Below are positions 1 through 64,000 of a DNA stretch of 64,000 nucleotides, in pieces. The stretch covers positions 613,472 through 677,471 of the forward strand of contig CAWANO010000010.1 in NCBI GenBank assembly GCA_963783425.1, in the 5' to 3' direction. Position 1 is the first letter of the stretch, and each line of letters starts with the position of its first letter. The position numbers were made by a program, and so were the translations under genes. The stretch comes from an uncultured delta proteobacterium. GTDB taxonomy: Bacteria > Desulfobacterota > Desulfobacteria > Desulfobacterales > QNYZ01. The notes below the pieces were generated by a model that was given only the letters and a program-made list of their open reading frames with translations, was not told where the DNA came from and did no database searches.

Positions 1-1
1 T

Positions 2-1306
2 GGATCGCTACCGCTTAAAAAACTCGATCGACAGGTGGCAGGGTATCGCTATGTGCCCTTTAATCGATTTGCCTCAACGGCTGTTCGGGATTTGATCTTC
101 CGGGAGGCCAGTGCGGACTTTGTATTGTGTATGGACTCGCATGTGCTGCTGTACCCGGGTGCCATAAAAAATCTGATTCAATATTATGACCAGAATCCAC
201 AAACCCCCGATTTGTTGCACGGCCCCATGTTAAGCGACAGCCAGAAAACGGTTTCCACTCACTTTGAACCGACTTGGGGCGCCGGGATGTATGGTCAATG
301 GGGAACAGACATTCGGGGTGAAGATTCAAACGGAGATCCCTTTGAAATCCAGATGCAGGGGCTCGGCCTATTTACCTGCCGCAAGGTCTCCTGGCCTGGA
401 TTTAACTCACGATTCTCCGGCTTTGGCGGTGAAGAAGGGTACATACACGAAAAATTCCGCCAACAGGGCGGAAAGGTGATCTGCCTTCCCTTTCTTCGCT
501 GGCTGCACCGCTTTTTAAGACCGATGGGGGTCCAATATCCCCTAAACTGGAAAGATCGGATTCGTAATTACTACATCGGATTTACCGAGCTGGGTATGGA
601 CACCTCGGAAATCGAAGCCCATTTTTCAGAACATCTAGGAAAGAATGCCTTTACAGCCCTAAAAGATGAAATCACGGCCGAAATCGAAAGCCCATTTTTC
701 TATTTTGATGCCATCTACTGTATCAATCTTGAAAGTGATGTCGGGCGTTGGGAAAAAATAATGCGCCGCTTCGAGCGCCTCGGTATTGACCATCGCATCC
801 GTCGATTCAGGGCCGTTGAAACACCGGGGAACCACCACATCGGCTGCGCCTTGTCCCATCGGAGCATCATTGCCGAAGCTCGATGGTTGGGATTAAAAAA
901 TGTGTTGGTTTTTGAGGATGACGCTGTTTTCTTAAAAGATGCGCTAAATCTGATGGAAAGAACCATCGCGGAGTTGAAAAAAAAAGATTGGACCCTCTTT
1001 TACCTGGGCGGCCATCGCTGGGAAGCGAACCACCCTCTGGCGCCGGGATGTCAACACCTGCGCCGTCCCGACCATCGGCTAACCTGTACGCATGCGCTGG
1101 CCTACCATCACACCATTTTTTCCAAAATATTGTCAGATCTTCCGGATGATATTCCAAGCATGCAACGATGGCTTGAAACAGAACACGGCATTGATCAATA
1201 CCTGCGTTATATCGACCGCCGTTTCCTTGCCGAACCGGTTGTTGCGTCACAACCCAGTATTCTCGAGCAGGAAGATCGAAAACACAAAAGCCTTTTCACC
1301 TTGTGA
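2..1306 (+). CDS. two-domain glycosyltransferase (GT2-like N-terminal half plus GT25-like C-terminal half); 5' end probably off-window
   Basis: The reading frame is open from nt 2 through the listed GTG at 35, so the gene probably starts upstream of the window. The C-terminal half opens with the GT25-style 'FYFDAIYCINLE...RW' segment and has the acidic 'VFEDDAVF' motif. The N-terminal half looks GT-A-like ('FVLCMDSHVLL'). Confidence 0.6.
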   Translation, partial: GSLPLKKLDRQVAGYRYVPFNRFASTAVRDLIFREASADFVLCMDSHVLLYPGAIKNLIQYYDQNPQTPDLLHGPMLSDSQKTVSTHFEPTWGAGMYGQWGTDIRGEDSNGDPFEIQMQGLGLFTCRKVSWPGFNSRFSGFGGEEGYIHEKFRQQGGKVICLPFLRWLHRFLRPMGVQYPLNWKDRIRNYYIGFTELGMDTSEIEAHFSEHLGKNAFTALKDEITAEIESPFFYFDAIYCINLESDVGRWEKIMRRFERLGIDHRIRRFRAVETPGNHHIGCALSHRSIIAEARWLGLKNVLVFEDDAVFLKDALNLMERTIAELKKKDWTLFYLGGHRWEANHPLAPGCQHLRRPDHRLTCTHALAYHHTIFSKILSDLPDDIPSMQRWLETEHGIDQYLRYIDRRFLAEPVVASQPSILEQEDRKHKSLFTL

Positions 1307-1339
1307 CCTGATTCCCTTGCAACGATTCACCAATGACCG

Positions 1340-2641
1340 TTGATCATTAACAACCATAAAAACATGCCTGAAAATATTTGCCGGACATACGGGCTGTCAG
1401 CCACAAGGCAAGCCCGCATGAGTGCCCACCATCAATATAAGCGCTTGTCCGATGCGAAAACAGGGTATTGTGGCGAAAATCTATCCAGGCGACTGCTCCG
1501 TTTGATGGGCCTGTGCGCAAGGCCTGTGGGCCATCGCGCCATGTATGATCAGCTTTCGCAACAAACCGCCGCCATTGATTCATGGAATGCACTGCCTCAC
1601 ATTGCCGAGCAGCACGGCATGGCCCCGCTGGTCTACTATCACCTGCGCGAGGCCGGGATTAATATTCCCACCAGTGTAAATCGAATCTTAAAAAGCGCCT
1701 ATATGACCCATCGTTTTGCCAATCGCCAACGGATGGCCGCGCTCGAGGAGATCGCCGCGGCTTATCGGCAGGCCGGCATTGAGATGCTCGCGCTAAAAGG
1801 TGCCGCCCTGGCCAATACCGTCTACCCCGTCACCGCGCTGCGCTGCATGTGCGATCTCGATCTGATGGTGGCCGACCGGAAGGCAGATGAGGCCCGCGAG
1901 CGCCTTAAAAAAATCGGGTTCAACATCCACGAAGAAGCCAGTGAGCAACCCCGGCCGCTCTCTCACCACTATCCCCCGTCCATACGCCGGCACAACGGTG
2001 TGGAGGTGATGGTCGAGCTGCATCACCACCTTTACAGCATTTCAAAACTGATACCGACCGTTACCCTCGATAGATTGCAGCCCGATGCCATTTCATTTGA
2101 TCTGGGAAACACCCGCATTGATACGTTGGGGCCGGAACAGATGCTATGGCACGCCTACATTCACGCTGTCGGCCGGCTTCAGCTGGTGGAACAGTTTCGA
2201 TTGATCCATGTGGCTGATCTGGTCGGGATCGTTGAAACCTATGCCGGCCGGATCGACTGGCAGCAATTCAAACATCGATACCCTCAGACCTATAACGCCC
2301 TATCGATGCTTCACATTTTTACGCCCTGGCCGGACCACATCAAGGCGATACTGCCCTTTGACACGCAGCGGTCATTCCCATTTAAGCACTTCCCGCGCCT
2401 GCCAAGGGCTATGGCGGTCAGCTCGAGAGACCGTCAATCATGGACGTTGCGCTTCATGATGGACATGGTGATGCCGCCCGACTGGTGGGCCTGCTTTTTC
2501 CAGGGAAGTGATCCGTGGAAATTCACCCTTTTCAAGCATCGGTTGGCGTATCCCGCCCGCCGGCTGACCGCTTTTGGCGGGAATTTTTCCGGGTTTTGTG
2601 TTAGGAAACTCTATCGAAGGTTTACGGCATTGAAACGCTGA
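1340..2641 (+). CDS. nucleotidyltransferase family protein (uncharacterised NTP_transf_5-like)
   Basis: 'AEQHGMAPLVYYHL...GIEMLALKGAALANTVYP...RCMCDLDLMVADRKADEARERLKKIGF' matches the pattern of the uncharacterised nucleotidyltransferase family that co-occurs with PqqD and HPr-kinase-like genes. The exact start is uncertain. Confidence 0.7.
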   Translation: MIINNHKNMPENICRTYGLSATRQARMSAHHQYKRLSDAKTGYCGENLSRRLLRLMGLCARPVGHRAMYDQLSQQTAAIDSWNALPHIAEQHGMAPLVYYHLREAGINIPTSVNRILKSAYMTHRFANRQRMAALEEIAAAYRQAGIEMLALKGAALANTVYPVTALRCMCDLDLMVADRKADEARERLKKIGFNIHEEASEQPRPLSHHYPPSIRRHNGVEVMVELHHHLYSISKLIPTVTLDRLQPDAISFDLGNTRIDTLGPEQMLWHAYIHAVGRLQLVEQFRLIHVADLVGIVETYAGRIDWQQFKHRYPQTYNALSMLHIFTPWPDHIKAILPFDTQRSFPFKHFPRLPRAMAVSSRDRQSWTLRFMMDMVMPPDWWACFFQGSDPWKFTLFKHRLAYPARRLTAFGGNFSGFCVRKLYRRFTALKR

Positions 2642-2679
2642 TTCTTGAACAACAATCATCTGGATTTGGACAACACCCC

Positions 2680-2970
2680 ATGACTTCGCCGGAATCAATC
2701 GCCTTAAACGATGTGCCCGACACCAACACCGGTTATCGCCTGGAAGAGTTTGACGGAGAACTGGTCCTCTATCACAGCACCGCCACCCAGGTGCTCTACC
2801 TCAACGAGACGGCGGCCCTGGTGTGGCGCTTGTGCGATGGCAAACGCACCGTGGAAACCATTTGTGCCCTCCTGAAAGAGGCCTATCCAAACACGGCCGA
2901 TCAAATCGAACACGATGTCGCCGCCACCGTGGCCGACCTGGTTCACTCGGGCGCGCTGACCCTGCGATGA
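2680..2970 (+). CDS. PqqD-family peptide-binding (RRE-type) protein
   Basis: This 96-aa protein contains 'LVLYHSTATQVLYLNETAALVWRLCDGKRTVETICALLKEAYP...IEHDVAATVADLVHSGAL', the typical PqqD winged-helix pattern. Its stop overlaps the next start (ATGA). Confidence 0.8.
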   Translation: MTSPESIALNDVPDTNTGYRLEEFDGELVLYHSTATQVLYLNETAALVWRLCDGKRTVETICALLKEAYPNTADQIEHDVAATVADLVHSGALTLR

Positions 2971-3860
2971 CCATTTCCGGCACCTGGACGGTCCAATTTG
3001 CCGGCTGCAAAGTAACGATCGCATGGCGGGGCGATGCCGCGCCTGCTATTCTCGGGTTTCTGTTTGGCACGCCAAATGGCACTGATGCCGATTCGGTCAT
3101 CGGGCATTTTCAAATTATTGCCGATACCGGGCAGCAGCAGTTCGAAATTTTTCAAAGTGGCCGCAGCATCTATGCTGATGCTTCAGCCGGCACGACCGCG
3201 GGCGTTTTATTGGATAAGGTGGTCACGGAGCTGGCGGGGGCCTGTTTGATGGGGCCGGTTTTTCATGCCGGCGCGCTGGTCACAAGGCGTGGTTTGGGGT
3301 TGCTTTTACCCGGTAATTCGGGCGCCGGCAAATCGACCCTGGCGGCCACGCTGACACAGAGGGGTTGGCGCTATCTAACCGACGAGCTGGTCTGTATCGC
3401 TGACGGCAGCGACACTATTCAGGGCTTTGCACGCCCGATACATCTCAAACACCCGGCAGACGGCATCTTTGCGCACCTTTGCCCCGCCAGCGACCGTCAA
3501 ATAAGCCCGGCGCCGGATGGCTGTATGATAAGCGCCCAGGGACTGCTCATCGACGCGGCCCTGCTCAACTCTCCCTGCCATGGTGGCCCTTCCCCCGCCG
3601 GCCTGATCGTCTTTCCCCAATTCGTACCGGAAGCAGCCTGCCATATTGAGCCGCTGACGCCGGCCATGGCCTGCGCCCGGCTGATGGGCGCGGTGGTCAA
3701 TGCCCGCAACCTTCGCGGCCATGGTTTGGAGGAAATATCGCGCATCGCTCGCCGGGTACCCGCCTATGCAATGCGTTTCGGCGATCTCGAGCATGGCGTT
3801 CAATCCATCGACGAATTGGCGGTTTCGCTCATCCCGGAAATCTCACCTTCGCTAAGGTGA
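2967..3860 (+). CDS. HPr kinase-related (HprK-like) P-loop kinase
   Basis: The ATG at 2967 overlaps the PqqD stop, so the track ORF beginning at 2823 is an out-of-gene extension. 'VFHAGALVTRRGLGLLLPGNSGAGKSTLAATLTQRGWRYLTDELV' resembles the HprK C-terminal catalytic domain with its Walker A motif. Confidence 0.7.
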   Translation: MTISGTWTVQFAGCKVTIAWRGDAAPAILGFLFGTPNGTDADSVIGHFQIIADTGQQQFEIFQSGRSIYADASAGTTAGVLLDKVVTELAGACLMGPVFHAGALVTRRGLGLLLPGNSGAGKSTLAATLTQRGWRYLTDELVCIADGSDTIQGFARPIHLKHPADGIFAHLCPASDRQISPAPDGCMISAQGLLIDAALLNSPCHGGPSPAGLIVFPQFVPEAACHIEPLTPAMACARLMGAVVNARNLRGHGLEEISRIARRVPAYAMRFGDLEHGVQSIDELAVSLIPEISPSLR

Positions 3861-3930
3861 AACCTATTCTGTTTTTTTGGAAAGATTTCATGAACTTTCC
3901 GGGATAGATAGTCCCACCTGGGTTCTTCGA

Positions 3931-5019
3931 TCAATCCAGGTCGTCGTTCTCTTGCATGCCAGATACCGCCGGCAGAATATCCTTGAAGGCCACGGCGTAG
4001 ATATCCCACACCGTCACAAACAGCGCCGCCACCACCGGCCCGATGATAAAGCCCAAAATACCAAACATCATCAGGCCACCCAAGGTGGCAAAGAGGATCA
4101 TCAGATCATGCATTTCGGTGTCACGACCCACCAGACGCGGCCTAAGAAAATTATCGAGACTGCCCACCACCAGGCCGCAAAAAATCGCCAGGCCGACACC
4201 TTTCAACCAACTGCCCGAGGCCGCCAGAATAATCGCTGCCGGGACCCAAACCAGGGCCGATCCGATACCGGGTATGATCGAGAGCACTGTCATTATGGTT
4301 CCCCAAAAAACGGCACTGGGAATACCCGCCACGGCAAAGGCCGTCCCGGCCAAAGTCCCTTGCAGAACCCCGATCACGGCCGTACCCTTGATGGTGGCGC
4401 GGGTGACCGATGTAAAGCGGTTGAGCATCCGGCGTTCATCCTGATCTTCCAGCGGCAGGTAATAAAGAATTTTGTTGAGCAGGCGCTCGCCGTCGGACAA
4501 AAAGAAAAACATTGTGTAGAGGAAAATAAATAGCATGAACACGAAGTTCACCGTGCCCAGTGTGGCCGAGGAGAGGCCGTCGATTAAAAAGCGGCTGGTG
4601 GCCCCTACCGCCTCGCCCGCTTTTTGGTAGATCACATCGCGGTAGGGTTCTATTTGCTCATAGAAGGGAAGGGAGCTTAAGAACTCGGAAAGGTGGGCCG
4701 GCTCGGCGATCTGTGCCTGAACCCAGGGCGTCACCGTTTGGCCCACCTTGATGGCCTGGCTGGTGACGATGCCCAGGAGAAAACCGGCAGGAATCAACAG
4801 TACGAAAACATACACCAGCAAAGTGGCCAGCGACGCCAAGCCCCGGTTCCCCCCCAGCCACCGTACCAAACGGCTGTACAAGGGGTGCGCCAGGGACGAA
4901 AAAATACCGGCCATCAGCACGGCCATCAAAAACCTTCGGATCATCACCACGAACACTGCCGAAATAAAGAGAACCAAAATCAGCAGCACCAGTTTGCCGA
5001 CCGCTTCGCGTTTCATCAA
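3931..5019 (-). CDS. AI-2E family transporter (PerM/UPF0118)
   Basis: It is a multi-pass membrane protein. 'GTAVIGVLQGTLAGTAFAVAGIPSAVFWGTIMTVLSIIPGIGSALVWVPAAIIL' is the conserved AI-2E core. The start overlaps the upstream gene's stop (ATGA at 5016-5019). Confidence 0.85.
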   Translation of the reverse strand: MMKREAVGKLVLLILVLFISAVFVVMIRRFLMAVLMAGIFSSLAHPLYSRLVRWLGGNRGLASLATLLVYVFVLLIPAGFLLGIVTSQAIKVGQTVTPWVQAQIAEPAHLSEFLSSLPFYEQIEPYRDVIYQKAGEAVGATSRFLIDGLSSATLGTVNFVFMLFIFLYTMFFFLSDGERLLNKILYYLPLEDQDERRMLNRFTSVTRATIKGTAVIGVLQGTLAGTAFAVAGIPSAVFWGTIMTVLSIIPGIGSALVWVPAAIILAASGSWLKGVGLAIFCGLVVGSLDNFLRPRLVGRDTEMHDLMILFATLGGLMMFGILGFIIGPVVAALFVTVWDIYAVAFKDILPAVSGMQENDDLD

Positions 5020-5558
5020 TCACGCTCCAATCGCCGATCAATGGCCGTGTTGATCCTGTGGGCGACGGCCTCGGCCGTTATCAATTGTGATGCACTGGTC
5101 ATGGCATCTACGCCGCTGACACCGCTTTGCCAGTTGGGGTTGGCGGCCGTCACCAGCATAATGACGCGCTCTTTATGATCGGTCTGGCTTAAAAACTGCG
5201 CCACGCTGGGTCGCAGATGCCAGGCGAAACAGCTGTTTAAAACGACCACGGCGCTATAGCTTGCGGCATCTTCATGGGGCAAATCGGTCACGTCGACGAT
5301 GCGGGTATAGATGGACGGCTCCTGCAAGTGAGCCAAAACCTGCTCCATCACGGCCTGCTTGTAGGGCGTCTGCTCCGTGGCGATAAGCACCTTGCGCGCG
5401 CTGTCGGGCGCGCCCATGATGCGGGTGTCTACAGGCGGTCGCAGGGCACATGCGCTGATGGCAAAAAGCAGCGCCAACACAACTGCCGCACCGGCACCCC
5501 TTCGGAATTGACACAACCCGCCCTGGGTCGCACGAAAGCCGCGTTGTGCGTAAGCCAT
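5016..5558 (-). CDS. putative lipoprotein, function unknown
   Basis: The internal ATG at 5558 gives a signal peptide with the lipobox 'LLFAISAC'. The longer track ORF (to 5732) would overlap the end of tolC. I recognise no domain; the alpha/beta pattern is flavodoxin-like at best. Confidence 0.5.
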   Translation of the reverse strand: MAYAQRGFRATQGGLCQFRRGAGAAVVLALLFAISACALRPPVDTRIMGAPDSARKVLIATEQTPYKQAVMEQVLAHLQEPSIYTRIVDVTDLPHEDAASYSAVVVLNSCFAWHLRPSVAQFLSQTDHKERVIMLVTAANPNWQSGVSGVDAMTSASQLITAEAVAHRINTAIDRRLERD

Positions 5559-5718
5559 CTTAAGCCCCTCATTAAGAGAGCCTGTTTCAAAACGTTTCAG
5601 TTTGTCCAAGGTCAAGGATGGTGCCAATTTTAACCACAGGAATACTGCTCGTATTTCGAGGATTAAAATTGGCGCCAGACGCGAAGATTGGGCAAAATGG
5701 GACGTTTTGAAATTGGCT

Positions 5719-7122
5719 CTAAGGTTGTGCATAGTCGCTCAATATCTCGCCGGTTTCGACCTTGAGATCAAACCAGGCTTGACGCAAAGCCACCCGCGCC
5801 TGGGCCAACCGGCCACGGGCCGTGTTGAGGTCGCGTTGGGCTTCGTTAAGCCGCACCAGGGTGCCCTCGCCGGATTTGTACTCCAGTTCCACCAGATCCC
5901 GGTTCTGGGTCACCAAGACAGCATTTTCGGTCTGCAAGTTCACCTGTTGCTGCGCCTCGATCACCCGGGCGATGGCCGTGCGCACATCGGCCGACACCCT
6001 GATTTGCAACCGGTTCAGCTCGCTTTCGATCTCCCGGCGCGCAGCCCTCGCCTCGCCGATGCGGGCCCGGTCGAGACCGCCGGCGAAAAGGTTATAATTG
6101 AGTTCCAGGCCGATGGAGCTGCCGAACTCCTCGCTCTCGAAAGCCGGGTCTTCCTGGCGTAAACCATTGACCCCCGCCAGCAGGTGCACCGATGGGTAGT
6201 AGCCTGAACGGGCCACCTGCACGGCGGCTTTAGCTTGCTGAACCGCCCAGAGGGCCTGGGCGATGTCGGGCCGGTTTTCGGCCGCCAGTGATACCGCCGC
6301 GGCGGTATCGGGCGTCGCCATATCAGTGGCGGTTTCGTCGGTTAGTGGTGCCAGCTGCAATGCGGGTGACAAATTCACATCCTCGAGACCCAACACCGCC
6401 GCCAGGGTGTAGAGCGAGGTTTCCCAAGCGCGTCGTGCCTCAATCAGAAACGACTGGGCTGAGTTGACACGAACCTTGAAGTTGAGGGTGTCGCTCAAAG
6501 GGCCCACCCCCACTTGATAGCGCGCCTGGGCGTCTTCGAGCTGCCGGCGATTGAAGCGATCGTCGGCTTCGGCGATTGCGATGGTCTCTTGGGCCAACAG
6601 CGCCCCGTAATAGGCCCGCGCCACGGCGGCCAGGATCAATCGCCGCGCTTCCCGGCTTCCGGCCTGGCTGCGCACCAGGCCAAATTGCGCCTCGGCCACG
6701 CGGAATTTGCGCGCGAAACCGTCAAAAGCCACCCAGGTGGCGTACAGTCCGGCATCGAAAATGTTGTCCGGGTCATCGATTTGCGCATTGGGGTCAAACA
6801 GCCGCGCCTGCAACAGTTGCTGCTCATAGGATCGATCCGAGAGCCACACCCGGTTTCCGGCCGCGTTGGCATCCAGGCGCGGCCAATATTGGGATCGCGT
6901 CTGCAGCAACTGCTGTTCGGCCTGGGCCACGCGCGCCCGCGCTGCCGCCAGGGAGGGGTTGGCGGCCAGGGCCAGCCGGCAGGCCGTATCGAGGTCGAGG
7001 AGCGTTATCTGGCTTAAGTCGCCAGTTTCATTCGCTGATTCGGAAGCGGTCTGCGCACTGGCTGCCGTGGCCACCAGCCAGACGGCCATAAGAATCAATA
7101 GATCAAAAGTTCGTTTTCGCAT
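5719..7122 (-). CDS. TolC-family outer-membrane efflux protein
   Basis: It has a signal peptide ('LILMAVWLVATAASAQT'). Duplicated coiled-coil/barrel repeats carry typical OMF motifs ('YWPRLDA', 'YYPSVHL', 'LNEAQRDL'). Confidence 0.85.
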   Translation of the reverse strand: MRKRTFDLLILMAVWLVATAASAQTASESANETGDLSQITLLDLDTACRLALAANPSLAAARARVAQAEQQLLQTRSQYWPRLDANAAGNRVWLSDRSYEQQLLQARLFDPNAQIDDPDNIFDAGLYATWVAFDGFARKFRVAEAQFGLVRSQAGSREARRLILAAVARAYYGALLAQETIAIAEADDRFNRRQLEDAQARYQVGVGPLSDTLNFKVRVNSAQSFLIEARRAWETSLYTLAAVLGLEDVNLSPALQLAPLTDETATDMATPDTAAAVSLAAENRPDIAQALWAVQQAKAAVQVARSGYYPSVHLLAGVNGLRQEDPAFESEEFGSSIGLELNYNLFAGGLDRARIGEARAARREIESELNRLQIRVSADVRTAIARVIEAQQQVNLQTENAVLVTQNRDLVELEYKSGEGTLVRLNEAQRDLNTARGRLAQARVALRQAWFDLKVETGEILSDYAQP

Positions 7123-7788
7123 GGCAATGTCCTGTTATGAATTGTCGCTTGGCTCAGCCATAAACCGGGATATCAACCGGTCGCGTCGTTGCTGTTTATA
7201 GAATCGCGCTTGCGGTCCCGCACCGATATATAACGCAATCCGCTGCAACCGCGGTCCCAATGGCGCAGGTGGCGCCCGCACAGATTCAAACCGCTCGGAA
7301 TAATCAACAGGCTCGATATCAGGATGATCCCGGACAGCCTTGTGAAGGAAACCATCGCGGGCGGCGCACACGAACGGAACATGGTTGCCACAATAATGAA
7401 AATTCCCTCAATCGCCAAGGGAAATTCCACCGAAAGTCGTTAATATGGCTAAAAATGAAATGGGACGAAATTAAGGGGGATGTCGATCCGATTTCCGGTT
7501 TTTTTCACTTGCGCTTTCTGGATAACCGCGAAAGCAAATTCGATCTTTCACCCAACCGTTAAGGCTTTACCAGAGCCGGCGCGCCAGCGCAAGCCGGGCG
7601 TGTAGGCGCCCGCCGCGCCTGTGGGCCGCCAGTAAAGCAACATCGCTTGACGTGGCAACCGCTCTATTTTACGATGACAATTGACGGCAGGCAGCCGTGC
7701 GGCGCGGGATTTTGAACCTGACAGTATACCCCCTGATCGATAGATCGTTTTCCGGTCAACCATCTTATTAGGAAAGGAGTGATCCGAT

Positions 7789-8943
7789 ATGAGCGTTTCC
7801 TCGTTTAGTGCCATGGAACTGTTTGATTGGCTTTGCGACCCCGCCAAGATCGATTTTCTGCTGCTCGATGTGCGCAACCAAGAGGAGTTCGGGCGCTTTA
7901 AGGTCGAAGGGCCCTTTGATTTCGAGATGCTCAACGTGCCCTATATGGAGTTTATCGAGCATGAAAAAGAGAGCGTGGCGCGGGTGCCCAAACGCGACAA
8001 GATCCGCGTGGTCTGCGCCAAGGAGGGGTCCTCCAGGTTCGTGGCCGAGATTCTCGAAAACCACGGCTACAGCGACCTGGCCAACCTGCAGGTGGGCATC
8101 AAGGCCTGGGGCAACCTGCTGGCGCCCATCAAGGTGGCCGAGACCGGCACCTACGGCCTCTACCAGTTCCGGCGCCCGGGCAAAGCTTCGTGCAGCTACG
8201 CGCTGACCTGCGGCAAGGAGATGATGGTCTTTGATCCGGCCAAGAACATCGCCGCCTACCAGCGCTTTGCCGACGAGCGCGGCCTGGCCATCATCAAGAC
8301 CGTCGAAACCCACCGCCAGGCCGACTATATCTCCGGCAGCCCGGCCCTCAACAAAACTACCGGGGCCGAGATCATCGCGCCCACGGGCGATTTCGAGGAG
8401 GCGCGCTTTCGCTACACCCCGGCCGTGGACGGCGAACCGATCGCCTTCAGCCAGGCGGGGCCCGCGGTGCGCATCGTGCACACCCCCGGCCACACCCCGG
8501 GCAGCACCTCCTACCTGATCGACAACCGATACCTCATCACCGGCGACACGGTTTTTATTTTCAGCATCGGCCGGCCCGACCTGGGCGGCATGGCCGATGC
8601 CTGGTCGAAAATGCTCTTTGATACCGTTCAGAACAAGATTCTCAAGCTCGACGACGCCACCGTCATTTTACCCGGCCACTACATGGACTGGAAAGAGGCC
8701 AATGATGACCTGATCTTCGCCGAAACCATCGGCAAGATCAAAGAGATCAACCAGGAGATTTACAACATCGACACGGAAGCCGATTTTTATCAATACATCA
8801 AGGCCAATATGCGCAAACAGCCCGAGGAGTATGCCAAGATCCGTCAGATCAACGCCGGCCTGATCGAGGTCGACCCCGAAGAACAGGATATCATGGACCT
8901 GGGCAAGAACGAGTGCGCCGCCAGCGCAATGGCACAAAGCTAA
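7789..8943 (+). CDS. rhodanese domain plus MBL-fold metallo-hydrolase (persulfide-dioxygenase-like)
   Basis: AAGGAG RBS lies upstream. The N-terminal rhodanese domain has the Cys loop 'VVCAKEGSSRF'. The MBL core includes 'ETHRQADYISG' and 'VHTPGHTPGS'. Confidence 0.8.
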   Translation: MSVSSFSAMELFDWLCDPAKIDFLLLDVRNQEEFGRFKVEGPFDFEMLNVPYMEFIEHEKESVARVPKRDKIRVVCAKEGSSRFVAEILENHGYSDLANLQVGIKAWGNLLAPIKVAETGTYGLYQFRRPGKASCSYALTCGKEMMVFDPAKNIAAYQRFADERGLAIIKTVETHRQADYISGSPALNKTTGAEIIAPTGDFEEARFRYTPAVDGEPIAFSQAGPAVRIVHTPGHTPGSTSYLIDNRYLITGDTVFIFSIGRPDLGGMADAWSKMLFDTVQNKILKLDDATVILPGHYMDWKEANDDLIFAETIGKIKEINQEIYNIDTEADFYQYIKANMRKQPEEYAKIRQINAGLIEVDPEEQDIMDLGKNECAASAMAQS

Positions 8944-8987
8944 TAAGCGCGCACCGGATATTTCGTCGCCAGGACGCATAATAAAAT

Positions 8988-9018
8988 CGGGCCGCAGAAC
9001 TGACTGTTCTGCGGCCCG
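8988..9018. terminator. 13-bp perfect stem-loop downstream of the MBL gene
   Basis: The sequence is CGGGCCGCAGAAC-tgact-GTTCTGCGGCCCG. An A-rich tract sits on the 5' side, giving a U-tract on the minus strand. There is no clear T-tail on the plus strand. Confidence 0.4.
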
Positions 9019-9468
9019 GCAGTGACATCGGCTTCAGGCCATGCCGCCGGCGTCTGGACGTTACTTCGGCCATGGATAAAATCTTCCGGCAGCCCACGAC
9101 CGCTCCGGTTTTGGTACCGATGCTTGAGCCGTTGCTGCTCGATGAGTAGCGTAAGGGCGCGGACCGATCGCAGATTGGCCCGGCAGGCGTGAGAAACCGC
9201 CCGTCAAATTTCATCGTGTTTGCGGGCAGCCGTAATGATTGGGATGACTCGTGTGGCGTATGATTTTAGCGGGAAAAGGGTAAGTACAAACCGCGGCGGG
9301 AAAATAAAAATTCGACTCTCCGTTGGGTGCCCGTTTGAGTGGATAGCAACACCCTCGGGAGCAGCCGAATTCCGATCTTAAATAATCATTTAAAGAATTT
9401 AAGTTGCCGGCTGAATATGCCAATTTAAAAAAACAGGAAACTTAAATCCAAGCAGCAACTCGCACTCC

Positions 9469-9889
9469 TTAATCGTATAACAGCGTCATGTTTCTGTAAA
9501 TGTCGCTCTCCCGGTCGTTGTAGCCTTGATAGGAATCGTAGTTATAACCATAGTAGTTGTACTGAGCGTACAGGTTCTGGTAATAAGCATAATAATAAGA
9601 TTCCCACGCGGCATCTTCCTTGGCCGAGCCGCCTGGCGCATAGTAATATGATTGGTACTGATTATTTTTTGCATAGTAGGCGTAATACCACGAGTTGTAC
9701 CGATAAGTACTCAGAACCTGTATCGAGCGCGGCGTCAAAATAATAGCTCGAATAAGCATCATAAAGCCCCGCATAATAGGCATAGTAGCCTGTGGCATAG
9801 TAGCTCGAGGCAGCGGGAGCGGTGCTGAGAATCAGCATGCACGCAAGGCCGAATGCTAAAATAAAGGCTGTGATTTTTCGCTTATTCAT
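9469..9889 (-). CDS. secreted, extremely tyrosine-rich low-complexity protein (apparent 1-nt frameshift near 9700-9712)
   Basis: A GAGAGGGGGG RBS lies 7 nt before the ATG at 9889. The signal peptide is 'MNKRKITAFILAFGLACMLILSTAPAASS'. The Y/A/S/N/G/Q-rich sequence then continues in the +1 frame (track ORFs 9662..9985 and 9469..9798). Confidence 0.6.
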
Positions 9890-10022
9890 TTGGGTTCCCC
9901 CCTCTCTGTGCTGGATATTGTGTTGCGTTTCAGGCCAATGATTTTTCCTTTTTTTGCGAGCTTGACGAACCTCCTTTCGTTGCAATTTTTTTGGTATACC
10001 AAAGCCCTGAACAGCACCGGGT

Positions 10023-10751
10023 CTATTCGGCCGGTTTTGACCCCAAACCCGCCTCGGGCGCTGGCAACTGGAATATCGCCTTAATGTCCTCGTCAGGCAT
10101 TTTTTCCTGCAACTTGGCCTCGATCTGGCCCTGGGTTTCCTCCATGACGCGCATCATCACCTGGGGATCGGGGCGATTCGGGTCTTCGGATTCCGCCTGG
10201 ATGCGCCGCTTACCGTCCGCGGCCACCTCGCGCAGTACATTTTCGAAAATTTCCCGCTTTTCGGGGGTGGTCTCCTTCAACCAGAGCTGCAATGGCGGCA
10301 TTTGTTGGGGGCTTTGGTTGGGGAACGGCTCGGGAAGCGCCAGACGCTGTGACGATTCAGCGCCCGGGGTGGTCCAGGTGGCTTCAGCTTGCCGCTCGGG
10401 TTTGCGCGAAGGCGTCCCCTTCAGGGCATCTTTCATCTCCTCCAGCGACTGGGTAAGTCCAAAAACCTCCCAGCGAAGGGCCTCGATCTTGGGAGTCGGG
10501 TCCACCACTTCCGGGCAGCCGGAGAGGCCCGCCACCTGCGTGGCGCTTGCGGGCCGTTTGGCAAGGGCCGTCTGCAACGACTCAACCTTTCCCCGCAACG
10601 CGGCCACTTCACCCTGCAGCGTCTCGCCGATCGCCCTTACCTCACGGGTGAGCCGGGCGGAATTGCCTCTTGCGATCATAAACAAGGCGACCATAAACAC
10701 AACGGCAATGCCGGATATCCACCACAGGGAACGGTTTGAAGAGGATGCCAT
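10023..10751 (-). CDS. membrane-anchored coiled-coil protein, function unknown
   Basis: It has an N-terminal TM helix ('LWWISGIAVVFMVALFMIA') followed by a charged heptad-like segment. The overlapping plus-strand ORF 9991..10860 is S/R-rich shadow sequence. Confidence 0.5.
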   Translation of the reverse strand: MASSSNRSLWWISGIAVVFMVALFMIARGNSARLTREVRAIGETLQGEVAALRGKVESLQTALAKRPASATQVAGLSGCPEVVDPTPKIEALRWEVFGLTQSLEEMKDALKGTPSRKPERQAEATWTTPGAESSQRLALPEPFPNQSPQQMPPLQLWLKETTPEKREIFENVLREVAADGKRRIQAESEDPNRPDPQVMMRVMEETQGQIEAKLQEKMPDEDIKAIFQLPAPEAGLGSKPAE

Positions 10752-11492
10752 TGAACGTTTCCTGAAAAATCTGTGTGTCGTTTGGGATAACTTTGAAGGA
10801 TTAATGTACGGCGAAAAACAGCGACCGGAAACGGTTGAAAGCAGCTTTGAAAGCCAATGAGCGTAGCTTTCATACGATCAAATGATAACCACTGCCATTC
10901 AGATTTGTCAACCCAAAAGTTACCTCACTGATTACTAAGATAATCATAAAGGCCGATGATATAACAATGCAAAAAAAATGCCCACTATAACATACTGGAA
11001 AAAACCGCTGAAATTCAGGGTGTCAATTATTGCTTGGCGCGCAAGTGCGGTTTTGTTGAACAGCAGCGATGGGTGTTTTGTGCAACCCGCAGTGTGGCTG
11101 TTGGCGGCCGAATTTGGAAAGATTTGACGTCTATGTTTTCCATTATGATTTTACCGCGAAAAATGGTGTAAAAATGTATGCTTTCTCTTAATGGTGAATG
11201 AGAGCCGGCAAGCCAAATCGATGATATATATTCCGGGATTGGGAATTCAATTACCCAATTATACCATTTGGGATTGAAAAAATGGGAATAAAATTACACA
11301 ACCCTAATCTGAGGCTCGTAGTTAAGAGGCAAAAAAAGCTAAAGAGCACTTTATTATGAAACACGAAGGTTGAGTTATGATCATAAACTGATTGACCCCT
11401 TGTAACAATTGTGGTTAGGTTAAATTAAACGAGATTGCCGTTATAAACGTATTTTCAATCAGTTCCGGCCCTTCTGGCCCAAGGAGGCTGAG

Positions 11493-12402
11493 ATGATGTC
11501 ATCGCCCACACCACAACCACCCAAGCCAACGGTTACCGACGCCCGCCGCACTATAAAGTGGGTGCTGATAGTGCTGGTGCTGATGGCCGTGGCCGCCTTT
11601 TTCATATTGCCCCTCAACAGCTGTATCGAGGGTTGCGATTGTGACGAGGAGATCGTCGCGGCTATCGTGGAATTCGGTGAGCCCGACGAGGAAAACCGCA
11701 CCCTTGAAGACAATCAATTTACCGCCGAGTATATTTTCTACGACGCCGAGATCAAAAAAACCTTCGTCTGGGGCAAGGATGTCGACGTTTGCTGCTTGAA
11801 AAGCACTGAAAGATATGCGCCCGAAGATGAGGACACAGAAGATCCGGGCGATGGTGATGAGGACACAGAAGATCCGGGCGATGGTGATGAGGACACAGAA
11901 GATCCGGGCGATGGTGATGAGGACATCAGAAGATCCGGGCGATGGTGATGAGGACATAGAAGATCCGGGCGATGGTGATGAGGACACAGAAGATCCGGGC
12001 GATGGTGATGAGGACACAGAAGATCCGGGCGATGACCCTGTTGCTGAAGCACAGGTTGCCGAAGCCAAGCCGGGCGAAGAGATTGTCATCGAGCTCAAGG
12101 GGGTCGACCGCTCACCGGATTCGGAAACGGTTATGCAGGATGTGATGGCACTAGGGGTATCGGTGTTGCGGGAAGGGCTGACCTACTACCTCGAGACGCT
12201 ACCCGAAGAGGGCCAAATAACCTACCCCGCAGAGGTGAGCGAGGCCGACCTGCCCTATCAGCTCTCCGATCGCTTTGTGGAGTACACGGCGCCGGAACCG
12301 TTTACAGAGAACGATTCGTTCGAGTTCAGTGTCAGCGACGAGGCGGGGGAGGTCGAAAACCGGTCGATCGCTAAAACCGTAACCATTCAACCGGCTGAGT
12401 GA
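11493..12402 (+). CDS. membrane-anchored acidic repeat protein (EDTEDPGDGD repeats), split by a 1-nt insertion in repeat copy 4
   Basis: AAGGAGG RBS lies upstream. The TM anchor is 'WVLIVLVLMAVAAFFILPL'. Track ORFs 11493..11948 and 11815..12402 are the two halves, in frames 0 and +1. Confidence 0.55.
11829..12035 (+). repeat. 30-bp tandem repeat, about 7 copies (GAGGACACAGAAGATCCGGGCGATGGTGAT)
   Basis: Copies start at 11829, 11859, 11889, 11919 (31 bp, extra T at 11926), 11950 (C>T variant), 11980 and 12010 (truncated). Confidence 0.95.
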
Positions 12403-12437
12403 TCGAAAGCCGCCACACCCAACACCGATATAACCCG

Positions 12438-12477
12438 GCGCCTCCTGCTAAAGATCGTTTATGCAGGAGGCGCTTTT
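12438..12477 (+). terminator. Rho-independent terminator
   Basis: An 11-bp stem, GCGCCTCCTGC (14-nt loop) GCAGGAGGCGC, is followed by TTTT. Confidence 0.7.
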
Positions 12478-12533
12478 AATAGTGCCCTGTTCAGTTTCCG
12501 CCGTTTCTAATAGCTCGTAGGTACCACCCAGCT

Positions 12534-13646
12534 TCACTCCAAGGCCTGAAAGTGCCGCATGAACTTGCGGTCGATGTGATCTTTGATCAGAAAGGCCAGG
12601 CGCCCGCCAAAGGTAATCCCGGCCTTGTGGAGCACGCCCTGATCGCCACCCATGTTGAAGATCAGCAGGTAGCTGCCGCCGGGATCGAATGGTGTGAGCG
12701 CCTCGCCCTCCAGGGCCGCCACCAGGTTGGCATAGAGTACGGGGTTCTGGCGCACGGCGTAGACCCCCACCTTGTCCAGAGGCTGGGGCTCAAAATAGAT
12801 ACAGTCGCCCCCGCCGAAAATGCGCTCATCCCCAATGCACTGCAGGTAACGGTTGACCAGCAGGCCGCCGTCGGGTCCGGTGGGCAGCCCCGAGTCGGCG
12901 AAAATCCGTGAGGGTCGCACACCCACCGCCAGGAACACGAAATCGGCCGGGTCGTTGGTACCGTCATCCCGCACCACCACACCGGCCCGAATCGCCGCCG
13001 CGCGAACGCCGTCCAGCACTTCGACACCCCGTTTGGTGAGGATTTTTTTTGCCCGGCGGCGCACGGGCTGCGGAAAGCCCTTCATGAAACGGCTGCCGGC
13101 ATAGACGCGGATGCGGGGATCGTGTTTACCCAGCCGCCGGGCCAACTGCCAGACGTTACCGGCCACCTCTACGGCCGAAGGGCCGCCGCCCACGATGGCC
13201 ACCTGAACCGGGCCGGCAGCGGTCAGTTTTTCGAGGCGCTGCTGTGCCTCCATGAGCCGTTCGATGGGTTTTACGGTAAAAAGTGCTTCCACCTCGCCCG
13301 CCAGGATATCCCGGGGCACATAGCTGCCGGCGTTCATGGAGAGCACATCGTAATCGATGGAGTCGCCCGAGGCCAGATGCACCCGGCGCGCCTCGGCATC
13401 CACCCGCACGGCACTGTCGTGCACGAAGGCGCCGCCCTGTTTTTCCACCACGTGTCGGGTTCGGAAACGAATATCATTGGGCGTGTAGGTGCCACCGAGC
13501 ATACCCGGCCCCATCCCGGAGTAATAGTGGTGCGTGGAAGGCTGTACCACGCTGACCCGGTGCCCCTTGGCGCGGATGGCATGCAGATTGGCCAGGGTGA
13601 CCATGTGGGCATGCCCCCCGCCGATCAATACCAGATGTTTTCCCAT
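12534..13646 (-). CDS. NAD(P)/FAD-dependent pyridine-nucleotide-disulfide-family oxidoreductase
   Basis: It has an N-terminal Rossmann fold ('HLVLIGGGHAHM') and a second dinucleotide fold ('VAIVGGGPSAVEVAG'). It also has 'IFGGGDC' near the C-terminus. Confidence 0.8.
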   Translation of the reverse strand: MGKHLVLIGGGHAHMVTLANLHAIRAKGHRVSVVQPSTHHYYSGMGPGMLGGTYTPNDIRFRTRHVVEKQGGAFVHDSAVRVDAEARRVHLASGDSIDYDVLSMNAGSYVPRDILAGEVEALFTVKPIERLMEAQQRLEKLTAAGPVQVAIVGGGPSAVEVAGNVWQLARRLGKHDPRIRVYAGSRFMKGFPQPVRRRAKKILTKRGVEVLDGVRAAAIRAGVVVRDDGTNDPADFVFLAVGVRPSRIFADSGLPTGPDGGLLVNRYLQCIGDERIFGGGDCIYFEPQPLDKVGVYAVRQNPVLYANLVAALEGEALTPFDPGGSYLLIFNMGGDQGVLHKAGITFGGRLAFLIKDHIDRKFMRHFQALE

Positions 13647-13679
13647 TTAAACCTCCATTGACCGGGGACCGGTCGACCG

Positions 13680-14525
13680 TTACGCGCTTTGAACGGTCAC
13701 CCGATCCATCATTTTGCCCAACACCTTCAGGTGTGTTTTCTCCTCCGAGGCGATCTGCAGCAGGAATTCGCGCGCCGGAGATGCTTCCCGGCGGTCGGCG
13801 GCGCGAAAATAGAGATCCATGGCCTGGGCTTCGATGGACATGGCCATCTGAATCGCCCCCTCGGCGCTGTTCAGGTCTGGTTTGAACAACTCCAGATATT
13901 GTTCAGTGGTCAGTCCGCCTTCAGCCGCCGGCGCCACGATATCGCTTTCGAACGTCTCCCGGTCGACCGGGTTTTCGGCCACCTTGCTGTAGATCTCAAA
14001 CAACCGCCGCTTGTGGCCGATCTCGATATCGGCCAGGCGTTTGAACATATCCTTCACCGCCGCACCGGGCACCCGTTCGGTCATGCTCAGATAAAAATCC
14101 CGTAACCCGTCCTCCAGCGAGTAGCCTAAACCCAGCACCTGTTCGGTGGATTGAATGTCGGTGAAAAGCGCCAGTCCAAGGGTTTCATCGCCCACCACCA
14201 CGTTACTCTCCCAGGCTTTGATGCCCCCTGACAGGTTGAGCACGTTGTCAAAACCCTTGCCGCCCATCAACTGCGCAGCCACCCGGCTGCGGCCGCCCGA
14301 GGCTCAGTAGACCAGGGTTGGTTTTTCAGGATCGATCTCCTTCAGGCGGTCGGACAGTTCCGGCAACGGGATCAGCTTGGCCCCGGGCAAATGCCCGGCC
14401 GCATACTCGTTGGGCTGGCGCACATCCAGCACGGTAACCTCGTCGGCTTTGGCCGCCGCCAACATCTCGCGGCCTTGCTGCGAGTCGATGGATTTAACCG
14501 GTGTGAAAAACTGTTTCCATTTCAT
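13680..14525 (-). CDS. predicted selenoprotein: rhodanese (Sec at the active site) fused to a ferritin/rubrerythrin-like domain
   Basis: Track ORFs 14304..14525 and 13680..14282 share one frame, interrupted only by TGA (14304-14306). Read-through gives 'PTLVY-U-ASGGRSRVAAQL...GGIKAW', the rhodanese CxxGxRS loop with U in place of C. The C-terminal part has two ExxH motifs ('DIEIGH', 'SEEKTH'). Confidence 0.8.
14274..14291 (-). promoter_or_regulatory. candidate bacterial SECIS hairpin
   Basis: The mRNA can fold as CGCAGCC-GGGU-GGCUGCG, a 7-bp stem with a G/U-containing tetraloop. The stem starts 12 nt after the UGA. Confidence 0.6.
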
Positions 14526-14850
14526 CTTGACATTGATCCTTTCACTTGGGACGATTTTGGGGCTCCGTACCTGGTGCCATCATAGAGCGTGGGCCAAACC
14601 AGTCAAGTGGATTGATGACATCGCCGGCGGCTAATTATATCCCGGTGTGAAAGATGGGCTTGAGTTCGATCGGGTTCCATAGTAAATACAGATAGTTTTA
14701 TGCCGGTTTCGTTTTTTCACCGCAAACAACCATCGGTGAGCCTTATTCATAGCTCACACCCCTGAAAACACGAAACACATCGCCAATCTATAGAATCACC
14801 TTATATTTATCCTATTACTGTTTGATTCCGGCCACCGAAAGGAAAACCCC

Positions 14851-15726
14851 ATGATCGATAACGCCGACACACCCCGGGTCAACGGATTTCAATTCTTGCC
14901 GCCCAAGCTGGGAGCCTGGATCAACAGCTATATTCCCGCCGAGGATTTCGAAGGACCCATTCCGTTTCAACCACTCGCCAAACCCCTGGTCGAATCCACG
15001 CTGGCCATGGTCACCAGCGCCGGCATCAGCCTCAAGGGTGATGCGCCCTTCAACATGACACGTGAGCTTGAGGAACCACTGTGGGGCGACCCCAGCCATC
15101 GTTGTTTACCCGCCACCACCACGTCCGCCGAGATCGACGTTAATCACCTCCACATCAACACCGATTACATCAAGCAGGACATTAACGTGATTCTGCCGCT
15201 GCAGCGCCTGGACGAGCTGGTCGGGGCGGGGGAGGTCGGTGGAGTAGCGCCCACGGCCTACTCTTTTTACGGGTTTCAATGGGACCGGGATTCGTTTCTG
15301 GAAAAAAGTATCGCCCCCATGATCGCACAGATGAAGTCAGAAGCGGTGGATGCGGTGTTGCTCACTCCGGCCTGACCGTTTTGTTGCCGGTCCGTGGGAC
15401 TGGCCGCGCGCATGATCGAAGAGGCAGGCATCAGCACGGTGGTGCTTACGCCCATGCCCGAATTTCACCGCGCCGTGGGCATTCCACGCCAGGTGGCCGT
15501 GGCCTTTCCATTCGGCCGCCTGTTGGGTGAGGTCGGTGATGTCAAGACCCAAAAGCAGGTACTGCAAACGGCGCTAGGGTGGCTGGAAATGGCCAAGCGT
15601 CCCGGCCACACCCGTCACCAGCCGCTGACCTGGCCTGAATCGCCCAAGGATACCCATTGGCATCCGCCCCGGATGAGCCCGATCATTAAACATTTTTTGA
15701 GTGAGATTAAAAAAACACCGGTTTGA
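14851..15726 (+). CDS. predicted selenoprotein of the glycine/sarcosine/betaine/D-proline reductase component B (GrdB/PrdB) family
   Basis: Track ORFs 14851..15375 and 15394..15726 share one frame, interrupted by TGA (15373-15375). Read-through gives 'VDAVLLTPA-U-PFCCRSVGLAARMIEEAGISTVVL', which matches the family's 'LLT..U..C....r.iE.aGIptv' redox motif. Confidence 0.8.
15386..15404 (+). promoter_or_regulatory. candidate bacterial SECIS hairpin
   Basis: The fold is GCCGGUCC-GUG-GGACUGGC, an 8-bp stem with one G-U pair. The stem starts 10 nt after the UGA. Confidence 0.55.
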
Positions 15727-15780
15727 GCGTCTTTTTTTGATCACCGCAAAACGGATATTTCGACCATTAGGAGGTGAAAA

Positions 15781-17004
15781 ATGACAAAACGGCGTTGGTC
15801 ACGCAGAGATTTCATTAAAACCACCGGTACGGCCGGTGTGGGTTCGGTCCTTGTGCCGGGGCTGGCTGTGGGTGCCGTGCCGGATCATGGCGACCGTAGA
15901 TGGGCCGCGGCTCCCGGGCAGGTACCCAAACGCCCTTTTGGCCGTAGCGGCATCGAGGTGTCCGTGTTGAGCCTGGGCGGCATGTTCGATATCCCCAACA
16001 ACCAGTTGATGCTGCAACAGGCCCTGCGGCTGGGCGTCACCTATTGGGACACGGCCAACAGCTACGGCTACGGTAGCAGCGAGGAAGGGATCGGACAGTT
16101 CTTCGCCAAATACCCCGAAGCCCGTCAATCGGTCTTTCTGGTCACCAAGTCAGGCCGCGAGGACCCCGAAGCGCTTAGCGAACACCTGGCTCTTTCCCTC
16201 AAGCGCCTCAATACCGGCACCATCGACCTGTTTTTCATGCACGCCCTGAGCAGCACGCGCCCCTTGACCGACGATGTTCGCCGCTGGGCCGAGCGCGCCA
16301 AGGCCGACGGCAAGATCCGGTTGTTTGGTTTCAGCACCCATCGCAACATGCAAAGCTGTCTGCAAGAGGCGGCCAAAATGGATTGGGTTGACGGCATCAT
16401 GATGACCTACAACTTCCGCCTGATGCACGATCCCGAAATGCAGGCGGCGGTCGCGGCCTGCCAGGAGGCCGGCATCGGCCTGACCGCCATGAAAACCCAG
16501 GGTGGCGGGCAGGTTGAAACTGGTTCGGATGAGGCGCTGGCCCTGGGCGGCCGCTTTGTCGAGCGCGGCTTCACCCCCCATCAAGCCAAACTCAAGGCGG
16601 TGTGGGAAAACCCGGCCATCGCCAGTATCTGTTCGCAGATGCCCAATATGACCATTCTCATGGCCAACACGGCCGCGGCCCTGGATCGAACCCACCTGAC
16701 AACCGGTGATCAGCGGCAGTTGGCGCACTTTGCCGAGCAGACCCGCTCGGGGTACTGCGCCGGGTGTGGTGATATCTGCGAATCAACACTGGTTGAGTGT
16801 CCACCGGTGGCCGATGTGATGCGCTACCTGATGTACAGCCGCAGCTATGGCGACCACCGGCGGGCGAGGGCGCGTTTCCAACACCTGTCCGACAAAACCC
16901 GCCGCGCCCTGGCCAAGGCCGACTATGCCGAAGCCGAAAGGCGCTGCCCCCGGAGGTTACCCATCGGCCGCTTGATGCATGAGGCGCTGGCTGAGTTGGG
17001 CTAA
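15781..17004 (+). CDS. Tat-signal aldo/keto reductase with C-terminal Cys cluster
   Basis: AGGAGG RBS lies upstream. The twin-arginine leader is 'SRRDFIKTTGTAGVG'. The AKR core includes 'YWDTANSYG' and 'FLVTK'. A C-terminal 'CAGCGDICES...C' is present. Confidence 0.8.
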   Translation: MTKRRWSRRDFIKTTGTAGVGSVLVPGLAVGAVPDHGDRRWAAAPGQVPKRPFGRSGIEVSVLSLGGMFDIPNNQLMLQQALRLGVTYWDTANSYGYGSSEEGIGQFFAKYPEARQSVFLVTKSGREDPEALSEHLALSLKRLNTGTIDLFFMHALSSTRPLTDDVRRWAERAKADGKIRLFGFSTHRNMQSCLQEAAKMDWVDGIMMTYNFRLMHDPEMQAAVAACQEAGIGLTAMKTQGGGQVETGSDEALALGGRFVERGFTPHQAKLKAVWENPAIASICSQMPNMTILMANTAAALDRTHLTTGDQRQLAHFAEQTRSGYCAGCGDICESTLVECPPVADVMRYLMYSRSYGDHRRARARFQHLSDKTRRALAKADYAEAERRCPRRLPIGRLMHEALAELG

Positions 17005-17014
17005 TTAGAGACGG

Positions 17015-17338
17015 ATGGAGACCATGAACGTTCAGTTTGTTTACATGACCGCCGCCAATCGTGCCGAAGCCGAGCGCATCGGGCGCCATCTGGTGGAAAC
17101 GCGACTGGCGGCCTGCGTCAATCTTATCGAGGGGATGACCTCGATCTTTCGCTGGGAAGATAAAGTCCAAACCGATCAGGAGGTGGTTTTAATCGCCAAA
17201 GGCGTTGCCGACCGTATACCCGCCCTGGTAGCGGCGGTGAAGGCCCTGCACAGCTACGATACTCCCTGTGTGGTTGCCTTGCCGGCTGTCGGCGGCTATT
17301 CGCCGTTTCTGGAGTGGGTTGAGCGAGAGGTCACTTAA
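17015..17338 (+). CDS. cutA: divalent-cation tolerance protein CutA
   Basis: 'AERIGRHLVETRLAACVNLIEGMTSIFRWEDKVQTDQEVVLIAK...HSYDTPCVVALPV' is the CutA1 signature. Confidence 0.85.
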   Translation: METMNVQFVYMTAANRAEAERIGRHLVETRLAACVNLIEGMTSIFRWEDKVQTDQEVVLIAKGVADRIPALVAAVKALHSYDTPCVVALPAVGGYSPFLEWVEREVT

Positions 17339-17515
17339 ACGACGGGCTGGCTTAAACCCGAGTTGAGCGATTTTTTACTCACTCTGCACCAATCTGTTGA
17401 GCGCTAAAGCTTTTAAAAATGCTCGACATATCCAATGGGTATGCCTGCGCTTTTTGAAAACCTTAGCATCTCAATATCTTAGCACATAGCTTCGCGAAAA
17501 ATCGCTCAATGCAGG

Positions 17516-20500
17516 TTAAAAGAGCTGTTGCTGGCGGTAACGTCGCTTTTTACGGGGAGCGCGGGCCGTTTCACGGGCCATGAGGCGCGCCTCGACCAGA
17601 TCCAAAAAAGGTGACCGGCGGCAGGTGACGCGCTGACCGAAACGGTGCCGCTGCTGGGCCCAACTCAAATAGAGCTCACTTTGAGCTCGGGTCATGGCGA
17701 CGTAAAACAGGCGCGCCTCCTCTGCCAGGTCCCGGTCCGACAACACCTCCCCCTGAGACCGATACGGTATCAGCCCATCCTCGCAACCGGCCACGATCAC
17801 CACTGCAAACTCCAGGCCCTTGGCGGCGTGCATGCTCATCAGGGTCACCTGTTGGGCGATTTCGCTATAGCGGTCGCTATCTTGGTAGAGACTGATGCGG
17901 GTGATAAAATCCCCCCAGGTCCGATCTTTTGCCAGATCAAAGATCAGCTCCCATTGGCGGGCCAGTTGCCGATCGGCCGCCAACCATTCGACGCGGCCCG
18001 TTTTCTTCAAAATCCAGCGCAGTTGAGTCTCGGACGAGCCGTCTGGAATACCGCTCTTAATATGGTCCAGCCATTGCGCCAGCCGCACCACAGCCGCCTG
18101 CTGGTTGCGGCTCATGCCGGAAATGGGCAGATGCCGAACCTCGTCCAACGCGCGCCATACGGGGATTTCACGCATGAGCCCCCATCGTTTCAGTCGCTTT
18201 ATTGCCAAATTTGAAGGCGGCCCTTCCATCAGCGCCACCGCCGACGCCAAGTCGCTGTAAACACCAGCGCCGTTGACCAACTTGGCCGCGGCCAAAAGAT
18301 CACCGATACCCGCTTGTTGAAACAGCGCCTCGCGTGCCGCCACGCAGAAGGGAATGCCGGCATCGCCCAGCGCTTGAGAGAGCAATTGAGACTGGAAGTG
18401 AGTCCGGAACAGCACGGCGAAGTCGCCATAGCTGTGTTGCGCGGTGGCGTTTTGGGTGATCCAACCCGTGTCGATATCGTGAAACCCGCGACCGCCAACG
18501 CGCTCTTCGATCAGGCGGGCGATGGCACGGGCTTCCTCGTGATCGGTTTTGGTTGCGAGGGTGCCGATCGTCGCGCGACCCTTGATTTCGGATAAAAGGG
18601 GCACCGCATGGGTGGCGAATCCCGCCAAATCGCTATCGGGTAGGCCGTGATGTATGCCAACACCATTTAACATCTGGCGGGCGGCCTTTAAAATGGCAGG
18701 CGTGCTGCGGTAATTGCGTTGCAATGCGACCACGGCCGCCGCCGGGTAATCACGCTTGAATCTCAGGAAAAAGCGCTGATCAGAACCGCGGAATCCATAA
18801 ATGGCCTGGTCCGGGTCGCCGATCACGCACAGTCCGCGCCCGTCGGCAGGTATCAGAGACCTGAGCAGACGATATTGACCTTCATTAAGATCCTGGTATT
18901 CATCGACGAATACGTATTTGAAACGTTGCTCCAGCCAGCGGCGGTAGCGGCTGTCATCTTCCAGCCGGCACACCACGCGCATGATCAAGTCTTCGAAATC
19001 CTGCACGCCTTGGAACTGCATGAGGCCGGTGTAGGACTCGTAGATATGGTTGGCGGTCGCCAGGTCGATGCCATCAATTCCGGCTAGGTCATCCGCCCGT
19101 ACCCGCTCTTCGATACGCTGCTTGGCACGCATGATGGCCCGGTCGGCCGCCTCGGTCCACAGGGCCAGTGGCTGACCGTCAGAGGCAACCATGTCGACGG
19201 CATCTCTGATCATCGCCTTGCGGTTTTCGGTGTCAAGCAACACCCGCTCGGAGCCCTCGCTCTCCGCCCGCAACAGTTGGTTGCAAAGCCCGTGGAAAGT
19301 GGCGATCACGGGCTGTTTGGACTTCTTTTCGGTCATGGCAGCCACGCGCTGCCGCATCTCACCGGCGGCCTTGTTGGTAAAGGTGAGTGCCAGGATTTGA
19401 TCGGGCTCGACGCCCGTGTCGTTGATCAAACGGACCATTCGGGTGGTGATGGTGTGGGTTTTTCCGGTTCCAGGACCAGCGATTACGATCAGGGCGCTGT
19501 CGTCGTGTTCGACCACGGCTTTCTGATATGGGTTCAAACGCGGCGCTTTATGGGGTGGGTCCACTACAGGTTGCGGCGCGGGTTCGGAAGTGACGCGCGG
19601 CGCTGGTGCATTATAAAGACCGCCTCGTGTTATTTTTTCCGCCTTGCTGGCGGTGTTTGGGTCCGGAGGCAGGGAGAGAAAAAGGCGTCGCTGTCCGGTC
19701 AATTCTTGGCGTTCAGCCGCTTCAAAAAGATGCACCGTTCCAAAACGCCCGTCGAATCCGGCATCAATGTGCACGGCGCCCGTCCGCATGCGCCGCACCG
19801 CTTCGGCCAAGAGCGGAATGCCCGCCCGGGCGATTTGACCCTCGCTCAACCTGGAAAGAATCGAAAACTCGTCACCTAGGCGGCTAATGGCCTGTTGATA
19901 GGCCCGGCCGACGGTTTTGGTGTTAACACCCACCCCGTAAATCTCGGCCAGTATCTCCATCAGGGGAACGATGCTCAGGTAGGGGTGGCGGGCGCCTTTT
20001 CGCGCTGATGAGTGTTGATCAGCCAAGGCTTCCACCCGGTTTAAAACACCCAGGGTAAGGGGTTTTTCACAGTGCGGGCAGATACCGCCGAGCCCCCTGG
20101 TCTGGCCAGGTGTCAGACACACCCCGCATTTACTATGGCCGTCGAGATGGTATTTGCCTTCCTGAGGGAAAAACTCGAAGGTGCCTTCGAACGATTTCAT
20201 ATCTCCACTTTTTAGGGCGTTGTAAATACCGTCAAAGGAGAGTTCGGTGTCGAAGCGGTTGGCCTCACGGCCGAGTTTGAGCGGGGAGTGGGCGTCCGAG
20301 TTGGAGACGAGTGTGTAACGATCCAGATTGGAAACCCGCCAGTTCATGGCTGGATCCGAAGAGAGCCCCGTTTCAAGTGCAAATATGTGGGGAGTCAGCT
20401 CTTCGAAGCAGGCCTCGACCGTGTCGAATCCCGATTTGGACCCCAACAGCGAAAACCACGGCGTCCAGACGTGGGCGGGGATAAACATACACCGCTCGTC

Positions 20501-20962
20501 CACCTCGAGCACCATCTCAAGCAGGTCACGGGCATCGAGGCCCAGAATCGGGCGCCCGTCGGAATGGATGTTACCGACGCGCTCGAGTCGCTGGTTGAGG
20601 CGCAGGGCGTCGTTCAGCTCGGCGAGCAGTATCAGGTTGTGATTTTTTCGGGTCCGTCCCGCCTTTTTATAGATGTTGCTGATTTCAGCCGTGAGCACAA
20701 AGCGCACCTGACCCGGGCAACTGGCGGGTATTTGTAACTCGCAGGCGGCTGCGCTTTTTCCGTTCAGACGGTAGAGGCCGGGCTCGGCTGGGACCAGTTT
20801 TTGTCGAATTTCATGGCACCAAACCGGGTGGGTAAAATCCCCCGTGCCAACCACGGTGATGCCTTTTATGCGCGCGGCGACGTAGAGGTTTTCCAAGTCG
20901 AGATTTTTAGCCGTTGCGATCGAATATTTGGAGTGTATGTGAAGATCGGCGATGAATTTCAT
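17516..20962 (-). CDS. EndoQ-like PHP-domain nuclease fused to a UvrD/PcrA-type superfamily-1 helicase
   Basis: The N-terminus reads 'FIADLHIHSKYS...VVGTGDFTHPVW', followed by the Zn-ribbon 'CGVCLTPGQTRGLGGICPHCEKPL' (EndoQ-like). From about residue 490 the helicase motifs appear: 'NPYQKAVV', 'VIAGPGTGKTHTI', 'VDEYQD', 'NYRS' and 'MSMHAAKGLEF'. Confidence 0.75.
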   Translation of the reverse strand: MKFIADLHIHSKYSIATAKNLDLENLYVAARIKGITVVGTGDFTHPVWCHEIRQKLVPAEPGLYRLNGKSAAACELQIPASCPGQVRFVLTAEISNIYKKAGRTRKNHNLILLAELNDALRLNQRLERVGNIHSDGRPILGLDARDLLEMVLEVDERCMFIPAHVWTPWFSLLGSKSGFDTVEACFEELTPHIFALETGLSSDPAMNWRVSNLDRYTLVSNSDAHSPLKLGREANRFDTELSFDGIYNALKSGDMKSFEGTFEFFPQEGKYHLDGHSKCGVCLTPGQTRGLGGICPHCEKPLTLGVLNRVEALADQHSSARKGARHPYLSIVPLMEILAEIYGVGVNTKTVGRAYQQAISRLGDEFSILSRLSEGQIARAGIPLLAEAVRRMRTGAVHIDAGFDGRFGTVHLFEAAERQELTGQRRLFLSLPPDPNTASKAEKITRGGLYNAPAPRVTSEPAPQPVVDPPHKAPRLNPYQKAVVEHDDSALIVIAGPGTGKTHTITTRMVRLINDTGVEPDQILALTFTNKAAGEMRQRVAAMTEKKSKQPVIATFHGLCNQLLRAESEGSERVLLDTENRKAMIRDAVDMVASDGQPLALWTEAADRAIMRAKQRIEERVRADDLAGIDGIDLATANHIYESYTGLMQFQGVQDFEDLIMRVVCRLEDDSRYRRWLEQRFKYVFVDEYQDLNEGQYRLLRSLIPADGRGLCVIGDPDQAIYGFRGSDQRFFLRFKRDYPAAAVVALQRNYRSTPAILKAARQMLNGVGIHHGLPDSDLAGFATHAVPLLSEIKGRATIGTLATKTDHEEARAIARLIEERVGGRGFHDIDTGWITQNATAQHSYGDFAVLFRTHFQSQLLSQALGDAGIPFCVAAREALFQQAGIGDLLAAAKLVNGAGVYSDLASAVALMEGPPSNLAIKRLKRWGLMREIPVWRALDEVRHLPISGMSRNQQAAVVRLAQWLDHIKSGIPDGSSETQLRWILKKTGRVEWLAADRQLARQWELIFDLAKDRTWGDFITRISLYQDSDRYSEIAQQVTLMSMHAAKGLEFAVVIVAGCEDGLIPYRSQGEVLSDRDLAEEARLFYVAMTRAQSELYLSWAQQRHRFGQRVTCRRSPFLDLVEARLMARETARAPRKKRRYRQQQLF

Positions 20963-21328
20963 GTGCTATTTTTCGGTCAAAAATCAGCGCCCCAACACCC
21001 CTTAAAGTGATTGATTTCGGCAAGCTTTGAAAAGGCCGCGAAGCGGGGATTGAAATCTGAGGTAAACAACTGATTTATATTCTTAATAGTGCTTGTTTCC
21101 ATGGAATAAATATGCTATATATATGGCGTTTTTAATATTAACCCCACAATATATTGGATAAACAGTCAAATTTTGTTCAGCTATTGAACACTGCTGGCCG
21201 ACAGGGTTGAAATACGTTCCAATCGAAGCTCAATCAAAACCTTGAAATGAGGCTGTTTCGAACAACGTTCGGCCAAAACCGCTCTCATTTTTCAATAACC
21301 ACTTACCGGTATAAAATTATAAAATCGC

Positions 21329-21943
21329 ATGGGTTTTTTATCAACCACAAGTTCGATAACGCGCTACTTCGTCAAGGGCGACCTGGAAAACCCTATTACC
21401 GAAACGGTGACCAAAGCCCTAAAGGCCAACACCATTCAGGAGATCGACCGCAATACCGCCCAGACCAGCACCGGCTGGACATCGTTTACAACCCCCTATG
21501 CGCCGGATTTCAATGGCAATCGTTTCGTTTTTGGATCCCTTTTTATCTTTTCTCTACGGATCGATAAAAAATCGATTTCGGCCAAGGTACTCAACAAACA
21601 CATTTCTCAAGAGATGGCCCAACAAACCACCGCCACCGGGGGCGGCTTTATTTCCACGTCGCGCAAAGAGGCCATCAAGGATAAGGTTACCGATCAACTG
21701 AGTTTGCGCACCCCGGCATCGCCCAATATTTTTGATCTGGTTTGGGATTATGAAGCCCACAGTGTATGGCTCATGACCACCCAAAAAGCCGCCAACGAAG
21801 CGCTGGAATCTTTGTTCTTCAAATCTTTCAAGGTGCCCTTGATCCGACTTTTCCCCTACACCTTGGTGGAACTGCTGGGTCACTTGGATGACGCCCAAAA
21901 GGATCGATTTGCCAATTTGGCGCCCACGAAGTTCAACTCTTAA
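21329..21943 (+). CDS. RdgC-like (recombination-associated) protein, short form
   Basis: By eye it is colinear with about the N-terminal two-thirds of E. coli RdgC. Shared landmarks are 'TGW', 'RIDKKSISAKVL', 'RKEAIKDKVTDQL' and 'VWLMTTQKAANEALESLF'. Confidence 0.5.
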   Translation: MGFLSTTSSITRYFVKGDLENPITETVTKALKANTIQEIDRNTAQTSTGWTSFTTPYAPDFNGNRFVFGSLFIFSLRIDKKSISAKVLNKHISQEMAQQTTATGGGFISTSRKEAIKDKVTDQLSLRTPASPNIFDLVWDYEAHSVWLMTTQKAANEALESLFFKSFKVPLIRLFPYTLVELLGHLDDAQKDRFANLAPTKFNS

Positions 21944-21974
21944 GGCTTTTCAAATAATTTAGAAAGCGAACCCT

Positions 21975-22523
21975 ATGCTCGATGTGAGCGTGGCCTATAA
22001 CCGATACCGCTTTGTCGGTAATGAGTTTCTCACCTGGCTGTGGTTTGTGGTGGCCACCAACAGCTACATCACCTTTTTGGACAGCGGTGCAGATGATGGA
22101 TCATCCCAACTCACGCCGACCATAGGTCTGGGTGATCGCATCGTACTCAAAAATCGCCACGATCAGGGTGAAGAGACCATCACCATTACCGGCAGCGGCG
22201 CAGACTGGGAAGAGGGTGCGGTGGCACTTAAAAAGGGAGCCCAAGTCAACGAACTGGCGTTGGTCTTCGAGCAAGATCAGCACACCTGGAAAGCCACCCT
22301 GAAAGGGGAGAGTCTGCATTTGACCAGCCTCAAAACCCCCCAAGGCGGTAAAATTTACGCACCCGAAGAAACCGATGCGGCCGTGCTCGAAAAATTTTAT
22401 TTGTACGATCAGATTGTACAGTGGATCAATCAACTCTTTGACGCCTTTGTAGACCTGAGAATTTCAGACCAGTGGGAGAGCGGGCAATTGCCGGAGGTGC
22501 GACGATGGATCCATGCCTCCTAA
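21975..22523 (+). CDS. hypothetical protein, possibly related to the RdgC C-terminal region
   Basis: It is a separate ORF 31 nt after the previous gene. 'GNEFLTWLW' and the later pattern loosely parallel the C-terminal third of RdgC. The similarity is weak. Confidence 0.35.
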   Translation: MLDVSVAYNRYRFVGNEFLTWLWFVVATNSYITFLDSGADDGSSQLTPTIGLGDRIVLKNRHDQGEETITITGSGADWEEGAVALKKGAQVNELALVFEQDQHTWKATLKGESLHLTSLKTPQGGKIYAPEETDAAVLEKFYLYDQIVQWINQLFDAFVDLRISDQWESGQLPEVRRWIHAS

Positions 22524-22804
22524 CGGCGGCCCGCATAGTGTAGATGGTTCGCGGCGGTTGAATCCACCCGTTACCAACAATATTGGTCTAAAAGTCCGGC
22601 GTTTATGAACAAGTTCTCAAATAATGTTTAAAAAATCGTTTTTTTTAACTTCATATGAACAATATTTTAAAATAATTTTAAAAAAACTCTTTAATAATTT
22701 CAATCAATTATTATATTTTAATCATTTTGACAGCCACCAATCATCATCTCTTAATAATTAAAATAAAAATATAGGTAAAGCTGAAAACAAACGCGAGGCG
22801 AACC

Positions 22805-23923
22805 ATGCAAATCACCATCAATCGGGATGACATTATTCAGGTTTTGGCCAATGTGCAGGGCTTAACCAACCGCAAAAGCAATCTGGCCATTACGGCCAAT
22901 GTGTTGATTCGGACCGACAGTGAAGGGGTCCGCATAACGGCCACCGATCTTGAGACCGGATTCGAAGGTTACTATCCCGCCGTGGTGGGTCGTGAAGGCG
23001 CCGTTACCATCAATGCCCGAAAACTGTTCGAGATCGTGCGCGATTTTCCTATTCAGGAGATCAAACTGGAGGAGATCAAAAACGGTTGGATTGAAATCGG
23101 CAGCGGCAAGGTGATGTATCACATTGTAAGCCTTAATCCGGATGAATTTCCTGACTCGCCCGAGATCGATGATGTCCGCTCTTTCGATATGGAAAGCGGC
23201 CATTTCAAAAAGATGATCGACAAAACCGTTGGGATTGTGGGTGAAAGTGACGACAAGCGCGCTCACATCATCGGTAACTGCCTGGAGAAGGTCAAAGAGG
23301 GCGGAAAAAATATCGTGCGCATGGTGGCCACTGATGGCGGGCGGTTGTCGAAAATGGATTGTGTATATGGTGACGGCGTCGATCTACCTCTGGACAACCC
23401 CGTGCTTATTCCCAAAAAAGGGCTGATGGAGGTTTCAAAATTTCTCAGGCGTGACGGCATCGTAAATCTCGGCCTCAAAGACAATAAATTTGTCGTCAAA
23501 CAGGAGCGCGAAACCTTGATCGTGCGACTGCTGGAAGGCGTCTTTCCCGATTATGCCAAAGTGGTTTGGAGAGATATTCAGAGCGATATCCTGGTGCCCA
23601 AGCAACCCCTTTTCATGATGGTCAAACGCATGTCGATCCTGGCCACAGAGACCTATCGCGCCGTAAAATTCCGGTTTGAAGATGACTGCCTGCATATCGA
23701 CTCAACCAACCCTGACATCGGCGACTCCAAGGAACACATGGAGATTGAATTTAAGCGTAAACCGTTGGAGATGGCCTTTAATCCACGGTTTTTTATCGAC
23801 GCGCTTAATGTCATCGATGAAGAAAATGTGATTTTGAACATCTCCAATGAATCCAGGCCTTGTCTGATCGAGGCCGAAAATGACAAATCCTATCTGGGCG
23901 CTATCATGCCCATGCACGTTTAA
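22805..23923 (+). CDS. dnaN: DNA polymerase III subunit beta (sliding clamp)
   Basis: It is 372 aa with the typical clamp pattern: 'LAITANVLI', 'ATDLE', 'MVATDGGRLS' and 'PDY..V'. It ends '...YLGAIMPMHV'. Confidence 0.95.
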   Translation: MQITINRDDIIQVLANVQGLTNRKSNLAITANVLIRTDSEGVRITATDLETGFEGYYPAVVGREGAVTINARKLFEIVRDFPIQEIKLEEIKNGWIEIGSGKVMYHIVSLNPDEFPDSPEIDDVRSFDMESGHFKKMIDKTVGIVGESDDKRAHIIGNCLEKVKEGGKNIVRMVATDGGRLSKMDCVYGDGVDLPLDNPVLIPKKGLMEVSKFLRRDGIVNLGLKDNKFVVKQERETLIVRLLEGVFPDYAKVVWRDIQSDILVPKQPLFMMVKRMSILATETYRAVKFRFEDDCLHIDSTNPDIGDSKEHMEIEFKRKPLEMAFNPRFFIDALNVIDEENVILNISNESRPCLIEAENDKSYLGAIMPMHV

Positions 23924-23940
23924 ACGGGAAAAATAGAGAT

Positions 23941-26383
<2,443 letters not shown>

Positions 26384-26531
26384 ACGTAAATGGTATAATC
26401 TTGTTTTGTCGTTTTATAAAGCGGGTTGATATTTCAGGTGCCCACCCATAAACAGTCGCGCATGCACAACGGCAAACCATCCATCCAGTTCACTACAATC
26501 CCGTCTCAACTGGTTCGTTTGGGAAAAGGCC

Positions 26532-27215
26532 ATGAACATCATTGAACCCCAGGTCGACATCCTGTTTGCGCCCGACGGCGACGCGATTCTAAAACACCTC
26601 GAACTGGCGGCCCGCACCTGCTATAAATCTGAAGAAAAGATCACCAAGGATTCCGCCACCGGCCTGATCCGGGCGCTGATCCGATCTGGGCACCACAGTG
26701 TTATCGAGCACAGCAGCCTGTCGGTGCGGATCACCTGCGACCGCGGCATCTCGCATGAGATTGTGCGGCACAGACTCTGTTCTTTCAGCCAGGAAAGCAC
26801 CCGTTACGCCAATTACGCCAAGCAGAAGTTCGGGCGCGAGATCACCGTTATTCGGCCCTTCTTCTGGCGGGAGCAGGATCCGAAATACCTTCTTTGGTTC
26901 AAGGCCATGCGTGCTGCGGAAGAGGCGTATCTGGCATTGATCGACGCCGGTGCCACGGCCCAGGAGGCACGCAGTGTTCTACCCAACAGCCTAAAAACCG
27001 AAATCGTGGTGACGGCCAATCTACGCGAATGGCGGCACATATTCGCCTTGCGTTGCGCCAAAGCCTCCCACCCCCAGATTCGACAGGTCATGTTGCCGCT
27101 GCTGGACACGTTCAATCAGAAAATTCCCGTGATCTATGACGATCTTGCTAAAAAATTCCGCGAAGATATCCAACGATTCGGTCAAAAAGCAGCCATTCAC
27201 ATCACCATCAGCTAA
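26532..27215 (+). CDS. thyX: FAD-dependent thymidylate synthase
   Basis: It has 'SGHHSVIEH' and the ThyX motif 'RHRLCSFSQESTRY'. Confidence 0.9.
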   Translation: MNIIEPQVDILFAPDGDAILKHLELAARTCYKSEEKITKDSATGLIRALIRSGHHSVIEHSSLSVRITCDRGISHEIVRHRLCSFSQESTRYANYAKQKFGREITVIRPFFWREQDPKYLLWFKAMRAAEEAYLALIDAGATAQEARSVLPNSLKTEIVVTANLREWRHIFALRCAKASHPQIRQVMLPLLDTFNQKIPVIYDDLAKKFREDIQRFGQKAAIHITIS

Positions 27216-27334
27216 CACGATTTTACTTGCCTTTCGAAAATTTCGGTTTTATGGTAATGTAATGGACGCTGTAACCATATAGACGTTAACATTTTCTGGA
27301 TTAGGTAGCTGCTACTGAGTGAAAGGAGAATAGC

Positions 27335-28336
27335 ATGAAAAAAGTTTTCTTTTGCCTTGCTGTGATCGGACTGGTGGTCGCTGTAACCACGAGCGCCATG
27401 GCGGCCACGACACTGCGCGAATTGGGTCGCAGCCCGTTTTACAAACCGCCGCTGACCTCCGTCGATGATTTGTACAAGATGGTGGATGAGAGCCAGGCCT
27501 CAATTCAAGAGGGCTTTGCCAAGGCCGGCATGGCCGGTCTTTTTCCGGTATTCACTGAGCAATTCCCCACCGCAGACATCGAAAGCATTCAGGTTGAGCC
27601 TGGCACAAAACTCGAGTGGATGCTCTTTCGCAAAAACGGTAAGGGTTCGGTGCGGGTGGCCAAGGATGTCACCTGGGCCGGAGAAGCGCCTTTTGAGGCC
27701 TATCGCTTCTACCTGGATTCGGCCGGCAAGCGCTACGAGATGGTGGTGCCGTTGATCTGCGCCAACCTGGCCCTGGCGAAAACGGGAGATATTCCTTCCC
27801 CACCACCCCCGCCACCACCGCCACCACCGCCACCCAAACCCGAGGCCAAGCCCCCAGTGACCCCACCACCCGTGGTGGAAGAGGTCGCTCCGGAAGCCAG
27901 ACGTTTGTGGCCGGTTGCCACTTTGGGTTTCATGCGTCTACACGACCCGGCCAACTTTCTGCCCATTCGCGCCGGTGTCGAGTACGCTTTGATGGACAAG
28001 CTTACCTTGCTGGGCCTGCTGGGATTTAACGTACACTTGGATGGCAACCATGGCGACGACGCCTTTTCCGCCGACTTGCTGTTGCACTACCATATCCCCT
28101 CGCGCTTTTTCATCGGTGGCGGACTTGGATATTGGTACATGGAAGACGACACGCTGCAGGCGGAATATCTGGACGGCAGCCATATCGATCTGATCCTGCA
28201 ATTAGGCGCGCGCGTCTTCGGCCAACCCGAGGACTTCAACATCTCCCTGTATGGTGAAGGGCGCGCTTATGCTGACGAACTCAGCGACATGGACATCAAC
28301 GGCCGCTGGAGCGTCGGGTTGCTGTTCCGATTCTAA
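27335..28336 (+). CDS. secreted outer-membrane-type protein with a poly-proline linker
   Basis: AAGGAG RBS lies upstream. The signal peptide is 'VVAVTTSAMA'. A run of 12 consecutive prolines follows. The C-terminal region has beta-strand periodicity and ends '...WSVGLLFRF', the aromatic terminal residue typical of beta-barrel OMPs. Confidence 0.6.
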   Translation: MKKVFFCLAVIGLVVAVTTSAMAATTLRELGRSPFYKPPLTSVDDLYKMVDESQASIQEGFAKAGMAGLFPVFTEQFPTADIESIQVEPGTKLEWMLFRKNGKGSVRVAKDVTWAGEAPFEAYRFYLDSAGKRYEMVVPLICANLALAKTGDIPSPPPPPPPPPPPPKPEAKPPVTPPPVVEEVAPEARRLWPVATLGFMRLHDPANFLPIRAGVEYALMDKLTLLGLLGFNVHLDGNHGDDAFSADLLLHYHIPSRFFIGGGLGYWYMEDDTLQAEYLDGSHIDLILQLGARVFGQPEDFNISLYGEGRAYADELSDMDINGRWSVGLLFRF

Positions 28337-28378
28337 GGTAACAGCCAGCGTCTCAGCGTAAACAAGCCTAAAACAAAA

Positions 28379-28411
28379 GCCCCCTTTCCCTAAGGAGAGG
28401 GGGCTTTTGTT
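28379..28411. terminator. bidirectional Rho-independent terminator between convergent genes
   Basis: GCCCCCTT (10-nt loop) GAGGGGGC is followed by TTTTGTT. An A-rich tract lies on the other side. Confidence 0.7.
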
Positions 28412-28474
28412 ATGGTTCATCACCCCCGTGGGGGCGCCAAGCATGGCTTTCCCAAAATTCATGCCATTTCGGGG

Positions 28475-29851
28475 CTAAAACTCGATACTGCCCGGCGTGC
28501 GCGGAAAGGGGATGACATCGCGAATATTGACGATACCGGTCACCAGCATCACCAGCCGCTCGAAGCCCAACCCGAAACCGCTGTGGGGCACGCTGCCGTA
28601 GCGGCGCGACTCCAGATACCACCAGTAGGGCTCCTTGGGCAGATCCAACTCGGCCATGCGCGTTTCGAGCATAGTTAGGCGCTCCTCGCGCTGGCTACCA
28701 CCGATGAGTTCGCCCACCTCCGGCACCAGCACATCCATGGCCGCCACGGTGCGGTTGTCGTCATTGAGGCGCATATAAAAGGGCTTGATAGTCTTGGGAT
28801 AATCATGGACGATGACGGGGCGTTTGAAATGGTGTTCGGTCAGGTATTTTTCGTGTTCGCTCTGCAGGTCGTTGCCCCAAGCGGCCGGGTAGGCGAATTT
28901 ATGTTTGGCGCGCTCCAAAATATCCACCGCTTCGCTGTAGGGCAGGCGTACAAAATCGTTGTCGATGATATTGTCCAAACGCTGTTGTAAGCTTCTATCG
29001 ACAAAACGGGCGAACAGCTCGATATCCTCAGCGCAGTGGCGCAGGGCGTAATCGGCCAGATAGCGCACTATCTTCTCGCCCAGATCCATGTTCCCGGCGG
29101 CATCGCAGAAGGCCATTTCCGGTTCAACCATCCAGAATTCGGCCGCATGGCGGCGTGTATTGGAATTTTCTGCTCGAAAGGTCGGACCGAAGGTGTAGAC
29201 GTCGCCCAGGCTGAGCGCGAACATCTCCGCTTCCAGCTGTCCAGAGACGGTCAGATTGGCCTCCTGGCCAAAAAAGTCGGCTGAAAAATCGGCCCAGGCG
29301 CCATCTTTGGGCGAGAGGTTGCTGACCCGGAACATCTCTCCGGCACCCTCGCAGTCCGATCCGGTGATGATTGGCGTGTGGATGTAGCGAAAGCCATGCT
29401 CGTGGAAAAAATGGTGGATGGCATAGCACAGTTCCGAGCGGATGCGAAAAACCGCCCCGTATTTGTTGGTGCGTGGCCGCAGATGGGCGATGGTGCGCAG
29501 GTACTCATCGCTGTGGCGTTTTTTCTGCAAGGGATACTCGGCCGGCGCCGATCCGATCAATACCACCTTGTCGGCTTTGACCTCCCATAACTGTCCTTTG
29601 CCAGGCGAAGCCACCAGGGCGCCCTGCACCGAAACGGCCGCGCCCGTACCGATATTTTTCATTTCGGCATAGGTGGGAAGATCACCGTCCACCACCACTT
29701 GAATGTTTTTCAAACAGGAACCGTCGTTGATCTCGAGAAAAGAGAAGCCCTTGGCATCTCGCCGCGTGCGTATCCAACCTTTTAGCAAGATCTTATCCCT
29801 CGCCGCCGGCGCATTGAGTAACTGATTGATTTTACTTGTTTCGATAGTCAT
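28475..29851 (-). CDS. asnS: asparagine--tRNA ligase
   Basis: It is a class IIb aaRS with an OB fold ('GWIRTRRDAKGFSFLEINDGS'). AsnRS-type motifs are 'FRVS', 'TFGPTFRAENS', 'GGSQRE' and 'GFGLGFERL'. Confidence 0.9.
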   Translation of the reverse strand: MTIETSKINQLLNAPAARDKILLKGWIRTRRDAKGFSFLEINDGSCLKNIQVVVDGDLPTYAEMKNIGTGAAVSVQGALVASPGKGQLWEVKADKVVLIGSAPAEYPLQKKRHSDEYLRTIAHLRPRTNKYGAVFRIRSELCYAIHHFFHEHGFRYIHTPIITGSDCEGAGEMFRVSNLSPKDGAWADFSADFFGQEANLTVSGQLEAEMFALSLGDVYTFGPTFRAENSNTRRHAAEFWMVEPEMAFCDAAGNMDLGEKIVRYLADYALRHCAEDIELFARFVDRSLQQRLDNIIDNDFVRLPYSEAVDILERAKHKFAYPAAWGNDLQSEHEKYLTEHHFKRPVIVHDYPKTIKPFYMRLNDDNRTVAAMDVLVPEVGELIGGSQREERLTMLETRMAELDLPKEPYWWYLESRRYGSVPHSGFGLGFERLVMLVTGIVNIRDVIPFPRTPGSIEF

Positions 29852-31242
29852 ATGGGTACCGTTAGATTGTAGAGTTGATTGTTGCGTTGCACCAGTAACA
29901 CCACCGATGGGTGATGGCGATATTTGACCAGGGTTTTGCGCAAGAGTTGGCTGGAATCGACGCGGATATCGTTGATTTGGCGAATAATATCGCCCGGACG
30001 CACACCGATGCGGGCCAGTTCGCTACCGGTATCCACCTGGGTGATCATGACCCCGCCGCCTTCGTTTGATGCCTCCGCCACCGTGATGCCCAGCAGCAGG
30101 TGTGGCAACCGTGCGACCAGCTCTTCGGGGAAATCGGCTGTGATCACGGATACTTTCCGGGAGGCGCCATTGCGCCAGAGGCGGATATTGAGGGATTGCC
30201 CGGCGGAAAATCTTTTGATCAGCAAGCGGTAAGCGTTGGTCGAGGGCAACGGGCGGTCGTCGATGGCCAGAACCACATCGCCCTCGACGATGCCGGCCAG
30301 CCCGGCGGGGCTGTCGGGGAAAACGGACTTAACCACCAGCCCGCCGTCGCGGTATTCACTTTCTGGCAGCTTCAGGTAGTTGATCAGGGTGTCGTCCAGG
30401 GGCTGCAGGGTCAGGCCAAGCCAGACTGGCACCACCTCGCCATGGGTAATGAGGTCGGCGATAATCTTGCGAGCCTGGGCCACAGGGATGGCGAAACCAA
30501 TGCCCTGAGCCTTGGCGTAGATAGCCGTGTTGATGCCGATCAACTCACCGGTGATGTCGAGCAGCGGACCACCGCTGTTGCCTGGGTTGATCGAAGCGTC
30601 GGTTTGGATGAAGTCACGGTGCACATAGCGGTCGGTTCGAATGGTGCGGTTGAGAGCGCTGATGACACCCGTGGTGACCGAGTTGGAAAAACCGAAAGGG
30701 TTTCCGATGGCGATCACCGTCTCTCCGATAAGCAGCTTGCGATCGGCGCCCAGAGCGACAGATGGGAGGGGCTCTTGCGAGGCGATGCGCAGCACTGCCA
30801 GGTCGGATTCCGGGTCAACACCCACGATCTCGGCCTCGAACTGGCGCTGGTCTTGCAGCATGACCGATATTTGGGCGGTGTTGTCGATCACATGGGCGTT
30901 GGTGAGAATGAATCCTTTTTGACCATCGATGATTATGCCGGACCCCAGGCTGGCGCGCTGAGGGCGGGGTTCGTAGCCCGGTTCGAAAAAATCCTTAAAA
31001 AAAGAGTCGAAAAAGGGATTGAGGCCTAAGCCCGGAAACGGCGAGCGGCGAAGGTTTTGCTGACGGGCCGTGCTGATATTGACCACGGCTGGTCCCACCC
31101 GCTGAACGGCCTTGACGACGGGGGTTTCGTAGATGGTCTGGTTAACGTCGCTTTGGGCAATTGCCAGACCCGTTAAGAGCAGTGACGCTAAAAATGCGTT
31201 GAAAACGCTTGCAATATTGATTTTTAGGTGTGGTTTTGACAT
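29848..31242 (-). CDS. DegP/HtrA-family periplasmic serine protease with two PDZ domains
   Basis: 'TNAHV', 'DLAVLRI' and 'GNSGGPLL' form the catalytic triad context. Two PDZ-like segments follow. The signal peptide starts at the ATG at 31242; the track ORF begins at the GTG at 31278. Confidence 0.85.
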   Translation of the reverse strand: MSKPHLKINIASVFNAFLASLLLTGLAIAQSDVNQTIYETPVVKAVQRVGPAVVNISTARQQNLRRSPFPGLGLNPFFDSFFKDFFEPGYEPRPQRASLGSGIIIDGQKGFILTNAHVIDNTAQISVMLQDQRQFEAEIVGVDPESDLAVLRIASQEPLPSVALGADRKLLIGETVIAIGNPFGFSNSVTTGVISALNRTIRTDRYVHRDFIQTDASINPGNSGGPLLDITGELIGINTAIYAKAQGIGFAIPVAQARKIIADLITHGEVVPVWLGLTLQPLDDTLINYLKLPESEYRDGGLVVKSVFPDSPAGLAGIVEGDVVLAIDDRPLPSTNAYRLLIKRFSAGQSLNIRLWRNGASRKVSVITADFPEELVARLPHLLLGITVAEASNEGGGVMITQVDTGSELARIGVRPGDIIRQINDIRVDSSQLLRKTLVKYRHHPSVVLLVQRNNQLYNLTVPI

Positions 31243-31283
31243 AATAAATCTTTTTTTAATTATCACAGATAGCCTCACATACC

Positions 31284-33845
31284 ATGCCCGATACCGTGCT
31301 TCAAGACATCCTGAGCGGTGTGCGCCAGCCCAGCCGTTACCTGGGTCACGAGGTGAACCATATGCGCAAGGATCCTCAAAGCGTGCGCCTGAAGGTGGCC
31401 TTGGCCTTTCCCGATCTTTATGAGATAGGCACCTCTCACTTCGGCCTTCAGATTCTCTACAGCTTGCTCAACGCGCGCCCGGAAATCGCAGCGGAACGCG
31501 TTTTTGCACCTGATCTGGATATGGAGGCACAGCTGCGCCGCTACAGGCGACCGTTGATGAGTCTCGAATCGAAGCGGCCCTTAGATCAATTCGACATAAT
31601 CGGCTTTAGCCTGCTCTCAGAGCTCAACTACACCAATGTGCTATACATGCTCGATTTGGCACGGATACCGTTTCGGGCTGAGCATCGTGAACAGTGCCAC
31701 CCCCTGGTGATTGCCGGCGGGCCCTGTATGTTCAACCCGGAGCCGGTGGCGGACTTTTTCGACGCCATTGTTGTCGGTGACGGCGAAGAGGCCATCCTGG
31801 CCATGGCCGATGCCTGGCTGATGTGGCAAACCGAGGGAGATGGATATCGCAAGAGCCTGTTGCAGCAGTGGCGGGGCGTTGCCGGGGTTTACATCCCTGC
31901 CTTCTACGAGACCACATTCGATGGTAAGGGCCTGCCGCACACCGCACCGCGCGATCGGTCCCGGACCGGCGTCCGCCGGGCGATCTTATCCGACCTGGCC
32001 AAAATACCCCCTCCGGACGACCCCATCGTGCCCTATGGTCGGCCGGTTCATGACCGCCTGCGGGTGGAGGTGGCGCGGGGGTGCACGCGCGGGTGCCGGT
32101 TCTGCCAAGCGGGCATGATCTACCGTCCGGTTCGCGAACGTTCGCTGGGCAACCTGCTTGATTATACCACCAGGGCGCTGGGCAACACCGGTTTTGACGA
32201 GTTGTCGCTGCTCTCCCTGAGCACCGGTGATTACAGCTGTATCGAACCCTTGATGACCCGGCTTGGCGAGCGGTTTACGCGGCAGCACAACGCCATCAGT
32301 TTGCCATCATTGCGGGTGGACACTCTTTCCGACGAAATGATCGACTTGATCAAGTCGGTGCGCAAGACCGGTTTTACCATGGCCCCCGAGGCCGGCAGCC
32401 AGCGGCTGCGCGACGTCATCAACAAGAATATCCGCCAAACGGAAATTTTTGATACGGTCAGGCGGGTGTTTGAACATGGCTGGCGGCTGATCAAGCTCTA
32501 TTTCATGATCGGGCTGCCCACCGAGCGTGACACCGACCGGGCCGCCATTGCCGAACTGGCTCGAGAGCTGCGCCATATTCGGATGTCTCACCTGAAATCG
32601 CCCCCGGCATTGAACATCAGCGTGGCCACCTTTATTCCCAAGGCACATACACCCTTTCAATGGATGGCCCAAATGGCGCCGGATGAGGCCACGGATGCGC
32701 TGGAGCGGCTCAGGGCGCAGGTTAAACGCACGGGCGCCCGCTTCAAATGGCAGGATCCACTGACCAGTTATCTTGAGGGTGTTTTTTCACGCGGCGATCG
32801 GCGCTTGTCGCACCTGCTCGAAAAAGCCCACGCACTGGGGTGTCGCTTCGATGGCTGGAGCGACCACTTCGATTTCGAGCGCTGGCAGAGCGCCATGACC
32901 CAAAGCGGTGTTGATCCGGCCTTTTACACCACCCGCCGCCGGAATCTTGACGAGCCCCTGCCATGGGAGCATATCGATTCCGGGGTGAGCAAGGCTTATC
33001 TTGGCGATGAGTTGACGCGGGCGCTGGCCGGTGATCTAACCCCAGACTGCCGATTGGGACAGTGCAATCAGTGCGGGGTTTGCGATTTCGACACGATTGC
33101 TCCGGTGGTGCACACTTGTGAGACCCCAACGCCCACCGGTGCGGCAACGGAACCGGTGAATGCGCGCGCCGAGGGCACGCCGGCCCAAACCCTGCGGATC
33201 ACCTTCACCAAGACAGGGTCAGCCCGGTTCTTCGGCCACCTGGAGATGGTCAACATATTCACGCGTGCCCTGAAGCGCAGCCGGGTATCGGTGGCGTTCA
33301 GCCATGGATTTCACCCCAAACCCAAGATCCGCTTCGAGGATTCGTTGCCGGTGGGAATGGAGAGTCTGGCCGAAAGCATGTGGGTACAGGTGGTTTGCCC
33401 GGTGGACCCCCAAGCTCTTGCGACGATGCTCAACGGCACGCTTCCCCCGGGGTTGGCCGTTGTTGGTTGTCGGGTGAGCTCATTGCAGCGCAGCAAAACC
33501 AATGCCGAGCCGGTTACCTACCACATTCAACGCAACCAGGGGCGCTTTGAGAAAGCGGCCCTGAAGCGCTTCAACGACGCGGCGCAATGGGTGGCTGAAA
33601 AATCAAGTCCCAAGCGACCCGCACGGCGCATCGATCTCAAAGCGGCCGTAGGTGCCTTACACCTGTTGGCCGATGACACCCTTTGTATGACCTTGAAACC
33701 CAGCGGGGAGGCGCTGGTGCGGCCGGCCCTGGTGCTGGGCGCCCTGTTCGGGCTCAGCCCGCTGGAGATTACGCAGTTACGCATCGTCAAGCAACCATTG
33801 GCGCAACCCAGCAAGGATGGCATTCAGGCATGTTACGGCAATTGA
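31284..33845 (+). CDS. B12-binding-domain radical SAM protein fused to a radical-SAM-associated C-terminal domain
   Basis: 'VEVARGCTRGCRFCQAG' is the CxxxCxxC cluster. The N-terminal part is B12-binding-like. The C-terminal ~230 aa ('LRITFTKTGSARFFGHLEMVNIF') resembles the DUF2344-type partner domain. Confidence 0.8.
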   Translation: MPDTVLQDILSGVRQPSRYLGHEVNHMRKDPQSVRLKVALAFPDLYEIGTSHFGLQILYSLLNARPEIAAERVFAPDLDMEAQLRRYRRPLMSLESKRPLDQFDIIGFSLLSELNYTNVLYMLDLARIPFRAEHREQCHPLVIAGGPCMFNPEPVADFFDAIVVGDGEEAILAMADAWLMWQTEGDGYRKSLLQQWRGVAGVYIPAFYETTFDGKGLPHTAPRDRSRTGVRRAILSDLAKIPPPDDPIVPYGRPVHDRLRVEVARGCTRGCRFCQAGMIYRPVRERSLGNLLDYTTRALGNTGFDELSLLSLSTGDYSCIEPLMTRLGERFTRQHNAISLPSLRVDTLSDEMIDLIKSVRKTGFTMAPEAGSQRLRDVINKNIRQTEIFDTVRRVFEHGWRLIKLYFMIGLPTERDTDRAAIAELARELRHIRMSHLKSPPALNISVATFIPKAHTPFQWMAQMAPDEATDALERLRAQVKRTGARFKWQDPLTSYLEGVFSRGDRRLSHLLEKAHALGCRFDGWSDHFDFERWQSAMTQSGVDPAFYTTRRRNLDEPLPWEHIDSGVSKAYLGDELTRALAGDLTPDCRLGQCNQCGVCDFDTIAPVVHTCETPTPTGAATEPVNARAEGTPAQTLRITFTKTGSARFFGHLEMVNIFTRALKRSRVSVAFSHGFHPKPKIRFEDSLPVGMESLAESMWVQVVCPVDPQALATMLNGTLPPGLAVVGCRVSSLQRSKTNAEPVTYHIQRNQGRFEKAALKRFNDAAQWVAEKSSPKRPARRIDLKAAVGALHLLADDTLCMTLKPSGEALVRPALVLGALFGLSPLEITQLRIVKQPLAQPSKDGIQACYGN

Positions 33846-35398
33846 TCATCAATGAAAATATTCATGAAACGCGTGTGGCGCTTTTGGAAGACGGCACCAT
33901 CGTGGAGCTGTTCATCGAGCGCGGCGACGACAGCGAGATCACCGGCAATGTCTACAAAGGTGTTGTTCAGCGGGTACTGCCCGGCATGCAGGCGGCCTTC
34001 GTGGATATCGGCCTCGATCAGGCGGCCTTTATACATGTAGGCGATATCAACGGCCACCATCCCGATGTCGGCTTCAGTGCGCCTGACACCCAGCTCGAAG
34101 AGGCGGCCCATGAAGGCGCCCTCCCGCTTGGGGACGAAGTGGCGGAAGTCGGCAGCAGCGCGCAGGGCCGCCGTCCCATCGAAGAGTTGTTGTTCGAGGG
34201 GCAGCAGATCCTGGTGCATGTCATCAAGTCCCCTCTGGGTCATAAAGGTCCCAGGGTAACCACCTACGTCTCTTTGCCGGGCCGATTTCTGGTGCTGATG
34301 CCCCATTCCGACCATGTGGGTATCAGTCGCAAAATCGAAGATGAGGCCGAACGCCAGCGCCTCAAAGAGGCAATGAACCAGCTGCGTGAGGATCAATGCG
34401 GCTACATCGTACGCACGGCCGCCGAGGGGACGGCTCCGGAAAAACTGGCCGACGAGATGCGTTTTTTACGCAGCCTCTGGGAATCGATCCAGCAAAAATT
34501 TAAAACCGCATCGGCCCCGGCACGATTGCACAAGGAGCTCAACGTGAGCCTGAGGGCCGTGCGTGACCTGCTCACCAACGAAGCTGAAAAAGTGGTCACC
34601 GACTCTCAAAACGTGTACGACTCGGTGCTCTCTTTCCTTAGCACCTACATGCCCACCCTGAAAGACTCCATCACGCTCTACCAGGGCCCCGAGCCGCTCT
34701 TTGACGCATACAATCTGGAGGGGGATATATCGCGGACGTTGAAACGAAAAGTGTGGCTGAAGTCGGGCGGGTACGTCGTTATCGAGCAGACCGAGGCCTT
34801 GTGCGCCATCGATGTCAACACCGGCCGCTATGTGGGCAAGCACAATTTGGACGAAACTATCTTGAAGACCAATCTGGAGGCCGTCAAGGAGATCGCCTAC
34901 CAGCTGCGCCTGCGGGACATCAGCGGCATCATCATCATCGATTTCATTGATATGGAAAAAAAGGCCAATCAGATCAAGGTCTACAATGCCCTCAAGGAGC
35001 GCCTGCGCCTGGACCGTAGCAAAACCCACGTGTTGCCTATTTCGGAGCTGGGTCTGGTCCAGATGACCCGTAAGCGGGTGCGCCAGCCACTCACCAACCT
35101 GATGTCGGAACCCTGTTTTTACTGCGAGGGCGAGGGTCATCTGCTCTCGCGACGTTCGATTTGTTACGCGATCTACAGGGAGGTGCTGCGCGAAGCGTGG
35201 GACCTGCCGGGCAATGGCATCACTTTGCGGGTCAATCCCGAGATCGCCGAACTGCTCTATCACGAGGAACAGCGCCTGATCGACTCTCTTGAGAAACGGG
35301 TGGGCAAAAAGATCGAAATATATCCCAACGAAAAGTACCATCTGGAACAGTTCGATCTTTTTGAAGTTTTAGATATTGACAAACCTAAAACTTTTTGA
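33830..35398 (+). CDS. rng: Rne/Rng-family ribonuclease (RNase G-like)
   Basis: From the ATG at 33830 the protein reads 'MLRQLIINENIHETRVALLEDG' (S1 domain start). It also has 'GNVYKGVVQRVLPGMQAAFVDIG', 'IDVNTG' and 'GIIIIDFIDM'. The gene overlaps the upstream gene's end by 16 nt. Confidence 0.85.
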   Translation: MLRQLIINENIHETRVALLEDGTIVELFIERGDDSEITGNVYKGVVQRVLPGMQAAFVDIGLDQAAFIHVGDINGHHPDVGFSAPDTQLEEAAHEGALPLGDEVAEVGSSAQGRRPIEELLFEGQQILVHVIKSPLGHKGPRVTTYVSLPGRFLVLMPHSDHVGISRKIEDEAERQRLKEAMNQLREDQCGYIVRTAAEGTAPEKLADEMRFLRSLWESIQQKFKTASAPARLHKELNVSLRAVRDLLTNEAEKVVTDSQNVYDSVLSFLSTYMPTLKDSITLYQGPEPLFDAYNLEGDISRTLKRKVWLKSGGYVVIEQTEALCAIDVNTGRYVGKHNLDETILKTNLEAVKEIAYQLRLRDISGIIIIDFIDMEKKANQIKVYNALKERLRLDRSKTHVLPISELGLVQMTRKRVRQPLTNLMSEPCFYCEGEGHLLSRRSICYAIYREVLREAWDLPGNGITLRVNPEIAELLYHEEQRLIDSLEKRVGKKIEIYPNEKYHLEQFDLFEVLDIDKPKTF

Positions 35399-35405
35399 TC
35401 ATAAT
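35376..35405 (+). promoter_or_regulatory. candidate sigma70-type promoter for rpmH-rnpA
   Basis: TTGACA (35376-35381), an 18-nt spacer and CATAAT (35400-35405) lie about 78 nt upstream of the rpmH ATG in an AT-rich spacer. This is sequence resemblance only. Confidence 0.3.
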
Positions 35406-35482
35406 TAATGTTTATATTTATGACATCAGAGATAAACTCGACACTTAAACTTGTTTCAGGATAATTATAGAGGACATATAAG

Positions 35483-35617
35483 ATGAAACGCACCTATCAG
35501 CCCAGTCGTATCAAGCGGGCACGAAAGCATGGTTTTTTAAAACGGATGTCGAGCAAGCAGGGGCGTCGCGTTATCAATCGTCGGCGGGCCAAAGGGCGCA
35601 AGCGGTTGGCCGTGTGA
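35483..35617 (+). CDS. rpmH: 50S ribosomal protein L34
   Basis: This gene is not in the ORF track because it is under 60 aa. It translates to [44 protein letters not shown]. Confidence 0.95.
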
Positions 35618-35979
35618 TCGAAGCCGGACAGCGATTTCGCAAAAGCGAGCGATTGCGAAAACGGCATGAATTCACCCATTTGACCCGTAGTGGATATCAG
35701 TGCCAGGATCGGAATTTTATCATTCGCTATGGGGTCAACGACTACGACCGCGCACGCCTTGGCGTCACCGCGACAAAGCGCATCGGCGGCGCCGTCACCC
35801 GCAATCGCCTCAAACGGGTTTTACGTGAATTTTTCAGAACCCATCGATTTCGGGTGGCCATCGGCGTTGATTACAACATCATCGTCAAAAGCGGTGCTGT
35901 AACACTGACGACCGACCAAATTTTCAAAGCGCTCGAAGCGCTGTTTGATGAGATTTCCAATCGGATCAACACTGCATAA
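35614..35979 (+). CDS. rnpA: ribonuclease P protein component
   Basis: The start overlaps the rpmH stop. The basic protein reads '[12 protein letters not shown]...[23 protein letters not shown]'. Confidence 0.85.
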
Positions 35980-36193
35980 CGTCACCATCCAGCTCTTTCT
36001 GGGTGCGATTCGGACCTACCAACTAGCCCTGTCGCCCTTGTGGGGCCCGACGTGCCGATTCCACCCAAGCTGCTCCGAATATGCTCATCAAGCCATAGCC
36101 CGTTACGGACTTTCCAAGGGATTTTATCTGGCGGTACGACGGCTGCTGAAATGCCACCCATTTCACCCCGGGGGTTATGATCCTTTACCGTAA
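35945..36193 (+). CDS. yidD: membrane protein insertion efficiency factor YidD
   Basis: 'YQLALSPLWGPTCRFHPSCSEYAHQAI...LLKCHPFHPGGYDPLP' is the YidD signature. The exact start is uncertain. Confidence 0.85.
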   Translation: MMRFPIGSTLHNVTIQLFLGAIRTYQLALSPLWGPTCRFHPSCSEYAHQAIARYGLSKGFYLAVRRLLKCHPFHPGGYDPLP

Positions 36194-36330
36194 ATCTGTT
36201 TAAATTTAATTATCTGGAATAGTTAAGAACATCACTTTTTTAGGCGTAGTGACAAGGCCAGCCGGCACGGCCGAGCCCGAACGATTCAATGCCAATGACG
36301 GCCACAGATGAGCGTAAGTGAGGAAAACCG

Positions 36331-38007
36331 ATGGAGCAAGGACGGCTGATATTAGCGATCGCCCTGTCATTACTCATATTTTTGGCGTGGGATTTTTTCT
36401 TTGTAAAGCCGCAACAATCCCCTCCCCAGCAGGCCCAAGAGACCGCCACCCCAAAAGCGACCCAGGAACCGGTTCAAAGCCCGACCTTACCAGCCCCTGA
36501 ACTGGCGCCGGTGACCGCCCCGGCGGCCGATCAAACCGTCGCGCAAACACCGCCCCAGGCGGTTGCCGGGCGTAGCTACAGCGTGGAGACCCCGCTTTTA
36601 AAGGCCGAGATATCCGAAAAAGGGGCCGTTATCACCCAGCTCACCTTAAAAAACTACCGAGAAGAAGCCCGCCATGATTCTCCTTTAAAAGCGTTGATTT
36701 CCGAACAAAATACGTTGGGCAGCGTGCTGACCCAGTTTACCGAAAAGAGTGTTGTCGGTCTGGATGGAGCTGTTTTTCGAAGCGATAGTCCGGCTGCACA
36801 GATCGCCATTAAAGAGGGGCAGCAAACGCTGACCTTCACCTGGCGCTCGCCGCAAAACATTGTGATTGAAAAGCGCTTTACCTTCAAGGCCGACAGCTAC
36901 CTGATCGATTATGGTGTGACGGTCAAAAACGAAAGCGAGCAGCCCTTTCAAGACCGCCTGGCCGTGGCGCTGGTCAAATACGATGAGAGCGATAAAAGGG
37001 CCTACGGGTTTCAAGGCCCCAGCGGTCTGATAAACGGGTCACTGCAACAGGTCAAGAAGAAAAACATCGCCGAGCATGAACCCATCAACGGCGACATCGC
37101 CTGGGTCGCCATCCAGGAACGCTACTTTTTAAGCAGTATTATACCAGCCAGCCCGGCAGATCGCACCATGGCGCTGGACCTGGTGGGCGAACAGTTGATC
37201 GTCAACCGCTTGGTGAGTCCGCCCACCACCTTCAATCCCCAGGGGGAGAAGGTGTTCGATTATCAGCTCTTTTTCGGGCCTAAAAGCTTACGGCTGCTGC
37301 GGGAGTTAAACAACGATCTGGCCAAAGCGGTCAATTTCGGGATGTTCGATTTTCTGGCCAAACCCTGTTTGTGGTTGATGAATTTCATCTACGACCACGT
37401 GGTTTCCAACTACGGTATCGCCATCATCATTCTCACCCTTCTGACCAAACTGGTGTTGTGGCCGCTGGGCAACAAGAGCTACAAATCGATGGGCGAGATG
37501 AAGAAGATCCAGCCCTTGATGACCGAAATTCGCGAAAAATACAAGGATGATAAGAAGAAACAAAACGAAGAGATCATGGCCCTCTACCGGACCTACAAGG
37601 TTAACCCCATGGGCGGTTGCTTGCCGATGGTGGTCCAAATTCCTATCTTTTTCGCGCTTTACCGAATGCTCTACGAAGCCATCGAGCTGCGACATGCCCC
37701 GTTTTTCGGGTGGATCAACGACCTTTCGGCACCGGACCGCTTGTTTGATTTCGGATTTTCGATCCCGCTCATGCAGCCGCCCTACGGCATTCCCGTATTG
37801 ACACTTTTGATGGGGGCGAGCATGTTTTTACAGCAGAAAATGCAACCGGCCATGGGTGACTCGACGCAAGCCAAGATGATGATGCTGATGCCCATCTTTT
37901 TCACCGTTATTTTTGTCAATTTTTCCGCCGGGTTGGTGCTTTACTGGCTTGTAAATAACGTGGTTTCCATCGGCCAACAATTTTATGTGCAGCGCAAACG
38001 CGCGTAG
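36331..38007 (+). CDS. yidC: membrane protein insertase YidC
   Basis: It has an N-terminal TM helix, a large periplasmic domain, and a conserved C-terminal core ('KMQPLMTEIREKYKDDKKKQNEE', 'GCLPMVVQIPIFFALY'). Confidence 0.9.
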   Translation: MEQGRLILAIALSLLIFLAWDFFFVKPQQSPPQQAQETATPKATQEPVQSPTLPAPELAPVTAPAADQTVAQTPPQAVAGRSYSVETPLLKAEISEKGAVITQLTLKNYREEARHDSPLKALISEQNTLGSVLTQFTEKSVVGLDGAVFRSDSPAAQIAIKEGQQTLTFTWRSPQNIVIEKRFTFKADSYLIDYGVTVKNESEQPFQDRLAVALVKYDESDKRAYGFQGPSGLINGSLQQVKKKNIAEHEPINGDIAWVAIQERYFLSSIIPASPADRTMALDLVGEQLIVNRLVSPPTTFNPQGEKVFDYQLFFGPKSLRLLRELNNDLAKAVNFGMFDFLAKPCLWLMNFIYDHVVSNYGIAIIILTLLTKLVLWPLGNKSYKSMGEMKKIQPLMTEIREKYKDDKKKQNEEIMALYRTYKVNPMGGCLPMVVQIPIFFALYRMLYEAIELRHAPFFGWINDLSAPDRLFDFGFSIPLMQPPYGIPVLTLLMGASMFLQQKMQPAMGDSTQAKMMMLMPIFFTVIFVNFSAGLVLYWLVNNVVSIGQQFYVQRKRA

Positions 38008-38023
38008 AGTGAAGGGAGTATTC

Positions 38024-38873
38024 ATGGCGCGGCAGCGAGAGTTTGAAGGACGCAACGTCGCCGAGGCCGTCGACAAGGCGTGCCAAGCGCTTGCGGTAGA
38101 GACCAAAAAGATCAAATATGAGGTGGTTTCCTTCGGGTCAACGGGTATCTTCGGACTGGTTGGGGCCCGCAAGGCCAAAATAGCCGTCAAGGAGCCTGAA
38201 AAAGCCTTAAAACCGAAACCAGCGGCGCCACCGCACGAACCCGAACCTCATCCCCAACCCGTAATCGCGGAGGTGGCGGATGAGGCCCAGGTCGCCACCG
38301 GCCCCGAGGCACCCGCCGGTCCGCCAGACGAGGAGACATCCCCAAACGGCCCTAAAAAGGCCTGATCTCAGCGCCGCACAAGCGCGCGCCGAGACCTATT
38401 TAAAACTCATCGCCGAAGCCATCAGCGAGAATCCAACCCTTGAAAGCAACATCAATGGGGATGGGATCGAGATCGACATCAACAGCGACAACCCGGCTGT
38501 TTTGATCGGTAAACGCGGTCAAACCCTTATGGCGATGCAATATCTGGTGGAACGCGCGCTCAATCACCGTTGCGCAACCGCTGATGAGCGGATTCCAGTC
38601 CATCTCGATGTGGCTGGCTATCAGGCCAGGCGACGCGAAAACCTCATCAAGCTGTCACACCGTTTGGCCGAGAAAGCGCAGCGCGTCGGAAAACCGGTCA
38701 CGATCGGTCAACTCAACCCGTCTGAACGCCGCATCGTACATGTAGCCCTCAGGGGAAACCATGCCGTTCGCACCCACAGCACGGGCGGCGGCTATGTTCG
38801 CAAGCTGACCATTTTTCCCAACGGCAACCGTCGAAAGCCCTTAAACGGGGGCCAGCCTGTGCATATCGATTAA
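38024..38873 (+). CDS. jag: Jag/KhpB-type RNA-binding protein (Jag_N, KH and R3H), interrupted by a 1-nt frameshift at an A5 run (38354-38358)
   Basis: GAAGGGAG RBS lies upstream. The Jag_N domain ('FEGRNVAEAVDKACQAL...') and a Pro/Glu linker are in track ORF 37985..38365. The KH ('LIGKRGQTLMAMQYLV') and R3H ('LNPSERRIVHVAL') domains are in the +1-frame ORF 38280..38873. Confidence 0.8.
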
Positions 38874-38935
38874 AGGTGTTGGCCGCGGTTTGCCCTCCAT
38901 CGGCTTTGCACCTAAAATGACAGTGAAGATAGCGG

Positions 38936-40417
38936 TTGGGTCGGCCCCAACGCATTCAGCGATTGTCTATATTAGCACCCAAACGACCCTTGAATGTCCC
39001 CCTATCACCATCGGGCAGAAAGCCTGACAGGCTTTTGCGAACCGATACTATAGCAGCTATCGCCACCCCACCCGGTCGCGGCGGTATTGGTATTATCCGT
39101 CTTTCGGGTTCCCAGGCTTTTACCCTCGCAGAGCGCATCTTTCACCCGGCGCGGCCACAATCACCAAGACCCTTGGCGCGGCCCGCCTATGGGCACATCC
39201 GTGACCCGCACAACCAGGTGCTGCTCGACGAGATTTTACTGTCGCGCATGCGCGCGCCGCATTCCTACACCTGTGAAGATATGGTCGAAATCAACACCCA
39301 CGCCGGCCGCGCAACCTTGGAGTCTGTTTTGCGGTTGGTGCTCGGGTTGGGGGCGCGGCTGGCCGAACCGGGCGAGTTCACCCGTCGGGCCTTCGTCAAC
39401 GGTCGCATCGATTTGAGCCAGGCTGAGGCGGTGGCGGAGCTGATCAACGCCAAATCCGAGCGTGCAGCCCTTATGGCCACCACCAATCTAAGCGGAGCGC
39501 TTCGGGATATGATCGAGGCCGTTTGTCGTCGACTGACGGCCATCGAGGCCCGCATCGAAACCGCAATCGATTTTATTGAAGACACCGAGGACGAAATCAT
39601 CACCCCGGACTTGACAAGCCAGATCAGGACTGATGTGATCAAGCCCCTACAACAGCTTGTAAAGCAATACGACCGGCAGCACCTCTTTCAGGAGGGTGCC
39701 GTCGTGGCCCTTGTGGGAAAGCCCAATGTGGGAAAATCGAGCCTGCTCAACGCCCTTTTGAAAAACGAACGCGCCATCGTCACCGACATACCGGGCACCA
39801 CGCGCGATATGATCGAAGAGAGTCTGATCATCGGCCAGGTTCCGGTTCTGCTGGTGGATACGGCGGGGTTGAGATCCCCCAAAGACCTGGTTGAAGAGAT
39901 CGGGATTGAAAAAACCCGCCAGCGGGCCGCGGGTGCTGATCTGGTTGTACTGCTGGTTGATGCGTCGAGACCGCTTGAGACGGCAGACCTGGAGGCTTTT
40001 ACGGCGGTGAAACAGCAACAACCGGTGATTGTTTACAACAAAATTGATCTATGCAATGACGCTATGGTGATAGATGCGCCCTCGGAGTGGCAAGACCTGG
40101 ACAGCGTAAAAATTTCGGCCAAATATTTATACGGGTTGGAGCACCTTGAAACGGTGCTAAGCTGGCGCTTGACTGGGACGGCGGCGCTGGCAACGGAAGC
40201 GGCGAGCCCCGTTCCAAATTTTCGCCAGAAAAACACAATTTTTGAGGCGCTCGAGTGTGCGGAGGCGCTGGCGCGAGGTCTGAGTGATGCGATGCCACTG
40301 GAGCTGGTGGCTATCGAAGCCCGCCAGGCGCGCAAAGCGCTGCAGCGAGTGAGTGGTGTTGACTTGGATGAGGCGCTTCTAGATGAAATCTTCGGCCAGT
40401 TTTGCATTGGAAAATAA
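38936..40417 (+). CDS. mnmE: tRNA uridine-5-carboxymethylaminomethyl modification GTPase MnmE
   Basis: It has 'DTIAAIATPPGRGGIGIIRLSG', the G-domain motif 'GKPNVGKSSLLNAL' and the C-terminal 'FCIGK'. The true start is probably the TTG near 39035, so the listed N-terminal ~33 aa look like an extension. Confidence 0.9.
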   Translation: MGRPQRIQRLSILAPKRPLNVPLSPSGRKPDRLLRTDTIAAIATPPGRGGIGIIRLSGSQAFTLAERIFHPARPQSPRPLARPAYGHIRDPHNQVLLDEILLSRMRAPHSYTCEDMVEINTHAGRATLESVLRLVLGLGARLAEPGEFTRRAFVNGRIDLSQAEAVAELINAKSERAALMATTNLSGALRDMIEAVCRRLTAIEARIETAIDFIEDTEDEIITPDLTSQIRTDVIKPLQQLVKQYDRQHLFQEGAVVALVGKPNVGKSSLLNALLKNERAIVTDIPGTTRDMIEESLIIGQVPVLLVDTAGLRSPKDLVEEIGIEKTRQRAAGADLVVLLVDASRPLETADLEAFTAVKQQQPVIVYNKIDLCNDAMVIDAPSEWQDLDSVKISAKYLYGLEHLETVLSWRLTGTAALATEAASPVPNFRQKNTIFEALECAEALARGLSDAMPLELVAIEARQARKALQRVSGVDLDEALLDEIFGQFCIGK

Positions 40418-40429
40418 ACCTGATCGCCA

Positions 40430-40445
40430 TGTTTCACGTGAAACA
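40430..40445. other. parS: parS (ParB-binding centromere-like site), perfect consensus palindrome
   Basis: The site is TGTTTCACGTGAAACA. With its flanks it is an 18-bp perfect palindrome (40429-40446), located 12 nt after the mnmE stop. Confidence 0.85.
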
Positions 40446-40475
40446 TGGCCCACAGAGCATTGAGGAGTTTGGTTC

Positions 40476-41177
40476 ATGGATTTTGATTTCACCCCCTATT
40501 TTAGCAGTTATGAAAATATTCGCGCCGCGGCCGAGGCGGCGTTTGAAAATATAAAACGCGCCCATTCCGATGCGGTTAAATGTAAGCTGCGCTGTGACGA
40601 TTGCTGCCATGCGGTGTTCGACTTGTCGTTCATTGAGGCGCTTTACATCAGTTATCATTTCAACCGGCAGGTCGATGAGAGCGATCGGCTACGAATTATT
40701 GAAAAAGCCAATCAGGCCGACCGAAGGGTCTACAAGCTCAAACGCGAGGCCGTTAAAGCGGCGCGGAAAGGGGTGAGCGAAGAAAAGATCATTACCAAAA
40801 TGGGCAAAGAGCGCGTGATCTGTCCGCTGCTCAGCGACGAGCATCGCTGTGAAATGTACCACCTTCGCCCCATCACCTGCCGGGTTTATGGCGTCCCGAT
40901 GGCTATCGGCGGCAAAGGACGCACCTGCGGGCTCTCCGAGTTCAAGCCCGGCGTACCATATCCTACTATCAACATAGACAAACTCAACCAGAGCCTCTAC
41001 GATCTTTCCGCCCAGCTGGTCAGGGCACTCGAATCCCGGCACGCCCGCATGGCAGAAATGTTGGTGCCGCTTTCCATGGCGCTGTTGACCAGTTATAATG
41101 AAACATATCTAGGTGTTGGCCCGGAACCGGAACCAGAAAAGCCGTCCCGAAAGCGGCACAGGCGGGGGGTTCGATGA
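40476..41177 (+). CDS. YkgJ-family (UPF0153) cysteine-cluster protein
   Basis: It has 'CKLRCDDCCHAVF' and later 'CPLL....RCEMYHLRPITCRVYG', the typical CxxCxxCC zinc/iron-chelating domain. Confidence 0.7.
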   Translation: MDFDFTPYFSSYENIRAAAEAAFENIKRAHSDAVKCKLRCDDCCHAVFDLSFIEALYISYHFNRQVDESDRLRIIEKANQADRRVYKLKREAVKAARKGVSEEKIITKMGKERVICPLLSDEHRCEMYHLRPITCRVYGVPMAIGGKGRTCGLSEFKPGVPYPTINIDKLNQSLYDLSAQLVRALESRHARMAEMLVPLSMALLTSYNETYLGVGPEPEPEKPSRKRHRRGVR

Positions 41178-41527
41178 GTATTGAGTTCGATGAGGAGCAG
41201 ACCCAATCGCGCAAACGGGCCGTTTTCGAGGCGATGTCGCCTCGGCGGCAGAAATACATTTTAAAAAAGGGGTACGACCGCTGGGACCCCTTTCAGGAAC
41301 CGAAGGATCCCATTGATATCCGCCGGGATGTATCCAAACGCACAACCCAGATGCTGGTTCGAGAATTTTTAAAGACCCGGCAACAATCAGACGAAAGTTA
41401 CAGTCGCGGTGTGCTGGACATCGCTCTGGGCATCGTCAATCACGATGACTACTATCGCGGCATGTACGAGTTTTCCTGTTGGTACCGCGCGATGCTGGAG
41501 CGAGAGGGGCATGAAAAGGGGTCGTAG
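41174..41527 (+). CDS. hypothetical protein
   Basis: The ATGA start overlaps the upstream stop. It is a charged 117-aa protein with no recognisable domain. Confidence 0.45.
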   Translation: MSIEFDEEQTQSRKRAVFEAMSPRRQKYILKKGYDRWDPFQEPKDPIDIRRDVSKRTTQMLVREFLKTRQQSDESYSRGVLDIALGIVNHDDYYRGMYEFSCWYRAMLEREGHEKGS

Positions 41528-41603
41528 CCCCGCTCAATTCAAAGATCTAAAGCCCGATATAACCCCGATCGTTGCTCCTACTCGCAATCAAGGGAGAAAG
41601 CGA

Positions 41604-42446
41604 ATGCGAACGCGAAAACGAATAGACATTTGCGTGATTACCGCCGCTTGGCTCTTTTTCATGGCAGGATGCGGCCCGCAGCAATTTAAAAGCGACCTCT
41701 TTCTCCCCTTTGAATCGGCCTCCTCGGCCGGACCCACCGCTATAACCCACAACGGCAGCGATTTTATTCTGGCCACTGCCAATCAGATCATCTTTACCCG
41801 CAATATCAAGCTCGAACCCTACTTCGTCGTTGGGCAGCACATGGAGCCCGCCAACTACAGCGAGGGGGGACGCTTTCCCTTGCAGCTTTACGGCGGAGCC
41901 AATGTTTGCGGCCTGGCGTGGGAGAATCGATGCTGCGCGAAGGGGTTTTTATGGATCGTCGATGCCACCGAGAAGGTGATTTTGAAATTTGGAGAAGGGC
42001 GTGAGGCCAAAACGCTATTTGTCAGCCCGGGAAGCGCTCCCAGTGGATTAAGCCATGACGGTCAATACTTGTGGCTTTGTGATCAAGACGATGGAGTGAT
42101 TCGTAAGATCGACCCAAAAACGGGGCGAACCCTGCAAACGTTACGCTCACCGGTGAGGCATCCGACCGGGATTGCTTGGGATTGCGGGCAGTTGTGGGTT
42201 GTGGGCCTATCGCGCTGCGCAGATGCCCAAAAAGGGTGCCAGCGCCCCAGGTTGGTTCGAATGAATATCGAGCAGGACGTGAGTGATCAGGAGGTCGTTT
42301 TACCCGACATGGTTACGCAACCCAATTCCTTAACATGGTTTGACGGCTATCTGTGGGTGGGTGACCGCGCCAGCAACCGAGTCTTTCGATTCTCAACGGC
42401 AACGAGCGTATCCATAGATCCCATCAGGATCGAGACACTATCATAA
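41604..42446 (+). CDS. lipoprotein with beta-propeller-type repeats
   Basis: An AGGGAG RBS lies 7 nt before the ATG at 41604. The lipobox is 'FFMAGC'. The repeated 'G(L/I)xWDxxxLWVxD' blades ('GLAWENRCCAKGFLWIVD', 'GLSHDGQYLWLCD', 'GIAWDCGQLWVVG', 'SLTWFDGYLWVGD') are reminiscent of NHL/glutaminyl-cyclase-like propellers. Confidence 0.6.
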   Translation: MRTRKRIDICVITAAWLFFMAGCGPQQFKSDLFLPFESASSAGPTAITHNGSDFILATANQIIFTRNIKLEPYFVVGQHMEPANYSEGGRFPLQLYGGANVCGLAWENRCCAKGFLWIVDATEKVILKFGEGREAKTLFVSPGSAPSGLSHDGQYLWLCDQDDGVIRKIDPKTGRTLQTLRSPVRHPTGIAWDCGQLWVVGLSRCADAQKGCQRPRLVRMNIEQDVSDQEVVLPDMVTQPNSLTWFDGYLWVGDRASNRVFRFSTATSVSIDPIRIETLS

Positions 42447-42789
42447 CCGGATGGGGAAGCGGCGGGCGGGATTAGGGCTATCGGAACTTCACCGGCCCGT
42501 TAATCCTCACCGTTTCAACCATCAACCTAACAGTTTCCCTCAACAATAGCCCGAATTAGCATGTAGTCCTCCACCGGGCCTAACAATGCCGATCGAAAAT
42601 GTGACAATGTGGCCATGTGCTGGAATCCGTAAAGGTGGCTGGGGCAACAGCAATTTTGCCTTCTTGAGTTGGTTTCAACCACAAAACATAAGCGCCTTTG
42701 CTCATCAGCGCCTTTTGGGTGTTTGCCGCGATCGGGGGGTGCTCCAAGGTGCGGGCGGGGGTCATCCGGGATATTTAAAGCCCCGGTGA

Positions 42790-42805
42790 TGTTCCACGTG
42801 AAACA
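42790..42805. other. parS: parS (ParB-binding site), embedded in a 48-bp imperfect palindrome (42774-42821)
   Basis: TGTTCCACGTGAAACA is the classic parS 16-mer. It is flanked by the inverted arms AAAGCCCCGG and CCGGGGCTTT, giving only 2 mismatches over 48 bp. Confidence 0.85.
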
Positions 42806-42848
42806 TCCCCGGGGCTTTAAAGTGTGCGCTAAACGACGCGGCCATCGT

Positions 42849-43568
42849 TTACCCGTTACGGGTTCTATCTTTGGGGAAGATGATCAGCTTGCCGCCCATA
42901 TATCCGGCAAGTCCGGCCGCGGCCAGGGCCGCCAGATGAAGCGCCACAAAGAACCAGCGACCGGCGCCCCAGGTCGAGGCCACATGAGGGTCGACCAGGC
43001 GCCAGATCACCAGCACGATGGCGACGAGTGTGACGATAGCGGCGCAAATCATCTTGGTGCGAAAAACAGGGGTCATATTGCCGCCGAAACGGCGCTGCCA
43101 GTCCAGATACCCGGTGAAGATCACCAGCGGCATGGCCAGGGCCACAAAGACCACGTTGTAGAAAGCGGCGGTCTTGAGCGCGATGGATCCCGTCAGCAAC
43201 CCCAATAGCAAAAAAAGTACCGCCACCGGCAGGACGCCATTGGGTATATGAACGCTTATGGGATGGCCGTGCAGGTCGACGATGGTGTCGATGAGGCTCG
43301 TTTGCCAACCGGCGGCAACTGGCGGTGCGGTTTCGTCGGCGCTTATCTTCGGAGAAGATGGCGCGGCCGGCTGCTGATCGCCTGCGACCATCTGCTCATC
43401 CTGTTCCGCCGGTGCCGCTTCTACCTGCTTTGCATCGGAATCGGCGCTTTTGGTGGGTAGCTCGACCAGTTCGAAAAGGGACCTGTCAGCCCCGCAAACG
43501 GGGCACTTTTCGGGCGGCTCATCGCCCGTGTGAACGTATCCGCACACCGTACATCGCCATTGTTTCAT
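42849..43568 (-). CDS. rubredoxin-type zinc-ribbon domain fused to a DUF2231-like membrane domain
   Basis: The N-terminus reads 'WRCTVCGYVHTGDEPPEKCPVCGA'. A low-complexity linker follows, then 4 predicted TM helices with His residues ('HGHPISVHIPNG'). Confidence 0.65.
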   Translation of the reverse strand: MKQWRCTVCGYVHTGDEPPEKCPVCGADRSLFELVELPTKSADSDAKQVEAAPAEQDEQMVAGDQQPAAPSSPKISADETAPPVAAGWQTSLIDTIVDLHGHPISVHIPNGVLPVAVLFLLLGLLTGSIALKTAAFYNVVFVALAMPLVIFTGYLDWQRRFGGNMTPVFRTKMICAAIVTLVAIVLVIWRLVDPHVASTWGAGRWFFVALHLAALAAAGLAGYMGGKLIIFPKDRTRNG

Positions 43569-43804
43569 CGCATATCTCCCGTAGCGTTAGAATCGTCGGT
43601 CATGGAATCCTTTAAATAAACAGGGATAGCCAGGGATGTAAAGTGAAAAATAGAGAGACCCATCGGTTTCGAGTGTTCAGGGTAACGCAGGCAAAATCGA
43701 CCCTTTCCGGTTTTTAATGCTGGCTGAAAATTAAGGCTTGACGCCTCCATCCGAGGCGGCATACCATATTTTCATTTGAGACCCATAGCAAAGGAGGGTG
43801 TCGG

Positions 43805-44104
43805 ATGGTAAAAGTACTGATCAAGCGTCGCTACAAACCCGGCAAAGAAAAAGAGGTCGCCGCCTTGCTCAACGAATTTCGGGCGGGGGCCCTGAATCGC
43901 CCCGGTTACATCTCGGGCATCACCTTAATCAATGCCGAAGACATCAATGTGCGCCTGGTCATCGGTACCTGGGAATCATTAGAGGCTTGGGAGTCCTGGA
44001 AAGAGAGTGACACGCGCCGCACCTTCGACAAGATGATTGCCGTTTACCAGGAAGGCCCCACCCAATACGAAACCTATTTTACCGCTCCAGGGCGGGGCGC
44101 CTAG
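43805..44104 (+). CDS. antibiotic-biosynthesis-monooxygenase (ABM) domain protein
   Basis: The 99-aa sequence 'VKVLIKRRYKPGKEKE...GYISGITLINAEDINVRLVIGTWESLEAWESW' has the ferredoxin-like ABM pattern. Confidence 0.7.
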   Translation: MVKVLIKRRYKPGKEKEVAALLNEFRAGALNRPGYISGITLINAEDINVRLVIGTWESLEAWESWKESDTRRTFDKMIAVYQEGPTQYETYFTAPGRGA

Positions 44105-44211
44105 CGCTGAAACGAAACCAGCAGCCCGCCGGCAGCATCACCGCCAAAAACCGGCAGGTTACCAAGCGGGACACAATCTCGTAGCGGCCTTAAACGCCTG
44201 CCGGCCAAAAC

Positions 44212-44259
44212 AAAACCCCCGCGCATCCCGGGTTGGGGATGAATGGGGGGTTTTATTTT
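44212..44259. terminator. bidirectional Rho-independent terminator
   Basis: AAAACCCCC...(inner CATCCC/GGGATG stem)...GGGGGTTTT is followed by ATTTT on the plus strand and TTTTGTTTT on the minus strand. It lies between convergent genes. Confidence 0.7.
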
Positions 44260-44283
44260 ATCAACGGCGGGTTTGCGTTGGTA

Positions 44284-45416
44284 TCAGATCATCATAAAAC
44301 TCCACAAAATGCCGGCGCAAATGGCCGAGCCGATCACGCCTGACGCGTTGCAGGCCATGCCATGCATGAGCAGATAGTTGCTCGGGTCGGCGCGCTAAGC
44401 CCTCCAGGTGAACTTCGCGGGCTGACCCGGGCACGGCCGAAACACCCGCCGCTCCCAGGAGGGGGTTGATTTTTTGCTTCGAGAAAAAGGTTCATGATTT
44501 TAGCGAAGATTACCCCGCTGGCCGTAGCGATACTGAAAGCGACCGCGCCCAGAATAAAGATACCCACCGACTTGACCGTCAAAAAGACGTCGCCCTGGGT
44601 GCTGCAGCCCACCAGAAACCCCAGAAAGATGGTGGCTGTATCGATGATGGCCGTGCGGGCGGTGTTGGCCAGGCGGTCGGTCACACCGCACTCCTTGAGG
44701 AAATTACCAAAGAAAAAAGGCCCCAGCAAGGGGATCGAGGCCGGCGCCAAAAAACAGCACAGCAAAACCGCCACCACCGGAAAAATAACGCGCTCCTTAC
44801 GGGTGACCTCCCGTTTGGGATCGGGCATGTGGATGCGGCGCTCGTTTTGGGTAGTGAGAAGTCGCATGATCGGCGGCTGGATCACGGGGATCAGGGCCAT
44901 GTAGGAGTAGGCGGCGATGGCCACCGGACCCACCAAGTGGGGGGCCAGCTTGGCTGTCAGAAAGATCGAGGTGGGGCCGTCGGCACCGCCGATGATGGCG
45001 ACCGAGGCGGCCTCTTTGGGTAGAAACCCCAGCGCCAAGGCGCTGAGCAAGGTGAAGTAGATGCCCATCTGGGCCGCCGCGCCGAGCAACATCAGCTTGG
45101 GGTTGCCGATCAGCGATGAAAAATCGGTCATGGCGCCGAGTCCAAGAAAGACAATGGATGGGTAAAGCCCTGATTTCACACCAAAATAGAGATAGTACAA
45201 AACACTTCCGGGTTCGTAAACGCCCAGACCGAAGCCTTTAAAGAAGGGCACGTTGCCGACAATGATGCCGAAACCGATGGGCACCAATAGCAGCGGTTCA
45301 AAATTTTTAGCGGCCCCTAAATAGACGAAGGTCGAGCCCACCAGAATCATGATCAAATGGCGGTAATCGGCCAAGAAGAATCCGGTATTACCTAAAAATT
45401 GTAAGAACAAATCCAT
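44284..45416 (-). CDS. sodium-translocating decarboxylase beta subunit (OadB/GcdB/MmdB family) with two 1-nt frameshifts near the 3' end
   Basis: The N-terminal 310 aa are typical ('FEPLLLVPIGFGIIVGN', 'MTDFSSLIGNPK'). After 'LFLEAK' the family sequence continues in the +1 frame ('INPLLGAAGVSAVPGSAREVHLEGL'). It then shifts +1 again ('RADPSNYLLMHGMACNASGVIGSAICAGILWSFMMI*'), with the stop at 44284-44286. The track ORF end at 44334 is an out-of-frame tail. Confidence 0.85.
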
Positions 45417-45445
45417 TGCTGAAAGATCCTTTGGCGCGGTGCGCG

Positions 45446-45913
45446 CTATTTGTTCCAGGAAAACTGGCCGCTGGGTTGTACCAAGAGCATGTTTTGGCGT
45501 CGAAAGTGGGAAATGCTCAGATGGGGATGGGCCAGATCCAACTCCCGGGCCACCTGATAGAGGTCGGCCAGATCGAAACTATCGCCCAGCGGGGCGGAAG
45601 CGGTCTGGTACTGAACCAGGTCGGCCTCAAGGTCGAGGGCGTAGCTGGATGGTTCGGCGCTCTTTGGCGGTGCCTGGGCCGCCATCACGGCCGCTTCAGG
45701 TTGCAGCGTTTTTTTGTCGAACAGGTCGATGATCCGATACAACTGTGAGATGGTGGTCGAGAGCAGTACCAGACCGAAAAAGACAATCAGGGCGCCCGTT
45801 GCCGCCATGGCCCAGCCATTGTGGGTGGCAATTGCTTCTAAACCGTACACGGTGATTACCTCCTTGGGTGTCAACAAACCTTCCTGTAAATCAAATATGG
45901 ATGTGTCTGTCAA
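45446..45913 (-). CDS. OadG-like small membrane subunit with extended C-terminus (tentative)
   Basis: It has a single TM helix ('AMAATGALIVFFGLVLLSTTISQL') in the position typical of decarboxylase gamma subunits. It lies directly upstream of the beta subunit. Confidence 0.45.
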   Translation of the reverse strand: MTDTSIFDLQEGLLTPKEVITVYGLEAIATHNGWAMAATGALIVFFGLVLLSTTISQLYRIIDLFDKKTLQPEAAVMAAQAPPKSAEPSSYALDLEADLVQYQTASAPLGDSFDLADLYQVARELDLAHPHLSISHFRRQNMLLVQPSGQFSWNK

Positions 45914-46105
45914 TAAAAAAACCGTGTCAGAATGACGGCTGTAAGGTCGTAAGGGCGCCCCAGGATTTTAACACGCTTGACCCAAAGCCCAGATTATATC
46001 TATATATCTTTTTTCGTCATGATTATAACTTGGTCTTCAGCCTGCGGGCGAGGGGATGAGGATCACTTCACGCAACGCTTTATCAGTCACAGCAGGAGGC
46101 ACATT

Positions 46106-47299
46106 ATGCTTAGGTTTCGGATGACCTTGTTAGCGGTTCTTTTAATTTGCCTGGCAACCCTACTAGGTGTCGGCCCCCATGCCATGGCCGCGGACACACC
46201 CTTCACCTTTGGTCTATTGCTGGTGGGGCCTTACAATGATCACGGCTGGAGCCAGGCCCATTACGAGGCGGGTCAACACATCGAAAAGGCCATGCCGGGG
46301 ACCAAAATGATCTACATCGACAAAGTCAACCCGGCCGATCGGCCGGGCGTCACCATTCCCCAACTGGTGGAGGACATGGTGGAAAAAGGTGCCCAAATGA
46401 TCATTGCCAACTCCGATGACATGAAAGACGGCACCCGCGAGGCGGCCCTGATGTTTCCCGACACTTATTTTCTGCATATCTCCGGCGATGACGTGCCCAA
46501 GGGTAAAGCCCCCCAGAACCTCTCCAATCTGATGGGTCGCATGGAGTACGGGAAAATGATGGCCGGATTCGCCGCGGCCATGACCACCCAGACCGGTAAA
46601 ATCGGCTACCTGGGACCCCTGGTCAACGAGGAGACGCGCCGTTTGGCGGCAGCTTGTTATCTGGGCGCGCACTACGCCTGGACCGAAGTGCTTAAAAAGG
46701 ATCCCGCCGATCTCAAATTCAAGGTGACCTGGATCGGGTTCTGGTTCAATATTCCCGGGGTGACCGCTGACCCGACCCAAGTGGCCCAAAATTTTTTCAA
46801 TACCGGCTACGACGTGGTGATATCGGGTATCGATACCACCGAAGCGCTCACCGTGGCCACCCAGAAACGACAAGAGGGAAAATCGGTCTGGGCCGTGCCC
46901 TACGATTACGTCGGTGCCTGCAAGGGCGGTGATGATGTCTGCCTGGGGGTACCCTATTTTAACTGGGTGCCGGGCTACCTTGATTTCATCACGGCGGCCA
47001 AAGAGGGCGAGTGGCGTTCGCGCTGGGAATGGCTGGGGCCGGATTGGAACGATATCAACGACCGAAAGACCAGCACGGTGGGCTTTGAAAAGGGACCGGC
47101 CCTGTCGGATGCGGCCGCCAAAGCCCTGGACCAGTTCATCAGCGATTTGGGCGCCGGCAAAGTGCAGCTCTTCAAGGGACCGCTCAACTACCAGGACGGC
47201 AGCGTCTTCCTTGAGGCGGACCAGGTGGCCGACGACAACCAGATTTGGTACATGGAGCAGCTGCTGGAAGGCATGGACGGGCAAAGCAGCGCCAAGTAG
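46106..47299 (+). CDS. BMP-family ABC transporter substrate-binding protein
   Basis: An AGGAGG RBS lies 6 nt before the ATG at 46106. The signal peptide is 'LLICLATLLGVGPHAMA'. 'FGLLLVGPYNDHGWSQAHYEAG' is the Bmp/PnrA-type pattern. Confidence 0.85.
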   Translation: MLRFRMTLLAVLLICLATLLGVGPHAMAADTPFTFGLLLVGPYNDHGWSQAHYEAGQHIEKAMPGTKMIYIDKVNPADRPGVTIPQLVEDMVEKGAQMIIANSDDMKDGTREAALMFPDTYFLHISGDDVPKGKAPQNLSNLMGRMEYGKMMAGFAAAMTTQTGKIGYLGPLVNEETRRLAAACYLGAHYAWTEVLKKDPADLKFKVTWIGFWFNIPGVTADPTQVAQNFFNTGYDVVISGIDTTEALTVATQKRQEGKSVWAVPYDYVGACKGGDDVCLGVPYFNWVPGYLDFITAAKEGEWRSRWEWLGPDWNDINDRKTSTVGFEKGPALSDAAAKALDQFISDLGAGKVQLFKGPLNYQDGSVFLEADQVADDNQIWYMEQLLEGMDGQSSAK

Positions 47300-47332
47300 C
47301 GTGGCTTTCTTCACGCCCGCGGCTGCCATCAC

Positions 47333-48796
47333 ATGCAGATCGAACTAAGGCATATCGTCAAGCATTACGGCCCGGTGCGCGCCTGTGACGACGTATCAAT
47401 GACCGTGGCGGCCGGCTCCATTCACGGCCTGCTGGGGGAAAACGGGGCCGGCAAGAGCACGCTTATGAAGGTGCTGACCGGCTACACGCGCCCACAGGCC
47501 GGAGAGATCGTGCTTGACGGCCAACGGATCGATCTGCTGCGGCCGGCCATGGCCGTGGCCTACGGTATCGGTATGCTCTACCAGGAGCCTATGGATTTCC
47601 CGGCCCTGTCGGTGTTGGACAATTTCATGGCGGGCCAAGCCCGGCGACTGCGGGCCCGGCGTCGCCACCACGCCAGGCGCTTGGCGGCGCTGTGTGAGAT
47701 GCTCGGCTTTGCCATGGACCCCCAGGCGCCGGCGGGGCTTTTAACCGTGGGCGAACGCCAGCAGCTTGAATTGATGCGGCTGCTGGCGCTGGGCATCGAG
47801 GTGCTGATATTAGACGAGCCCACCACGGGTATATCCGATACACAAAAGCAGGTACTGTTTGCGGCCCTCAAACGGCTGGCCGCCGAGGGCAAAAGTATCA
47901 TTCTCGTGTCGCACAAGCTCGAAGATGTCGAAGCGCTCTGCGACCGCGTGACCGTGCTCAGGCAGGGCCGCCTCAGCGGCCAAATGAAAAACCCCTTTGA
48001 CACCTCACGCCTGCTGAATATGATGTTTGGCCAGCCGCCGCAAACGCCCCCCAAACCATCGTCCCAACAGAGCCAGACAGTGCTGGCCATGGAGGCCGTC
48101 TCGGCCACCGGTGGGCGCACGGGCCTGCGCGATTGCACGGTGGCCGTGGATCAGGGCGAAATTGCGGGTTTGGCCGGGCTTGAAGGCAGCGGCCAAGGGG
48201 TTTTTTTACGAGTGGCGGCCGGTCTCAACCGGCCCTACCGGGGCCGCTTGCGCATCGGCGACCTGCTCTTCCGGCGCGGCACAAATTATCATGACCAGCG
48301 CCGCCGAGGCGTCTTTTTCCTGCCCGGCTCGCGGCTGGAAGAGGGGTTGATTTGCGGTTTGACCATCGTCGAACATTTCGCTCTACTCGAGCCCCAGCCC
48401 AGATTCCTTGTCGACTGGCAAGGGGCGCGGCGTCAGGCCAAGGCGTGCATCTCCCAGTTTAATATCAAGGGGCTGCCCGATACCGACGTGGCCTTGCTCT
48501 CCGGTGGAAACCAACAGCGCCTATTGCTCTCTTTCCTGCCCAAATCTCCCCTGCTGTTGCTGCTGGAAAATCCGACCCGCGGCTTGGATATCAATTCGGC
48601 CCACTGGGTGTGGCGACACCTGCAGCAATACCGCCAAAACGGAGCCGGCATCGTATTCTCCTCGGCTGAGATCGACGAGATTCTCATGGCCGCCCAGCGA
48701 GTGATTGTTTTTTTCGACGGCAGCGTGGCAGCCGACCGGGCCGGAGAGGCGCTGGACCTGGAGCAGCTGGGACGGGCCATTGCGGGAAAAAAGTAA
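47333..48796 (+). CDS. ABC transporter ATP-binding protein (duplicated ATPase)
   Basis: It has Walker A 'GENGAGKST', the signature 'LTVGERQQLE', Walker B 'LILDEPT', and a degenerate second half ('LSGGNQQRL'). Confidence 0.9.
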   Translation: MQIELRHIVKHYGPVRACDDVSMTVAAGSIHGLLGENGAGKSTLMKVLTGYTRPQAGEIVLDGQRIDLLRPAMAVAYGIGMLYQEPMDFPALSVLDNFMAGQARRLRARRRHHARRLAALCEMLGFAMDPQAPAGLLTVGERQQLELMRLLALGIEVLILDEPTTGISDTQKQVLFAALKRLAAEGKSIILVSHKLEDVEALCDRVTVLRQGRLSGQMKNPFDTSRLLNMMFGQPPQTPPKPSSQQSQTVLAMEAVSATGGRTGLRDCTVAVDQGEIAGLAGLEGSGQGVFLRVAAGLNRPYRGRLRIGDLLFRRGTNYHDQRRRGVFFLPGSRLEEGLICGLTIVEHFALLEPQPRFLVDWQGARRQAKACISQFNIKGLPDTDVALLSGGNQQRLLLSFLPKSPLLLLLENPTRGLDINSAHWVWRHLQQYRQNGAGIVFSSAEIDEILMAAQRVIVFFDGSVAADRAGEALDLEQLGRAIAGKK

Positions 48797-48867
48797 TGAT
48801 GGTTTCACTAAAGATCCGATCCGCGCTGACCTGCATACACCAAACACGCATGGAATGGCACTAAGCA

Positions 48868-50010
48868 ATGTCGACACCGCCGTCGCCGCCGTCTGATATC
48901 AACGCCGCAAGTGTGCCGAAGCGGCCTTGCGTGCGCGGCGCGGGTCTGCAAGCGGCTATCCAAATTGGGGTGTCGCTGCTGGTGGTGATGCTCTTTACGA
49001 CGCTGGTACTGTGGTTGGCCGGGGCGCCGCCGCTGGCGGCCTACGAGGCCATTTTTAAAGGCAGTTTGGGTAGCTGGACGAAACTCTCCCATGTCATCAA
49101 GGCCTGGATACCGCTCACCTTGTGCGCCTGCGGACTGCTCTTCACCTTTCGGATCGGGCTGTGGAATATTGGTGTAGAGGGGCAGGTGATGATGGGCGCC
49201 GTCTTCGCCACGGCGGCCCTGCGCTGGGGCGTGAGCAGCCCGCATCCGTCGCTGTATATCGTGGCGGCCTTTGCGATGGGTATGCTGGGTGGCGGTGTGT
49301 GGGCCATCCTTGCGGGGCTGCTCAAAACCCGGGGCGGCGTGCATGAAATCTTTTCCGGGCTGGGGCTTAATTTTGTGGCTCAGGGCATTATTTTGTGGTT
49401 GATTTTCGGCCCCTGGAAACGACCCGGAGTGGCTTCCATGAGCGGCACCGAGCTTTTTCCGCGCGAGCTGTGGCTCTCGTATCTAAATCAGCCGAAAATA
49501 TCACCGGTGGGGTTGGGTTTGGCCGTGGCCGGGTTGCTGGTTACGGCCGCGGTGATCGGGCGCACGCGCATCGGCCTGAGCCTGAAGGCTATCGGTAAAA
49601 ATCCGCGCGCAGCCTACCTTTTTGGTTTGCACCCCACGCGTTACATGCTGCTGGCGATGCTGCTGGCAGGTGGGCTGGCGGGGATGGCCGGCACCCTCCA
49701 GGTGGCGGGGGTGTATCATCGGCTAATTCCGGCCATTTCAAGTAATTACGGATACTTAGCGTTACTGGTGGTGATGCTTGCCAACTACAATGTGTGGGCC
49801 CTACCGGCGGTGGCGCTATTCTTCGCCGCCCTCAACGTGGGCAGCATTCAGCTGCCCATGATTCTGCAAATGGATTCCTCGTTGAGTGGCGTTATCCAGG
49901 GGGCCACGGTGCTGGCTGTTTTGGCGGTGCAGGGGGTTCGCCTTCAGATCGCCCGACGACGGGCCGTGGCGCCGGCCCTTTCCGCAACGCCCGCTTCCGG
50001 TGGAGACTGA
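48868..50010 (+). CDS. ABC transporter permease
   Basis: It is a multi-TM protein with 'FRIGLWNIGVEGQVMMGAV', typical of the BMP/ribose-type permease family. The start is uncertain. Confidence 0.85.
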   Translation: MSTPPSPPSDINAASVPKRPCVRGAGLQAAIQIGVSLLVVMLFTTLVLWLAGAPPLAAYEAIFKGSLGSWTKLSHVIKAWIPLTLCACGLLFTFRIGLWNIGVEGQVMMGAVFATAALRWGVSSPHPSLYIVAAFAMGMLGGGVWAILAGLLKTRGGVHEIFSGLGLNFVAQGIILWLIFGPWKRPGVASMSGTELFPRELWLSYLNQPKISPVGLGLAVAGLLVTAAVIGRTRIGLSLKAIGKNPRAAYLFGLHPTRYMLLAMLLAGGLAGMAGTLQVAGVYHRLIPAISSNYGYLALLVVMLANYNVWALPAVALFFAALNVGSIQLPMILQMDSSLSGVIQGATVLAVLAVQGVRLQIARRRAVAPALSATPASGGD

Positions 50011-50012
50011 TC

Positions 50013-50993
50013 ATGTCCGAATTCAATCCCATCATTCTTTTGGCGGGCGTGGTTGTGGGGGCGGCGCCGATTTTGCTGGCCGCCATGGGCGAGACCTTGA
50101 CCGAAAAAGCGGGCGTCATCAACCTCTCTCTGGACGGCACTATATTGCTCAGTGCCATGGCCGCCTTTGCGGTCAGCTTCAATAGTGGCAGCCTCTGGCT
50201 GGGCTTTGGCACGGGCGCCGTGGTGGGCGCGGCCGTGGCGGCCCTGGTGGCACTCTTTAGCATCCATCTGGGTCAGTCCCAGGTGGCGGTCGGATTCGTG
50301 CTGACCTTGATGACCCGTGACCTGGCCTATTTTCTGGGCAACGCCTATGCTCGTCAAAGCGGGCCGCAAACACTGCCCATGCCGATCCCCGGGCTGGAGT
50401 CGCTGCCGGTGCTGGGTCCCATATTATTCCAACACCCGCTACCCATTTACCTCAGCCTGCTGAGCTTTATGGCCTGCTGGTGGTATCTTTATCATACGGC
50501 TGCGGGCCTATCTTTGATGGCGGTCGGTGAAAATCCGGCCGCCGCCTTTGCCCGCGGCATCTCGCCGGCGCGGGTGCAATTCTGGTATACCGTGATGGGC
50601 GGGGTACTGGTGGGATTGGCCGGGGCCACCTTTTCGCTCTGCGTCAAACCGGGTTGGGGTCGCCCCCAAGGCGCTGAAGGTACCGGCTGGATCGCTCTGG
50701 CGCTGGTCATTTTTGGCGGGTGGCACCCGCTGCGGGTGGCTTTCGGCGCCTACCTTTTCGCATTTTTACAAGTGATGGGGATCTATTTTCAAGGCTGGTT
50801 TCCATCGGTGCCGGCCCAGGTGTTCCAAGTGGCGCCTTTTCCGCTGATGATCTTTACGCTGCTCTTGATCTCGGCTCTGCAGCGTGATGCCGTACAGCGA
50901 AAGCTGGCCTGCAACCCGGGATGGCGCCGGGTGCTGCAGGTGCTGGCCGGCAAGGCACCCGACGCCTTAGGGCGGCCTTATGTGGCGCAATAA
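50013..50993 (+). CDS. ABC transporter permease
   Basis: The ATG at 50013 lies 2 nt after the upstream stop. 'LAAMGETLTEKAGVINLSLDGTILL' is the family motif. Confidence 0.85.
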   Translation: MSEFNPIILLAGVVVGAAPILLAAMGETLTEKAGVINLSLDGTILLSAMAAFAVSFNSGSLWLGFGTGAVVGAAVAALVALFSIHLGQSQVAVGFVLTLMTRDLAYFLGNAYARQSGPQTLPMPIPGLESLPVLGPILFQHPLPIYLSLLSFMACWWYLYHTAAGLSLMAVGENPAAAFARGISPARVQFWYTVMGGVLVGLAGATFSLCVKPGWGRPQGAEGTGWIALALVIFGGWHPLRVAFGAYLFAFLQVMGIYFQGWFPSVPAQVFQVAPFPLMIFTLLLISALQRDAVQRKLACNPGWRRVLQVLAGKAPDALGRPYVAQ

Positions 50994-51214
50994 CCGGTTT
51001 CCGGTCCTGCTTGAGTCGCCTTTTGCATGGCCTCACGGAAAGAGAAATCGCGGCCAGGACAATTTGCCCGGATCATTGAAAATCGGCAAGGGATTTGATA
51101 CTTTATACGCGTGGAAAGCGTTTCGTTGTCAATAACGGGCCTTATCGACGATCACAAACAGTGAGCCATCCCGATTAGAATCTTGGCGGCCCGAACCGAC
51201 AGGGTTGAAACACC

Positions 51215-54200
51215 TTGACCATTAAATCCAAAGCGTTGACCGAGAACCTGATGGAGCACCAGGTTCTCGTGTCGATCGACCCCAAATATCTGCCCCTGCA
51301 AGCGGTGTTGTCCAAGTATTACGGGATTATGGAGGGGGCCAACAACTTCCTGACCGAACTTTCCCACCCCTATCGCAACTGGCAGTTTATCGTACAGGAG
51401 TCGCGCAGCTACGCGCTGGACTATTTCCACCTTTTCGTCTCCCATCCATTAGGCCCGGAAGCGGCAACCTTGTTCGTGGACATCTATTTCGAGGCCCTGG
51501 CCAAAAGCGCCCAAGAGGCGGTCAGAGAGGATGCCTGCAACCACCTGCTGCTCTTTTTGCAGAAGATGATTCGCAGCGCCGGGGAGAATTTTCCGCGCTT
51601 TAAGCCGGTGCTGGACGCGGCCTTCGAGCGCATCTCGCACCAGCCGGAGAACGCCTTTTTTCTCTTTGTGCGTGGCTACTATCAAATCAAGCGGCTGGCC
51701 GAGGCGTACCTTGCCGCCAGCCAGCGCAGCCCTCAGGGGTATGCGGCCATCAACACGCTTTTAGCGCGATACTACCGGCAAACCTATGCCTATTGGCGCG
51801 CCGAGGAGGATCCGGGAAATTGGTTCAGCCGGCGCCGTAATGACAGCGAAGGCCTTACCGCCCGGGAGGCGTTTTTCAAGCCGGTCTCTCACGAGCGGCT
51901 GGCGGCGGCTCAGCGCCGTCTGGCGGCGATTGAAAAGCAGGCCGAGGCACCAACGTTACAACGGCTTGAGCAGCTGCTGACCCTGCCCAGCTTCGGTCAG
52001 ATCGTGGAGGCTTACCGGCGCATCCCCGGTCACCTGGCCGCGCTTGGTCAGCAAAGCGGCAAAGGCAATCAGTGGAAAGCGATCTTTCTGTTCCATATCA
52101 TGAACATCTCCGGTTTGGCCGTTATCCACGAAGAGGCCCTGCGGGAGATCAACCGCACCCTGAGCTGGCTAATCGCCCACGAACCTTATCGCAACGTGCG
52201 CCTGCTGATCGAAAACACCTTCGCGATACTCAAATCGCGGGCCGACCAGTTTCCCACAACCGCCCTCAGTTGCGTGCAAAACATGGGCATGGGGGTTTAC
52301 AAGACCGACGAGCGCGATCTGGTGAACGTCTTCATCGATGAGATTATCGACCTGGGATTTCAGGTACCGCGCATCGGCGGCGTGGGCGATGACTGGCAGA
52401 TCAAGTCCAACAGCGCTCACCTCCTCAACATCCGCGCCTGGCTGGAGTTGATCAAACTCAACCCGCGCTGGTCGTTGCGGCTGCTTTCGGGCCTGATCAT
52501 CCACCTGGCCGTGGCGGGTGTGCTCATCAAAGACACCGACCTTTTTTTCCGTGATATCACCGAATTGCTCAACAGCCGCATCGATCCGGTCTATAACCAG
52601 ATCAAGCAGTTGATGCGCCTGCTGCCGGTATTTTTTAACGATATCGGCGCCGAGGGTGACCTGCGCGACATCTCCACCGAAATCGACGAGTTGACCCAGC
52701 GCAAGGACATCTTAATCCACTTTCTGCGCAAACAGAGCCACGTCGAAAGCAGCAACCGCACCCTGAGCCTGATCATGGGGGTGATCGAGTTTTGGCGCAC
52801 GGGGGAAAAGGCGCCCCTGGCGGCCATGGTGCCGCCCCGGGTCTTTGAGCAGATCCGCACGCGCGGCCGTTACATCGACGGCGTGCGCCGTGCACTGCGG
52901 CACATGGAATCCCAAGGCATACACCTGCCCGATGACCTGCTGACCAGAGAGGCGGCGCAGATCGAGGCCTTGCTCGGGCAGGCCGAAGGTGTCGGTGTTC
53001 AGGATGCGCGGCGGGTGGTGTTGCTGGCCACCTTTTACAAGCTGCTCGACCAGAAATACAGCCTGGGCTTTGCGCGTCTAAACGCCTATGTGGACCAGCT
53101 CAAACCTGAGGTTTCCATCCATCTTGGCCGACTTAAAAAGGCGCTGAAGATTTCAGACACGCGACCGCGACTGGTGGCCATGCTCGAGTATCTGGAGCTG
53201 CTCAAAGAGATGATCCTCTCCGAGGAGCACTTCGAGGTGCGCGAAGACATTTACAAAAAACGCCACTTCGCCATCGACATCCCCTCCATGTATGGCAGCT
53301 ACCATGAACGCAAGTTCGATGCCATGGGGCTGATGCTGCGCCTGGAGAGCCAGGTCAATGTGCTCTTCGAAACGCTGGTGGCGGAGATTGATTTGAAATT
53401 GATCACGCGGGCCACCTTTTACGACATTCATGCCGTCTTGAGCCTTTTCGCCCGGGCCCTGCGCTGTGACGGCATGCCGGTGGTGGAATTCGAGCGCCTG
53501 CTCAGTTTCCTCTACCACTCCCTGCAAGTGACCGGTTTTACCTTCACCCAGTACCTGGATATATTCAAAGGGTTCGCCCGGGCGGTCCGCAACATCATCA
53601 ACGACTGCTTTCACAACATTCACGAGCAGAACCTGGCCAAAATTCTGGCCACGCTGCCCCGTTCCGAATGGCTGCCGAAATATCAGGATTTCGGCCCGCA
53701 ACGGTCCGACGATGAGAAAGCACGCCATCGCGTCTCGGAGATTTTTTTCCGCGATCGCATCGCCGCCACCCTGGGGCTTCAGCAGCTGGACCAGTTCCTG
53801 ACCCGGATTTTAAACACGCTATACCACCAGTTTCAGGAGTTGCCGCGCGCCAAGAGCCGCGAACTGCTGCGCTACGACCACCAGCGCGCCGTGGCCCCTT
53901 TGAACAAGGTCGATGCCCGCATTCCCGGCATCATCCACCTGGGCAACAAGGGTTACAACCTGGTCAAGTTGCTCGAAAACGACATTCCCGTGCCGCCGGG
54001 TTTCATCATTACCACCGAGGTGTTCAAATACCGCGAGATCATCAAGGCCTACCCCCCCGCACTGGAGGACCTCAAGGCGCAAATGCTGCATCACATCAAG
54101 GGGTTGGAGGGCAAGCTCAACAAGCGCTTCGGCGATCCCGAACATCCGCTGCTCTTTTCGGTGCGTAGCGGCGCCTCCATTTCGCAGCCCGGGATGATGG

Positions 54201-55399
54201 ACACTTTTTTAAATGTCGGCATGAACGAACAGATCGCCCGCGGCCTGGCCGCCCAGACCCGCAATGTCTGGTTCGCTTGGGACAACTACCGCCGCTACCT
54301 GCAGTGCTACGGCATGTCGCTGGGCATGACTCGCGACCACTTCGATTCGATCATCAGAGGCTACAAGGGCCAGCTGAAAATCCCCCTGAAACGCTTCATG
54401 ACCGGCGAGCAGATGCAAACCTTGGCTCTCAAGTACAAAGAGAGCATCGAGGCGGCCGGGCACAAGGTGCTCGAAGAACCGCTGGATCAGCTCTTTATGG
54501 CCATCGAATGCGTGTTTGATTCGTGGTACAGCGCCAAGGCCAACACCTACCGCCGTATCATGGACATCTCCGACGACTGGGGCACAGCGGTCACCGTTCA
54601 GCATATGGTCTACGGCAACCTTTCCCGGCAATCCGGCTCGGGTGTGGTGATGACCCACAACCCCCGCTGGGCAGGTGACACCCTGCGCTTGTGGGGCGAT
54701 TTTACGATCGGTAACCAGGGCGAAGACGTGGTGGCGGGGCTGGTGAGCACGCTGCCTATCTCCATCACCCAGCAAGAGATCGAGATGCGTGACACCGACA
54801 TCACGCTCGAAACCCACTTCCCGGAGATCTACGAGGCGCTCAGGCAGTGGGCGATCCTGCTGACCGAGCATCAGGGATGGAGCCCCCAGGAGATCGAGTT
54901 CACCTTCGAGGGCCCCAAGGCCTCCCAGCTATACGTGCTGCAGTGTCGTGATATGTCGGTGCGTGAGCACAAGATCGCGCGGCGCTTTCCCGAGGGTGCC
55001 CTAAAGATCGAAAATTTTCTGGGCAACGGCGTTGGCGTGAGCGGCGGCGCCATGAGCGGCCGGGCGGTCTTTGAACTAAAGGAGATCGAACGCTGGCATC
55101 AGGCTGAGCCCGACACCGACCTGATTTTGCTGCGTAACGACACCGTTCCCGACGATATTCGCGAAATATACGCCGCCGACGGGTTGCTCACGGCCCGGGG
55201 CGGCATGACCTCCCACGCCGCGGTGGTGGCCAACCGCCTGGGCAAGACCTGCGTGGTGGGGTGCGACAACCTCTTTTGCGACGAGGACCGGCACTGGTGC
55301 ACCCTCGGCGACCAGAAGATTCAATCGGGCGACTTTATCAGCATCGACGGCTACGGCGGCGCCGTCTATCGGGGCCGTGTGGCCGTGGATGGGGATTAA
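51215..55399 (+). CDS. large protein: ~890-aa unknown N-terminal region plus a PPDK-type ATP-grasp and phospho-histidine swivel domain, with no PEP/pyruvate-binding barrel
   Basis: From about nt 53900 it reads 'GNKGYNLVKLLENDIPVPPGF', 'LFSVRSGASISQPGMMDTFLNVGMN', 'YRRIMDISDDWGTAVTVQHMVYGN' and 'LLTARGGMTSHAAVVANRLGKTCVVGC'. The protein ends 63 aa after the TSH histidine. The start codon (TTG at 51215 or ATG at 51251) is uncertain. Confidence 0.7.
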   Translation: MTIKSKALTENLMEHQVLVSIDPKYLPLQAVLSKYYGIMEGANNFLTELSHPYRNWQFIVQESRSYALDYFHLFVSHPLGPEAATLFVDIYFEALAKSAQEAVREDACNHLLLFLQKMIRSAGENFPRFKPVLDAAFERISHQPENAFFLFVRGYYQIKRLAEAYLAASQRSPQGYAAINTLLARYYRQTYAYWRAEEDPGNWFSRRRNDSEGLTAREAFFKPVSHERLAAAQRRLAAIEKQAEAPTLQRLEQLLTLPSFGQIVEAYRRIPGHLAALGQQSGKGNQWKAIFLFHIMNISGLAVIHEEALREINRTLSWLIAHEPYRNVRLLIENTFAILKSRADQFPTTALSCVQNMGMGVYKTDERDLVNVFIDEIIDLGFQVPRIGGVGDDWQIKSNSAHLLNIRAWLELIKLNPRWSLRLLSGLIIHLAVAGVLIKDTDLFFRDITELLNSRIDPVYNQIKQLMRLLPVFFNDIGAEGDLRDISTEIDELTQRKDILIHFLRKQSHVESSNRTLSLIMGVIEFWRTGEKAPLAAMVPPRVFEQIRTRGRYIDGVRRALRHMESQGIHLPDDLLTREAAQIEALLGQAEGVGVQDARRVVLLATFYKLLDQKYSLGFARLNAYVDQLKPEVSIHLGRLKKALKISDTRPRLVAMLEYLELLKEMILSEEHFEVREDIYKKRHFAIDIPSMYGSYHERKFDAMGLMLRLESQVNVLFETLVAEIDLKLITRATFYDIHAVLSLFARALRCDGMPVVEFERLLSFLYHSLQVTGFTFTQYLDIFKGFARAVRNIINDCFHNIHEQNLAKILATLPRSEWLPKYQDFGPQRSDDEKARHRVSEIFFRDRIAATLGLQQLDQFLTRILNTLYHQFQELPRAKSRELLRYDHQRAVAPLNKVDARIPGIIHLGNKGYNLVKLLENDIPVPPGFIITTEVFKYREIIKAYPPALEDLKAQMLHHIKGLEGKLNKRFGDPEHPLLFSVRSGASISQPGMMDTFLNVGMNEQIARGLAAQTRNVWFAWDNYRRYLQCYGMSLGMTRDHFDSIIRGYKGQLKIPLKRFMTGEQMQTLALKYKESIEAAGHKVLEEPLDQLFMAIECVFDSWYSAKANTYRRIMDISDDWGTAVTVQHMVYGNLSRQSGSGVVMTHNPRWAGDTLRLWGDFTIGNQGEDVVAGLVSTLPISITQQEIEMRDTDITLETHFPEIYEALRQWAILLTEHQGWSPQEIEFTFEGPKASQLYVLQCRDMSVREHKIARRFPEGALKIENFLGNGVGVSGGAMSGRAVFELKEIERWHQAEPDTDLILLRNDTVPDDIREIYAADGLLTARGGMTSHAAVVANRLGKTCVVGCDNLFCDEDRHWCTLGDQKIQSGDFISIDGYGGAVYRGRVAVDGD

Positions 55400-55472
55400 C
55401 GATTGATGGCAAGGCCATCGTAACCACCGGGGGACGGCGCCCGTTGGCGCGGCCACCGGCCAAGGAGGACTC

Positions 55473-56735
55473 ATGGCAGCTCCAGAGTTGAACTTCAGTG
55501 AACTCAAATTGGGCATCAACGGTCTAGGCCGCATTGGCAAGCTGACCCTCTGGCACCATGTGGGGCGTAAATTTTTCAAGCAGATCGTGGTCAACCTGGG
55601 GCGTCCGGCCGGTCGCTCCCTGCACGACATCGCCTATCACTACATCGAGCGCGACTCCACCTATGGCCGCTTGGGTGGCTATCTCTATGGATTCCGTTCC
55701 AAGCCGGTTATCAGTGACATCGATGAGGCGGCCGGTACCATGCAAATCGACGGGGTTTTGGTCAAATTTCTACTCAAGCACCGCAATCCGCGGGAGATCG
55801 GCTGGCAGAAAGAGGATGTGCGTCTTGTGGTGGACACCACCGGCCGCTTTCTCGATCCCAGCTTGCCGCCCGAGCAGGCCGGTGGCGCGGTGCGCGGCCA
55901 CCTGGAGGCCGGGGCTGAAAAAGTGGTGTTGTCGGCACCCTTTAAAATGGCCGATCAAGCCAGCCTGCCCGAAGACGCCATCACCACCGTGATGGGCATC
56001 AACGACAGCAGTTACGATCCACGCCACCACCGCATCATCTCCAACGCCTCCTGCACCACCACCTGCCTGGCCCAAATGATCAAGCCGCTGTTGAACGTGT
56101 TCGGCCCGCAGAAGATTCTCTCGGCCTCGATGGCCACCGTGCATGCGGCCACCAGCTCCCAGGCCGTACTGGATCGGTTGCCCAAGGCCGGAAAAGAGGA
56201 CCTGCGTAAAAACCGCAGCACCATGAACAACATCATTCTCACCACCACCGGCGCGGCCAAGGCGTTGCGGCTGGTGATCCCCGAGATGGCCGAGATCGGC
56301 TTCATCGCCGAGTCGGTGCGGGTGCCGACGGTCTCCGGTTCGCTGATTATTCTGGTGGTCAACCTGCAGGACGATCCTTCCGGCCAGTCCATCCGCCGCA
56401 ACATGATCAACGATATCTACCGCGACGCCGTGGCGGCCGATACCAATGGATACCTGATCTTTTCAGAGCGGCAGAACGTCTCCAGTGACATTGTGGGGTT
56501 GCCGCGGGCGGCAGCCATCATTGAAGGCAGCGAAACCCACACCCGCACGGCTGAGGTAAGGATCGATCTGGTCAATGTGCCCGGCATCGATCCGGAGCTG
56601 GTGGCCCGTTTCTCGGATACGGTCATCCGCACACCGGTGACCCAGGCCGTCATTTACGGCTGGTACGACAATGAGCTGGGCAGCTATGTCAATATGTTGG
56701 GAGACCGGGTGGTGAGCGTTGCTGAAAATATGTAG
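55473..56735 (+). CDS. glyceraldehyde-3-phosphate-dehydrogenase-like oxidoreductase, long (420 aa) variant
   Basis: AGGAGG RBS lies upstream. It has 'LGINGLGRIGK', the catalytic 'SNASCTTTCLA', and 'YDNELGY'-like 'WYDNELGSY'. Several insertions are present relative to canonical ~335-aa GAPDH. Confidence 0.8.
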   Translation: MAAPELNFSELKLGINGLGRIGKLTLWHHVGRKFFKQIVVNLGRPAGRSLHDIAYHYIERDSTYGRLGGYLYGFRSKPVISDIDEAAGTMQIDGVLVKFLLKHRNPREIGWQKEDVRLVVDTTGRFLDPSLPPEQAGGAVRGHLEAGAEKVVLSAPFKMADQASLPEDAITTVMGINDSSYDPRHHRIISNASCTTTCLAQMIKPLLNVFGPQKILSASMATVHAATSSQAVLDRLPKAGKEDLRKNRSTMNNIILTTTGAAKALRLVIPEMAEIGFIAESVRVPTVSGSLIILVVNLQDDPSGQSIRRNMINDIYRDAVAADTNGYLIFSERQNVSSDIVGLPRAAAIIEGSETHTRTAEVRIDLVNVPGIDPELVARFSDTVIRTPVTQAVIYGWYDNELGSYVNMLGDRVVSVAENM

Positions 56736-56755
56736 CGGCGCCCCGTGGCGCATCT

Positions 56756-57622
56756 TTAGGGAGACGGCGGTTTCAAGGCGTTGAAAAGGGCGTTGCTGAG
56801 GTGCACAAATTCAACGGCCTCCAGGGTTTCGGCCCGGCGGCGAGGATCAATTCCGGCCGCGGCCAGGGCGCTTTGCACGGCCGCCGGGGTGGGTTTTAAA
56901 AAGCTGCCCGCCAAGGCGTTTTTAAGCGTCTTGCGGCGTTGGGCGAAAGCGGCCTTGATGGTTTGGAAAAGGAAAGTTTCGTCGACGGCCGCTACCACCG
57001 GAGCATTGCGAAAACGTATTTCAACCACGCTGGAGTCGATCTTGGGGCGTGGGAAAAAGTGGCGGGCGGGATAATCCTTGAGTGTTTTTACCCGGGCGCA
57101 GTAGCCCAGCATGGCCGTCAGGCGCCCGTAGGTTTTTCCGCCGGGCGGGGCTACCAACCGTTCGGCCATCTCCTTCTGGAACATCATAATGGCCCGCTCG
57201 ACACTGGCGCGCTGTTCGATCAACGACACCAATATCTGCGATGACAGGTGGTAGGGCAGGTTGCCCATCACCACCAGCGGCCTGCCGGCCTCGTTTTCAA
57301 ATGGTGCCAGGCGCATACCCAAAAAATCTGCCTTGACCACCGCTACATGGGCCACGCCCGCCAGCGCCAATTCCGATTTTAACAGCTCGATGAGACGGCC
57401 GTCGGTCTCAACGGCCCACACACGGCGTGCCACGCCGGCGATTGCCACAGTGAGCATACCGAGGCCGGCGCCGATTTCCAGCACGGCGTCGGTGGGCTCA
57501 AGGCGGGCCAGTTGAGCCATCTGACGGGCCTGTCCGGGCTCTGTCAGAAAGTTCTGGCCCAGCTGTTTTTTGGCCATCAGCCGATGGGCTTTGAGCAATG
57601 TGTGTGGCAACGTCATTCCCAC
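56756..57622 (-). CDS. rsmA: 16S rRNA (adenine1518/1519-N6)-dimethyltransferase
   Basis: It has 'AKKQLGQNFL', the SAM motif 'VLEIGAGLGMLT' and 'VMGNLPYHLSS'. Confidence 0.9.
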   Translation of the reverse strand: MGMTLPHTLLKAHRLMAKKQLGQNFLTEPGQARQMAQLARLEPTDAVLEIGAGLGMLTVAIAGVARRVWAVETDGRLIELLKSELALAGVAHVAVVKADFLGMRLAPFENEAGRPLVVMGNLPYHLSSQILVSLIEQRASVERAIMMFQKEMAERLVAPPGGKTYGRLTAMLGYCARVKTLKDYPARHFFPRPKIDSSVVEIRFRNAPVVAAVDETFLFQTIKAAFAQRRKTLKNALAGSFLKPTPAAVQSALAAAGIDPRRRAETLEAVEFVHLSNALFNALKPPSP

Positions 57623-57864
57623 CCCCGGTTGGTTCCAAACCTATCATAATTCAATCTGAACCGGATTCACAAGCTTGTCGACCGCCATGTTTTCTAGCTG
57701 TATGGAAATAATGTGTATTTCGTCTTGACATTTTTTTGCTCAATCAATAGTTTAGTACATTGCAATGGTATACTTTCAAATAGAAAACGACAAGGTGACA
57801 CTTTGGCCGGCCGGTCGATGGACGTGGTGCGGCCCTTATATACCCCATAAACCAGGAGGTACAC

Positions 57865-58248
57865 ATGACCCGACGTAAATCAAAGGGCGTCAGCTTCGAC
57901 GCCATGGTAAAATTTTTTATGAAAACCTATGAAATCCCCACCCGTAAAGATGTGGAACAGCTCAACACCCGTCTCGATCGCATTGAAAAGCTGTTGCGGC
58001 GGGCCGCCTTCGCCCCCGGTGTGCGTAGCGTTGCCACCACCGGAAAAAGTGGCCGCATCAAGGCTGTGCTGACGGCCACCGACATCGTTCTTGAAGTGAT
58101 TCGCAACAACAAAGAGGGGCTCGGTTTTAAGGAAATTCAAGCCGCCACCGGCTTCGAGGACAAGAAAATCCGCAACATCATCTACCGGCTCGACAAGATC
58201 GGCAAGATTGAGCGCAAAGGGCGCGGTATCTACGTTCCAGTCGAATAG
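57865..58248 (+). CDS. hypothetical protein (phasin-like N-terminal helix plus C-terminal winged-helix-like segment)
   Basis: AGGAGG RBS lies upstream. 'PTRKDVEQLNTRLDRIEKLL' resembles PHA-granule-associated protein helices. 'GLGFKEIQAATGFEDKKIRNIIYRLDKIGKIERKGRG' looks like a wHTH. Confidence 0.45.
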   Translation: MTRRKSKGVSFDAMVKFFMKTYEIPTRKDVEQLNTRLDRIEKLLRRAAFAPGVRSVATTGKSGRIKAVLTATDIVLEVIRNNKEGLGFKEIQAATGFEDKKIRNIIYRLDKIGKIERKGRGIYVPVE

Positions 58249-58622
58249 TCGCGGTTGGGCAAGTGGTTTCACCAAAGGCCCTGGCGGATGCAGTCTAATC
58301 TCCGAGGCATTATCTGGTGAACCCTACACTACGTTGTACCGCTGAGCAGGGGCGCCTTAACTGGCGCCCTTTGCAGTGCGGACCGGCCAGGTCTCCTGTT
58401 GTAAGTTGCAGCGGCAAATCCAGCCAAGCAAATATTTGACGTCCCGATTTCCCGCCTTAAATTCGGCTATTAGCCATCAAGGTCAGTTTTCAGTTGCCCC
58501 AGGGCCGGTTGGCCTCGATTGATGCGGCCGGCCCTGGTGACGGTGGCCGAAAAAGGTGCCCCCGCAACGGAAACCGGGCCTAACCAAACCTCCTTAATGC
58601 AAGATCAACAATCGGACCCTAA

Positions 58623-61595
58623 ATGAAAAGACCCGTCGACCCCCGTAATCCCGAACTGAAACACCGTGACCCTGTTGCGCGGTTTGAGGTGCGTCGCATC
58701 GAACCTCTGGATGAAATTGAAGGTATTTACTACGAGCTGGTGCATCAGCCCACCGGAGCCCGTTATGTGCACATCAGTCGCGCCGACAGTGAAAACAGCT
58801 TTGGGGTGGCCTTTAAGACCATTCCGCGCGACGGCACCGGCCTGGCACACATTCTCGAACACACCGTGCTGTGCGGATCGCGCCGCTATCCGGTGCGCGA
58901 CCCTTTTTTTTCGATGATCAAGCGCAGCCTCAACACCTTCATGAACGCGTTTACCGCCTCGGATTGGACCATGTATCCCTTCTCGACGCAGAACCGGCGC
59001 GACTTCTATAACCTGATGAGCGTCTATCTGGATGCGGCCTTTTTCCCCAAGATCGATGCCTTGAGCTTCAAGCAGGAAGGACACCGCCTGGCCTTCGAGC
59101 AGGAGCAGCTGGTTTTCAAGGGCGTGGTCTTCAATGAAATGAAAGGCGCCATGTCGTCGCCTGATCAGGTTATGGGGCGGGCGCTGATGACCGCGCTTTA
59201 TCCCGACACCACTTACTGCTTCAACTCCGGCGGTGACCCGGCCCAAATCCCCAGCCTGACCCACGCGCAGCTCAAGGCCTTTCACCAGCACCATTATCAC
59301 CCTAGCAACGCCTTTTTTTACAGCTACGGTGATCTGCCGCTGGCCGAGCACCTGGCCGCTGTTGACGAGCAGGTGCTGGTGCACTTCGATAAGATCGACC
59401 CCGACACACAGGTGCCGAGCCAGCCGCGCTGGTCAGCGCCCAAGCATTACCGTCAGGCCTATCCCGTGGCGTCCCAAGAGGAGGGTGACCGACAGCACCA
59501 GGCCTGTCTGGCCTGGCTGATGGCGCCCATCGAAGATGCCTTCGAGGTCTTTGTGTTGGCGCTGCTCGAGCAGATCCTGCTGGGAAATCCCGCCTCGCCC
59601 CTGCGCAAAGTCCTGCTCGAAGCGGGCATCGGCACCGCTTTGAGCGACGGCACGGGCTTCGACGCCGACAATCGCGACACGATGTTCGCCTGCGGTTTAA
59701 AGGGGGTGGGGGCCGACGATGGGCCGCGGGTGGCGGCGCTGGTGATGGACTGCCTCTCCGGTTTGGTCGAGAGCGGGATCGAATCCGGACTGATCGAGGC
59801 GGCCATCCACCAGGTGGAGTTTCACCACCGCGAGGTCACCAACACCCCCTATCCCTACGGGCTGAAACTGCTGCTGGGATTTGTGGGCGGGTGGCTGCAC
59901 GGGGCCGACGTGATCGACCGCCTGCGAATCGACGCCCACCTCACCCGACTGCGCCGGGAGATGGGCGACGGCGGGTTTTTCGAAGGTCGTGTCTGCCGCT
60001 GGTTTTTGGAAAATCCCCATCGCGTGGATTTTTTGCTGGAACCCGATCCGCAGCTCGAGGCCAGGAACCGGCAGCAGGAAGCGCAAACACTGGCCGATAT
60101 CGCGGCGGCGCTGGACGCCGCCGCCGAGGCGCAGATCCGTGAGGATGAAGCGCGGTTGGAGGCGCTTCAGCAGCGCCAGGAAGATCTTTCGGTGCTGCCG
60201 ACCCTGACCCGCGCGGACGTGCCCGAAACCGTGCAACAGATGGTACCGGATAACGGCCCCACCAATTTTGCCGCCAGTCCAACGCGGTATCAGCAGCCTA
60301 CCTCAGGCATCACCTATCTCACCAGCCTGGCCGGTGCCGGGCGGCTGGCCTCGGAGTTGTTACCGCTGGTGCCTTTTTTCTGTTACGCACTGCCCAAAAT
60401 CGGCACCCGACGGCGCGGCTACGTCGAGCTGGTGCGGCGCATCGATGCCCACACGGGTGGCCTGGGCTTTTCGGCTGCCGCCCGCACACCCGTCGGCGCC
60501 GCTGGCCAATCCCTGCCCCTGATCTTTGTGGGAGCCAAATGCCTGCAACGCAATATTGGCGAGATGTTAGACATCGTGGGCGAGCTGCTGAGCGAGGGCG
60601 ACTTTGGCGATCAAGAGCGCCTGGGGTCGCTGTTGGCCGAATACCGGGCCGGGCTGGAGACGGCCGTGATCCACGCTGGTCACCGCTTGGCCATATCGCT
60701 GGCCGCCCGTCATCTTTCCCAAAGCAGCGCCTTGAACGAAATTTGGAGCGGCATTCGACAGCTGCAAACCATCAAATCCTACGACCGCAACGATAACGAC
60801 GCCATGGGCGGCCTGTCGCGTTTGTTGGCGCGCATCGGCGCACGGTTGTTCACCCGCCAAAACTTCAAAGCGGCCCTGGTGGGCGACGCGGCCAGCTTGG
60901 CAGCGGCCCAAACCGGTTTCGAGCAGGCCATGACGCGGTTGGCTGATGATGGGAGCGATGGGTTCGGTCCGCCCGCCGTGACGGTGGCACCGGCGACGCC
61001 GGCGCTGTTCGAGGGGTGGCACACGACCACGGCGGTCTCTTTCGTGGCTCAGGCCTTTAGTGTCGTACCCCTGGACCACCCCGACGCCGCCGGCCTGGCG
61101 CTGCTGGCCAAAATCATGCGTTCCGCTTACCTGCACCGTGAAATTCGCGAGCGCGGAGGCGCTTACGGCGGGTTCGCCCTTTACAATCCGGAAAGCGCGC
61201 TGTTCGCTATGGCCTCTTACCGCGATCCCCATATCGTCCGAACCTTGATCGCCTTTGACGGAGCGCGCCGTTTCATGTGCGAGGGGCGCTTCAGCCGGCA
61301 AGACGTGGACGAGGCGGTTTTACAGGTATGTGCTGATATCGATAAGCCCTTTCCCCCGGGAGAGGCGGCGCGCAAGGCTTTTGTCCGTCGCGTGATTGGT
61401 CTCACCGACGAGCGACGCCTGGTGTTCAAGACCCGCGTGCTGGCGGCGAGGCACGAAGACCTAACGGTGGTGGCGCAACGCTATTTCGGCCGGGATGAGA
61501 TCAGCGGGGCCGTGGCGGTGATATCGGGCGAGCGCCAGCTTGAGGCCGCCAACGCCAAATTGGCAGAGCGCCAGTTGGACCTGCATAAAATATAA
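58623..61595 (+). CDS. M16C (PreP/insulinase-type) zinc metalloprotease
   Basis: It has the inverted zinc motif 'HILEHTVLCGS' and 'FNEMKGAM'. The ~990-aa length is typical of presequence-protease-like enzymes. Confidence 0.85.
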   Translation: MKRPVDPRNPELKHRDPVARFEVRRIEPLDEIEGIYYELVHQPTGARYVHISRADSENSFGVAFKTIPRDGTGLAHILEHTVLCGSRRYPVRDPFFSMIKRSLNTFMNAFTASDWTMYPFSTQNRRDFYNLMSVYLDAAFFPKIDALSFKQEGHRLAFEQEQLVFKGVVFNEMKGAMSSPDQVMGRALMTALYPDTTYCFNSGGDPAQIPSLTHAQLKAFHQHHYHPSNAFFYSYGDLPLAEHLAAVDEQVLVHFDKIDPDTQVPSQPRWSAPKHYRQAYPVASQEEGDRQHQACLAWLMAPIEDAFEVFVLALLEQILLGNPASPLRKVLLEAGIGTALSDGTGFDADNRDTMFACGLKGVGADDGPRVAALVMDCLSGLVESGIESGLIEAAIHQVEFHHREVTNTPYPYGLKLLLGFVGGWLHGADVIDRLRIDAHLTRLRREMGDGGFFEGRVCRWFLENPHRVDFLLEPDPQLEARNRQQEAQTLADIAAALDAAAEAQIREDEARLEALQQRQEDLSVLPTLTRADVPETVQQMVPDNGPTNFAASPTRYQQPTSGITYLTSLAGAGRLASELLPLVPFFCYALPKIGTRRRGYVELVRRIDAHTGGLGFSAAARTPVGAAGQSLPLIFVGAKCLQRNIGEMLDIVGELLSEGDFGDQERLGSLLAEYRAGLETAVIHAGHRLAISLAARHLSQSSALNEIWSGIRQLQTIKSYDRNDNDAMGGLSRLLARIGARLFTRQNFKAALVGDAASLAAAQTGFEQAMTRLADDGSDGFGPPAVTVAPATPALFEGWHTTTAVSFVAQAFSVVPLDHPDAAGLALLAKIMRSAYLHREIRERGGAYGGFALYNPESALFAMASYRDPHIVRTLIAFDGARRFMCEGRFSRQDVDEAVLQVCADIDKPFPPGEAARKAFVRRVIGLTDERRLVFKTRVLAARHEDLTVVAQRYFGRDEISGAVAVISGERQLEAANAKLAERQLDLHKI

Positions 61596-61812
61596 GGGTG
61601 TGCATGCCGCCAACACCACCTTCAACGGTGGGCTTCGTATTAATCCCTTTGGCGGTTGACGGCGACCCATAAATAGCGATAGTAAATAAAGTTTATTAGA
61701 TATTAGGTAATCGGCACGATTGACGAGGCCCGCAAATTCTGCCGGACCCGGGCGTTGCCCCGGGCAGTGCGGCGCGGGTATTTTTATTGCTATATTTGGC
61801 TTCGGTACCGAG

Positions 61813-63108
61813 ATGATCCAGCGCATACGCGGTTTCAGAGACATACTGCCCGACGAGAGCGGGCTATGGCAGCACATCGAACGCACGGCGGCCGGGCTCT
61901 TTGCCGATTTCGGCTTCAAGGAGATTCGCATTCCACTGATGGAGCGTACCGAGCTTTTCGCCCGCAGTATCGGAGAAGATACCGATATCGTGGAAAAAGA
62001 GATGTACACCCTGACTGACCGCGGCGGCGATCAGATCACCCTGCGCCCCGAAGCCACCGCTTCGGTGGTGCGAGCCTACCTGCAAAACAAGCTCTACGCC
62101 AGCGATCCGCTGCAAAAAGTCTACACCATCGGGCCTATGTTCCGGCGCGAGCGGCCCCAGAAAGGGCGCTACCGTCAATTTTATCAGATCAACGTGGAGG
62201 TTTTGGGGTCGGCCTCGGCCTTGGTGGATGCGCAGTTGATTTTTATGCTGATGCGGCTAATGGCCCGGCTCGAGGTGCGCGACGTGAGCGTGCATCTCAA
62301 TTCCTTGGGCTGCCCCGAATGCCGGCCGGCTTACCGTGAGAGGCTGCTGGGCTACATCGACGGCCGTGTCGACGCGCTCTGCAGCGATTGCCGGCGACGT
62401 CGGCAAAACAACCCTTTGCGGGTGCTCGATTGCAAGGTGCCCGATTGCCGCCAGGCCATGGCCGCGGCGCCGGCCATGGGTGACCATCTGTGCGACGCGT
62501 GCAAGGCGCATTTCGAAACCTGCCGCGCCGTGCTCACGCGCCTGGATGTTCCATTTAAGGTTGATAACCGTCTGGTGCGGGGGCTGGACTATTACACCCG
62601 TACCACCTTCGAAATTCAAACCAGTGCCCTGGGAGCCCAAAGCGCCGTAGCCGGCGGCGGGCGCTACGATGGTTTAATGGCGGCCCTGGGTGGCCCGCCC
62701 CTGCCGGCTACCGGTTTTGCCATCGGCCTCGATCGACTGGTCGAGATCGTGGCCCAGAGTGTACCCGGCGCGGCCGACCGTCACCAACGCCTTCCCGATC
62801 TTTTCGTGGCCGCCCTCGGCCCGCAAAGCCAACAGCAAGCCTGTCCGTGGATCGCCCAGCTGGCCGACAAGGGGGTGTGGGCCGAGATGGATTTCGAAGA
62901 CCGCAGTTTGAAAAGCCAGATGAAGCGTGCCGACCGGTCGGGCGCCCCCTGGACCCTGATCGTGGGCGAACGCGAGCTGGCCGAAGGTGAGCTGGTGCTG
63001 CGCAACATGCGGACCAAGCAGCAGCATGAGGTCTCGCTGGAAACCGTGGTGCCTGAACTGCTGGAGCATTTGATGTCCAACGCAGCGGGTCACCCGGAAA
63101 GTACCTGA
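61813..63108 (+). CDS. hisS: histidine--tRNA ligase
   Basis: From the ATG at 61813 it reads '[15 protein letters not shown]'. It also has '[13 protein letters not shown]', '[22 protein letters not shown]' and 'GGGRYDGL'. Confidence 0.92.
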
Positions 63109-63136
63109 AAATCGTTTTGTTGGAGGAGGAAATCTT

Positions 63137-64000
63137 TTGATCGACAAGCTTGAAGAGATGCGCCGCACCCACAACTGCAGAGAGTTGACGGCCGAGGCCA
63201 TCGGCCAGGAGGTGGCGTTGATGGGCTGGGTTCAGCGCCGCCGCGACCACGGGGGCGTTATTTTCGTGGACCTGCGCGACCGCCACGGCATGACCCAGGT
63301 GGTCTTCAACCCGGCCGTAAGCGCCGAAGTGCACGAAAAGGCCCACGTTTTGCGCAGTGAATACGTGCTTGGTGTGCGGGGCCGGGTGGATGCCCGCCCG
63401 GAAGGCATGGTCAACCCCAACCTGTTCACGGGGCAGATCGAGGTCACCGTCACCGCCTTCAAGATTCTCAACACGGCCGAGACGCCGCCCTTTCCGGTGG
63501 AAGATCAGATCGACGTCTCCGAATCGGTGCGCCTCAAGCATCGCCACATCGATCTGCGGCGGCCACGGATGCAACACAACCTCATGATGCGCCATCGGGC
63601 GGCCCGGGCCGTGCGGGGCTACCTCGACGAGCTGGGCTTTTTGGACGTGGAAACCCCCTTTTTAACTCGCAGCACCCCCGAGGGCGCGCGTGATTACCTG
63701 GTGCCCAGTCGCGTCAACCCCGGATTTTTCTACGCCCTGCCGCAGTCGCCGCAACTTTTCAAGCAGCTGCTGATGATCTCGGGGTTCGATCGCTACTACC
63801 AGATCGTGCACTGTTTCCGGGACGAGGATTTGCGGGCCGACCGGCAACCCGAGTTCACCCAGATCGACATCGAAATGTCTTTCGTGGGTGAAGAGGATGT
63901 CATGGAGATGGCCGAAGGGTTGATGGCCTCCGTCTACGGCGCCGTGCTCGGCAAGACCCTTCCACGCCCCTTTGCGCGTCTGACCTGGGATCAGGCCCTG
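63137..64000 (+). CDS. aspS: aspartate--tRNA ligase (3' end off-window)
   Basis: This gene is not in the ORF track because no stop falls in the window. A GGAGGAGG RBS lies 7 nt before the TTG at 63137; an alternative ATG is at 63158. It translates to '...[11 protein letters not shown]...[22 protein letters not shown]...[16 protein letters not shown]...[23 protein letters not shown]'. Confidence 0.92.

What the first reader, a model, noticed from the sequence alone, without database searches (positions are those of the whole stretch)
14851..15726. Second recoded TGA: short GrdB/PrdB-family selenoprotein with SECIS-like hairpin
ORFs 14851..15375 and 15394..15726 share one frame, split by TGA at 15373-15375. 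Read-through gives VDAVLLTPA-U-PFCCRSVGLAARMIEEAGISTVVL, which matches the U-x-x-C redox motif and following helix of the reductase component B family.

An 8-bp hairpin (GCCGGUCC-GUG-GGACUGGC, 15386-15404) starts 10 nt after the UGA.

At 291 aa the protein is much shorter than GrdB. No grdA/grdE/prdA-type partners are adjacent, so the substrate and partner proteins are unknown.
Basis: partly seen in the sequence, partly recalled or inferred. Interest (0 to 1): 0.7.

Follow-up and report, generated by a model that had tools for sequence, protein, structure and literature searches.

The report
Orphan PrdB-like selenoprotein gene
This is a real selenocysteine-encoding gene for a small relative of the proline-reductase B subunit; the family is already catalogued and common in sulfate-reducer-type bacteria, and it has no known partner or substrate.

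Summary
ORFs 14851-15375 and 15394-15726 are one 291-codon gene interrupted by UGA at 15373-15375, and an 8-bp hairpin starts 10 nt downstream.

Comparative data make Sec decoding very likely:
- All 80 best species-level homologous loci, mostly binned as Desulfobacterota, carry TGA at this codon and continue in frame as PFCC[QR]SVGLAAR.
- Three orthologues and 44 of 64 distant full-length relatives have Cys there.
- The hairpin is kept by synonymous-codon choice. Ser is TCC in 93% of cases against 23% background. Gly and Leu use only pairing codons. Adjacent non-stem wobble sites vary freely.
- An AlphaFold model of a Cys orthologue is one confident domain, with the Sec site at the N-terminus of a helix.

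The protein passes Pfam GRDB and is closest to PrdB (138 bits), but it is far below the PrdB equivalog cut-off of 300 bits. No PrdA, GrdA or GrdE gene lies nearby, in the window or in 1.15 Mb of flanks of relatives. It has no conserved neighbours at all.

PrdB-type UxxC selenoproteins have appeared in selenoproteome surveys since 2005. This is therefore a new member of a known kind whose function is unknown. The likely mechanism is a selenol/thiol (U175/C178) reductase.

The parts
14851..15726 (+). Complete recoded coding sequence of the PrdB-like selenoprotein (291 residues plus terminal TGA)
   Evidence: Single frame. tblastn matches in 80 loci run across the internal TGA, covering residues about 9-288 at about 60% identity. 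Pfam GRDB and NCBIfam PrdB hits. One-domain AlphaFold model of the Cys orthologue P0002.
15373..15375 (+). In-frame UGA, read as selenocysteine (U175)
   Evidence: TGA in 80 of 80 homologous loci. TGT/TGC (Cys) in orthologues L081, L083 and L084. Cys in 44 of 64 distant full-length relatives.
15382..15387 (+). Codons for C178 and C179. C178 completes the U-x-x-C motif and is the presumed resolving cysteine.
   Evidence: PFCC is conserved in 79 of the 80 loci (L075 has PFCN). It aligns with the second Cys of C-P-x-C in Cys relatives. The resolving role is inferred.
15386..15404 (+). SECIS-like hairpin: 8-bp stem and GUG loop. Two possible extra pairs, 15383-15384 with 15406-15407, lie across a 1x1 internal loop.
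   Evidence: Fold results. 95.6% of cells paired across 81 sequences against 18-45% in slid controls, with all variation structure-preserving. Synonymous-codon bias in the stem only. The stem is broken in 2 of 3 Cys orthologues.
14840..14843 (+). Shine-Dalgarno-like AGGA, 7 nt before the ATG
   Evidence: Read directly from the sequence. No such element precedes any candidate start in the C-terminal half.
14780..14807 (+). Promoter-like site (TCGCCA-16-TATATT) in the divergent intergenic region
   Evidence: Consensus scan only, 9 of 12 matches. Weak evidence.

Best explanation
This is one gene for a 291-residue selenoprotein of the PrdB-like branch of the GrdB/PrdB (Pfam GRDB) superfamily.

During translation the UGA at 15373-15375 is decoded as selenocysteine. 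The conserved hairpin 10 nt downstream would act as the bacterial SECIS element that recruits SelB with Sec-tRNA(Sec). This step is inferred from conservation and was not shown.

The product folds as one alpha/beta domain. U175 lies at the N-terminus of a helix, followed by C178 (the U-P-F-C motif).

By analogy with PrdB and with other UxxC redox proteins, the selenolate most likely attacks an electrophilic or oxidised substrate. C178 would then resolve the adduct into a selenenyl-sulfide. A dithiol donor such as thioredoxin would re-reduce it. This mechanism is inferred.

The protein is not a canonical D-proline reductase subunit. It is a stand-alone gene with no pyruvoyl-proprotein partner (PrdA/GrdE) and no conserved neighbours, so its substrate is unknown.
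For: Observation and frame.

Family: PF07355 at 27.2 bits against a cut-off of 22. TIGR04483 PrdB at 138.3 bits, E = 2.7e-40, covering positions 20-231 of 238.

Conservation of recoding:
- Of the 120 best database hits, nearly all are about 172-aa products ending at this codon.
- All 80 genome loci have TGA followed by in-frame PFCC[QR]SVGLAAR.
- The C-terminal half is called separately as 'hypothetical protein' ORFs of about 81-120 aa.

Sec/Cys pairs: L081 has TGT, L083 and L084 have TGC. In 64 distant full-length relatives the column is Cys in 44.

RNA element:
- 95.6% of stem cells are paired, against 18-45% in slid controls.
- Stem codons are biased. Ser is TCC in 75 of 81 against 23% background. 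Gly is GGA or GGG in 81 of 81 against 57%. Leu is CUG or UUG in 79 of 79 against 42%.
- The Pro codon after the UGA, the loop Val wobble and the following Ala wobble vary freely.
- Two of three Cys orthologues have two mismatches in the stem.

One domain: the AlphaFold model has pLDDT 94.6 and pTM 0.93, with strand 166-170, the site at 173, helix 174-189, and strands on both sides of the site.

No independent start: the GTG at 15394 is the hairpin loop, and this codon is GTC or GTT in 44 of 81 loci.

Sec competence of the genome: the divergent neighbour is a rhodanese-rubrerythrin fusion with TGA at the catalytic Cys position. That TGA is conserved in L064 and is Cys in L069.

No partner: Pfam scans of neighbours. 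tblastn with a real PrdA finds nothing in the window or in the loci. The positive control, true PrdB P0313, sits directly after a PF09338 PrdA gene. Immediate neighbours across the loci are heterogeneous.
Against: - No experiment shows selenium incorporation.
- No selA, selB, selC or selD was found among the 21 window ORFs scanned with Pfam (all within 35-24951), and the window has no tRNA-Sec. The ORFs downstream of about 25 kb were not scanned.
- No Rfam family matches the hairpin.
- In this window alone the hairpin is not statistically remarkable.
- True compensatory double changes are rare, 2 cells in one pair. The stem sequence is almost fixed and also encodes conserved residues.
- One Cys orthologue (L083) still has the intact hairpin.
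- Two single-contig metagenomic orthologues have a non-Cys sense codon: P0004/L085 has AGA (Arg), and P0001 has Trp with no DNA available. Each is one base away from TGA.
- The catalytic mechanism and the electron donor are pure inference. PrdA could be encoded elsewhere in the genome.
Confidence: 0.85

Rival explanations
1. It is a genuine D-proline reductase PrdB subunit (or another Stickland-type reductase B subunit). Its pyruvoyl partner PrdA/GrdE would be encoded elsewhere in the genome.
For: The best family match is the PrdB model TIGR04483 (E = 2.7e-40). The UxxC motif is shared with PrdB. JGI names orthologues 'D-proline reductase (dithiol) PrdB'.
Against: The score of 138 bits is far below the equivalog cut-off of 300 bits, while a true PrdB (P0313) scores 453 bits. 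True prdB lies directly after prdA, but no PrdA-like sequence occurs in the 64-kb window or in 1.15 Mb around 80 orthologues. The gene has no conserved neighbour. The clade carries N- and C-terminal segments that most relatives do not match.
Confidence: 0.08
2. The TGA is a real stop. The locus would be a split or decaying gene, or two independently translated products of 174 aa and about 104-110 aa.
For: Gene callers annotate the two halves separately. A GTG at 15394 and an ATG at 15412 could serve as starts.
Against: The TGA sits at the identical codon in 80 of 80 species-level loci whose proteins are only about 60% identical. The downstream frame is conserved as protein to the end. No Shine-Dalgarno sequence precedes the candidate starts. 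The GTG is not conserved as a start, being GTC or GTT in 44 of 81 loci. The model is a single domain with strands from both halves. Cys orthologues are uninterrupted.
Confidence: 0.03
3. The UGA is read through as a standard amino acid, for example Trp, Cys or Gly by near-cognate decoding or a reassigned code, and not as selenocysteine.
For: One orthologous database protein (P0001) shows Trp at the site. No Sec machinery was seen among the window ORFs that were scanned.
Against: In the greedy ORF list, 22 of the 50 other ORFs with a called stop end in TGA, so TGA is an ordinary stop in this genome. The site pairs with Cys in a CxxC-type redox motif, which is the signature of Sec/Cys exchange. 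A structure-constrained hairpin follows at SECIS distance. A second Sec-type TGA sits at the rhodanese catalytic position next door.
Confidence: 0.03

Closest known systems
D-proline reductase selenoprotein PrdB (TIGR04483; Clostridium sticklandii and Clostridioides difficile)
   Same: It is the best-scoring family (E = 2.7e-40), aligned over nearly the whole 238-position model. The size class is similar. Sec lies in a U-x-x-C motif at the homologous position.
   Different: The score is 138 bits against the equivalog cut-off of 300 bits, and a true PrdB scores 453 bits. No prdA (PF09338) gene lies upstream, unlike the control locus L086. The clade has extra N-terminal (about 30 aa) and C-terminal (about 30 aa) segments. 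The motif is U-P-F-C-C here, against C-G-T-C-H in the Cys-form PrdB P0313. The taxa are Desulfobacterota, not Stickland-fermenting Clostridia.
Glycine/sarcosine/betaine reductase protein B (GrdB/GrdF/GrdH; Pfam PF07355, TIGR01917/01918)
   Same: It belongs to the same Pfam family, with a hit above the gathering score on the C-terminal part of the model. Sec occupies the equivalent site.
   Different: It is 291 aa long against about 430 aa, and it matches only positions about 219-412 of the GrdB-type models. Scores of 28-37 bits lie far below the cut-offs of 65-800 bits. No grdA or grdE is nearby. GrdB carries UxxCxxC (review PMC13188914), whereas this protein has UxxCC.
'Proline reductase (PR/PrdB)' selenoprotein family of selenoproteome surveys (Sargasso Sea 2005, bacterial genomes 2006, Olavius symbionts 2007, GOS 2008)
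   Same: These are pfam07355 proteins with a UxxC motif and rare Cys homologues. They are abundant in environmental and deltaproteobacterial data, including organisms without glycine reductase. This is the category the window gene falls into.
   Different: The surveys list counts, not sequences I could compare. I could not show that this Desulfobacterota clade is identical to their entries. They assign the D-proline reductase function by homology, which the context here does not support.
Cys-containing PrdB-like proteins (C-P-x-C-H/N/T motif), about 2,000 clusters at 50% identity
   Same: They have the same domain over profile positions about 33-260 and the same site, which is Cys in 44 of 64.
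   Different: They are 26-35% identical to the Cys orthologue P0002 that heads the alignment. They use Cys or a non-redox residue instead of Sec, and they lack the clade-specific termini. Their function is also unknown.

Membership tests
Bacterial selenoprotein gene (Sec-decoded UGA) | In-frame TGA conserved at the same codon in orthologues, with the reading frame conserved downstream | tested here: met
   TGA in 80 of 80 loci, followed by PFCC[QR]SVGLAAR. tblastn matches reach residue about 288.
Bacterial selenoprotein gene (Sec-decoded UGA) | Cys in place of Sec in homologues | tested here: met
   L081, L083 and L084 have TGT or TGC. Cys in 44 of 64 distant relatives. Exceptions: one Arg (AGA) and one Trp, each on a single metagenomic contig.
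Bacterial selenoprotein gene (Sec-decoded UGA) | Stem-loop immediately 3' of the UGA (bacterial SECIS), under selection as RNA | tested here: met
   An 8-bp stem and a GUN loop sit 18 nt after the UGA. 95.6% of cells are paired against 18-45% in slid controls. Synonymous bias is confined to the stem. The spacing and loop-G criteria of SECIS predictors are recalled from memory, and no SECIS predictor was run. No Rfam match.
Bacterial selenoprotein gene (Sec-decoded UGA) | Genome encodes selA, selB, selC and selD | tested here: inconclusive
   None was found among the 21 window ORFs scanned with Pfam (35-24951), and the window has no tRNA. ORFs beyond about 25 kb were not scanned, and the rest of the genome is not available. 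Indirect support: a second conserved Sec-type TGA in the adjacent rhodanese gene.
Bacterial selenoprotein gene (Sec-decoded UGA) | Selenium found in the protein | not testable with these tools
   Needs 75Se labelling or mass spectrometry.
Pfam GRDB (PF07355) superfamily | HMM score above the gathering threshold | tested here: met
   27.2 bits against 22, residues 37-172 on model positions 214-345 of 347.
D-proline reductase PrdB (TIGR04483 equivalog) | Score at or above the curated equivalog cut-off of 300 bits | tested here: not met
   138.3 bits. True PrdB P0313 scores 453.2 bits.
D-proline reductase PrdB (TIGR04483 equivalog) | Encoded with the pyruvoyl proprotein PrdA (PF09338) in a prd operon | tested here: not met
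   No PF09338 protein among the neighbours. tblastn with PrdA finds nothing in the window or in L001-L085 and L088 at E <= 1. The control locus L086 has prdA-orf-prdB. A distant genomic location is not excluded.
D-proline reductase PrdB (TIGR04483 equivalog) | Sec/Cys in a U/C-x-x-C motif at the homologous site | tested here: met
   U-P-F-C aligns with C-G-T-C of P0313.
D-proline reductase PrdB (TIGR04483 equivalog) | Reduces D-proline to 5-aminovalerate | not testable with these tools
   Needs an enzyme assay.
Glycine reductase protein B (GrdB, TIGR01917/TIGR01918) | Score above the family cut-offs, and a two-part protein of about 430 aa | tested here: not met
   28.5 bits against 602 and 34.3 bits against 65.45. 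The protein is 291 aa and matches only model positions about 219-412.
Glycine reductase protein B (GrdB, TIGR01917/TIGR01918) | Linked grdA and grdE genes, and a UxxCxxC motif | tested here: not met
   No such neighbours. The motif here is UxxCC. The GrdB motif is taken from PMC13188914.

The most novel reading that the evidence does not exclude
The Desulfobacterota clade (U-P-F-C-C motif, clade-specific N- and C-terminal segments, always stand-alone, almost always Sec) would be a self-sufficient selenoenzyme. Its chemistry would be unrelated to Stickland amino-acid reduction. One possibility is a thioredoxin-linked reductase or peroxidase acting on a small electrophile or oxidant. In that case the 'proline reductase' label that surveys and pipelines give to hundreds of environmental selenoproteins would be functionally wrong.
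Probability: 0.5. Interest if true: 0.45.

Novelty: new member of a known kind. Interest (0 to 1): 0.3.

Why it matters
For annotation, the gene should be one 291-residue selenoprotein. Public databases instead hold a 174-aa fragment and a 104-aa 'hypothetical protein', and the same split affects at least a thousand database entries.

Biologically, this adds a well-supported case to an old unanswered question: what do PrdB-like selenoproteins do in organisms that have no proline or glycine reductase? The family is large, with 1158 hits at 90% clustering and 165 stretches in species-representative genomes. It keeps Sec almost without exception and has no solved structure. An assayable representative would therefore be useful. 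Nothing here is surprising to a selenoprotein specialist.

Tried and rejected
- Exact look-ups of the window's 174-aa product and of the 100%-identical C-terminal ORF P0121 found no contig on record. The source genome and its own annotation could not be retrieved. The cluster listing shows only that it lies on a 1.09-Mb NCBI/ENA contig.
- Rfam found nothing, at gathering threshold on the whole window and at E <= 10 on 15340-15460. The two weak hits were irrelevant.
- I tested the window's own neighbours as conserved partners. The rhodanese-rubrerythrin gene occurs in 2 of 80 loci and is not adjacent there. Pyr_redox_2, the aldo/keto reductase and CutA occur in 0 of 80. I rejected them as partners.
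- De novo clustering of neighbours gave only clade-level synteny with housekeeping genes (tmk, holB, a PSP1-like gene, metG) in about 22 of 80 loci. I rejected these as functional links.
I modelled the Cys orthologue P0002 instead. In that alignment the last six residues of the N-terminal fragments were misplaced.
- The lower-stem extension pair 16-42 of the alignment is not supported, with 27 of 81 cells unpaired.
- No DNA was available for P0001, the orthologue with Trp at the site.

Full report
**1. Observation**

An ATG at 14851, preceded by AGGA at 14840-14843, opens a frame that meets TGA at 15373-15375 and continues in the same frame to TGA at 15724-15726. Read-through gives 291 residues with ...VDAVLLTPA-U-PFCCRSVGLAARMIEEAGISTVVL....

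The hairpin GCCGGUCC-GUG-GGACUGGC occupies 15386-15404, 10 nt after the UGA. On its own it folds at -12.7 kcal/mol.

Within this window alone the hairpin is not remarkable. The 66-nt fold has a z-score of -0.75. Of the 2099 TGA trinucleotides in the window, 6.5% are followed by sequence that folds at least as well.

**2. Family**

- Pfam GRDB (PF07355) matches above its gathering score, 27.2 bits against 22.
- The best NCBIfam match is the D-proline reductase PrdB model TIGR04483. It scores 138.3 bits with E = 2.7e-40, covering positions 20-231 of 238. This is far below the equivalog cut-off of 300 bits.
- The GrdB/GrdF/GrdH models match only their C-terminal halves, at 28-37 bits.

The protein is therefore PrdB-sized and PrdB-like, not a truncated GrdB.

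**3. Comparative evidence for recoding**

A search of 5.8 billion proteins returned 1158 relatives. Of the best 120, nearly all are products of about 172 aa that stop at exactly this codon, and five are full length. In those five the site is Cys in three, Trp in one and Arg in one.

A search with the C-terminal half found 82 separately called ORFs of about 81-120 aa, unnamed or annotated as 'hypothetical protein'. One of them is 100% identical to the window.

A scan of one genome per GTDB species found 165 matching stretches. The best 80 loci are almost all from MAGs labelled Desulfobacterota or Deltaproteobacteria. All 80 carry TGA at the homologous codon, followed in frame by PFCC[QR]SVGLAAR, and their protein-level matches run to residue about 288.

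The DNA of the sense-codon orthologues shows TGT (L081), TGC (L083, L084) and AGA (L085). No DNA was available for the Trp form.

A profile search of 1.84 billion cluster representatives found 2097 relatives. In 64 full-length ones the Sec column is Cys in 44, typically within C-P-x-C-H/N/T. The remaining 20 have Ser, Gly, Asp, Trp, Asn, Glu or Thr.

**4. The hairpin as a SECIS element**

Across the window and the 80 loci (alignment A2), 95.6% of stem cells form standard pairs. When the 3' arm is slid by 1-3 columns, the figure drops to 18-45%.

All variation preserves the structure: G-C to G-U, A-U to G-U, and two G-C to A-U double changes in one pair. True covariation is sparse because the stem is almost invariant.

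The stronger evidence is codon choice, measured against the rest of the same genes:

| Codon position | Observed | Background in the same genes |
|---|---|---|
| Ser in stem | TCC in 75 of 81 | 23% |
| Gly in stem | GGA or GGG in 81 of 81 | 57% |
| Leu in stem | CUG or UUG in 79 of 79 | 42% |
| Arg in stem | CGG in 13 of 14 | 21% |

By contrast, three wobble positions outside the stem vary freely. These are the Pro codon right after the UGA, the loop Val codon (G 37, C 17, U 27) and the following Ala codon.

Two of the three Cys orthologues have two central mismatches in the stem, and one (L083) keeps it intact. No Rfam family matches the hairpin. That is not unexpected for a gene-specific bacterial SECIS.

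**5. One protein, not two**

An AlphaFold2 model of the Cys orthologue P0002 is 55% identical to the window protein. The window protein itself could not be submitted. The model is a single, confident alpha/beta domain with pLDDT 94.6 and pTM 0.93.

The Sec-equivalent residue 173 lies between strand 166-170 and helix 174-189, and further strands lie on both sides of it. The site thus has the usual geometry of CxxC/UxxC redox centres.

The GTG that opens the second ORF is the hairpin loop, and it is not a start codon in 44 of 81 loci. No Shine-Dalgarno sequence precedes it.

**6. Context**

In the window:
- Upstream and divergent lies a rhodanese-rubrerythrin fusion (14525-13680, minus strand). 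It has its own in-frame TGA at the rhodanese catalytic position.
- Next to that gene lies a pyridine-nucleotide disulfide oxidoreductase.
- Downstream lie a Tat-signal aldo/keto reductase, CutA1 and a UvrD-type helicase.
- Further out there is nothing of the grd/prd type.

None of these neighbours recurs next to orthologues. Clustering of all ORFs in the 80 loci shows only clade-level synteny with housekeeping genes (tmk, holB, a PSP1-like gene, metG) in about 22 loci. The immediate neighbours are heterogeneous: the commonest upstream cluster occurs in 13 of 76 loci and the commonest downstream cluster in 4 of 73.

As a positive control, the one relative that reaches the PrdB cut-off (P0313, 453 bits) sits directly after a 601-aa PF09338 PrdA gene and a 149-aa ORF. 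tblastn with that PrdA finds nothing in the window or in 1.15 Mb of orthologue flanks at E <= 1.

**7. Mechanism**

What is shown:
- a conserved UGA;
- Sec/Cys exchange at a U/C-x-x-C site;
- an RNA hairpin under selection;
- a single-domain fold;
- a stand-alone gene.

What is inferred:
- SelB-dependent Sec insertion directed by the hairpin.
- Catalysis by selenolate attack of U175, resolution by C178 into a selenenyl-sulfide, and re-reduction by a dithiol donor such as thioredoxin. This follows the accepted PrdB and UxxC chemistry summarised in PMC13188914.

The substrate is unknown. With no PrdA/GrdE partner in linkage, D-proline reduction is unlikely.

**8. Comparison with what is known**

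'Proline reductase PrdB' (pfam07355, UxxC) is a long-listed selenoprotein family:
- 42 genes in the Sargasso Sea (PMC1088965).
- 235 selenoproteins and 110 Cys homologues in the GOS data (PMC2398784).
- Entries in Anaeromyxobacter dehalogenans and Geobacter uraniumreducens (PMC1794560).
- Five genes in the Olavius delta-1 symbiont, which has no GrdA or GrdB (PMC1976440).

Current pipelines already name orthologues 'D-proline reductase PrdB' or 'glycine/sarcosine/betaine reductase selenoprotein B family protein', although they are truncated. No member of the family has a solved structure.

**9. Verdict**

This is a real, correctly spotted selenoprotein gene. It is a new member of a known kind: a PrdB-like orphan selenoprotein.

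Its value lies in correcting the annotation and in adding to the open question of what orphan PrdB-like selenoproteins do.

Noticed in passing
window 13680-14525 (minus strand), TGA at 14304-14306: The divergent neighbour is a rhodanese-rubrerythrin fusion of about 281 residues. It has an in-frame TGA at the rhodanese catalytic position (...PTLVY-U-ASGGRS...), and the 42 nt downstream fold at -20.2 kcal/mol, within the top 1% of TGA sites in the window. A homologue in L064 has a stop at the same codon, and a rhodanese in L069 has Cys. Sec-rhodanese is a listed selenoprotein family (PMC1976440), but I did not look into the fusion with a rubrerythrin-like domain.
   Followed up: partly
window 23941-24951 and 24896-26383 (+): The first ORF (336 aa) has the GyrB ATPase and GyrB domains and ends at a TGA. 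A 495-aa ORF follows in another frame and overlaps it by 56 nt. This looks like a frameshifted or mis-assembled gyrB, but the second ORF was not scanned.
   Followed up: no
L085 2103-2987 (protein P0004) and protein P0001: Two single-contig metagenomic orthologues have a non-Cys sense codon at the Sec position. P0004 has AGA (Arg) and has also lost the second Cys of the CC pair. P0001 has Trp, and its DNA was not retrievable. Each codon is one base away from TGA. They could be sequencing or assembly errors, inactive copies, or gene calls made under another genetic code.
   Followed up: partly
window 7789-8943 (+): A second rhodanese-domain protein, fused to a metallo-beta-lactamase fold, lies 6 kb upstream (a persulfide-dioxygenase-like arrangement). 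Together with the Sec-rhodanese-rubrerythrin gene and the Pyr_redox_2 gene at 12534-13646, this gives the region a sulfur and redox flavour. That flavour is not conserved around orthologues of the PrdB-like gene.
   Followed up: no
L069, L067, L043, L076 (record titles): A few loci that carry the gene are binned as Nitrosotalea (an archaeon), Hyphomicrobiales or Thermodesulfovibrio. Their sequences are typical of the Desulfobacterota clade at 58-60% identity. This suggests mis-binned contigs or lateral transfer.
   Followed up: no
L081 2076-3275 and L083/L084 neighbours: The Cys orthologues also lack reductase partners. Their neighbours are DUF362, a chemoreceptor, an HxlR regulator, an acyl-CoA dehydrogenase, PNP_UDP_1 and DnaJ. 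PNP_UDP_1 lies upstream in both L084 (Cys form) and L085 (Arg form).
   Followed up: no

What the first reader, a model, noticed from the sequence alone, without database searches (positions are those of the whole stretch)
17516..20962. EndoQ-like PHP nuclease fused to a UvrD-type helicase in one 1148-aa protein
Residues 1 to about 330 look like endonuclease Q. They include the PHP metal-binding 'DLHIHSKYS', 'VGTGDFTHP' and a CxxC...CxxC zinc ribbon. EndoQ cuts 5' of deaminated or abasic bases.

Residues from about 490 to 1148 carry all SF1A helicase motifs. A covalent damage-specific nuclease plus 3'-5' helicase would be a self-contained incision and unwinding repair enzyme.

The gene sits next to an RdgC-like pair and dnaN-gyrB, which suggests a replication-associated role. 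I know of no biochemical characterisation of such a fusion.
Basis: partly seen in the sequence, partly recalled or inferred. Interest (0 to 1): 0.55.

Follow-up and report, generated by a model that had tools for sequence, protein, structure and literature searches.

The report
EndoQ nuclease fused to UvrD-like helicase
This is a real, intact bacterial gene joining a damaged-base-specific DNA nicking enzyme (endonuclease Q) to a UvrD-type unwinding motor with sliding-clamp docking tails; the family is widespread and already listed in the literature, but nobody appears to have tested it biochemically.

Summary
Window 17516-20962 holds one uninterrupted 1148-aa ORF, on the minus strand.

- **EndoQ module.** Residues 5-415 match Pyrococcus furiosus EndoQ over all three domains (E 5e-46; model TM 0.84). 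Every catalytic, zinc and lesion-pocket residue is conserved.
- **Helicase module.** Residues 475-1130 are a complete UvrD/PcrA-like SF1A helicase with all motifs (TM 0.80-0.84 to UvrD-DNA complexes).
- **Not an artefact.** 57 of 80 species-representative genomes from at least 13 phyla carry the same fusion. Eight carry the two halves as adjacent genes.
- **Clamp motifs.** The protein ends in QQQLF, a beta-clamp-binding motif (QLxLF in relatives). A second motif, GQRRLF, sits at the EndoQ/helicase junction.

Most likely function: a clamp-tethered enzyme that nicks 5' of dU, dI or AP sites and then peels off the damaged strand.

The dnaN-gyrB/RdgC-like neighbourhood is specific to Desulfobacterales. 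Shiraishi et al. 2016 already listed long bacterial EndoQ homologues with this C-terminal motif, so the gene is a new member of a catalogued but uncharacterised kind. Interest is moderate.

The parts
17516..20962 (-). Whole gene: 1148-aa EndoQ-UvrD-like helicase fusion, including the stop codon
   Evidence: Single uninterrupted ORF. Full-length homologues at 98-100% coverage.
19718..20962 (-). EndoQ module, residues 1-415. It comprises the PHP catalytic domain, the Zn-binding domain and the C-terminal helical domain.
   Evidence: PfuEndoQ 5zb8 E 4.9e-46 over 5-415. Foldseek TM 0.84-0.85, rmsd 3.0 A. Catalytic residues H8, H10, E93, H108, H164, D223 and H225 are invariant in 126 sequences.
20069..20149 (-). 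Zinc-ligand segment, residues 272-298, holding H276, C279, C282, C295 and C298
   Evidence: Aligns to the Pfu C4 site C249/C252/C268/C271. C279, C295 and C298 are invariant. C282 is Cys in only 35 of 126 sequences, while H276 is conserved in 124 of 126.
19679..19696 (-). Internal GQRRLF, residues 423-428: a putative second beta-clamp-binding motif at the end of the EndoQ module
   Evidence: Q in 102, L in 101 and F in 104 of 126 sequences, with variable flanks. It coincides with the C-terminus of stand-alone and split EndoQs, which end in QxxLF. Present in 30 of 57 fused genome copies against 1.6% in shuffles.
19544..19678 (-). Disordered interdomain linker, residues 429-473
   Evidence: Not conserved; length 11-99 aa (median 46) across the family. 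AlphaFold pLDDT is below 50 for residues 425-473.
17573..19540 (-). UvrD/PcrA-like SF1A helicase module, residues 475-1130. Walker A K501 lies in 19457-19480 and DEYQD 687-691 in 18890-18904.
   Evidence: PF00580 E 2.6e-65 and PF13361 E 6.7e-42. All SF1 motifs are invariant or nearly so. Foldseek TM 0.80-0.84 to UvrD-DNA complexes over about 650 residues.
17519..17566 (-). Basic disordered tail ending in QQQLF (residues 1144-1148, nt 17519-17533): the C-terminal beta-clamp-binding motif
   Evidence: 119 of 120 homologues have Q[LMI]x[LIMF]F in the last 12 aa, and 113 end exactly with it. 50 of 53 complete fused genome copies have it against 2.4% in shuffles. pLDDT is below 50 for 1133-1148. 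The same motif is listed for long bacterial EndoQs in PMC4858679 Fig. S1.
22805..23923 (+). Context: dnaN, encoding the beta sliding clamp, the predicted docking partner. The RdgC-like gene, the 182-aa gene, dnaN and gyrB together lie divergent to the fusion gene.
   Evidence: Three DNA_pol3_beta Pfam domains. The adjacency is conserved only in Desulfobacterales-type loci.

Best explanation
The gene encodes a clamp-tethered 'nick-and-unwind' repair enzyme.

**Shown by sequence and structure comparison**
- The N-terminal 415 residues are a complete, apparently active endonuclease Q.
- The C-terminal 650 residues are a complete, apparently active UvrD/PcrA-type SF1A helicase.
- The two are joined by a roughly 45-residue disordered linker.
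- A QxxLF clamp-binding motif ends each module.

**Inferred from characterised EndoQs and UvrD-family helicases**
1. The beta clamp concentrates the enzyme on DNA, probably newly replicated DNA.
2. EndoQ flips out dU, dI or an AP site and cuts the phosphodiester bond immediately 5' of it.
3. The tethered helicase loads at that nick and translocates 3'->5' on the undamaged strand. This peels off the lesion-bearing strand as a 5' flap.
4. A polymerase extends from the new 3'-OH, a 5' nuclease removes the flap, and ligase seals the nick.

This would supply in cis the helicase step that was postulated for the archaeal EndoQ pathway.
For: **Domain identity**
- EndoQ: E 4.9e-46 over all three domains, with model TM 0.84-0.85.
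- Helicase: E 2.2e-73 to UvrD1, with TM 0.80-0.84 to DNA-bound UvrD.

**Both modules are under selection for activity**
- EndoQ residues H8, H10, E93, H108, H164, D223 and H225 are invariant in 126 diverse sequences.
- So are the lesion-pocket residues T167, E197, G199, L200 and S201.
- Helicase residues Q480, K501, D687, R752 and R1092 are invariant or nearly so (E688 in 125, R1092 in 124 of 126).
- The pocket residues match those that exclude T and A in PfuEndoQ.

**The functional linkage is independent of the fusion**
- 57 of 80 species genomes carry the fusion, and 8 carry an EndoQ gene immediately followed by a separate UvrD-like gene.
- No other conserved neighbour appears across phyla.

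**Clamp tethering**
- The C-terminal QLxLF is nearly universal.
- In six split loci the EndoQ ORF and the helicase ORF each end in the motif.
- Archaeal EndoQ binds PCNA, and is stimulated by it, through a PIP box in the same position (PMC4858679).

**Precedent**
- A helicase step after EndoQ incision was proposed by Shiraishi 2015 (PMC4357722).
Against: - No biochemical data exist for any long-form member.
- TIGR00375 and the PcrA, UvrD and Rep equivalog models all score below their trusted cut-offs. The protein is therefore a divergent subfamily of both parents, and substrate range or helicase polarity could differ.
- The window's own motif is QQQLF, with Q rather than L/M at position 2.
- The internal motif is absent from about half of the fused proteins. 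It could simply be the end of a helix (helix 415-427 in the model).
- Which strand the helicase loads on is pure inference.
- I could not test whether these genomes also keep a canonical UvrD/PcrA.
Confidence: 0.6

Rival explanations
1. The helicase is not an excision motor. It acts as a translocase that drives lesion scanning, or that strips the slow-turnover EndoQ (or other proteins) off its nicked product. Strand removal is left to Pol I strand displacement.
For: PfuEndoQ is slow (kobs 0.19-0.88 per min; PMC5961232). UvrD-family enzymes are known protein-displacement motors (established knowledge). The flexible 45-residue linker fits either role.
Against: All DNA-unwinding subdomains, including 2B, are retained, and the model superposes on DNA-bound UvrD. 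Nothing in the sequence distinguishes this from true unwinding.
Confidence: 0.17
2. It is an anti-phage or foreign-DNA restriction enzyme. It would nick uracil-, hypoxanthine- or otherwise modified-base DNA and then unwind or degrade it, by analogy with helicase-nuclease defence systems.
For: The helicase part hits PADLOC GajB and DRT-helicase models. An antiviral role has been suggested for Bacillus EndoQ (PMC8307549).
Against: The PADLOC hits cover only the generic UvrD fold, and no GajA or other partner is present. The gene sits among housekeeping genes (cutA, dnaN, gyrB, thyX), with synteny kept between homologues only 47% identical. No defence-island neighbours recur. Clamp-binding motifs point to the host replisome.
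Confidence: 0.07
3. The PHP domain works as a generic 3'-5' exonuclease or phosphoesterase that trims ends for a PcrA-like helicase. The enzyme would then be an AddA/RecB-style resection enzyme rather than a lesion-specific nickase.
For: PHP domains in PolX and Pol III alpha have exonuclease or phosphoesterase activity (established knowledge). Helicase-nuclease fusions such as AddA and RecB are weaker structural hits.
Against: The match is to the whole three-domain EndoQ, not just to PHP. The damaged-base pocket and the Zn domain are conserved. No PD-(D/E)xK domain is present.
Confidence: 0.05
4. It is an artefact: two adjacent genes (endoQ and a uvrD-like gene) merged by an indel or assembly error in this window.
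For: The window does contain at least one probable indel error, because gyrB is split by a frameshift at an A6 run near 24875-24880. Split gene pairs do exist in some lineages.
Against: The closest relative (69% identity) and more than 120 others have the same continuous architecture and length. 57 independent species genomes carry the fusion. Linker position and length fit the family.
Confidence: 0.01

Closest known systems
Pyrococcus furiosus / Thermococcus kodakarensis endonuclease Q (PDB 5zb8, 7k30)
   Same: Same three-domain fold (PHP, Zn-binding, C-terminal helical). About 30% identity. Metal ligands and damaged-base pocket are identical. A clamp-docking motif follows directly after the helical domain: a PIP box in archaea, GQRRLF here.
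   Different: The archaeal enzyme is about 420 aa with no helicase, and it binds PCNA rather than the beta clamp. The window protein has a 17-aa insertion at residues 68-85. It scores below the TIGR00375 trusted cut-off.
Long bacterial EndoQ homologues listed by Shiraishi et al. 2016 (PMC4858679, Suppl. Fig. S1), e.g. Desulfobacterium autotrophicum WP_015906045 (1156 aa), Geobacter metallireducens, Sorangium cellulosum. These are probably 'family 3' of Shiraishi et al. 2017.
   Same: Same length class (945-1244 aa), an N-terminal EndoQ module and a C-terminal QLxLF. This is the group to which the window protein belongs.
   Different: The window protein is a new sequence: 69% identity to the closest protein in the protein database searched and 45-49% to the rest. 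The held papers do not describe the helicase, the internal motif or the split-gene forms, and they report no biochemistry.
Bacillus pumilus / B. subtilis EndoQ (the characterised bacterial EndoQ)
   Same: A bacterial EndoQ with dU, dI and AP nicking activity.
   Different: It is stand-alone and short, and sits in a different phylogenetic cluster according to PMC5961232. I did not compare the sequences here.
UvrD / PcrA / Rep (SF1A helicases)
   Same: All helicase motifs are present, and the 1A/1B/2A/2B architecture is kept (TM 0.80-0.84). The inferred job, unwinding from a nick made by a partner nuclease, parallels MutL-UvrD in mismatch repair, UvrC-UvrD in NER and RepD-PcrA in rolling-circle replication.
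   Different: It is not an orthologue of any of the three (357 against 911 bits for PcrA, and similar shortfalls for the others). The nickase is covalently attached. The C-terminal partner-binding tail is replaced by a basic tail plus a clamp-binding motif.
Helicase-nuclease fusions AddA/RecB and DinG-exonuclease
   Same: A nuclease and an SF1/SF2 motor combined in one polypeptide.
   Different: Those nucleases are PD-(D/E)xK or DEDD domains that act on DNA ends. Here the nuclease is a lesion-specific PHP-type nickase placed at the N-terminus.

Membership tests
Endonuclease Q (EndoQ / TIGR00375 / MJ0043 family) | Similarity to PfuEndoQ across all three domains (PHP, Zn-binding, C-terminal helical) | tested here: met
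   phmmer E 4.9e-46, query 5-415 against 5-385 of 400. Foldseek TM 0.84-0.85, rmsd 3.0 A.
Endonuclease Q (EndoQ / TIGR00375 / MJ0043 family) | Catalytic metal ligands H8, H10, E76, H84, H139, D193 (and H195) | tested here: met
   They correspond to H8, H10, E93, H108, H164, D223 and H225. All are invariant in 126 sequences.
Endonuclease Q (EndoQ / TIGR00375 / MJ0043 family) | Damaged-base pocket: T142, E167, L168, G169, L170, S171, N191 | tested here: met
   They correspond to T167, E197, T198 (Pfu L168, a main-chain contact), G199, L200, S201 and N221.
Endonuclease Q (EndoQ / TIGR00375 / MJ0043 family) | C4 zinc site | tested here: met
   C279, C282, C295 and C298 are present in the window protein. 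Across the family the second Cys is variable (35 of 126) and H276 is conserved.
Endonuclease Q (EndoQ / TIGR00375 / MJ0043 family) | NCBIfam TIGR00375 trusted cut-off | tested here: not met
   159.6 bits against a cut-off of 326.6. This marks a divergent bacterial subfamily.
Endonuclease Q (EndoQ / TIGR00375 / MJ0043 family) | Incision immediately 5' of dU, dI or AP sites | not testable with these tools
   Needs an enzyme assay.
Long bacterial EndoQ homologues (Shiraishi 2016 Fig. S1) | More than 900 aa, an N-terminal EndoQ module and a C-terminal beta-clamp motif QL[DS]LF | tested here: met
   1148 aa ending in QQQLF. 119 of 120 homologues carry the motif.
UvrD/PcrA/Rep-like SF1A helicases | Pfam UvrD-helicase and UvrD_C above gathering thresholds, with motifs Q, I, Ia, II, III, IV, V and VI | tested here: met
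   221.3 and 144.6 bits. Motifs conserved.
UvrD/PcrA/Rep-like SF1A helicases | Four-subdomain fold 1A/1B/2A/2B | tested here: met
   TM 0.80-0.84 to D. radiodurans and E. coli UvrD-DNA complexes over about 650 residues.
UvrD/PcrA/Rep-like SF1A helicases | Orthology to PcrA, UvrD or Rep (NCBIfam equivalog cut-offs) | tested here: not met
   PcrA 357 against 911, Rep 330 against 951, UvrD 285 against 965.
UvrD/PcrA/Rep-like SF1A helicases | ATP-dependent 3'->5' unwinding | not testable with these tools
   Needs an enzyme assay.
Gabija (GajA/GajB) or other defence helicase systems | GajB-type helicase encoded next to a GajA (OLD/TOPRIM) nuclease, or another system-specific partner | tested here: not met
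   PADLOC hits cover only the generic UvrD fold. Neither flanking protein tested (the 204-aa and 182-aa proteins) hits PADLOC, and the neighbours are housekeeping genes.
AddA/RecB helicase-nucleases | C-terminal PD-(D/E)xK nuclease domain | tested here: not met
   No such Pfam hit. AddA and RecB align only through the helicase core.

The most novel reading that the evidence does not exclude
The long-form EndoQ would be a two-handed beta-clamp client. One QxxLF follows the nuclease and one follows the helicase, so the two motifs could occupy both clefts of the beta dimer.

It would work as a bacterial, mismatch-repair-like, post-replicative excision system for deaminated or misincorporated bases. 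In this reading clamp orientation on nascent DNA directs the nick and the direction of unwinding. That would define the missing downstream half of 'alternative excision repair' and explain why the two modules stay linked, fused or adjacent, across more than 13 phyla.
Probability: 0.25. Interest if true: 0.7.

Novelty: new member of a known kind. Interest (0 to 1): 0.42.

Why it matters
How the nick made by EndoQ (or EndoV) is turned into completed repair is still unknown. Published models simply postulate 'a helicase'.

A family in which the lesion-specific nickase is physically fused to a UvrD-type motor points directly at that missing step. In some lineages the two are encoded side by side instead, and each module carries its own clamp-docking tail. 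This offers a single-polypeptide system for reconstituting the pathway.

The family is also far more common in bacteria than the phrase 'a few bacteria' used in the EndoQ literature suggests:
- the EndoQ-domain search found 1039 protein clusters (at 50% identity) at E <= 1e-30;
- its top 150 clusters are almost all the long form.

The long form may therefore be a common form of the enzyme.

Tried and rejected
- **Origin of replication.** I looked for oriC next to the gene because GC is low at 20-24 kb and cumulative GC skew reaches its minimum there. DnaA-box matches are no more frequent than chance (6 found, 8.3 expected) and none lies in the 20963-21328 intergenic region. Dropped.
- **SOS or operator site.** I searched the promoter region for an operator-like inverted repeat. 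Only AT-rich overlapping palindromes turned up. Dropped.
- **Defence system.** PADLOC gave only generic UvrD-fold hits.
- **Conserved partners.** I clustered all flanking ORFs of 84 loci (the 83 fetched plus the window) to find partners across phyla. Nothing recurred beyond the helicase, apart from the Desulfobacterales-specific pair/dnaN/gyrB block and a promiscuous large family not annotated here.
- **The 182-aa neighbour.** I tested whether it is a paralogue of the RdgC-like 204-aa protein. It is not detectably so (E 0.079), and it has no Pfam, NCBIfam or PDB hit.
- **Literature.** Shiraishi et al. 2017 (PMID 28095753), which defines the three EndoQ families, is not held. I therefore infer, but could not verify, that 'family 3' is the helicase fusion.
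- **Canonical UvrD/PcrA.** No whole-genome access was available, so I could not check whether these organisms keep a separate UvrD or PcrA.
Full report
**1. Observation**

Window 17516-20962 contains one ATG-initiated, uninterrupted ORF of 1148 codons. It lies on the minus strand, and the plus-strand reading is full of stops. DLHIHSKYS is at residues 6-14 and VGTGDFTHP at 38-46. The zinc ribbon reads C279-x2-C282 ... C295-x2-C298, and Walker A (GTGKT) is at 498-502.

**2. Domain identity**

*EndoQ module*
- The N-terminal 471 residues match P. furiosus endonuclease Q (PDB 5zb8) at E 4.9e-46. The match covers query 5-415 against residues 5-385 of the 400-residue crystallised construct, which takes in the PHP, Zn-binding and C-terminal helical domains.
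- NCBIfam TIGR00375 covers 5-409 at E 1.4e-46 but scores 159.6 bits, below its 326.6-bit cut-off.
- The EndoQ module therefore extends to about residue 415, not about 330.

*Helicase module*
- Residues 475-1140 are a UvrD/PcrA/Rep-type SF1A helicase.
- Pfam UvrD-helicase scores E 2.6e-65 and UvrD_C scores E 6.7e-42.
- M. tuberculosis UvrD1 scores E 2.2e-73 and PcrA E 1.4e-69.
- All three orthologue models (PcrA, Rep, UvrD) fall far below their cut-offs.

*Structure model*
- An AlphaFold2 model built on 40 sequences has mean pLDDT 79 and pTM 0.58.
- It superposes on DNA-bound UvrD at TM 0.80-0.84 over about 650 residues, and on PfuEndoQ at TM 0.84-0.85 with rmsd 3.0 A.
- The linker (425-473) and the last 16 residues are predicted to be disordered.

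**3. Are both halves functional?**

I aligned the query with 125 full-length representatives of 50%-identity clusters.

- The PfuEndoQ metal ligands and catalytic residues were shown by mutagenesis in PMC5961232. They map to H8, H10, E93, H108, H164, D223 and H225, and all are invariant.
- The damaged-base pocket maps to T167, E197, G199, L200 and S201, all invariant. N221 is conserved in 110 of 126 sequences. H164, G199 and S201 correspond to the residues reported to exclude T and A (PMC8307549).
- Helicase residues Q480, K501, D687, R752 and R1092, together with motifs III and V, are invariant or nearly so (E688 in 125, R1092 in 124 of 126).
- One detail differs from the Pfu C4 site. The second zinc cysteine (C282) is present in only 35 of 126 sequences, whereas H276 is conserved in 124 of 126.

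**4. Is the fusion real, and how widespread is it?**

- A search of the 5.8-billion-protein collection returned more than 120 homologues with 98-100% coverage and lengths of 1118-1183 aa. One is 69% identical and the rest 45-49%. Some lie on contigs of up to 6.8 Mb.
- Searching the EndoQ domain alone against 1.84 billion cluster representatives gave 1039 hits at E <= 1e-30. Almost all of the top 150 are 1000-1250 aa long.
- Of the best 80 loci, 57 encode the fusion as one ORF, 18 encode a short EndoQ of about 425-460 aa, and 5 are cut by contig ends.
- Fused forms occur in Desulfobacterota, Myxococcota, Chloroflexota, Bacteroidota (including Rhodothermaceae and Fodinibius), Planctomycetota, Acidobacteriota, Latescibacterota, KSB1, Binatia, Alphaproteobacteria, Spirochaetota, Clostridia and Verrucomicrobiota.
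- Cultured hosts include Desulfonema magnum, Sorangium sp. and Fodinibius roseus.
- In 8 of the 18 short cases helicase similarity lies immediately downstream; in seven of them a separate UvrD-like ORF was delimited (one of these a truncated 491 aa), and L077 looks like a frameshift artefact. Short forms within Desulfobacterales are nested among fused relatives, at up to 87% identity.

The assembly-join hypothesis is therefore excluded. The recurrence of both fused and adjacent-gene forms argues that the two activities work together.

**5. Clamp-binding motifs**

- The family's extreme C-terminus is QLxLF, the bacterial beta-clamp-binding consensus, preceded by a K/R-rich tail. 119 of 120 close homologues have it in the last 12 residues, and 113 end exactly with it. 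The window protein ends ...RKKRRYRQQQLF.
- In species genomes, 50 of 53 complete fused ORFs have the motif, against 2.4% in composition-matched shuffles.
- A second motif, G-Q-x-x-L-F at residues 423-428, closes the EndoQ module. Q occurs in 102, L in 101 and F in 104 of 126 sequences. A non-conserved linker of 11-99 aa follows it.
- This internal motif is present in 30 of 57 fused genome copies, against 1.6% in shuffles.
- It coincides with the C-terminus of stand-alone EndoQs, 13 of 18 of which end in QxxLF.
- In six split loci, both the EndoQ ORF and the downstream helicase ORF end in the motif.
- This mirrors archaeal EndoQ, whose C-terminal PIP box binds PCNA (KD 55 nM) and stimulates cleavage (PMC4858679).

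**6. Genomic context**

- The divergent neighbours are a 204-aa protein with a weak RdgC N-terminal-half match, an unannotatable 182-aa protein, dnaN, gyrB and thyX. cutA lies on the other side.
- The same arrangement is found with the 69%-identical homologue and with a homologue only 47% identical.
- The dnaN/gyrB adjacency occurs in only 11 loci and the RdgC-like pair in 12, counting the window, and all are Desulfobacterales-type loci. No neighbour other than the helicase recurs across phyla.
- Context is therefore weak evidence for a replication link. The clamp motifs are the stronger evidence.

**7. Mechanism**

*Shown here:* a complete EndoQ and a complete UvrD-like helicase in one chain, joined by a flexible linker, with clamp-motif tails.

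*Inferred:*
1. The beta clamp tethers the enzyme to DNA.
2. EndoQ nicks 5' of dU, dI or an AP site.
3. The helicase loads at the nick and moves 3'->5' on the intact strand, displacing the lesion-bearing strand.
4. A polymerase, a flap nuclease and ligase finish the repair.

This is analogous to MutL-UvrD, UvrC-UvrD and RepD-PcrA (established knowledge). It supplies the helicase step proposed for the archaeal pathway (PMC4357722).

Rival readings, with estimated probabilities:
- the helicase is a scanning or turnover motor (0.17);
- the protein restricts uracil- or modified-base DNA (0.07; PADLOC hits are generic only);
- the PHP domain is an end-processing nuclease (0.05);
- the fusion is an artefact (0.01).

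**8. Comparison with the literature**

- Shiraishi et al. 2015 noted Bacillus and Desulfovibrio homologues.
- Shiraishi et al. 2016 state that bacterial EndoQ homologues carry beta-clamp motifs. Their Suppl. Fig. S1 lists about 10 short and about 35 long (945-1244 aa) proteins with C-terminal QLxLF, including Desulfobacterium autotrophicum, Geobacter metallireducens, Sorangium, Caldilinea and Rhodothermus.
- Miyazono 2018 cites a 2017 division of EndoQ into three families 'based on the domain organization'. That paper is not held.
- No held paper mentions the helicase, the internal motif or the split forms, and none reports biochemistry on the long form.

**9. Verdict**

The gene is a new member of a catalogued but biochemically uncharacterised family. 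Its interest is moderate. It lies mainly in making the post-incision step of EndoQ repair testable, and in the possible two-site engagement of the clamp.

Noticed in passing
window 23941-26383 (+), break near 24860-24885: gyrB is split into two overlapping ORFs of 336 and 495 aa. A frameshift at an A6 run (GAAAGAAAAAATC, about 24875-24880) causes the split. Homologous contigs carry an intact GyrB of 798-813 aa. This is probably a sequencing or assembly indel, which shows that the window is not free of indel errors.
   Followed up: yes
window 21329-21943 (+) and 21975-22523 (+): A conserved gene pair (204 aa and about 180 aa) is transcribed divergently from the fusion gene in 12 Desulfobacterales-type loci, sometimes without dnaN. 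The first protein weakly matches only the N-terminal half of RdgC (26.6 bits). The second has no Pfam, NCBIfam, PADLOC or PDB match and is not detectably similar to the first. The pair's function, and any link to the EndoQ-helicase, are unknown.
   Followed up: partly
window 26532-27215 (+); L001 1-539: A thymidylate synthase gene follows gyrB in the two relatives examined. It is thyX in the window and in its 69%-identity relative, but the non-homologous thyA in a relative only 47% identical. The conserved dnaN-gyrB-thy position is notable because thymidylate supply controls dUTP misincorporation, which creates an EndoQ substrate. This may be coincidence.
   Followed up: no
window 20069-20149 (-), residues 272-298: In the long-form family the second cysteine of the EndoQ C4 zinc site is usually Arg (67 of 126) and is Cys in only 35 of 126. 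An upstream His (H276) is nearly invariant. This suggests an H-C-C-C zinc site in most members.
   Followed up: partly
window 20708-20761 (-), residues 68-85: A 17-residue insertion relative to PfuEndoQ contains a conserved Pro (P79, 106 of 126) and Cys (C82, 74 of 126). C185 is also nearly invariant (124 of 126). The role of these residues is unknown.
   Followed up: no
L014, L036, L037 (Desulfobacterales genomes): Short stand-alone EndoQ genes are nested among fused relatives, at up to 87% identity. In L036 and L037 they still sit next to dnaN-gyrB. This suggests secondary loss of the helicase half, or errors in the MAG assemblies.
   Followed up: partly
window 1-64000: Cumulative GC skew reaches its minimum around 16-22 kb, and GC content drops to 0.47-0.50 at 20-24 kb, next to dnaN. 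However, no cluster of DnaA boxes was found, so there is no support for an origin of replication here.
   Followed up: yes

What the first reader, a model, noticed from the sequence alone, without database searches (positions are those of the whole stretch)
40429..42821. Two consensus parS sites bracket a three-gene block where mnmG-rsmG-parAB usually follows mnmE
TGTTTCACGTGAAACA (40430-40445) is a perfect palindrome lying 12 nt after the mnmE stop. TGTTCCACGTGAAACA (42790-42805) matches the classic ParB-binding 16-mer.

The second site sits at the centre of a 48-bp near-perfect palindrome (42774-42821) between convergent genes. It could therefore double as a hairpin or terminator.

Between the two sites lie a YkgJ-type Cys-cluster protein, a small unknown protein and a beta-propeller lipoprotein. 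The mnmG, rsmG, parA and parB genes that usually follow mnmE are absent. This suggests insertion or rearrangement at the partition locus.
Basis: partly seen in the sequence, partly recalled or inferred. Interest (0 to 1): 0.6.

Follow-up and report, generated by a model that had tools for sequence, protein, structure and literature searches.

The report
Two chromosomal parS centromere sites
Two textbook ParB-binding (parS) centromere sites lie just after the mnmE gene near the replication-origin gene cluster of an uncultured Desulfobacterales bacterium; they look real and conserved, but this is ordinary biology and the missing partition genes reflect an old, order-wide gene arrangement rather than a recent insertion.

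Summary
TGTTTCACGTGAAACA (40430-40445, 12 nt after the mnmE stop) and TGTTCCACGTGAAACA (42790-42805) are the only matches with up to 2 mismatches in 64 kb (0.1 expected). The second lies at the centre of a 48-bp palindrome.

Both behave as selected ParB sites.
- They follow rpmH-rnpA-yidD-yidC-jag-mnmE and lie 14 kb from dnaN-gyrB.
- Site 1 is the only k-mer of 5 or more bases shared by nine otherwise unalignable mnmE-ykgJ spacers of Desulfobacterales relatives.
- A parS lies 0-6 nt after the mnmE stop in 13 of 74 loci from several phyla, usually before mnmG.
- Site 2 is kept after the rubredoxin-DUF2231 gene in relatives of 77-97% protein identity.

The "insertion at the partition locus" reading is only partly right. 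mnmG, rsmG, parA and parB are absent from the window. However, mnmE-parS-ykgJ-117-aa gene is the shared arrangement of this group. Only the lipoprotein, a decayed DUF123 gene and the rubredoxin gene are lineage-specific.

The hairpin is strong, but the terminator role is unproven. The genome's ParB could not be located because the source contig is not readable.

Verdict: new members of a known kind, low interest.

The parts
22805..26383 (+). dnaN (22805-23923) and gyrB (23941-26383, split by a frameshift). These are origin-region marker genes 14-17 kb upstream of the parS sites.
   Evidence: Pfam DNA_pol3_beta (three domains), and HATPase_c/DNA_gyraseB/Toprim/GyrB_C.
35483..40417 (+). rpmH-rnpA-yidD-yidC-jag-mnmE cluster. 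rpmH is 35483-35617, rnpA 35614-35979, yidC 36331-38007, jag 38280-38873 and mnmE 38936-40417.
   Evidence: Pfam and NCBIfam hits; rpmH found by translation.
40426..40449 (.). Perfect 24-bp palindrome containing parS1 (TGTTTCACGTGAAACA, 40430-40445), 12 nt after the mnmE stop.
   Evidence: The 16-mer is the only k-mer of 5 or more bases shared by nine orthologous spacers. In the relatives L088/L089 (117-aa protein 90% identical) the flanks become GGACCA|parS|TGGTCC.
40476..41177 (+). CxxCxxCC (YkgJ-type) Cys-cluster protein, 233 aa.
   Evidence: Pfam PF03692, E 1.1e-4, 23.3 bits against a cut-off of 23. It is syntenic in relatives at 45-50% identity.
41174..41527 (+). Conserved hypothetical 117-aa protein. 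Its start overlaps the ykgJ stop (ATGA).
   Evidence: No Pfam or NCBIfam hit. 2398 homologues were found, and the top 120 are 63-100% identical. The predicted structure is helical with pLDDT 70.7 and has no fold match.
41604..42446 (+). Lipoprotein (lipobox LFFMAGC) with weak beta-propeller similarities.
   Evidence: Weak Pfam hits to Vgb_lyase, SGL and DUF6923. It is present at the same position in the relative whose 117-aa protein is 82% identical and absent from L001, L005 and L049.
42518..42765 (-). Frameshifted, shortened DUF123 (GIY-YIG-like) pseudogene.
   Evidence: tblastn with the L084 DUF123 protein gives 43% identity over 46 aa, with a second piece in another frame. The gene is intact in relatives: 168 aa and 115 aa in L084.
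42774..42821 (.). 48-bp near-perfect palindrome whose centre is parS2 (TGTTCCACGTGAAACA, 42790-42805). It lies 28 nt downstream of the stop of the minus-strand rubredoxin-DUF2231 gene.
   Evidence: I1. RNA folding gives -31.7 and -33.5 kcal/mol, z -4.8 and -6.2. parS with flanking arms is kept in L081, L084, L085 and L086.
42849..43568 (-). Rubredoxin-like domain plus DUF2231 membrane protein, 239 aa.
   Evidence: Pfam RUBY_RBDX and DUF2231; close homologues P0001-P0003.

Best explanation
Both 16-mers are genuine chromosomal centromere (parS) sites of a ParABS system in an uncultured Desulfobacterales bacterium.

Inferred mechanism, from the established ParB literature:
- A ParB dimer recognises each palindrome through its helix-turn-helix domain, binds CTP, closes into a clamp and slides onto neighbouring DNA.
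- With two loading sites 2.36 kb apart, a single ParB nucleoprotein complex would cover the mnmE-to-rubredoxin region.
- That complex marks the origin domain for ParA-driven segregation and SMC loading.

Site 1 is old. It is the parS that sits between mnmE and mnmG in many bacteria. It stayed attached to the 3' end of mnmE after mnmG-rsmG (and parAB) came to lie elsewhere in the Desulfobacterales ancestor.

Site 2 is a younger, clade-specific second site. It is built into the hairpin that follows the rubredoxin-DUF2231 gene.

What is shown: sequence identity to the consensus, rarity in the window, the origin-marker context and conservation. What is inferred: ParB binding itself and the downstream mechanism.
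For: (1) Sequence and rarity. Both sites match TGTTNCACGTGAAACA exactly and are the only such sites in 64 kb (0.10 expected). The review PMC7022226 gives this as the conserved chromosomal parS and places most parS sites in the ori domain. Papers holding the exact string TGTTCCACGTGAAACA are ParB/parS studies.

(2) Context. rpmH-rnpA-yidD-yidC-jag-mnmE lies immediately upstream, and dnaN-gyrB lies 14-17 kb upstream.

(3) Footprint for site 1. In nine mnmE-ykgJ spacers of 58-426 nt and 32-54% GC, from genomes whose MnmE is 43-50% identical, the 16-mer is the only shared k-mer of 5 or more bases.

(4) Deep conservation of position. 13 of 74 evaluable mnmE loci have a parS 0-6 nt after the stop, and 4 more have one at 47-170 nt. 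These include Desulfobacterales, Geobacter, Clostridia and Chlorobiaceae. Outside the Desulfobacterales group (L005, L007, L009, L012, plus L001 and L049 among the more distant sites) mnmG is the next gene.

(5) Site 2 conservation. It is retained 40-90 nt after the rubredoxin-DUF2231 stop in contigs whose protein is 97, 85 and 77% identical, while the flanks diverge.

(6) A related genome (L091) carries two perfect parS sites 150 bp apart in the same mnmE-ykgJ spacer. This is consistent with, though it does not show, selection for more than one site there.
Against: - No ParB or ParA gene is in the window or in any 20-kb Desulfobacterales locus examined.
- The rest of the source genome could not be read. 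The 117-aa protein is identical to P0121, which lies on a 1,091,574-bp NCBI contig that the tools did not return. So the cognate ParB and the genome-wide distribution of the 16-mer are untested.
- No dnaA gene and no DnaA-box cluster is in the window, so closeness to the origin rests on marker genes only.
- Site 2 is absent from more distant relatives (L001, L005, L049, L091).
Confidence: 0.85

Rival explanations
1. One reading: the three-gene block was inserted into, or rearranged within, this genome's partition locus. It displaced mnmG-rsmG-parAB from between two parS sites that used to bracket them.
For: - mnmG follows mnmE in about 48 of 80 loci.
- Some genomes have two parS sites 1.9-2.6 kb apart bracketing mnmG(-rsmG), in some cases just before parA. 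Examples are L074 (11326/13767), L019 (6881/8823), L035 and L038.
- The right-hand part of the block (lipoprotein, DUF123, rubredoxin gene) really is lineage-specific. DUF123 is decaying.
Against: - mnmE-parS-ykgJ-117aa is shared by L001, L005, L007, L009, L012, L049, L087-L092 and the P0124 contig. Any displacement therefore predates the divergence of these genomes, whose MnmE is 43-50% identical.
- parS2 is not at the end of a conserved bracket. It is missing from those more distant relatives and travels with the rubredoxin gene instead.
- The two sites share only the 18-mer, with no flanking homology (D3).
Confidence: 0.1
2. The palindromes are primarily RNA or transcription elements (3'-end hairpins or intrinsic terminators of mnmE and of the rubredoxin gene). 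Their resemblance to parS is secondary, or they serve both roles.
For: - The hairpins are strong: -18.0 kcal/mol for site 1, and -31.7 and -33.5 kcal/mol for site 2, with z from -4.8 to -6.2.
- The palindromes extend beyond the 16-mer (24 and 48 bp).
- The flanks of site 1 change in a compensatory way in L088/L089 (GCCA/TGGC becomes GGACCA/TGGTCC).
- The outer arms of site 2 stay paired in 90.8% of cells. In relatives they are followed by T-runs (L086 TTTTTT, L084 TTTT) in the direction of the rubredoxin gene.
Against: - In the window only TTT follows the site 2 stem, and no T-run follows site 1. The terminator scan calls neither.
- Covariation is not significant with four sequences: 2 double changes, and 40 of 500 shuffles do as well.
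- A generic terminator would not keep an exact 16-mer across phyla.
- In many genomes the mnmE-proximal parS is only about 10-20 nt before the mnmG start, where termination is not expected.
- A dual role is not excluded.
Confidence: 0.2
3. The sites belong to a repeated palindromic element family (REP or MITE-like), or to a mobile-element or plasmid-type partition cassette brought in with the DUF123 gene.
For: Site 2 lies next to a decayed GIY-YIG-like DUF123 gene, in a region that varies between relatives.
Against: - There are only two copies in 64 kb, and they share nothing beyond the 18-mer.
- No ParA/ParB, integrase or plasmid genes are nearby.
- The sequence is the chromosomal consensus, and site 1 is in a core-gene spacer conserved across an order.
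Confidence: 0.03

Closest known systems
Chromosomal ParABS centromere sites (parS, consensus TGTTNCACGTGAAACA), as in Bacillus subtilis Spo0J sites and other bacteria
   Same: Exact 16-bp consensus. More than one site. Location among origin-linked genes. Conserved at orthologous positions. The site 2 sequence TGTTCCACGTGAAACA is one used in ParB/parS studies.
   Different: The cognate parAB operon is not adjacent: it is more than 24 kb downstream or more than 40 kb upstream, if it is on this contig at all. ParB itself was not seen. Both sites carry longer palindromic flanks.
Pseudomonas aeruginosa parS1-4, which lie about 10-20 kb from gidAB-parAB
   Same: The functional parS sites lie near the origin but are separated from parAB by 10-20 kb (PMC13438810). 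parS sites without adjacent par genes are therefore an established arrangement.
   Different: In P. aeruginosa, gidAB-parAB still sit close to the trmE region; here they do not. The statement about trmE rests on my own knowledge and was not checked.
The mnmE-parS-mnmG(-rsmG) arrangement seen here in Geobacter, Clostridia, Chlorobiaceae and other loci
   Same: A parS sits within 0-6 nt of the mnmE stop.
   Different: In this Desulfobacterales group the gene after the site is a CxxCxxCC protein, not mnmG.
Rho-independent terminators
   Same: A GC-rich extended hairpin lies 28 nt after a stop codon, and relatives have a T-run after it.
   Different: The window copy has only TTT after the stem and is not called by the scan. 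The loop and upper stem are a protein-binding consensus.

Membership tests
Chromosomal parS (ParB-binding centromere) | 16-bp palindrome matching TGTTNCACGTGAAACA | tested here: met
   Both sites have 0 mismatches. They are the only sites with up to 2 mismatches in 64 kb, against 0.10 expected. The consensus is taken from PMC7022226.
Chromosomal parS (ParB-binding centromere) | Location in the origin-proximal domain | tested here: inconclusive
   The origin-marker genes rpmH-rnpA-yidC-jag-mnmE are adjacent, and dnaN-gyrB is 14-17 kb away. However, no dnaA and no DnaA-box cluster is in the window, and the GC-skew profile is not decisive.
Chromosomal parS (ParB-binding centromere) | Site conserved at the orthologous position while the surrounding non-coding DNA diverges | tested here: met
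   Site 1 is the only k-mer of 5 or more bases shared by nine spacers. Site 2 is kept in relatives of 77-97% protein identity.
Chromosomal parS (ParB-binding centromere) | Cognate ParB (and usually ParA) encoded in the same genome | not testable with these tools
   None is in the window or in the Desulfobacterales loci. The 1,091,574-bp source contig is not readable.
Chromosomal parS (ParB-binding centromere) | Few copies genome-wide, enriched near oriC | not testable with these tools
   Only 64 kb is available. Within it, both sites fall in a single 2.4-kb stretch.
Chromosomal parS (ParB-binding centromere) | Specific ParB binding and CTP-dependent loading | not testable with these tools
   This needs an experiment.
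Rho-independent terminator (48-bp palindrome) | Stable GC-rich stem-loop shortly after a stop codon | tested here: met
   -33.5 kcal/mol on the minus strand, z -6.2. The hairpin lies 28 nt after the rubredoxin-DUF2231 stop.
Rho-independent terminator (48-bp palindrome) | U-tract directly after the stem | tested here: not met
   The window has TTTAAA only, and the scan does not call it. The relatives L086 (TTTTTT) and L084 (TTTT) do have one.
Rho-independent terminator (48-bp palindrome) | Compensatory changes that keep the stem | tested here: inconclusive
   Four sequences, 90.8% of cells paired, 2 pairs with double changes, and 40 of 500 shuffles do as well.
REP or MITE-like repeated palindromic element | Many dispersed copies that share the whole element | tested here: not met
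   Only two copies are present, and they share only the 18-mer ATGTTNCACGTGAAACAT.

The most novel reading that the evidence does not exclude
The parS that abuts the mnmE stop codon may be an ancient centromere position shared across phyla (seen here in Desulfobacterales, Geobacter, Clostridia and Chlorobiaceae). It would be selected in its own right and would survive even when mnmG-rsmG-parAB move away. Its extended palindromes, and the hairpin around parS2, would then be dual-purpose elements. As DNA they load ParB. As RNA they form 3'-end or terminator hairpins that shield the loading site from read-through transcription, or couple ParB occupancy to expression of the neighbouring genes.
Probability: 0.15. 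Interest if true: 0.45.

Novelty: new member of a known kind. Interest (0 to 1): 0.25.

Why it matters
For annotation, the result marks the centromere of an uncultured Desulfobacterales chromosome. It also shows that missing par genes next to parS is the normal state in this group, not a sign of recent rearrangement.

The wider comparative point is modest but usable. A parS within a few bases of the mnmE stop recurs across distant phyla and persists after its usual neighbour mnmG is gone. This makes the 3' end of mnmE a handy landmark for finding centromeres and origin domains in fragmentary metagenome assemblies.

Nothing here challenges current understanding of ParABS.

Tried and rejected
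- **Finding the source genome.** An exact look-up of the YkgJ-type protein found nothing. The 117-aa protein is identical to P0121 on a 1,091,574-bp NCBI contig, but only a 2.4-kb Logan contig was returned. A genome-wide parS scan and a search for parAB were therefore impossible.
- **Genome collection.** The nearest MnmE is only 43-50% identical.
- **RNA genes.** Rfam (gathering thresholds) and tRNA scans of the window found nothing.
- **Origin signals.** Motif searches for ParA, ParB and perfect DnaA boxes, and a DnaA-box scan allowing one mismatch, gave nothing useful. No origin can be placed in the window.
- **Literature.** Searches for parS together with mnmE, trmE, thdF or Desulfobacterales gave no paper describing a parS at the 3' end of mnmE. 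The Livny et al. 2007 survey is not held.
- **RNA structure of the parS2 hairpin.** Covariation is inconclusive with four sequences.
- **Function of the 117-aa protein.** The AlphaFold model has pLDDT 70.7 and pTM 0.34. No PDB fold match reaches E 0.001; the best is E 5.
- **Duplication of site 1 to make site 2.** Rejected, because there is no similarity beyond the 18-mer.
- **Third homologue search.** It was not spent on ParB. The best-120 list from a ParB of another order would be unlikely to include this lineage.
Full report

Yes. TGTTTCACGTGAAACA is at 40430-40445 and TGTTCCACGTGAAACA at 42790-42805. A scan for TGTTNCACGTGAAACA with up to two mismatches finds only these two places in 64 kb. 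The expected number is 0.10, and none of 100 dinucleotide-preserving shuffles reaches the observed count. Three mismatches add only one poor hit, at 35256.

The mnmE stop codon is at 40415-40417, so site 1 begins 12 nt after it. Site 1 lies inside a perfect 24-bp palindrome (40426-40449). Site 2 is the centre of a palindrome with two abutting 24-nt arms that are 92% complementary (42774-42821).

**2. Gene context**

Pfam and NCBIfam confirm RNase G/E, rnpA, yidC, jag and mnmE upstream. rpmH is at 35483-35617. Downstream of site 1 lie:
- a CxxCxxCC/YkgJ-type protein (40476-41177; Pfam hit just at threshold);
- a 117-aa protein with no family (41174-41527; its start overlaps the previous stop);
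- a lipobox protein with weak beta-propeller similarities (41604-42446);
- on the other strand, a rubredoxin-DUF2231 membrane protein (42849-43568).

The 340 nt left of site 2 are not empty. They hold a frameshifted, shortened DUF123 gene on the minus strand (about 42518-42765). This gene is intact in relatives.

Annotation of the rest of the window shows dnaN (22805-23923) and gyrB (23941-26383) 14-17 kb upstream of the sites. There is no dnaA, mnmG, rsmG, parA or parB. Profile HMMs for ParA, ParB, MnmG and RsmG, built from related loci, also find nothing in the window. No DnaA-box cluster is present. Closeness to the origin therefore rests on marker genes only.

**3. Where does the window come from?**

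The nearest MnmE proteins in the species-genome collection are 43-50% identical and belong to Desulfobacterales or Desulfobacteraceae MAGs. The 117-aa protein is 100% identical to a protein recorded on a 1,091,574-bp NCBI contig. That contig is presumably the source, but it was not returned. The rest of the genome, including its ParB, could therefore not be examined.

**4. Site 1 is conserved, and it is old**

In L001, L005, L007, L009, L012 and L049 the order rng-rnpA-yidD-yidC-jag-mnmE-(parS)-ykgJ-117aa is the same as in the window. The same holds for the closer contigs L087-L089, for L091/L092 and for the P0124 contig.

The mnmE-ykgJ spacers of nine of these genomes are 58-426 nt long, 32-54% GC and otherwise unalignable. 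The 16-mer TGTTTCACGTGAAACA is present in all nine. Once it is masked, no k-mer of even 5 nt is common to them. This is a clean phylogenetic footprint of a sequence-specific binding site.

Beyond this order, 13 of 74 evaluable mnmE loci carry a parS (up to 2 mismatches) 0-6 nt after the mnmE stop, and four more carry one at 47-170 nt. The 13 include Desulfobacterales, Geobacter/Geobacteraceae, other 'Deltaproteobacteria', Clostridia (a Clostridiales MAG, Alkaliphilus, Oscillospiraceae) and Chlorobiaceae. Outside the Desulfobacterales group the next gene is mnmG, followed in the Geobacter loci and L074 by rsmG.

The simplest reading is that the site between mnmE and mnmG is ancestral. It stayed with the 3' end of mnmE when mnmG-rsmG came to lie elsewhere in the Desulfobacterales ancestor.

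**5. Site 2 is younger but also conserved**

Three close homologues of the rubredoxin-DUF2231 protein (97, 85 and 77% identity) lie on short metagenome contigs. Each has a parS 40-90 nt after the stop of that gene. A fourth contig, L081, has a 99% identical lipoprotein and shows the same site.

The core GATGTTTCACGTG(G/A)AACAT is invariant, while the outer arms differ (AAAGCCCCGG, AAAACCCCGGC, AAAAGC...). More distant relatives (L001, L005, L049, L091) have no parS there. L091 instead has two perfect parS sites 150 bp apart in the mnmE-ykgJ spacer. This is consistent with selection for more than one site, placed differently in different lineages.

The relative whose 117-aa protein is 82% identical has exactly the window's gene order, with an intact DUF123 gene. 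The lipoprotein-DUF123-rubredoxin segment is therefore a clade-specific feature and not a private insertion of this genome.

**6. Hairpin or terminator?**

As RNA, the palindromes fold strongly. Site 1 gives -18.0 kcal/mol. Site 2 gives -31.7 kcal/mol on the plus strand and -33.5 on the minus strand, with z-scores from -4.8 to -6.2.

Arguments for a structural role:
- The flanks of site 1 change from GCCA/TGGC to GGACCA/TGGTCC in a close relative whose 117-aa protein is 90% identical. This keeps and even lengthens the palindrome.
- The outer arms of site 2 remain paired in 90.8% of cells.
- In L086 and L084 the hairpin is followed by TTTTTT or TTTT in the direction of the rubredoxin gene.

Arguments against:
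- The window copy has only TTT after the stem. No T-run follows site 1, and no T-run follows site 2 on the plus strand. The terminator scan calls neither site.
- With four sequences the covariation is not significant: two double changes, and 40 of 500 shuffles do as well.
- In many genomes the mnmE-proximal parS sits only about 10-20 nt before the mnmG start codon.

A secondary role as a 3'-end hairpin for the minus-strand gene is possible but unproven. A bidirectional terminator is not supported.

**7. Mechanism**

The following is inferred from established ParABS biology (review PMC7022226). ParB dimers bind each 16-mer, load as CTP-dependent sliding clamps and spread over the neighbouring kilobases. 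Two sites 2.36 kb apart would nucleate one partition complex over the mnmE-to-rubredoxin region. That complex marks the origin domain for ParA-driven segregation and SMC loading.

parS sites that lie 10-20 kb from parAB are known from Pseudomonas aeruginosa (PMC13438810). 'Orphan' sites are therefore not unusual.

**8. Verdict**

The main gap is that ParB of this genome could not be inspected.

The suggestion of an insertion or rearrangement at the partition locus is only partly right. The absence of mnmG-rsmG-parAB after mnmE is the shared state of this Desulfobacterales group. Only the right-hand part of the block is lineage-specific.

This is a new member of a known kind and is of low interest. 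There is one modest comparative by-product: the 3' end of mnmE is a recurrent, cross-phylum parS position. I found no paper describing this in the searchable library, though the key 2007 survey of parS sites could not be read.

Noticed in passing
window 23941-26383 (shift near 24862-24890): gyrB is split into two overlapping ORFs (23941-24951 and 24896-26383). The frame changes next to the A5 and A6 runs at 24862 and 24875. Because gyrB is essential, this is probably an assembly indel at a homopolymer rather than a real pseudogene.
   Followed up: partly
window 41174-41527; homologues P0121-P0240: The 117-aa protein belongs to a very well conserved family with no Pfam or NCBIfam model (2398 hits). 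It is 57-60% identical in genomes whose MnmE is only 43-50% identical. It always directly follows the CxxCxxCC gene, overlapping its stop here, and lies downstream of mnmE. The AlphaFold model is all-helical with pLDDT 70.7 and has no PDB fold match. Its function is unknown, and a functional link to MnmE, which here lacks an adjacent MnmG, is untested.
   Followed up: partly
window 42518-42765 (-): A decayed DUF123 (GIY-YIG-like) gene lies between the lipoprotein gene and parS2. It is frameshifted and shortened here and in the 97% relative L085. It is intact in the P0124 contig (168 aa) and in L084 (115 aa).
   Followed up: yes
window 20962-22805: A low-GC zone (0.46 against about 0.56) lies upstream of dnaN. 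It holds an RdgC-like gene (21329-21943) and an unknown ORF (21975-22523) where dnaA is often found. No dnaA gene and no DnaA-box cluster occurs anywhere in the window.
   Followed up: partly
L081 2130-2197: This metagenome contig ends inside the parS2 palindrome, and its last bases are the reverse complement of the preceding ones. This looks like an assembler fold-back at a long palindrome, so its 'perfect' 48-bp palindrome should not be trusted.
   Followed up: no
L048 5424-5537; L072 14842-15058; L091 9104-9269: Some relatives carry tandem parS arrays. A Ruminococcus MAG (L048) has three perfect sites at 49-bp spacing. A Myxococcales MAG (L072) has three sites within 200 bp. The Desulfobacterales assembly GCA_054008355.1 (L091) has two perfect sites 150 bp apart in the mnmE-ykgJ spacer.
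   Followed up: no
L002, L003, L004 (mnmE at about 10-11 kb in L002 and L004, about 5-6.4 kb in L003): Three Desulfococcaceae/Desulfobacterales MAGs have mnmE in a different neighbourhood. There is no rnpA-yidC-jag upstream, no parS within 10 kb, and no ykgJ or mnmG downstream. The origin-region synteny is therefore not universal in the order.
   Followed up: no

What the first reader, a model, noticed from the sequence alone, without database searches (positions are those of the whole stretch)
51215..56735. Giant PPDK-like 'dikinase' lacking the PEP/pyruvate barrel, paired with an atypical long GAPDH-like gene
The last ~500 aa of the 1394-aa protein carry the full PPDK nucleotide-binding ATP-grasp signatures and the swivel domain with the catalytic T-S-H (GGMTSHAAVVA). 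The ORF then stops 63 aa after the histidine, so the PEP/pyruvate TIM-barrel is absent.

In its place, about 890 aa of unrecognisable, largely helical sequence precede the ATP-grasp. Enzymes with ATP-grasp and swivel-His modules plus a different substrate domain act as X,water-dikinases or phosphotransferases; rifampicin phosphotransferase and glucan,water dikinase are examples.

The next gene, 73 nt downstream with a strong RBS, is a 420-aa GAPDH-like protein. It keeps the catalytic SNASCTTTC but has several insertions. Together they may phosphorylate and oxidise or reduce an unidentified substrate.
Basis: partly seen in the sequence, partly recalled or inferred. Interest (0 to 1): 0.7.

Follow-up and report, generated by a model that had tools for sequence, protein, structure and literature searches.

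The report
PPDK-derived dikinase paired with GAPDH
A 1394-residue enzyme keeps the ATP-binding and phosphate-carrying parts of pyruvate phosphate dikinase, replaces the pyruvate-binding part with a conserved 900-residue helical domain of unknown fold, and is almost always encoded next to a specialised glyceraldehyde-3-phosphate dehydrogenase, so it is probably an undescribed step of central carbon metabolism that databases mislabel as PPDK.

Summary
ORF 51215-55399 encodes 1394 aa. Residues ~905-1394 match the PPDK ATP-grasp and His-swivel domains (His1334), and there is no PEP/pyruvate TIM barrel. A 420-aa GAPDH-like gene follows after 73 nt, behind an AAGGAGGA ribosome-binding site.

It is not a frameshift. 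Hundreds of full-length homologues of 1335-1540 aa exist in Desulfobacterales, Nitrospirota, Magnetococcus marinus MC-1 and Myxococcota.

The N-terminal 900 aa fold confidently (pLDDT 88) into an all-helical domain with one beta-hairpin. It has no sequence or fold relative in Pfam or the PDB. About 20 polar residues are invariant down to 26% identity.

The gene pair is co-conserved. A long GAPDH lies directly downstream in 21/21 genome loci, 61/63 metagenome loci and 5/7 distant members.

The partner GAPDHs share the same insertions and keep the catalytic Cys and His and both phosphate sites. They lack the NAD-specifying Asp32.

Best reading: a swivel-His dikinase with a new acceptor domain that works with its own GAPDH. 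It may be an ATP+Pi/AMP+PPi-linked counterpart of phosphoglycerate kinase. The main rival is a VadK-like regulatory kinase acting on GAPDH. The function is untested, so I file it as a new variant of a known kind.

The parts
51215..55399 (+). Giant dikinase gene (1394 aa plus stop), currently named 'PEP/pyruvate-binding domain-containing protein' or 'pyruvate, phosphate dikinase' in databases
51215..53905 (+). N-terminal domain, aa 1-897. About 45 helices plus one beta-hairpin, with no known family or fold. Proposed phosphoryl-acceptor or partner-binding domain.
   Evidence: AF2 pLDDT 88.1, pTM 0.84. Foldseek against the PDB gives only generic solenoids at TM 0.09-0.16. No PDB or Pfam sequence match. 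It occurs only in this architecture.
52394..52753 (+). Conserved block 1 of the N-domain, aa 394-513. Motifs are DTDLF (440-444), GAEGxLRDxSTEIDE (478-492) and FLRKQSHVESS (503-513). Invariant residues: H402, D440, R484, D491, R505, K506, H509.
53240..53320 (+). Conserved beta-hairpin, aa 676-702, with motif KRHxAxxIPSMYGxYxExKFD. K682, R683 and H684 sit next to a low-confidence (flexible) tip. S691, G694, Y696 and E698 are invariant or nearly so.
53927..54979 (+). PPDK-type ATP-grasp nucleotide/Pi-binding domain, aa ~905-1255. Equivalents to C. symbiosum PPDK: K912 = K22, R984 = R92, G993/M995 = G101/M103, E1226/E1228 = D321/E323, Q1243/R1245 = Q335/R337.
55082..55384 (+). Swivel phosphohistidine domain, aa ~1290-1390. 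The catalytic His1334 codon is at 55214-55216, within GGMTSHAAVVA.
55462..55469 (+). Ribosome-binding site AAGGAGGA for the GAPDH gene. The spacer is 73 nt and contains no terminator-like site.
55473..56735 (+). Partner GAPDH (420 aa plus stop), a long subfamily with conserved insertions. Kept residues: Cys194, His224, Thr227, Arg245, Arg283, Thr259/Gly260. The Asp32 position is Leu42, followed by invariant Gly43-Arg44.

Best explanation
The two genes form one conserved functional module.

The large protein is a PPDK-derived swivelling-histidine dikinase. Its ATP-grasp domain uses ATP (with Pi, giving AMP + PPi, as in PPDK) to phosphorylate His1334 on the C-terminal swivel domain. The swivel domain is tethered by a single linker. 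It then carries the phosphoryl group to a second active site formed by the conserved Arg/Lys/His/Asp cluster of the novel N-terminal helical domain (blocks 394-513 and 676-702). This matches rifampicin phosphotransferase, where a C-terminal His domain shuttles between an ATP-grasp and a novel substrate domain.

The acceptor I think most likely is the carboxylate of 3-phosphoglycerate: 3-PG + ATP + Pi <-> 1,3-bisphosphoglycerate + AMP + PPi. That would make the enzyme a PPi/AMP-linked counterpart of phosphoglycerate kinase. The labile acyl phosphate would pass directly to the dedicated, probably NADP(H)-accepting, GAPDH encoded 73 nt downstream. The GAPDH's family-specific insertions would form the docking surface.

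The net reaction in the gluconeogenic direction is 3-PG + ATP + NAD(P)H -> G3P + AMP + PPi + NAD(P)+. This is a more strongly driven version of the PGK/GAPDH step for anaerobes and autotrophs that build sugars from C1/C2 units.

What is shown: the architecture, the conserved catalytic residues of both PPDK modules, the novelty and conservation of the N-domain, the gene linkage, and the catalytic competence of the GAPDH. What is inferred: the identity of the acceptor, the direction, the complex formation and the cofactor.

Layered confidence:
- Swivel-His phosphotransferase with a new acceptor domain: ~0.8.
- Functionally coupled to the adjacent GAPDH: ~0.8.
- Acceptor is 3-PG/1,3-BPG: ~0.3-0.35.

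The single confidence figure given (0.4) is for the whole statement, including the specific acceptor.
For: - The PPDK ATP-grasp and His domains are intact. They align to PPDK residues 18-509 at E 4.5e-88, and the K22, R92, G101/M103, E323, Q335, R337 and H455 equivalents are conserved across the family. TIGR01828 scores 391 bits against 93 bits for PEP synthase, so the module is of the PPDK type.
- The N-domain is confidently folded. Blocks 401-500 and 651-700 have mean column identity 0.60-0.68, against 0.44-0.72 (mostly 0.54 or higher) across the ATP-grasp and His-domain windows.
- H402, D440, R484, D491, R505, K506, H509, K614, Y615, H684, S691, R846 and D859 are invariant in 57 sequences down to 26% identity, and K682, R683, Y696 and E698 are 90% or more conserved. 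Seven basic residues plus acidic ones suit a Mg-dependent phosphotransfer site for a polyanionic substrate.
- The N-domain is found only in this architecture: 584 clusters, with complete members of 1335-1540 aa.
- A GAPDH lies directly downstream on the same strand in 21/21 genome loci and 61/63 metagenome loci. The same holds in distant members: M. marinus MC-1, P0333, P0270, P0272 and P0348.
- Pairwise identities of the two proteins correlate with r = 0.96 over 74 pairs.
- Partner GAPDHs from different phyla share the same insertions. They keep the catalytic Cys and His and both the Ps and Pi anion sites.
- The Asp32 position is hydrophobic and is followed by invariant Gly-Arg. The PDB titles for 1DBV, and for 8HRQ/8HRS/8HRT at the neighbouring positions 36/37, show these positions were the ones mutated in GAPDHs; that they set NAD/NADP preference is from my memory of that literature.
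- No pgk gene and no second gap gene lie within about 7 kb of the pair in 126 loci. In established pathways, phosphorylating aldehyde dehydrogenases pair with the kinase that makes their acyl phosphate: PGK/GAPDH, Ask/Asd, ProB/ProA, ArgB/ArgC (established knowledge).
- Neighbouring genes are central carbon or energy genes in several lineages: acsB-cdhD-acsE and qrc-like genes, sucAB-lpd, rnf, V-ATPase.
- Precedent for the mechanism comes from rifampicin phosphotransferase (PMC4844700).
Against: - No biochemical data exist and no paper on the family was found.
- The N-domain resembles an alpha-solenoid, a shape more typical of protein-protein scaffolds than of small-molecule active sites.
- I could not inspect the 3D clustering of the invariant residues, nor model the complex.
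- I could not test whether these genomes lack pgk or carry a second GAPDH. Most bacteria have pgk, so a simple replacement is unlikely.
- Some members lack an adjacent GAPDH (L038, L042, L118, L124). One genome has the partner-type GAPDH without an adjacent giant gene (L043), so each can apparently exist or function apart.
- Hemerythrin-fused variants hint at a sensory or regulatory input.
- VadK shows that a TIM-barrel-less PPDK can be a regulator rather than a metabolic enzyme.
Confidence: 0.4

Rival explanations
1. Regulatory kinase (VadK-like). The protein autophosphorylates on His1334 and uses the large helical domain as a scaffold or sensor. Through it, it binds the dedicated GAPDH (or other enzymes) and phosphorylates or allosterically controls it. 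GAPDH flux would then be tuned to energy charge (ATP, AMP, PPi, Pi) or to redox or O2 status.
For: - VadK (Rv1127c) is a PPDK that lost the TIM barrel. It autophosphorylates on the catalytic His, binds methylcitrate-cycle enzymes and tunes flux.
- The C-terminal module scores 305.6 bits on the NF004531 (PRK05878) short-PPDK model, 534 positions, which I take to be the Rv1127c type.
- The N-domain looks solenoid-like, a typical protein-binding shape.
- Some members carry an N-terminal hemerythrin domain.
- The GAPDH insertions could be a docking surface.
- The partner GAPDH occurs without the giant gene in L043.
Against: - Conservation in the N-domain is that of a catalytic site: many invariant Arg, Lys, His and Asp residues in two short blocks, at the level of the ATP-grasp. 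It does not look like a binding surface.
- The 1:1 operon arrangement with short spacers (17-120 nt in most loci) is more typical of enzyme partners than of a regulator and its target.
- The NF004531 cut-off is not reached: 305.6 against 456 bits.
- VadK has no counterpart of the 900-aa domain.
Confidence: 0.25
2. Small-molecule or polymer dikinase with another acceptor, linked to GAPDH only through 1,3-BPG or energy metabolism. One example is phosphoryl transfer between 1,3-BPG and polyphosphate, the orphan activity EC 2.7.4.17. Another is phosphorylation of an unrelated metabolite.
For: - The dikinase superfamily has many acceptors: pyruvate, rifampicin, glucans, phenol, prodigiosin precursors (one search hit list; PMC4844700).
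- EC 2.7.4.17 has never been purified or assigned a gene (PMC5932413).
- The many invariant basic residues would also suit a polyanion.
Against: There is no polyphosphate gene (ppk, ppx) and no other consistent third gene in the neighbourhoods. The tight 1:1 linkage with GAPDH is more simply explained by a shared intermediate.
Confidence: 0.15
3. It is simply a pyruvate, phosphate dikinase, as annotated by IMG and NCBI. The PEP/pyruvate function would be supplied in trans or by the N-domain.
For: Database names. Strong PPDK similarity of the C-terminal 490 aa.
Against: - The TIM-barrel domain (PPDK residues ~534-874) is absent.
- TIGR01828 scores 391 against a cut-off of 843 and covers only model positions 18-335 in the best stretch.
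- No PEP-utilizers_C gene lies in any neighbourhood examined.
- The N-domain is all-helical and unrelated to the barrel.
Confidence: 0.04
4. Artefact: a frameshift, gene fusion or assembly error created the odd architecture.
For: The window does contain one apparent frameshift elsewhere, a split gyrB. Some metagenomic homologues are themselves frameshifted (L040, L046).
Against: More than 240 listed full-length homologues of ~1380-1430 aa share the same domain order. There are 584 clusters at 50% identity, including the finished genome of M. marinus MC-1. The GAPDH gene starts 73 nt after the stop, leaving no room for a barrel.
Confidence: 0.01

Closest known systems
Pyruvate, phosphate dikinase (PPDK, EC 2.7.9.1; e.g. 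Clostridium symbiosum 1KBL)
   Same: The ATP-grasp nucleotide/Pi domain and the swivel His domain are homologous (E 4.5e-88 over PPDK residues 18-509). The catalytic T-S-H motif and the ATP/Pi-site residues are conserved.
   Different: The PEP/pyruvate TIM barrel is missing altogether. A ~900-aa helical domain precedes the ATP-grasp, so the His domain is C-terminal and single-tethered. The gene is linked to a GAPDH gene.
Rifampicin phosphotransferase (RPH-Lm, 5FBS/5HV1; PMC4844700)
   Same: The working logic is the same: an ATP-grasp, a novel substrate-binding domain with no structural homologues, and a C-terminal swivel His domain that shuttles between the two sites. RPH is likewise misannotated as PEPS or PPDK.
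   Different: The domain order differs: the substrate domain is N-terminal here and central in RPH. RPH is of the PEPS/water-dikinase lineage. Sequence similarity is confined to the His domain (NF041857 scores 35.9 bits against a cut-off of 999). The RIF-binding domain does not appear among the fold hits.
VadK (Rv1127c), the truncated PPDK of Mycobacterium tuberculosis (bioRxiv 10.1101/2025.10.30.685616)
   Same: It is PPDK-derived and has lost the TIM barrel. It retains ATP- and Mg-dependent autophosphorylation of the catalytic His and associates physically with central-metabolic enzymes.
   Different: VadK is ~490 aa with no extra domain. It occurs in actinobacteria and is linked to the methylcitrate cycle, not to GAPDH. 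The NF004531 cut-off is not reached: 305.6 against 456 bits.
Phosphoglycerate kinase / GAPDH gene pair (gap-pgk operons)
   Same: A phosphorylating GAPDH is encoded next to an ATP-dependent phosphotransferase. This is the proposed functional analogy: the kinase supplies or consumes the acyl phosphate.
   Different: There is no sequence or fold relationship to PGK. The predicted nucleotide chemistry is ATP + Pi / AMP + PPi through a phospho-His intermediate, not ATP/ADP by direct transfer. This comparison is inference only.
Type I GAPDH (TIGR01534), including NADP-using forms (B. subtilis GapB 8WWZ, Synechococcus Gap2 2D2I)
   Same: The fold is the same (TMt 0.79-0.85), as are the catalytic Cys and His and the Ps and Pi anion-site residues.
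   Different: The protein is ~85 residues longer through five or six subfamily-specific insertions, including ~30 aa before the C-terminal strand and helix. Asp32 is replaced by Leu/Ile/Val followed by Gly-Arg. The score falls below the equivalog cut-off: 320 against 367.

Membership tests
Pyruvate, phosphate dikinase (TIGR01828 / EC 2.7.9.1) | N-terminal ATP-grasp nucleotide-binding domain (PF01326) | tested here: met
   PF01326 at E 7.8e-34, aa 955-1255. Aligns to PPDK residues 18-340.
Pyruvate, phosphate dikinase (TIGR01828 / EC 2.7.9.1) | Swivel phosphohistidine domain with the catalytic T-S-H motif (PF00391) | tested here: met
   PF00391 at E 1.8e-18. GGMTSHAAVVA at 1329-1339, with His1334 at least 97% conserved across 57 members.
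Pyruvate, phosphate dikinase (TIGR01828 / EC 2.7.9.1) | C-terminal PEP/pyruvate-binding TIM barrel (PF02896) | tested here: not met
   No PF02896 hit. The protein ends 60 aa after the His, and the next gene starts 73 nt later.
Pyruvate, phosphate dikinase (TIGR01828 / EC 2.7.9.1) | Whole-protein score above the curated equivalog cut-off | tested here: not met
   391.3 bits against a cut-off of 843.45.
Swivelling-His dikinase/phosphotransferase superfamily (PPDK, PEPS, RPH, GWD, PigC) | ATP-grasp plus mobile His domain in one polypeptide, with a separate acceptor domain | tested here: met
   Both modules are present and their catalytic residues conserved. A third, conserved domain is present. 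Its acceptor role is inferred.
Swivelling-His dikinase/phosphotransferase superfamily | ATP-dependent autophosphorylation of the His and transfer to an acceptor | not testable with these tools
   Requires a [beta-32P]ATP or mass-spectrometry assay with an H1334A control.
Rifamycin phosphotransferase (NF041857) | Score above cut-off and a RIF-binding domain | tested here: not met
   35.9 bits against a cut-off of 999, and only the His domain matches. No RPH structure appears among the 50 fold hits listed for the N-domain.
VadK / short PPDK (NF004531, PRK05878) | About 490-530 aa, ATP-grasp and His domains only; score above cut-off | tested here: not met
   305.6 bits against a cut-off of 456. 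The protein has an extra ~900-aa domain.
Type I phosphorylating GAPDH (TIGR01534) | Catalytic Cys149 and His176 | tested here: met
   Cys194 and His224 are invariant in partner GAPDHs from five lineages and in 50 close relatives.
Type I phosphorylating GAPDH (TIGR01534) | Ps and Pi anion sites (Thr179, Arg195, Arg231; Ser148, Thr150, Thr208, Gly209) | tested here: met
   Thr227, Arg245, Arg283, Ser193, Thr195, Thr259 and Gly260 are conserved. Residue roles are from the established GAPDH literature.
Type I phosphorylating GAPDH (TIGR01534) | Score above the equivalog cut-off | tested here: not met
   320 bits against a cut-off of 367.2. The shortfall comes from insertions and divergence.
Type I phosphorylating GAPDH (TIGR01534) | Asp32 at the end of beta-2, conferring NAD preference | tested here: not met
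   The aligned position is Leu/Ile/Val, followed by invariant Gly43-Arg44. NADP(H) use is inferred, not tested.
ArsJ-associated GAPDH (NF033735) | Score above cut-off and an arsJ neighbour | tested here: not met
   171.9 bits against a cut-off of 450. No arsJ-like transporter lies next to the pair in the loci examined.

The most novel reading that the evidence does not exclude
The pair is a previously unrecognised reaction of central carbon metabolism: a '3-phosphoglycerate, phosphate dikinase' (3-PG + ATP + Pi <-> 1,3-BPG + AMP + PPi) that channels the acyl phosphate to a dedicated NADP-GAPDH.

This would be the PPi/AMP-linked counterpart of phosphoglycerate kinase, just as PPDK is to pyruvate kinase and PPi-PFK is to ATP-PFK. 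It would give sulfate reducers, Nitrospirota and magnetotactic cocci either a strongly driven gluconeogenic step or a way to recover ATP from the AMP + PPi produced by sulfate activation.
Probability: 0.3. Interest if true: 0.9.

Novelty: new variant of a known kind. Interest (0 to 1): 0.68.

Why it matters
- **Scale of the family.** It is large: at least 584 clusters at 50% identity and more than 559 metagenome loci. It is old, being shared by Thermodesulfobacteriota, Nitrospirota, Magnetococcia and Myxococcota. No paper describing it was found in the searches made here.
- **Misannotation.** IMG and NCBI call it pyruvate, phosphate dikinase. Metabolic reconstructions of sulfate-reducing and sediment MAGs therefore probably credit these organisms with a PPDK they may not have, and miss whatever this enzyme really does.
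- **A new domain.** The ~900-aa N-terminal domain is a new, confidently predicted fold with a catalytic-looking invariant cluster. It has no Pfam family.
- **A testable hypothesis.** The near-obligate pairing with a specialised GAPDH gives a precise hypothesis about the PGK/GAPDH step, which is the thermodynamic bottleneck of gluconeogenesis. If that hypothesis fails, the pairing would instead point to a new mode of GAPDH regulation.

Tried and rejected
- **Frameshift or hidden TIM barrel.** Rejected. The homologues are full length with the same end.
- **Known domain in residues 1-900.** Pfam and NCBIfam give nothing. phmmer and a 57-sequence profile against PDB sequences return only designed helical repeats at marginal E-values. 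Foldseek of the AF2 model against the PDB returns only karyopherin/HEAT-type solenoids at TM 0.09-0.16.
- **Conserved third gene.** None found. The window's neighbours (Bmp-type ABC transporter, ksgA, PreP, hisS) are absent from the 34 genome loci; ksgA, PreP and hisS reappear only in the near relatives L043/L044/L046. One Desulfobacterales clade has acsB/cdhD/acsE upstream and qrc-like genes downstream, probably lineage synteny.
- **Riboswitch or known RNA upstream.** None.
- **pgk or a second gap gene near the pair.** None in 1.5 Mb of fetched loci. Whole genomes could not be searched.
- **Literature.** Searches for a PPi-dependent PGK, for this family, and for the M. marinus accession found nothing relevant. 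The MC-1 genome paper is not held.
- **Invariant-residue clustering.** Model coordinates are not exposed to the sandbox, so clustering of the invariant residues in 3D could not be checked.

Full report
**1.

The + strand carries an ORF at 51215-55399 of 1394 codons with a TTG start. A second ORF at 55473-56735 has 420 codons.

Pfam places PPDK_N at residues 955-1255 (E 7.8e-34) and the PEP-utilizers mobile domain at 1302-1382 (E 1.8e-18). It finds nothing credible in residues 1-900 and no PEP-utilizers_C barrel.

NCBIfam's PPDK equivalog TIGR01828 scores 391 bits, far below its cut-off of 843. Its best stretch covers model positions 18-335 of 865. PEP synthase models score 93 bits or less.

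The last 494 residues align to Clostridium symbiosum PPDK residues 18-509 at E 4.5e-88. GGMTSHAAVVA lies at 1329-1339, so the phosphocarrier histidine is His1334. The protein ends 60 residues later, at the point where PPDK's second linker would begin.

The stop is followed by a 73-nt spacer without a terminator-like site. AAGGAGGA sits three bases before the ATG of the GAPDH gene.

The 420-aa protein has Gp_dh_N and Gp_dh_C domains, SNASCTTTC at 190-198, and several insertions relative to solved GAPDHs.

**2. It is not an artefact**

A search of 5.8 billion proteins returned hundreds of full-length homologues of 1380-1430 aa with the same two Pfam domains. Their identity to the query is 56-62% in Desulfobacterales and related MAGs and in Desulfonema ishimotonii. 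A second search, seeded with a Nitrospiraceae member, found an equally rich set in Thermodesulfovibrionales and Dissulfurispiraceae.

An exhaustive phmmer search with residues 1-900 against 1.84 billion cluster representatives found 584 clusters at E <= 1e-3 and 217 at E <= 1e-30. Every complete member is 1335-1540 aa, so the N-terminal region occurs only in this architecture.

Named members include Desulfotignum, a Myxococcota MAG, and the finished genome of Magnetococcus marinus MC-1 (ABK44898.1, 1429 aa).

**3. The N-terminal 900 residues**

AlphaFold2 with a 102-sequence alignment gives a confident model (mean pLDDT 88.1, pTM 0.84). It has about 45 helices and a single beta-hairpin at 676-697, whose tip (683-688) is the only internal low-confidence segment.

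Foldseek against the PDB finds only generic HEAT/ARM solenoids such as karyopherins and Pds5B. TM-scores are 0.09-0.16 and E-values 1.8e-4 or worse, so there is no real structural relative.

Conservation argues against a passive scaffold. In 57 full-length members reaching down to 26% identity, windows 401-500 and 651-700 have mean column identity 0.60-0.68. That is comparable with the ATP-grasp and His domains at 0.44-0.72, mostly 0.54 or higher.

The following residues are invariant: H402, D440, P471, G481, R484, D491, R505, K506, H509, K614, Y615, H684, S691, G694, G753, R846 and D859. K682, R683, Y696 and E698 are at least 90% conserved.

The recurring motifs are:
- DTDLF
- GAEGxLRDxSTEIDE
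- FLRKQSHVESS
- KRHxAxxIPSMYGxYxExKFD, on the hairpin

A cluster of Arg/Lys/His with Asp/Glu is what a Mg-dependent phosphoryl-transfer site for an anionic substrate would look like. That reading is inference, because I could not inspect the coordinates.

**4. The PPDK modules look catalytically competent**

Mapping the alignment onto C. symbiosum numbering (chain index + 1) gives the equivalents below.

| This protein | C. symbiosum PPDK |
|---|---|
| K912 | K22 |
| R984 | R92 |
| G993 / M995 | G101 / M103 |
| E1226 / E1228 | D321 / E323 |
| Q1243 / R1245 | Q335 / R337 |
| H1334 | H455 |

All are invariant or at least 90% conserved across the family, except M995, whose family-wide conservation was not listed. 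The roles of these residues in ATP and Pi binding are from my memory of the C. symbiosum mutagenesis literature.

The module clearly belongs to the PPDK (ATP + Pi -> AMP + PPi) lineage rather than the water-dikinase lineage.

**5. The gene pair is the conserved unit**

| Locus set | GAPDH directly downstream, same strand |
|---|---|
| 34 genome loci (contig extends past the giant gene) | 21 of 21, at 58-70% identity |
| 80 metagenome loci (63 determinable) | 61 of 63, spacers mostly 17-120 nt |
| Distant members | 5 of 7 |
| Reverse look-up from partner-type GAPDHs | 2 of 3 |

The two metagenome exceptions are L118 and L124. In L118 a DctP-type binding-protein gene follows instead.

Among distant members, five have the GAPDH (giant-protein identities to the window):
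- M. marinus MC-1 (35-39% identity; GAPDH 411 aa)
- P0333 (27-30%; 402 aa)
- P0270 (32-36%; 409 aa)
- P0272 (28-31%; 420 aa)
- P0348 (28-32%; 381 aa)

P0275 and P0382 do not have it. The Myxococcota contig ends too early to tell.

In the reverse look-up, the giant gene lies upstream in two of three genomes. In L043 the GAPDH follows a truncated nrdD instead.

Pairwise identities of the two proteins correlate with r = 0.96 over 74 pairs.

Flanking genes are otherwise not conserved:
- In the window: a Bmp-type ABC transporter upstream, with ksgA, PreP and hisS downstream.
- In one Desulfobacterales clade: acsB/cdhD/acsE upstream and qrc-like genes downstream.
- In Magnetococcus: sucA-sucB-lpd.
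- In L045: rnf.
- In L040: a V-type ATPase.

No pgk and no second gap gene occur in the 1.5 Mb of fetched loci.

**6. The partner GAPDH**

Partner GAPDHs from Desulfobacterales, Desulfamplus, Nitrospiraceae, Magnetococcus and two unnamed lineages share the same insertions. These follow the beta-2 strand, lie in the 60s loop, before the 'RGH' helix, before 'MPEDA' and in the S-loop. There is also a ~30-residue insertion (ETHTRTA...PVTQA) before the last strand.

They keep Cys194 and His224 (Cys149/His176 in classical numbering). They also keep Thr227, Arg245 and Arg283 (the Ps site) and Ser193, Thr195, Thr259 and Gly260 (the Pi site). This is therefore a genuine phosphorylating GAPDH acting on a C3-phosphorylated substrate, not a generic aldehyde dehydrogenase.

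The NAD-specifying Asp32 is replaced by Leu/Ile/Val and followed by invariant Gly43-Arg44. The best Foldseek match is the B. stearothermophilus D32G/L187A/P188S mutant, and the C. glutamicum L36S/T37K mutants appear further down the list. That these mutants were made to shift specificity towards NADP is from my memory of that literature. NADP(H) use is therefore plausible but untested.

The AF2 model of the GAPDH has pLDDT 78 and TMt about 0.8 to solved GAPDHs. The score on TIGR01534 is 320 bits, below the 367 cut-off.

**7. How it most likely works**

The anatomy matches the swivelling-histidine logic of the dikinase superfamily. It is closest to rifampicin phosphotransferase. There a C-terminal His domain on a single tether shuttles between an ATP-grasp and a substrate domain that has no structural homologues, and the family is misannotated as PEPS or PPDK (PMC4844700).

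I therefore propose this sequence of events:
1. His1334 is phosphorylated at the ATP-grasp, from ATP with Pi, releasing AMP and PPi.
2. The swivel domain then delivers the phosphoryl group to the invariant cluster of the N-domain.

Phosphorylating aldehyde dehydrogenases are classically paired with the kinase that makes their acyl phosphate: PGK/GAPDH, Ask/Asd, ProB/ProA, ArgB/ArgC (established knowledge). This GAPDH retains both phosphate sites. The most economical acceptor is therefore 3-phosphoglycerate: 3-PG + ATP + Pi <-> 1,3-BPG + AMP + PPi.

Using textbook standard free energies (about -49 kJ/mol for 1,3-BPG hydrolysis and -46 kJ/mol for ATP -> AMP + PPi), this reaction is near equilibrium at roughly +4 kJ/mol. 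The PGK reaction in the same direction is about +19 kJ/mol, and PPi hydrolysis would pull the new reaction further. These figures are my own estimate.

Such a step would ease the thermodynamic bottleneck of gluconeogenesis in organisms that build sugars from C1/C2 units. That group includes Wood-Ljungdahl or rTCA autotrophs and complete oxidisers.

In reverse, it could regenerate ATP from the AMP + PPi left by sulfate activation.

Layered confidence:
- About 0.8 that this is a swivel-His phosphotransferase with a new acceptor domain.
- About 0.8 that it is functionally coupled to the adjacent GAPDH.
- About 0.3-0.35 that the acceptor is 3-PG/1,3-BPG.

**8. Rivals**

The strongest rival is a regulatory role. 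VadK (Rv1127c) is a PPDK that lost its TIM barrel. It autophosphorylates on the catalytic His, binds methylcitrate-cycle enzymes and tunes their flux (bioRxiv 10.1101/2025.10.30.685616).

Evidence in favour of this rival:
- The solenoid-like shape of the N-domain.
- The hemerythrin-fused variants.
- Each gene can occur without the other.

Evidence against it:
- The invariant residues have a catalytic-site character.
- The operon arrangement is tight.

I give it 0.25.

Another acceptor is possible (0.15). One candidate is polyphosphate, through the orphan activity EC 2.7.4.17 (PMC5932413). No third gene supports this.

A true PPDK (0.04) and an artefact (0.01) are effectively excluded.

**9. 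Comparison with the known, and novelty**

The protein fails the membership tests for:
- PPDK (no barrel; 391 against 843 bits).
- RPH (36 against 999 bits).
- The short PPDK/VadK model (306 against 456 bits).

It belongs to the wider swivel-His dikinase superfamily.

The GAPDH is a divergent subfamily of type I GAPDH that narrowly fails the equivalog cut-off and lacks Asp32.

No publication on the family was found. I classify it as a new variant of a known kind: known catalytic modules, a new acceptor domain, and a new, deeply conserved partnership with GAPDH.

It matters for three reasons. The family is large and phylogenetically broad. It is routinely annotated as PPDK in genomes and MAGs of sulfate reducers and Nitrospirota. 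The pairing also gives a sharp, cheap biochemical test of a possible new reaction at the PGK/GAPDH step.

Noticed in passing
window 23941-26383: gyrB is split into two overlapping ORFs. ORF 23941-24951 carries HATPase_c plus the first half of DNA_gyraseB. ORF 24896-26383 carries the second half plus Toprim and the C-terminal domain. This implies a frameshift or indel near 24900-24950, either an assembly error or a real lesion. It shows the assembly is not error-free.
   Followed up: partly
window 22805-38007: dnaN (22805-23923), gyrB and yidC (36331-38007) lie together, so the window probably sits near the chromosomal replication origin.
   Followed up: no
L038 1166-5788; L040 6001-10368: Some distant family members (P0275, 1540 aa; P0272, 1455 aa) carry an extra N-terminal hemerythrin domain. 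This suggests O2, redox or iron input. P0275 has no adjacent GAPDH. The P0272 pair is followed by a V-type ATPase operon.
   Followed up: partly
L043 5847-8260: In one genome (GCA_041299705.1) the partner-type GAPDH is 71% identical to the window's and has the same ksgA/PreP downstream context. It is preceded not by the giant gene but by a truncated nrdD (model positions 1-243 of 562) that overlaps its start codon. This could be a deletion, a rearrangement or a misassembly.
   Followed up: partly
L040 ~9453; L046 1718-5979: Two homologous giant genes are broken by frameshifts. In L040 the tblastn match changes frame at ~9453. In L046 the gene is called as 598 + 67 + 754 aa. These are probably sequencing errors, or occasional pseudogenes.
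   Followed up: no
L001 223-4994 and equivalents in about 21 genome loci; L004 5969-10985: In a large Desulfobacterales clade the pair lies between the Wood-Ljungdahl carbonyl-branch genes (acsB/cdhC, cdhD, pterin-binding methyltransferase) and a qrc-like set (multihaem cytochrome c, molybdopterin oxidoreductase, FeS protein, NrfD).
   Followed up: partly
window 17516-20962 (-): A 1148-aa UvrD/REP-type helicase whose helicase domains start only at residue ~476. That leaves a ~470-aa N-terminal region with no Pfam match at E <= 1e-5.
   Followed up: no
window 2823-3860 (+) and 31284-33845 (+): A 345-aa protein has only a weak HPr-kinase C-terminal-like match, just below the Pfam cut-off. An 853-aa radical SAM protein is fused to DUF2344.
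   Followed up: no
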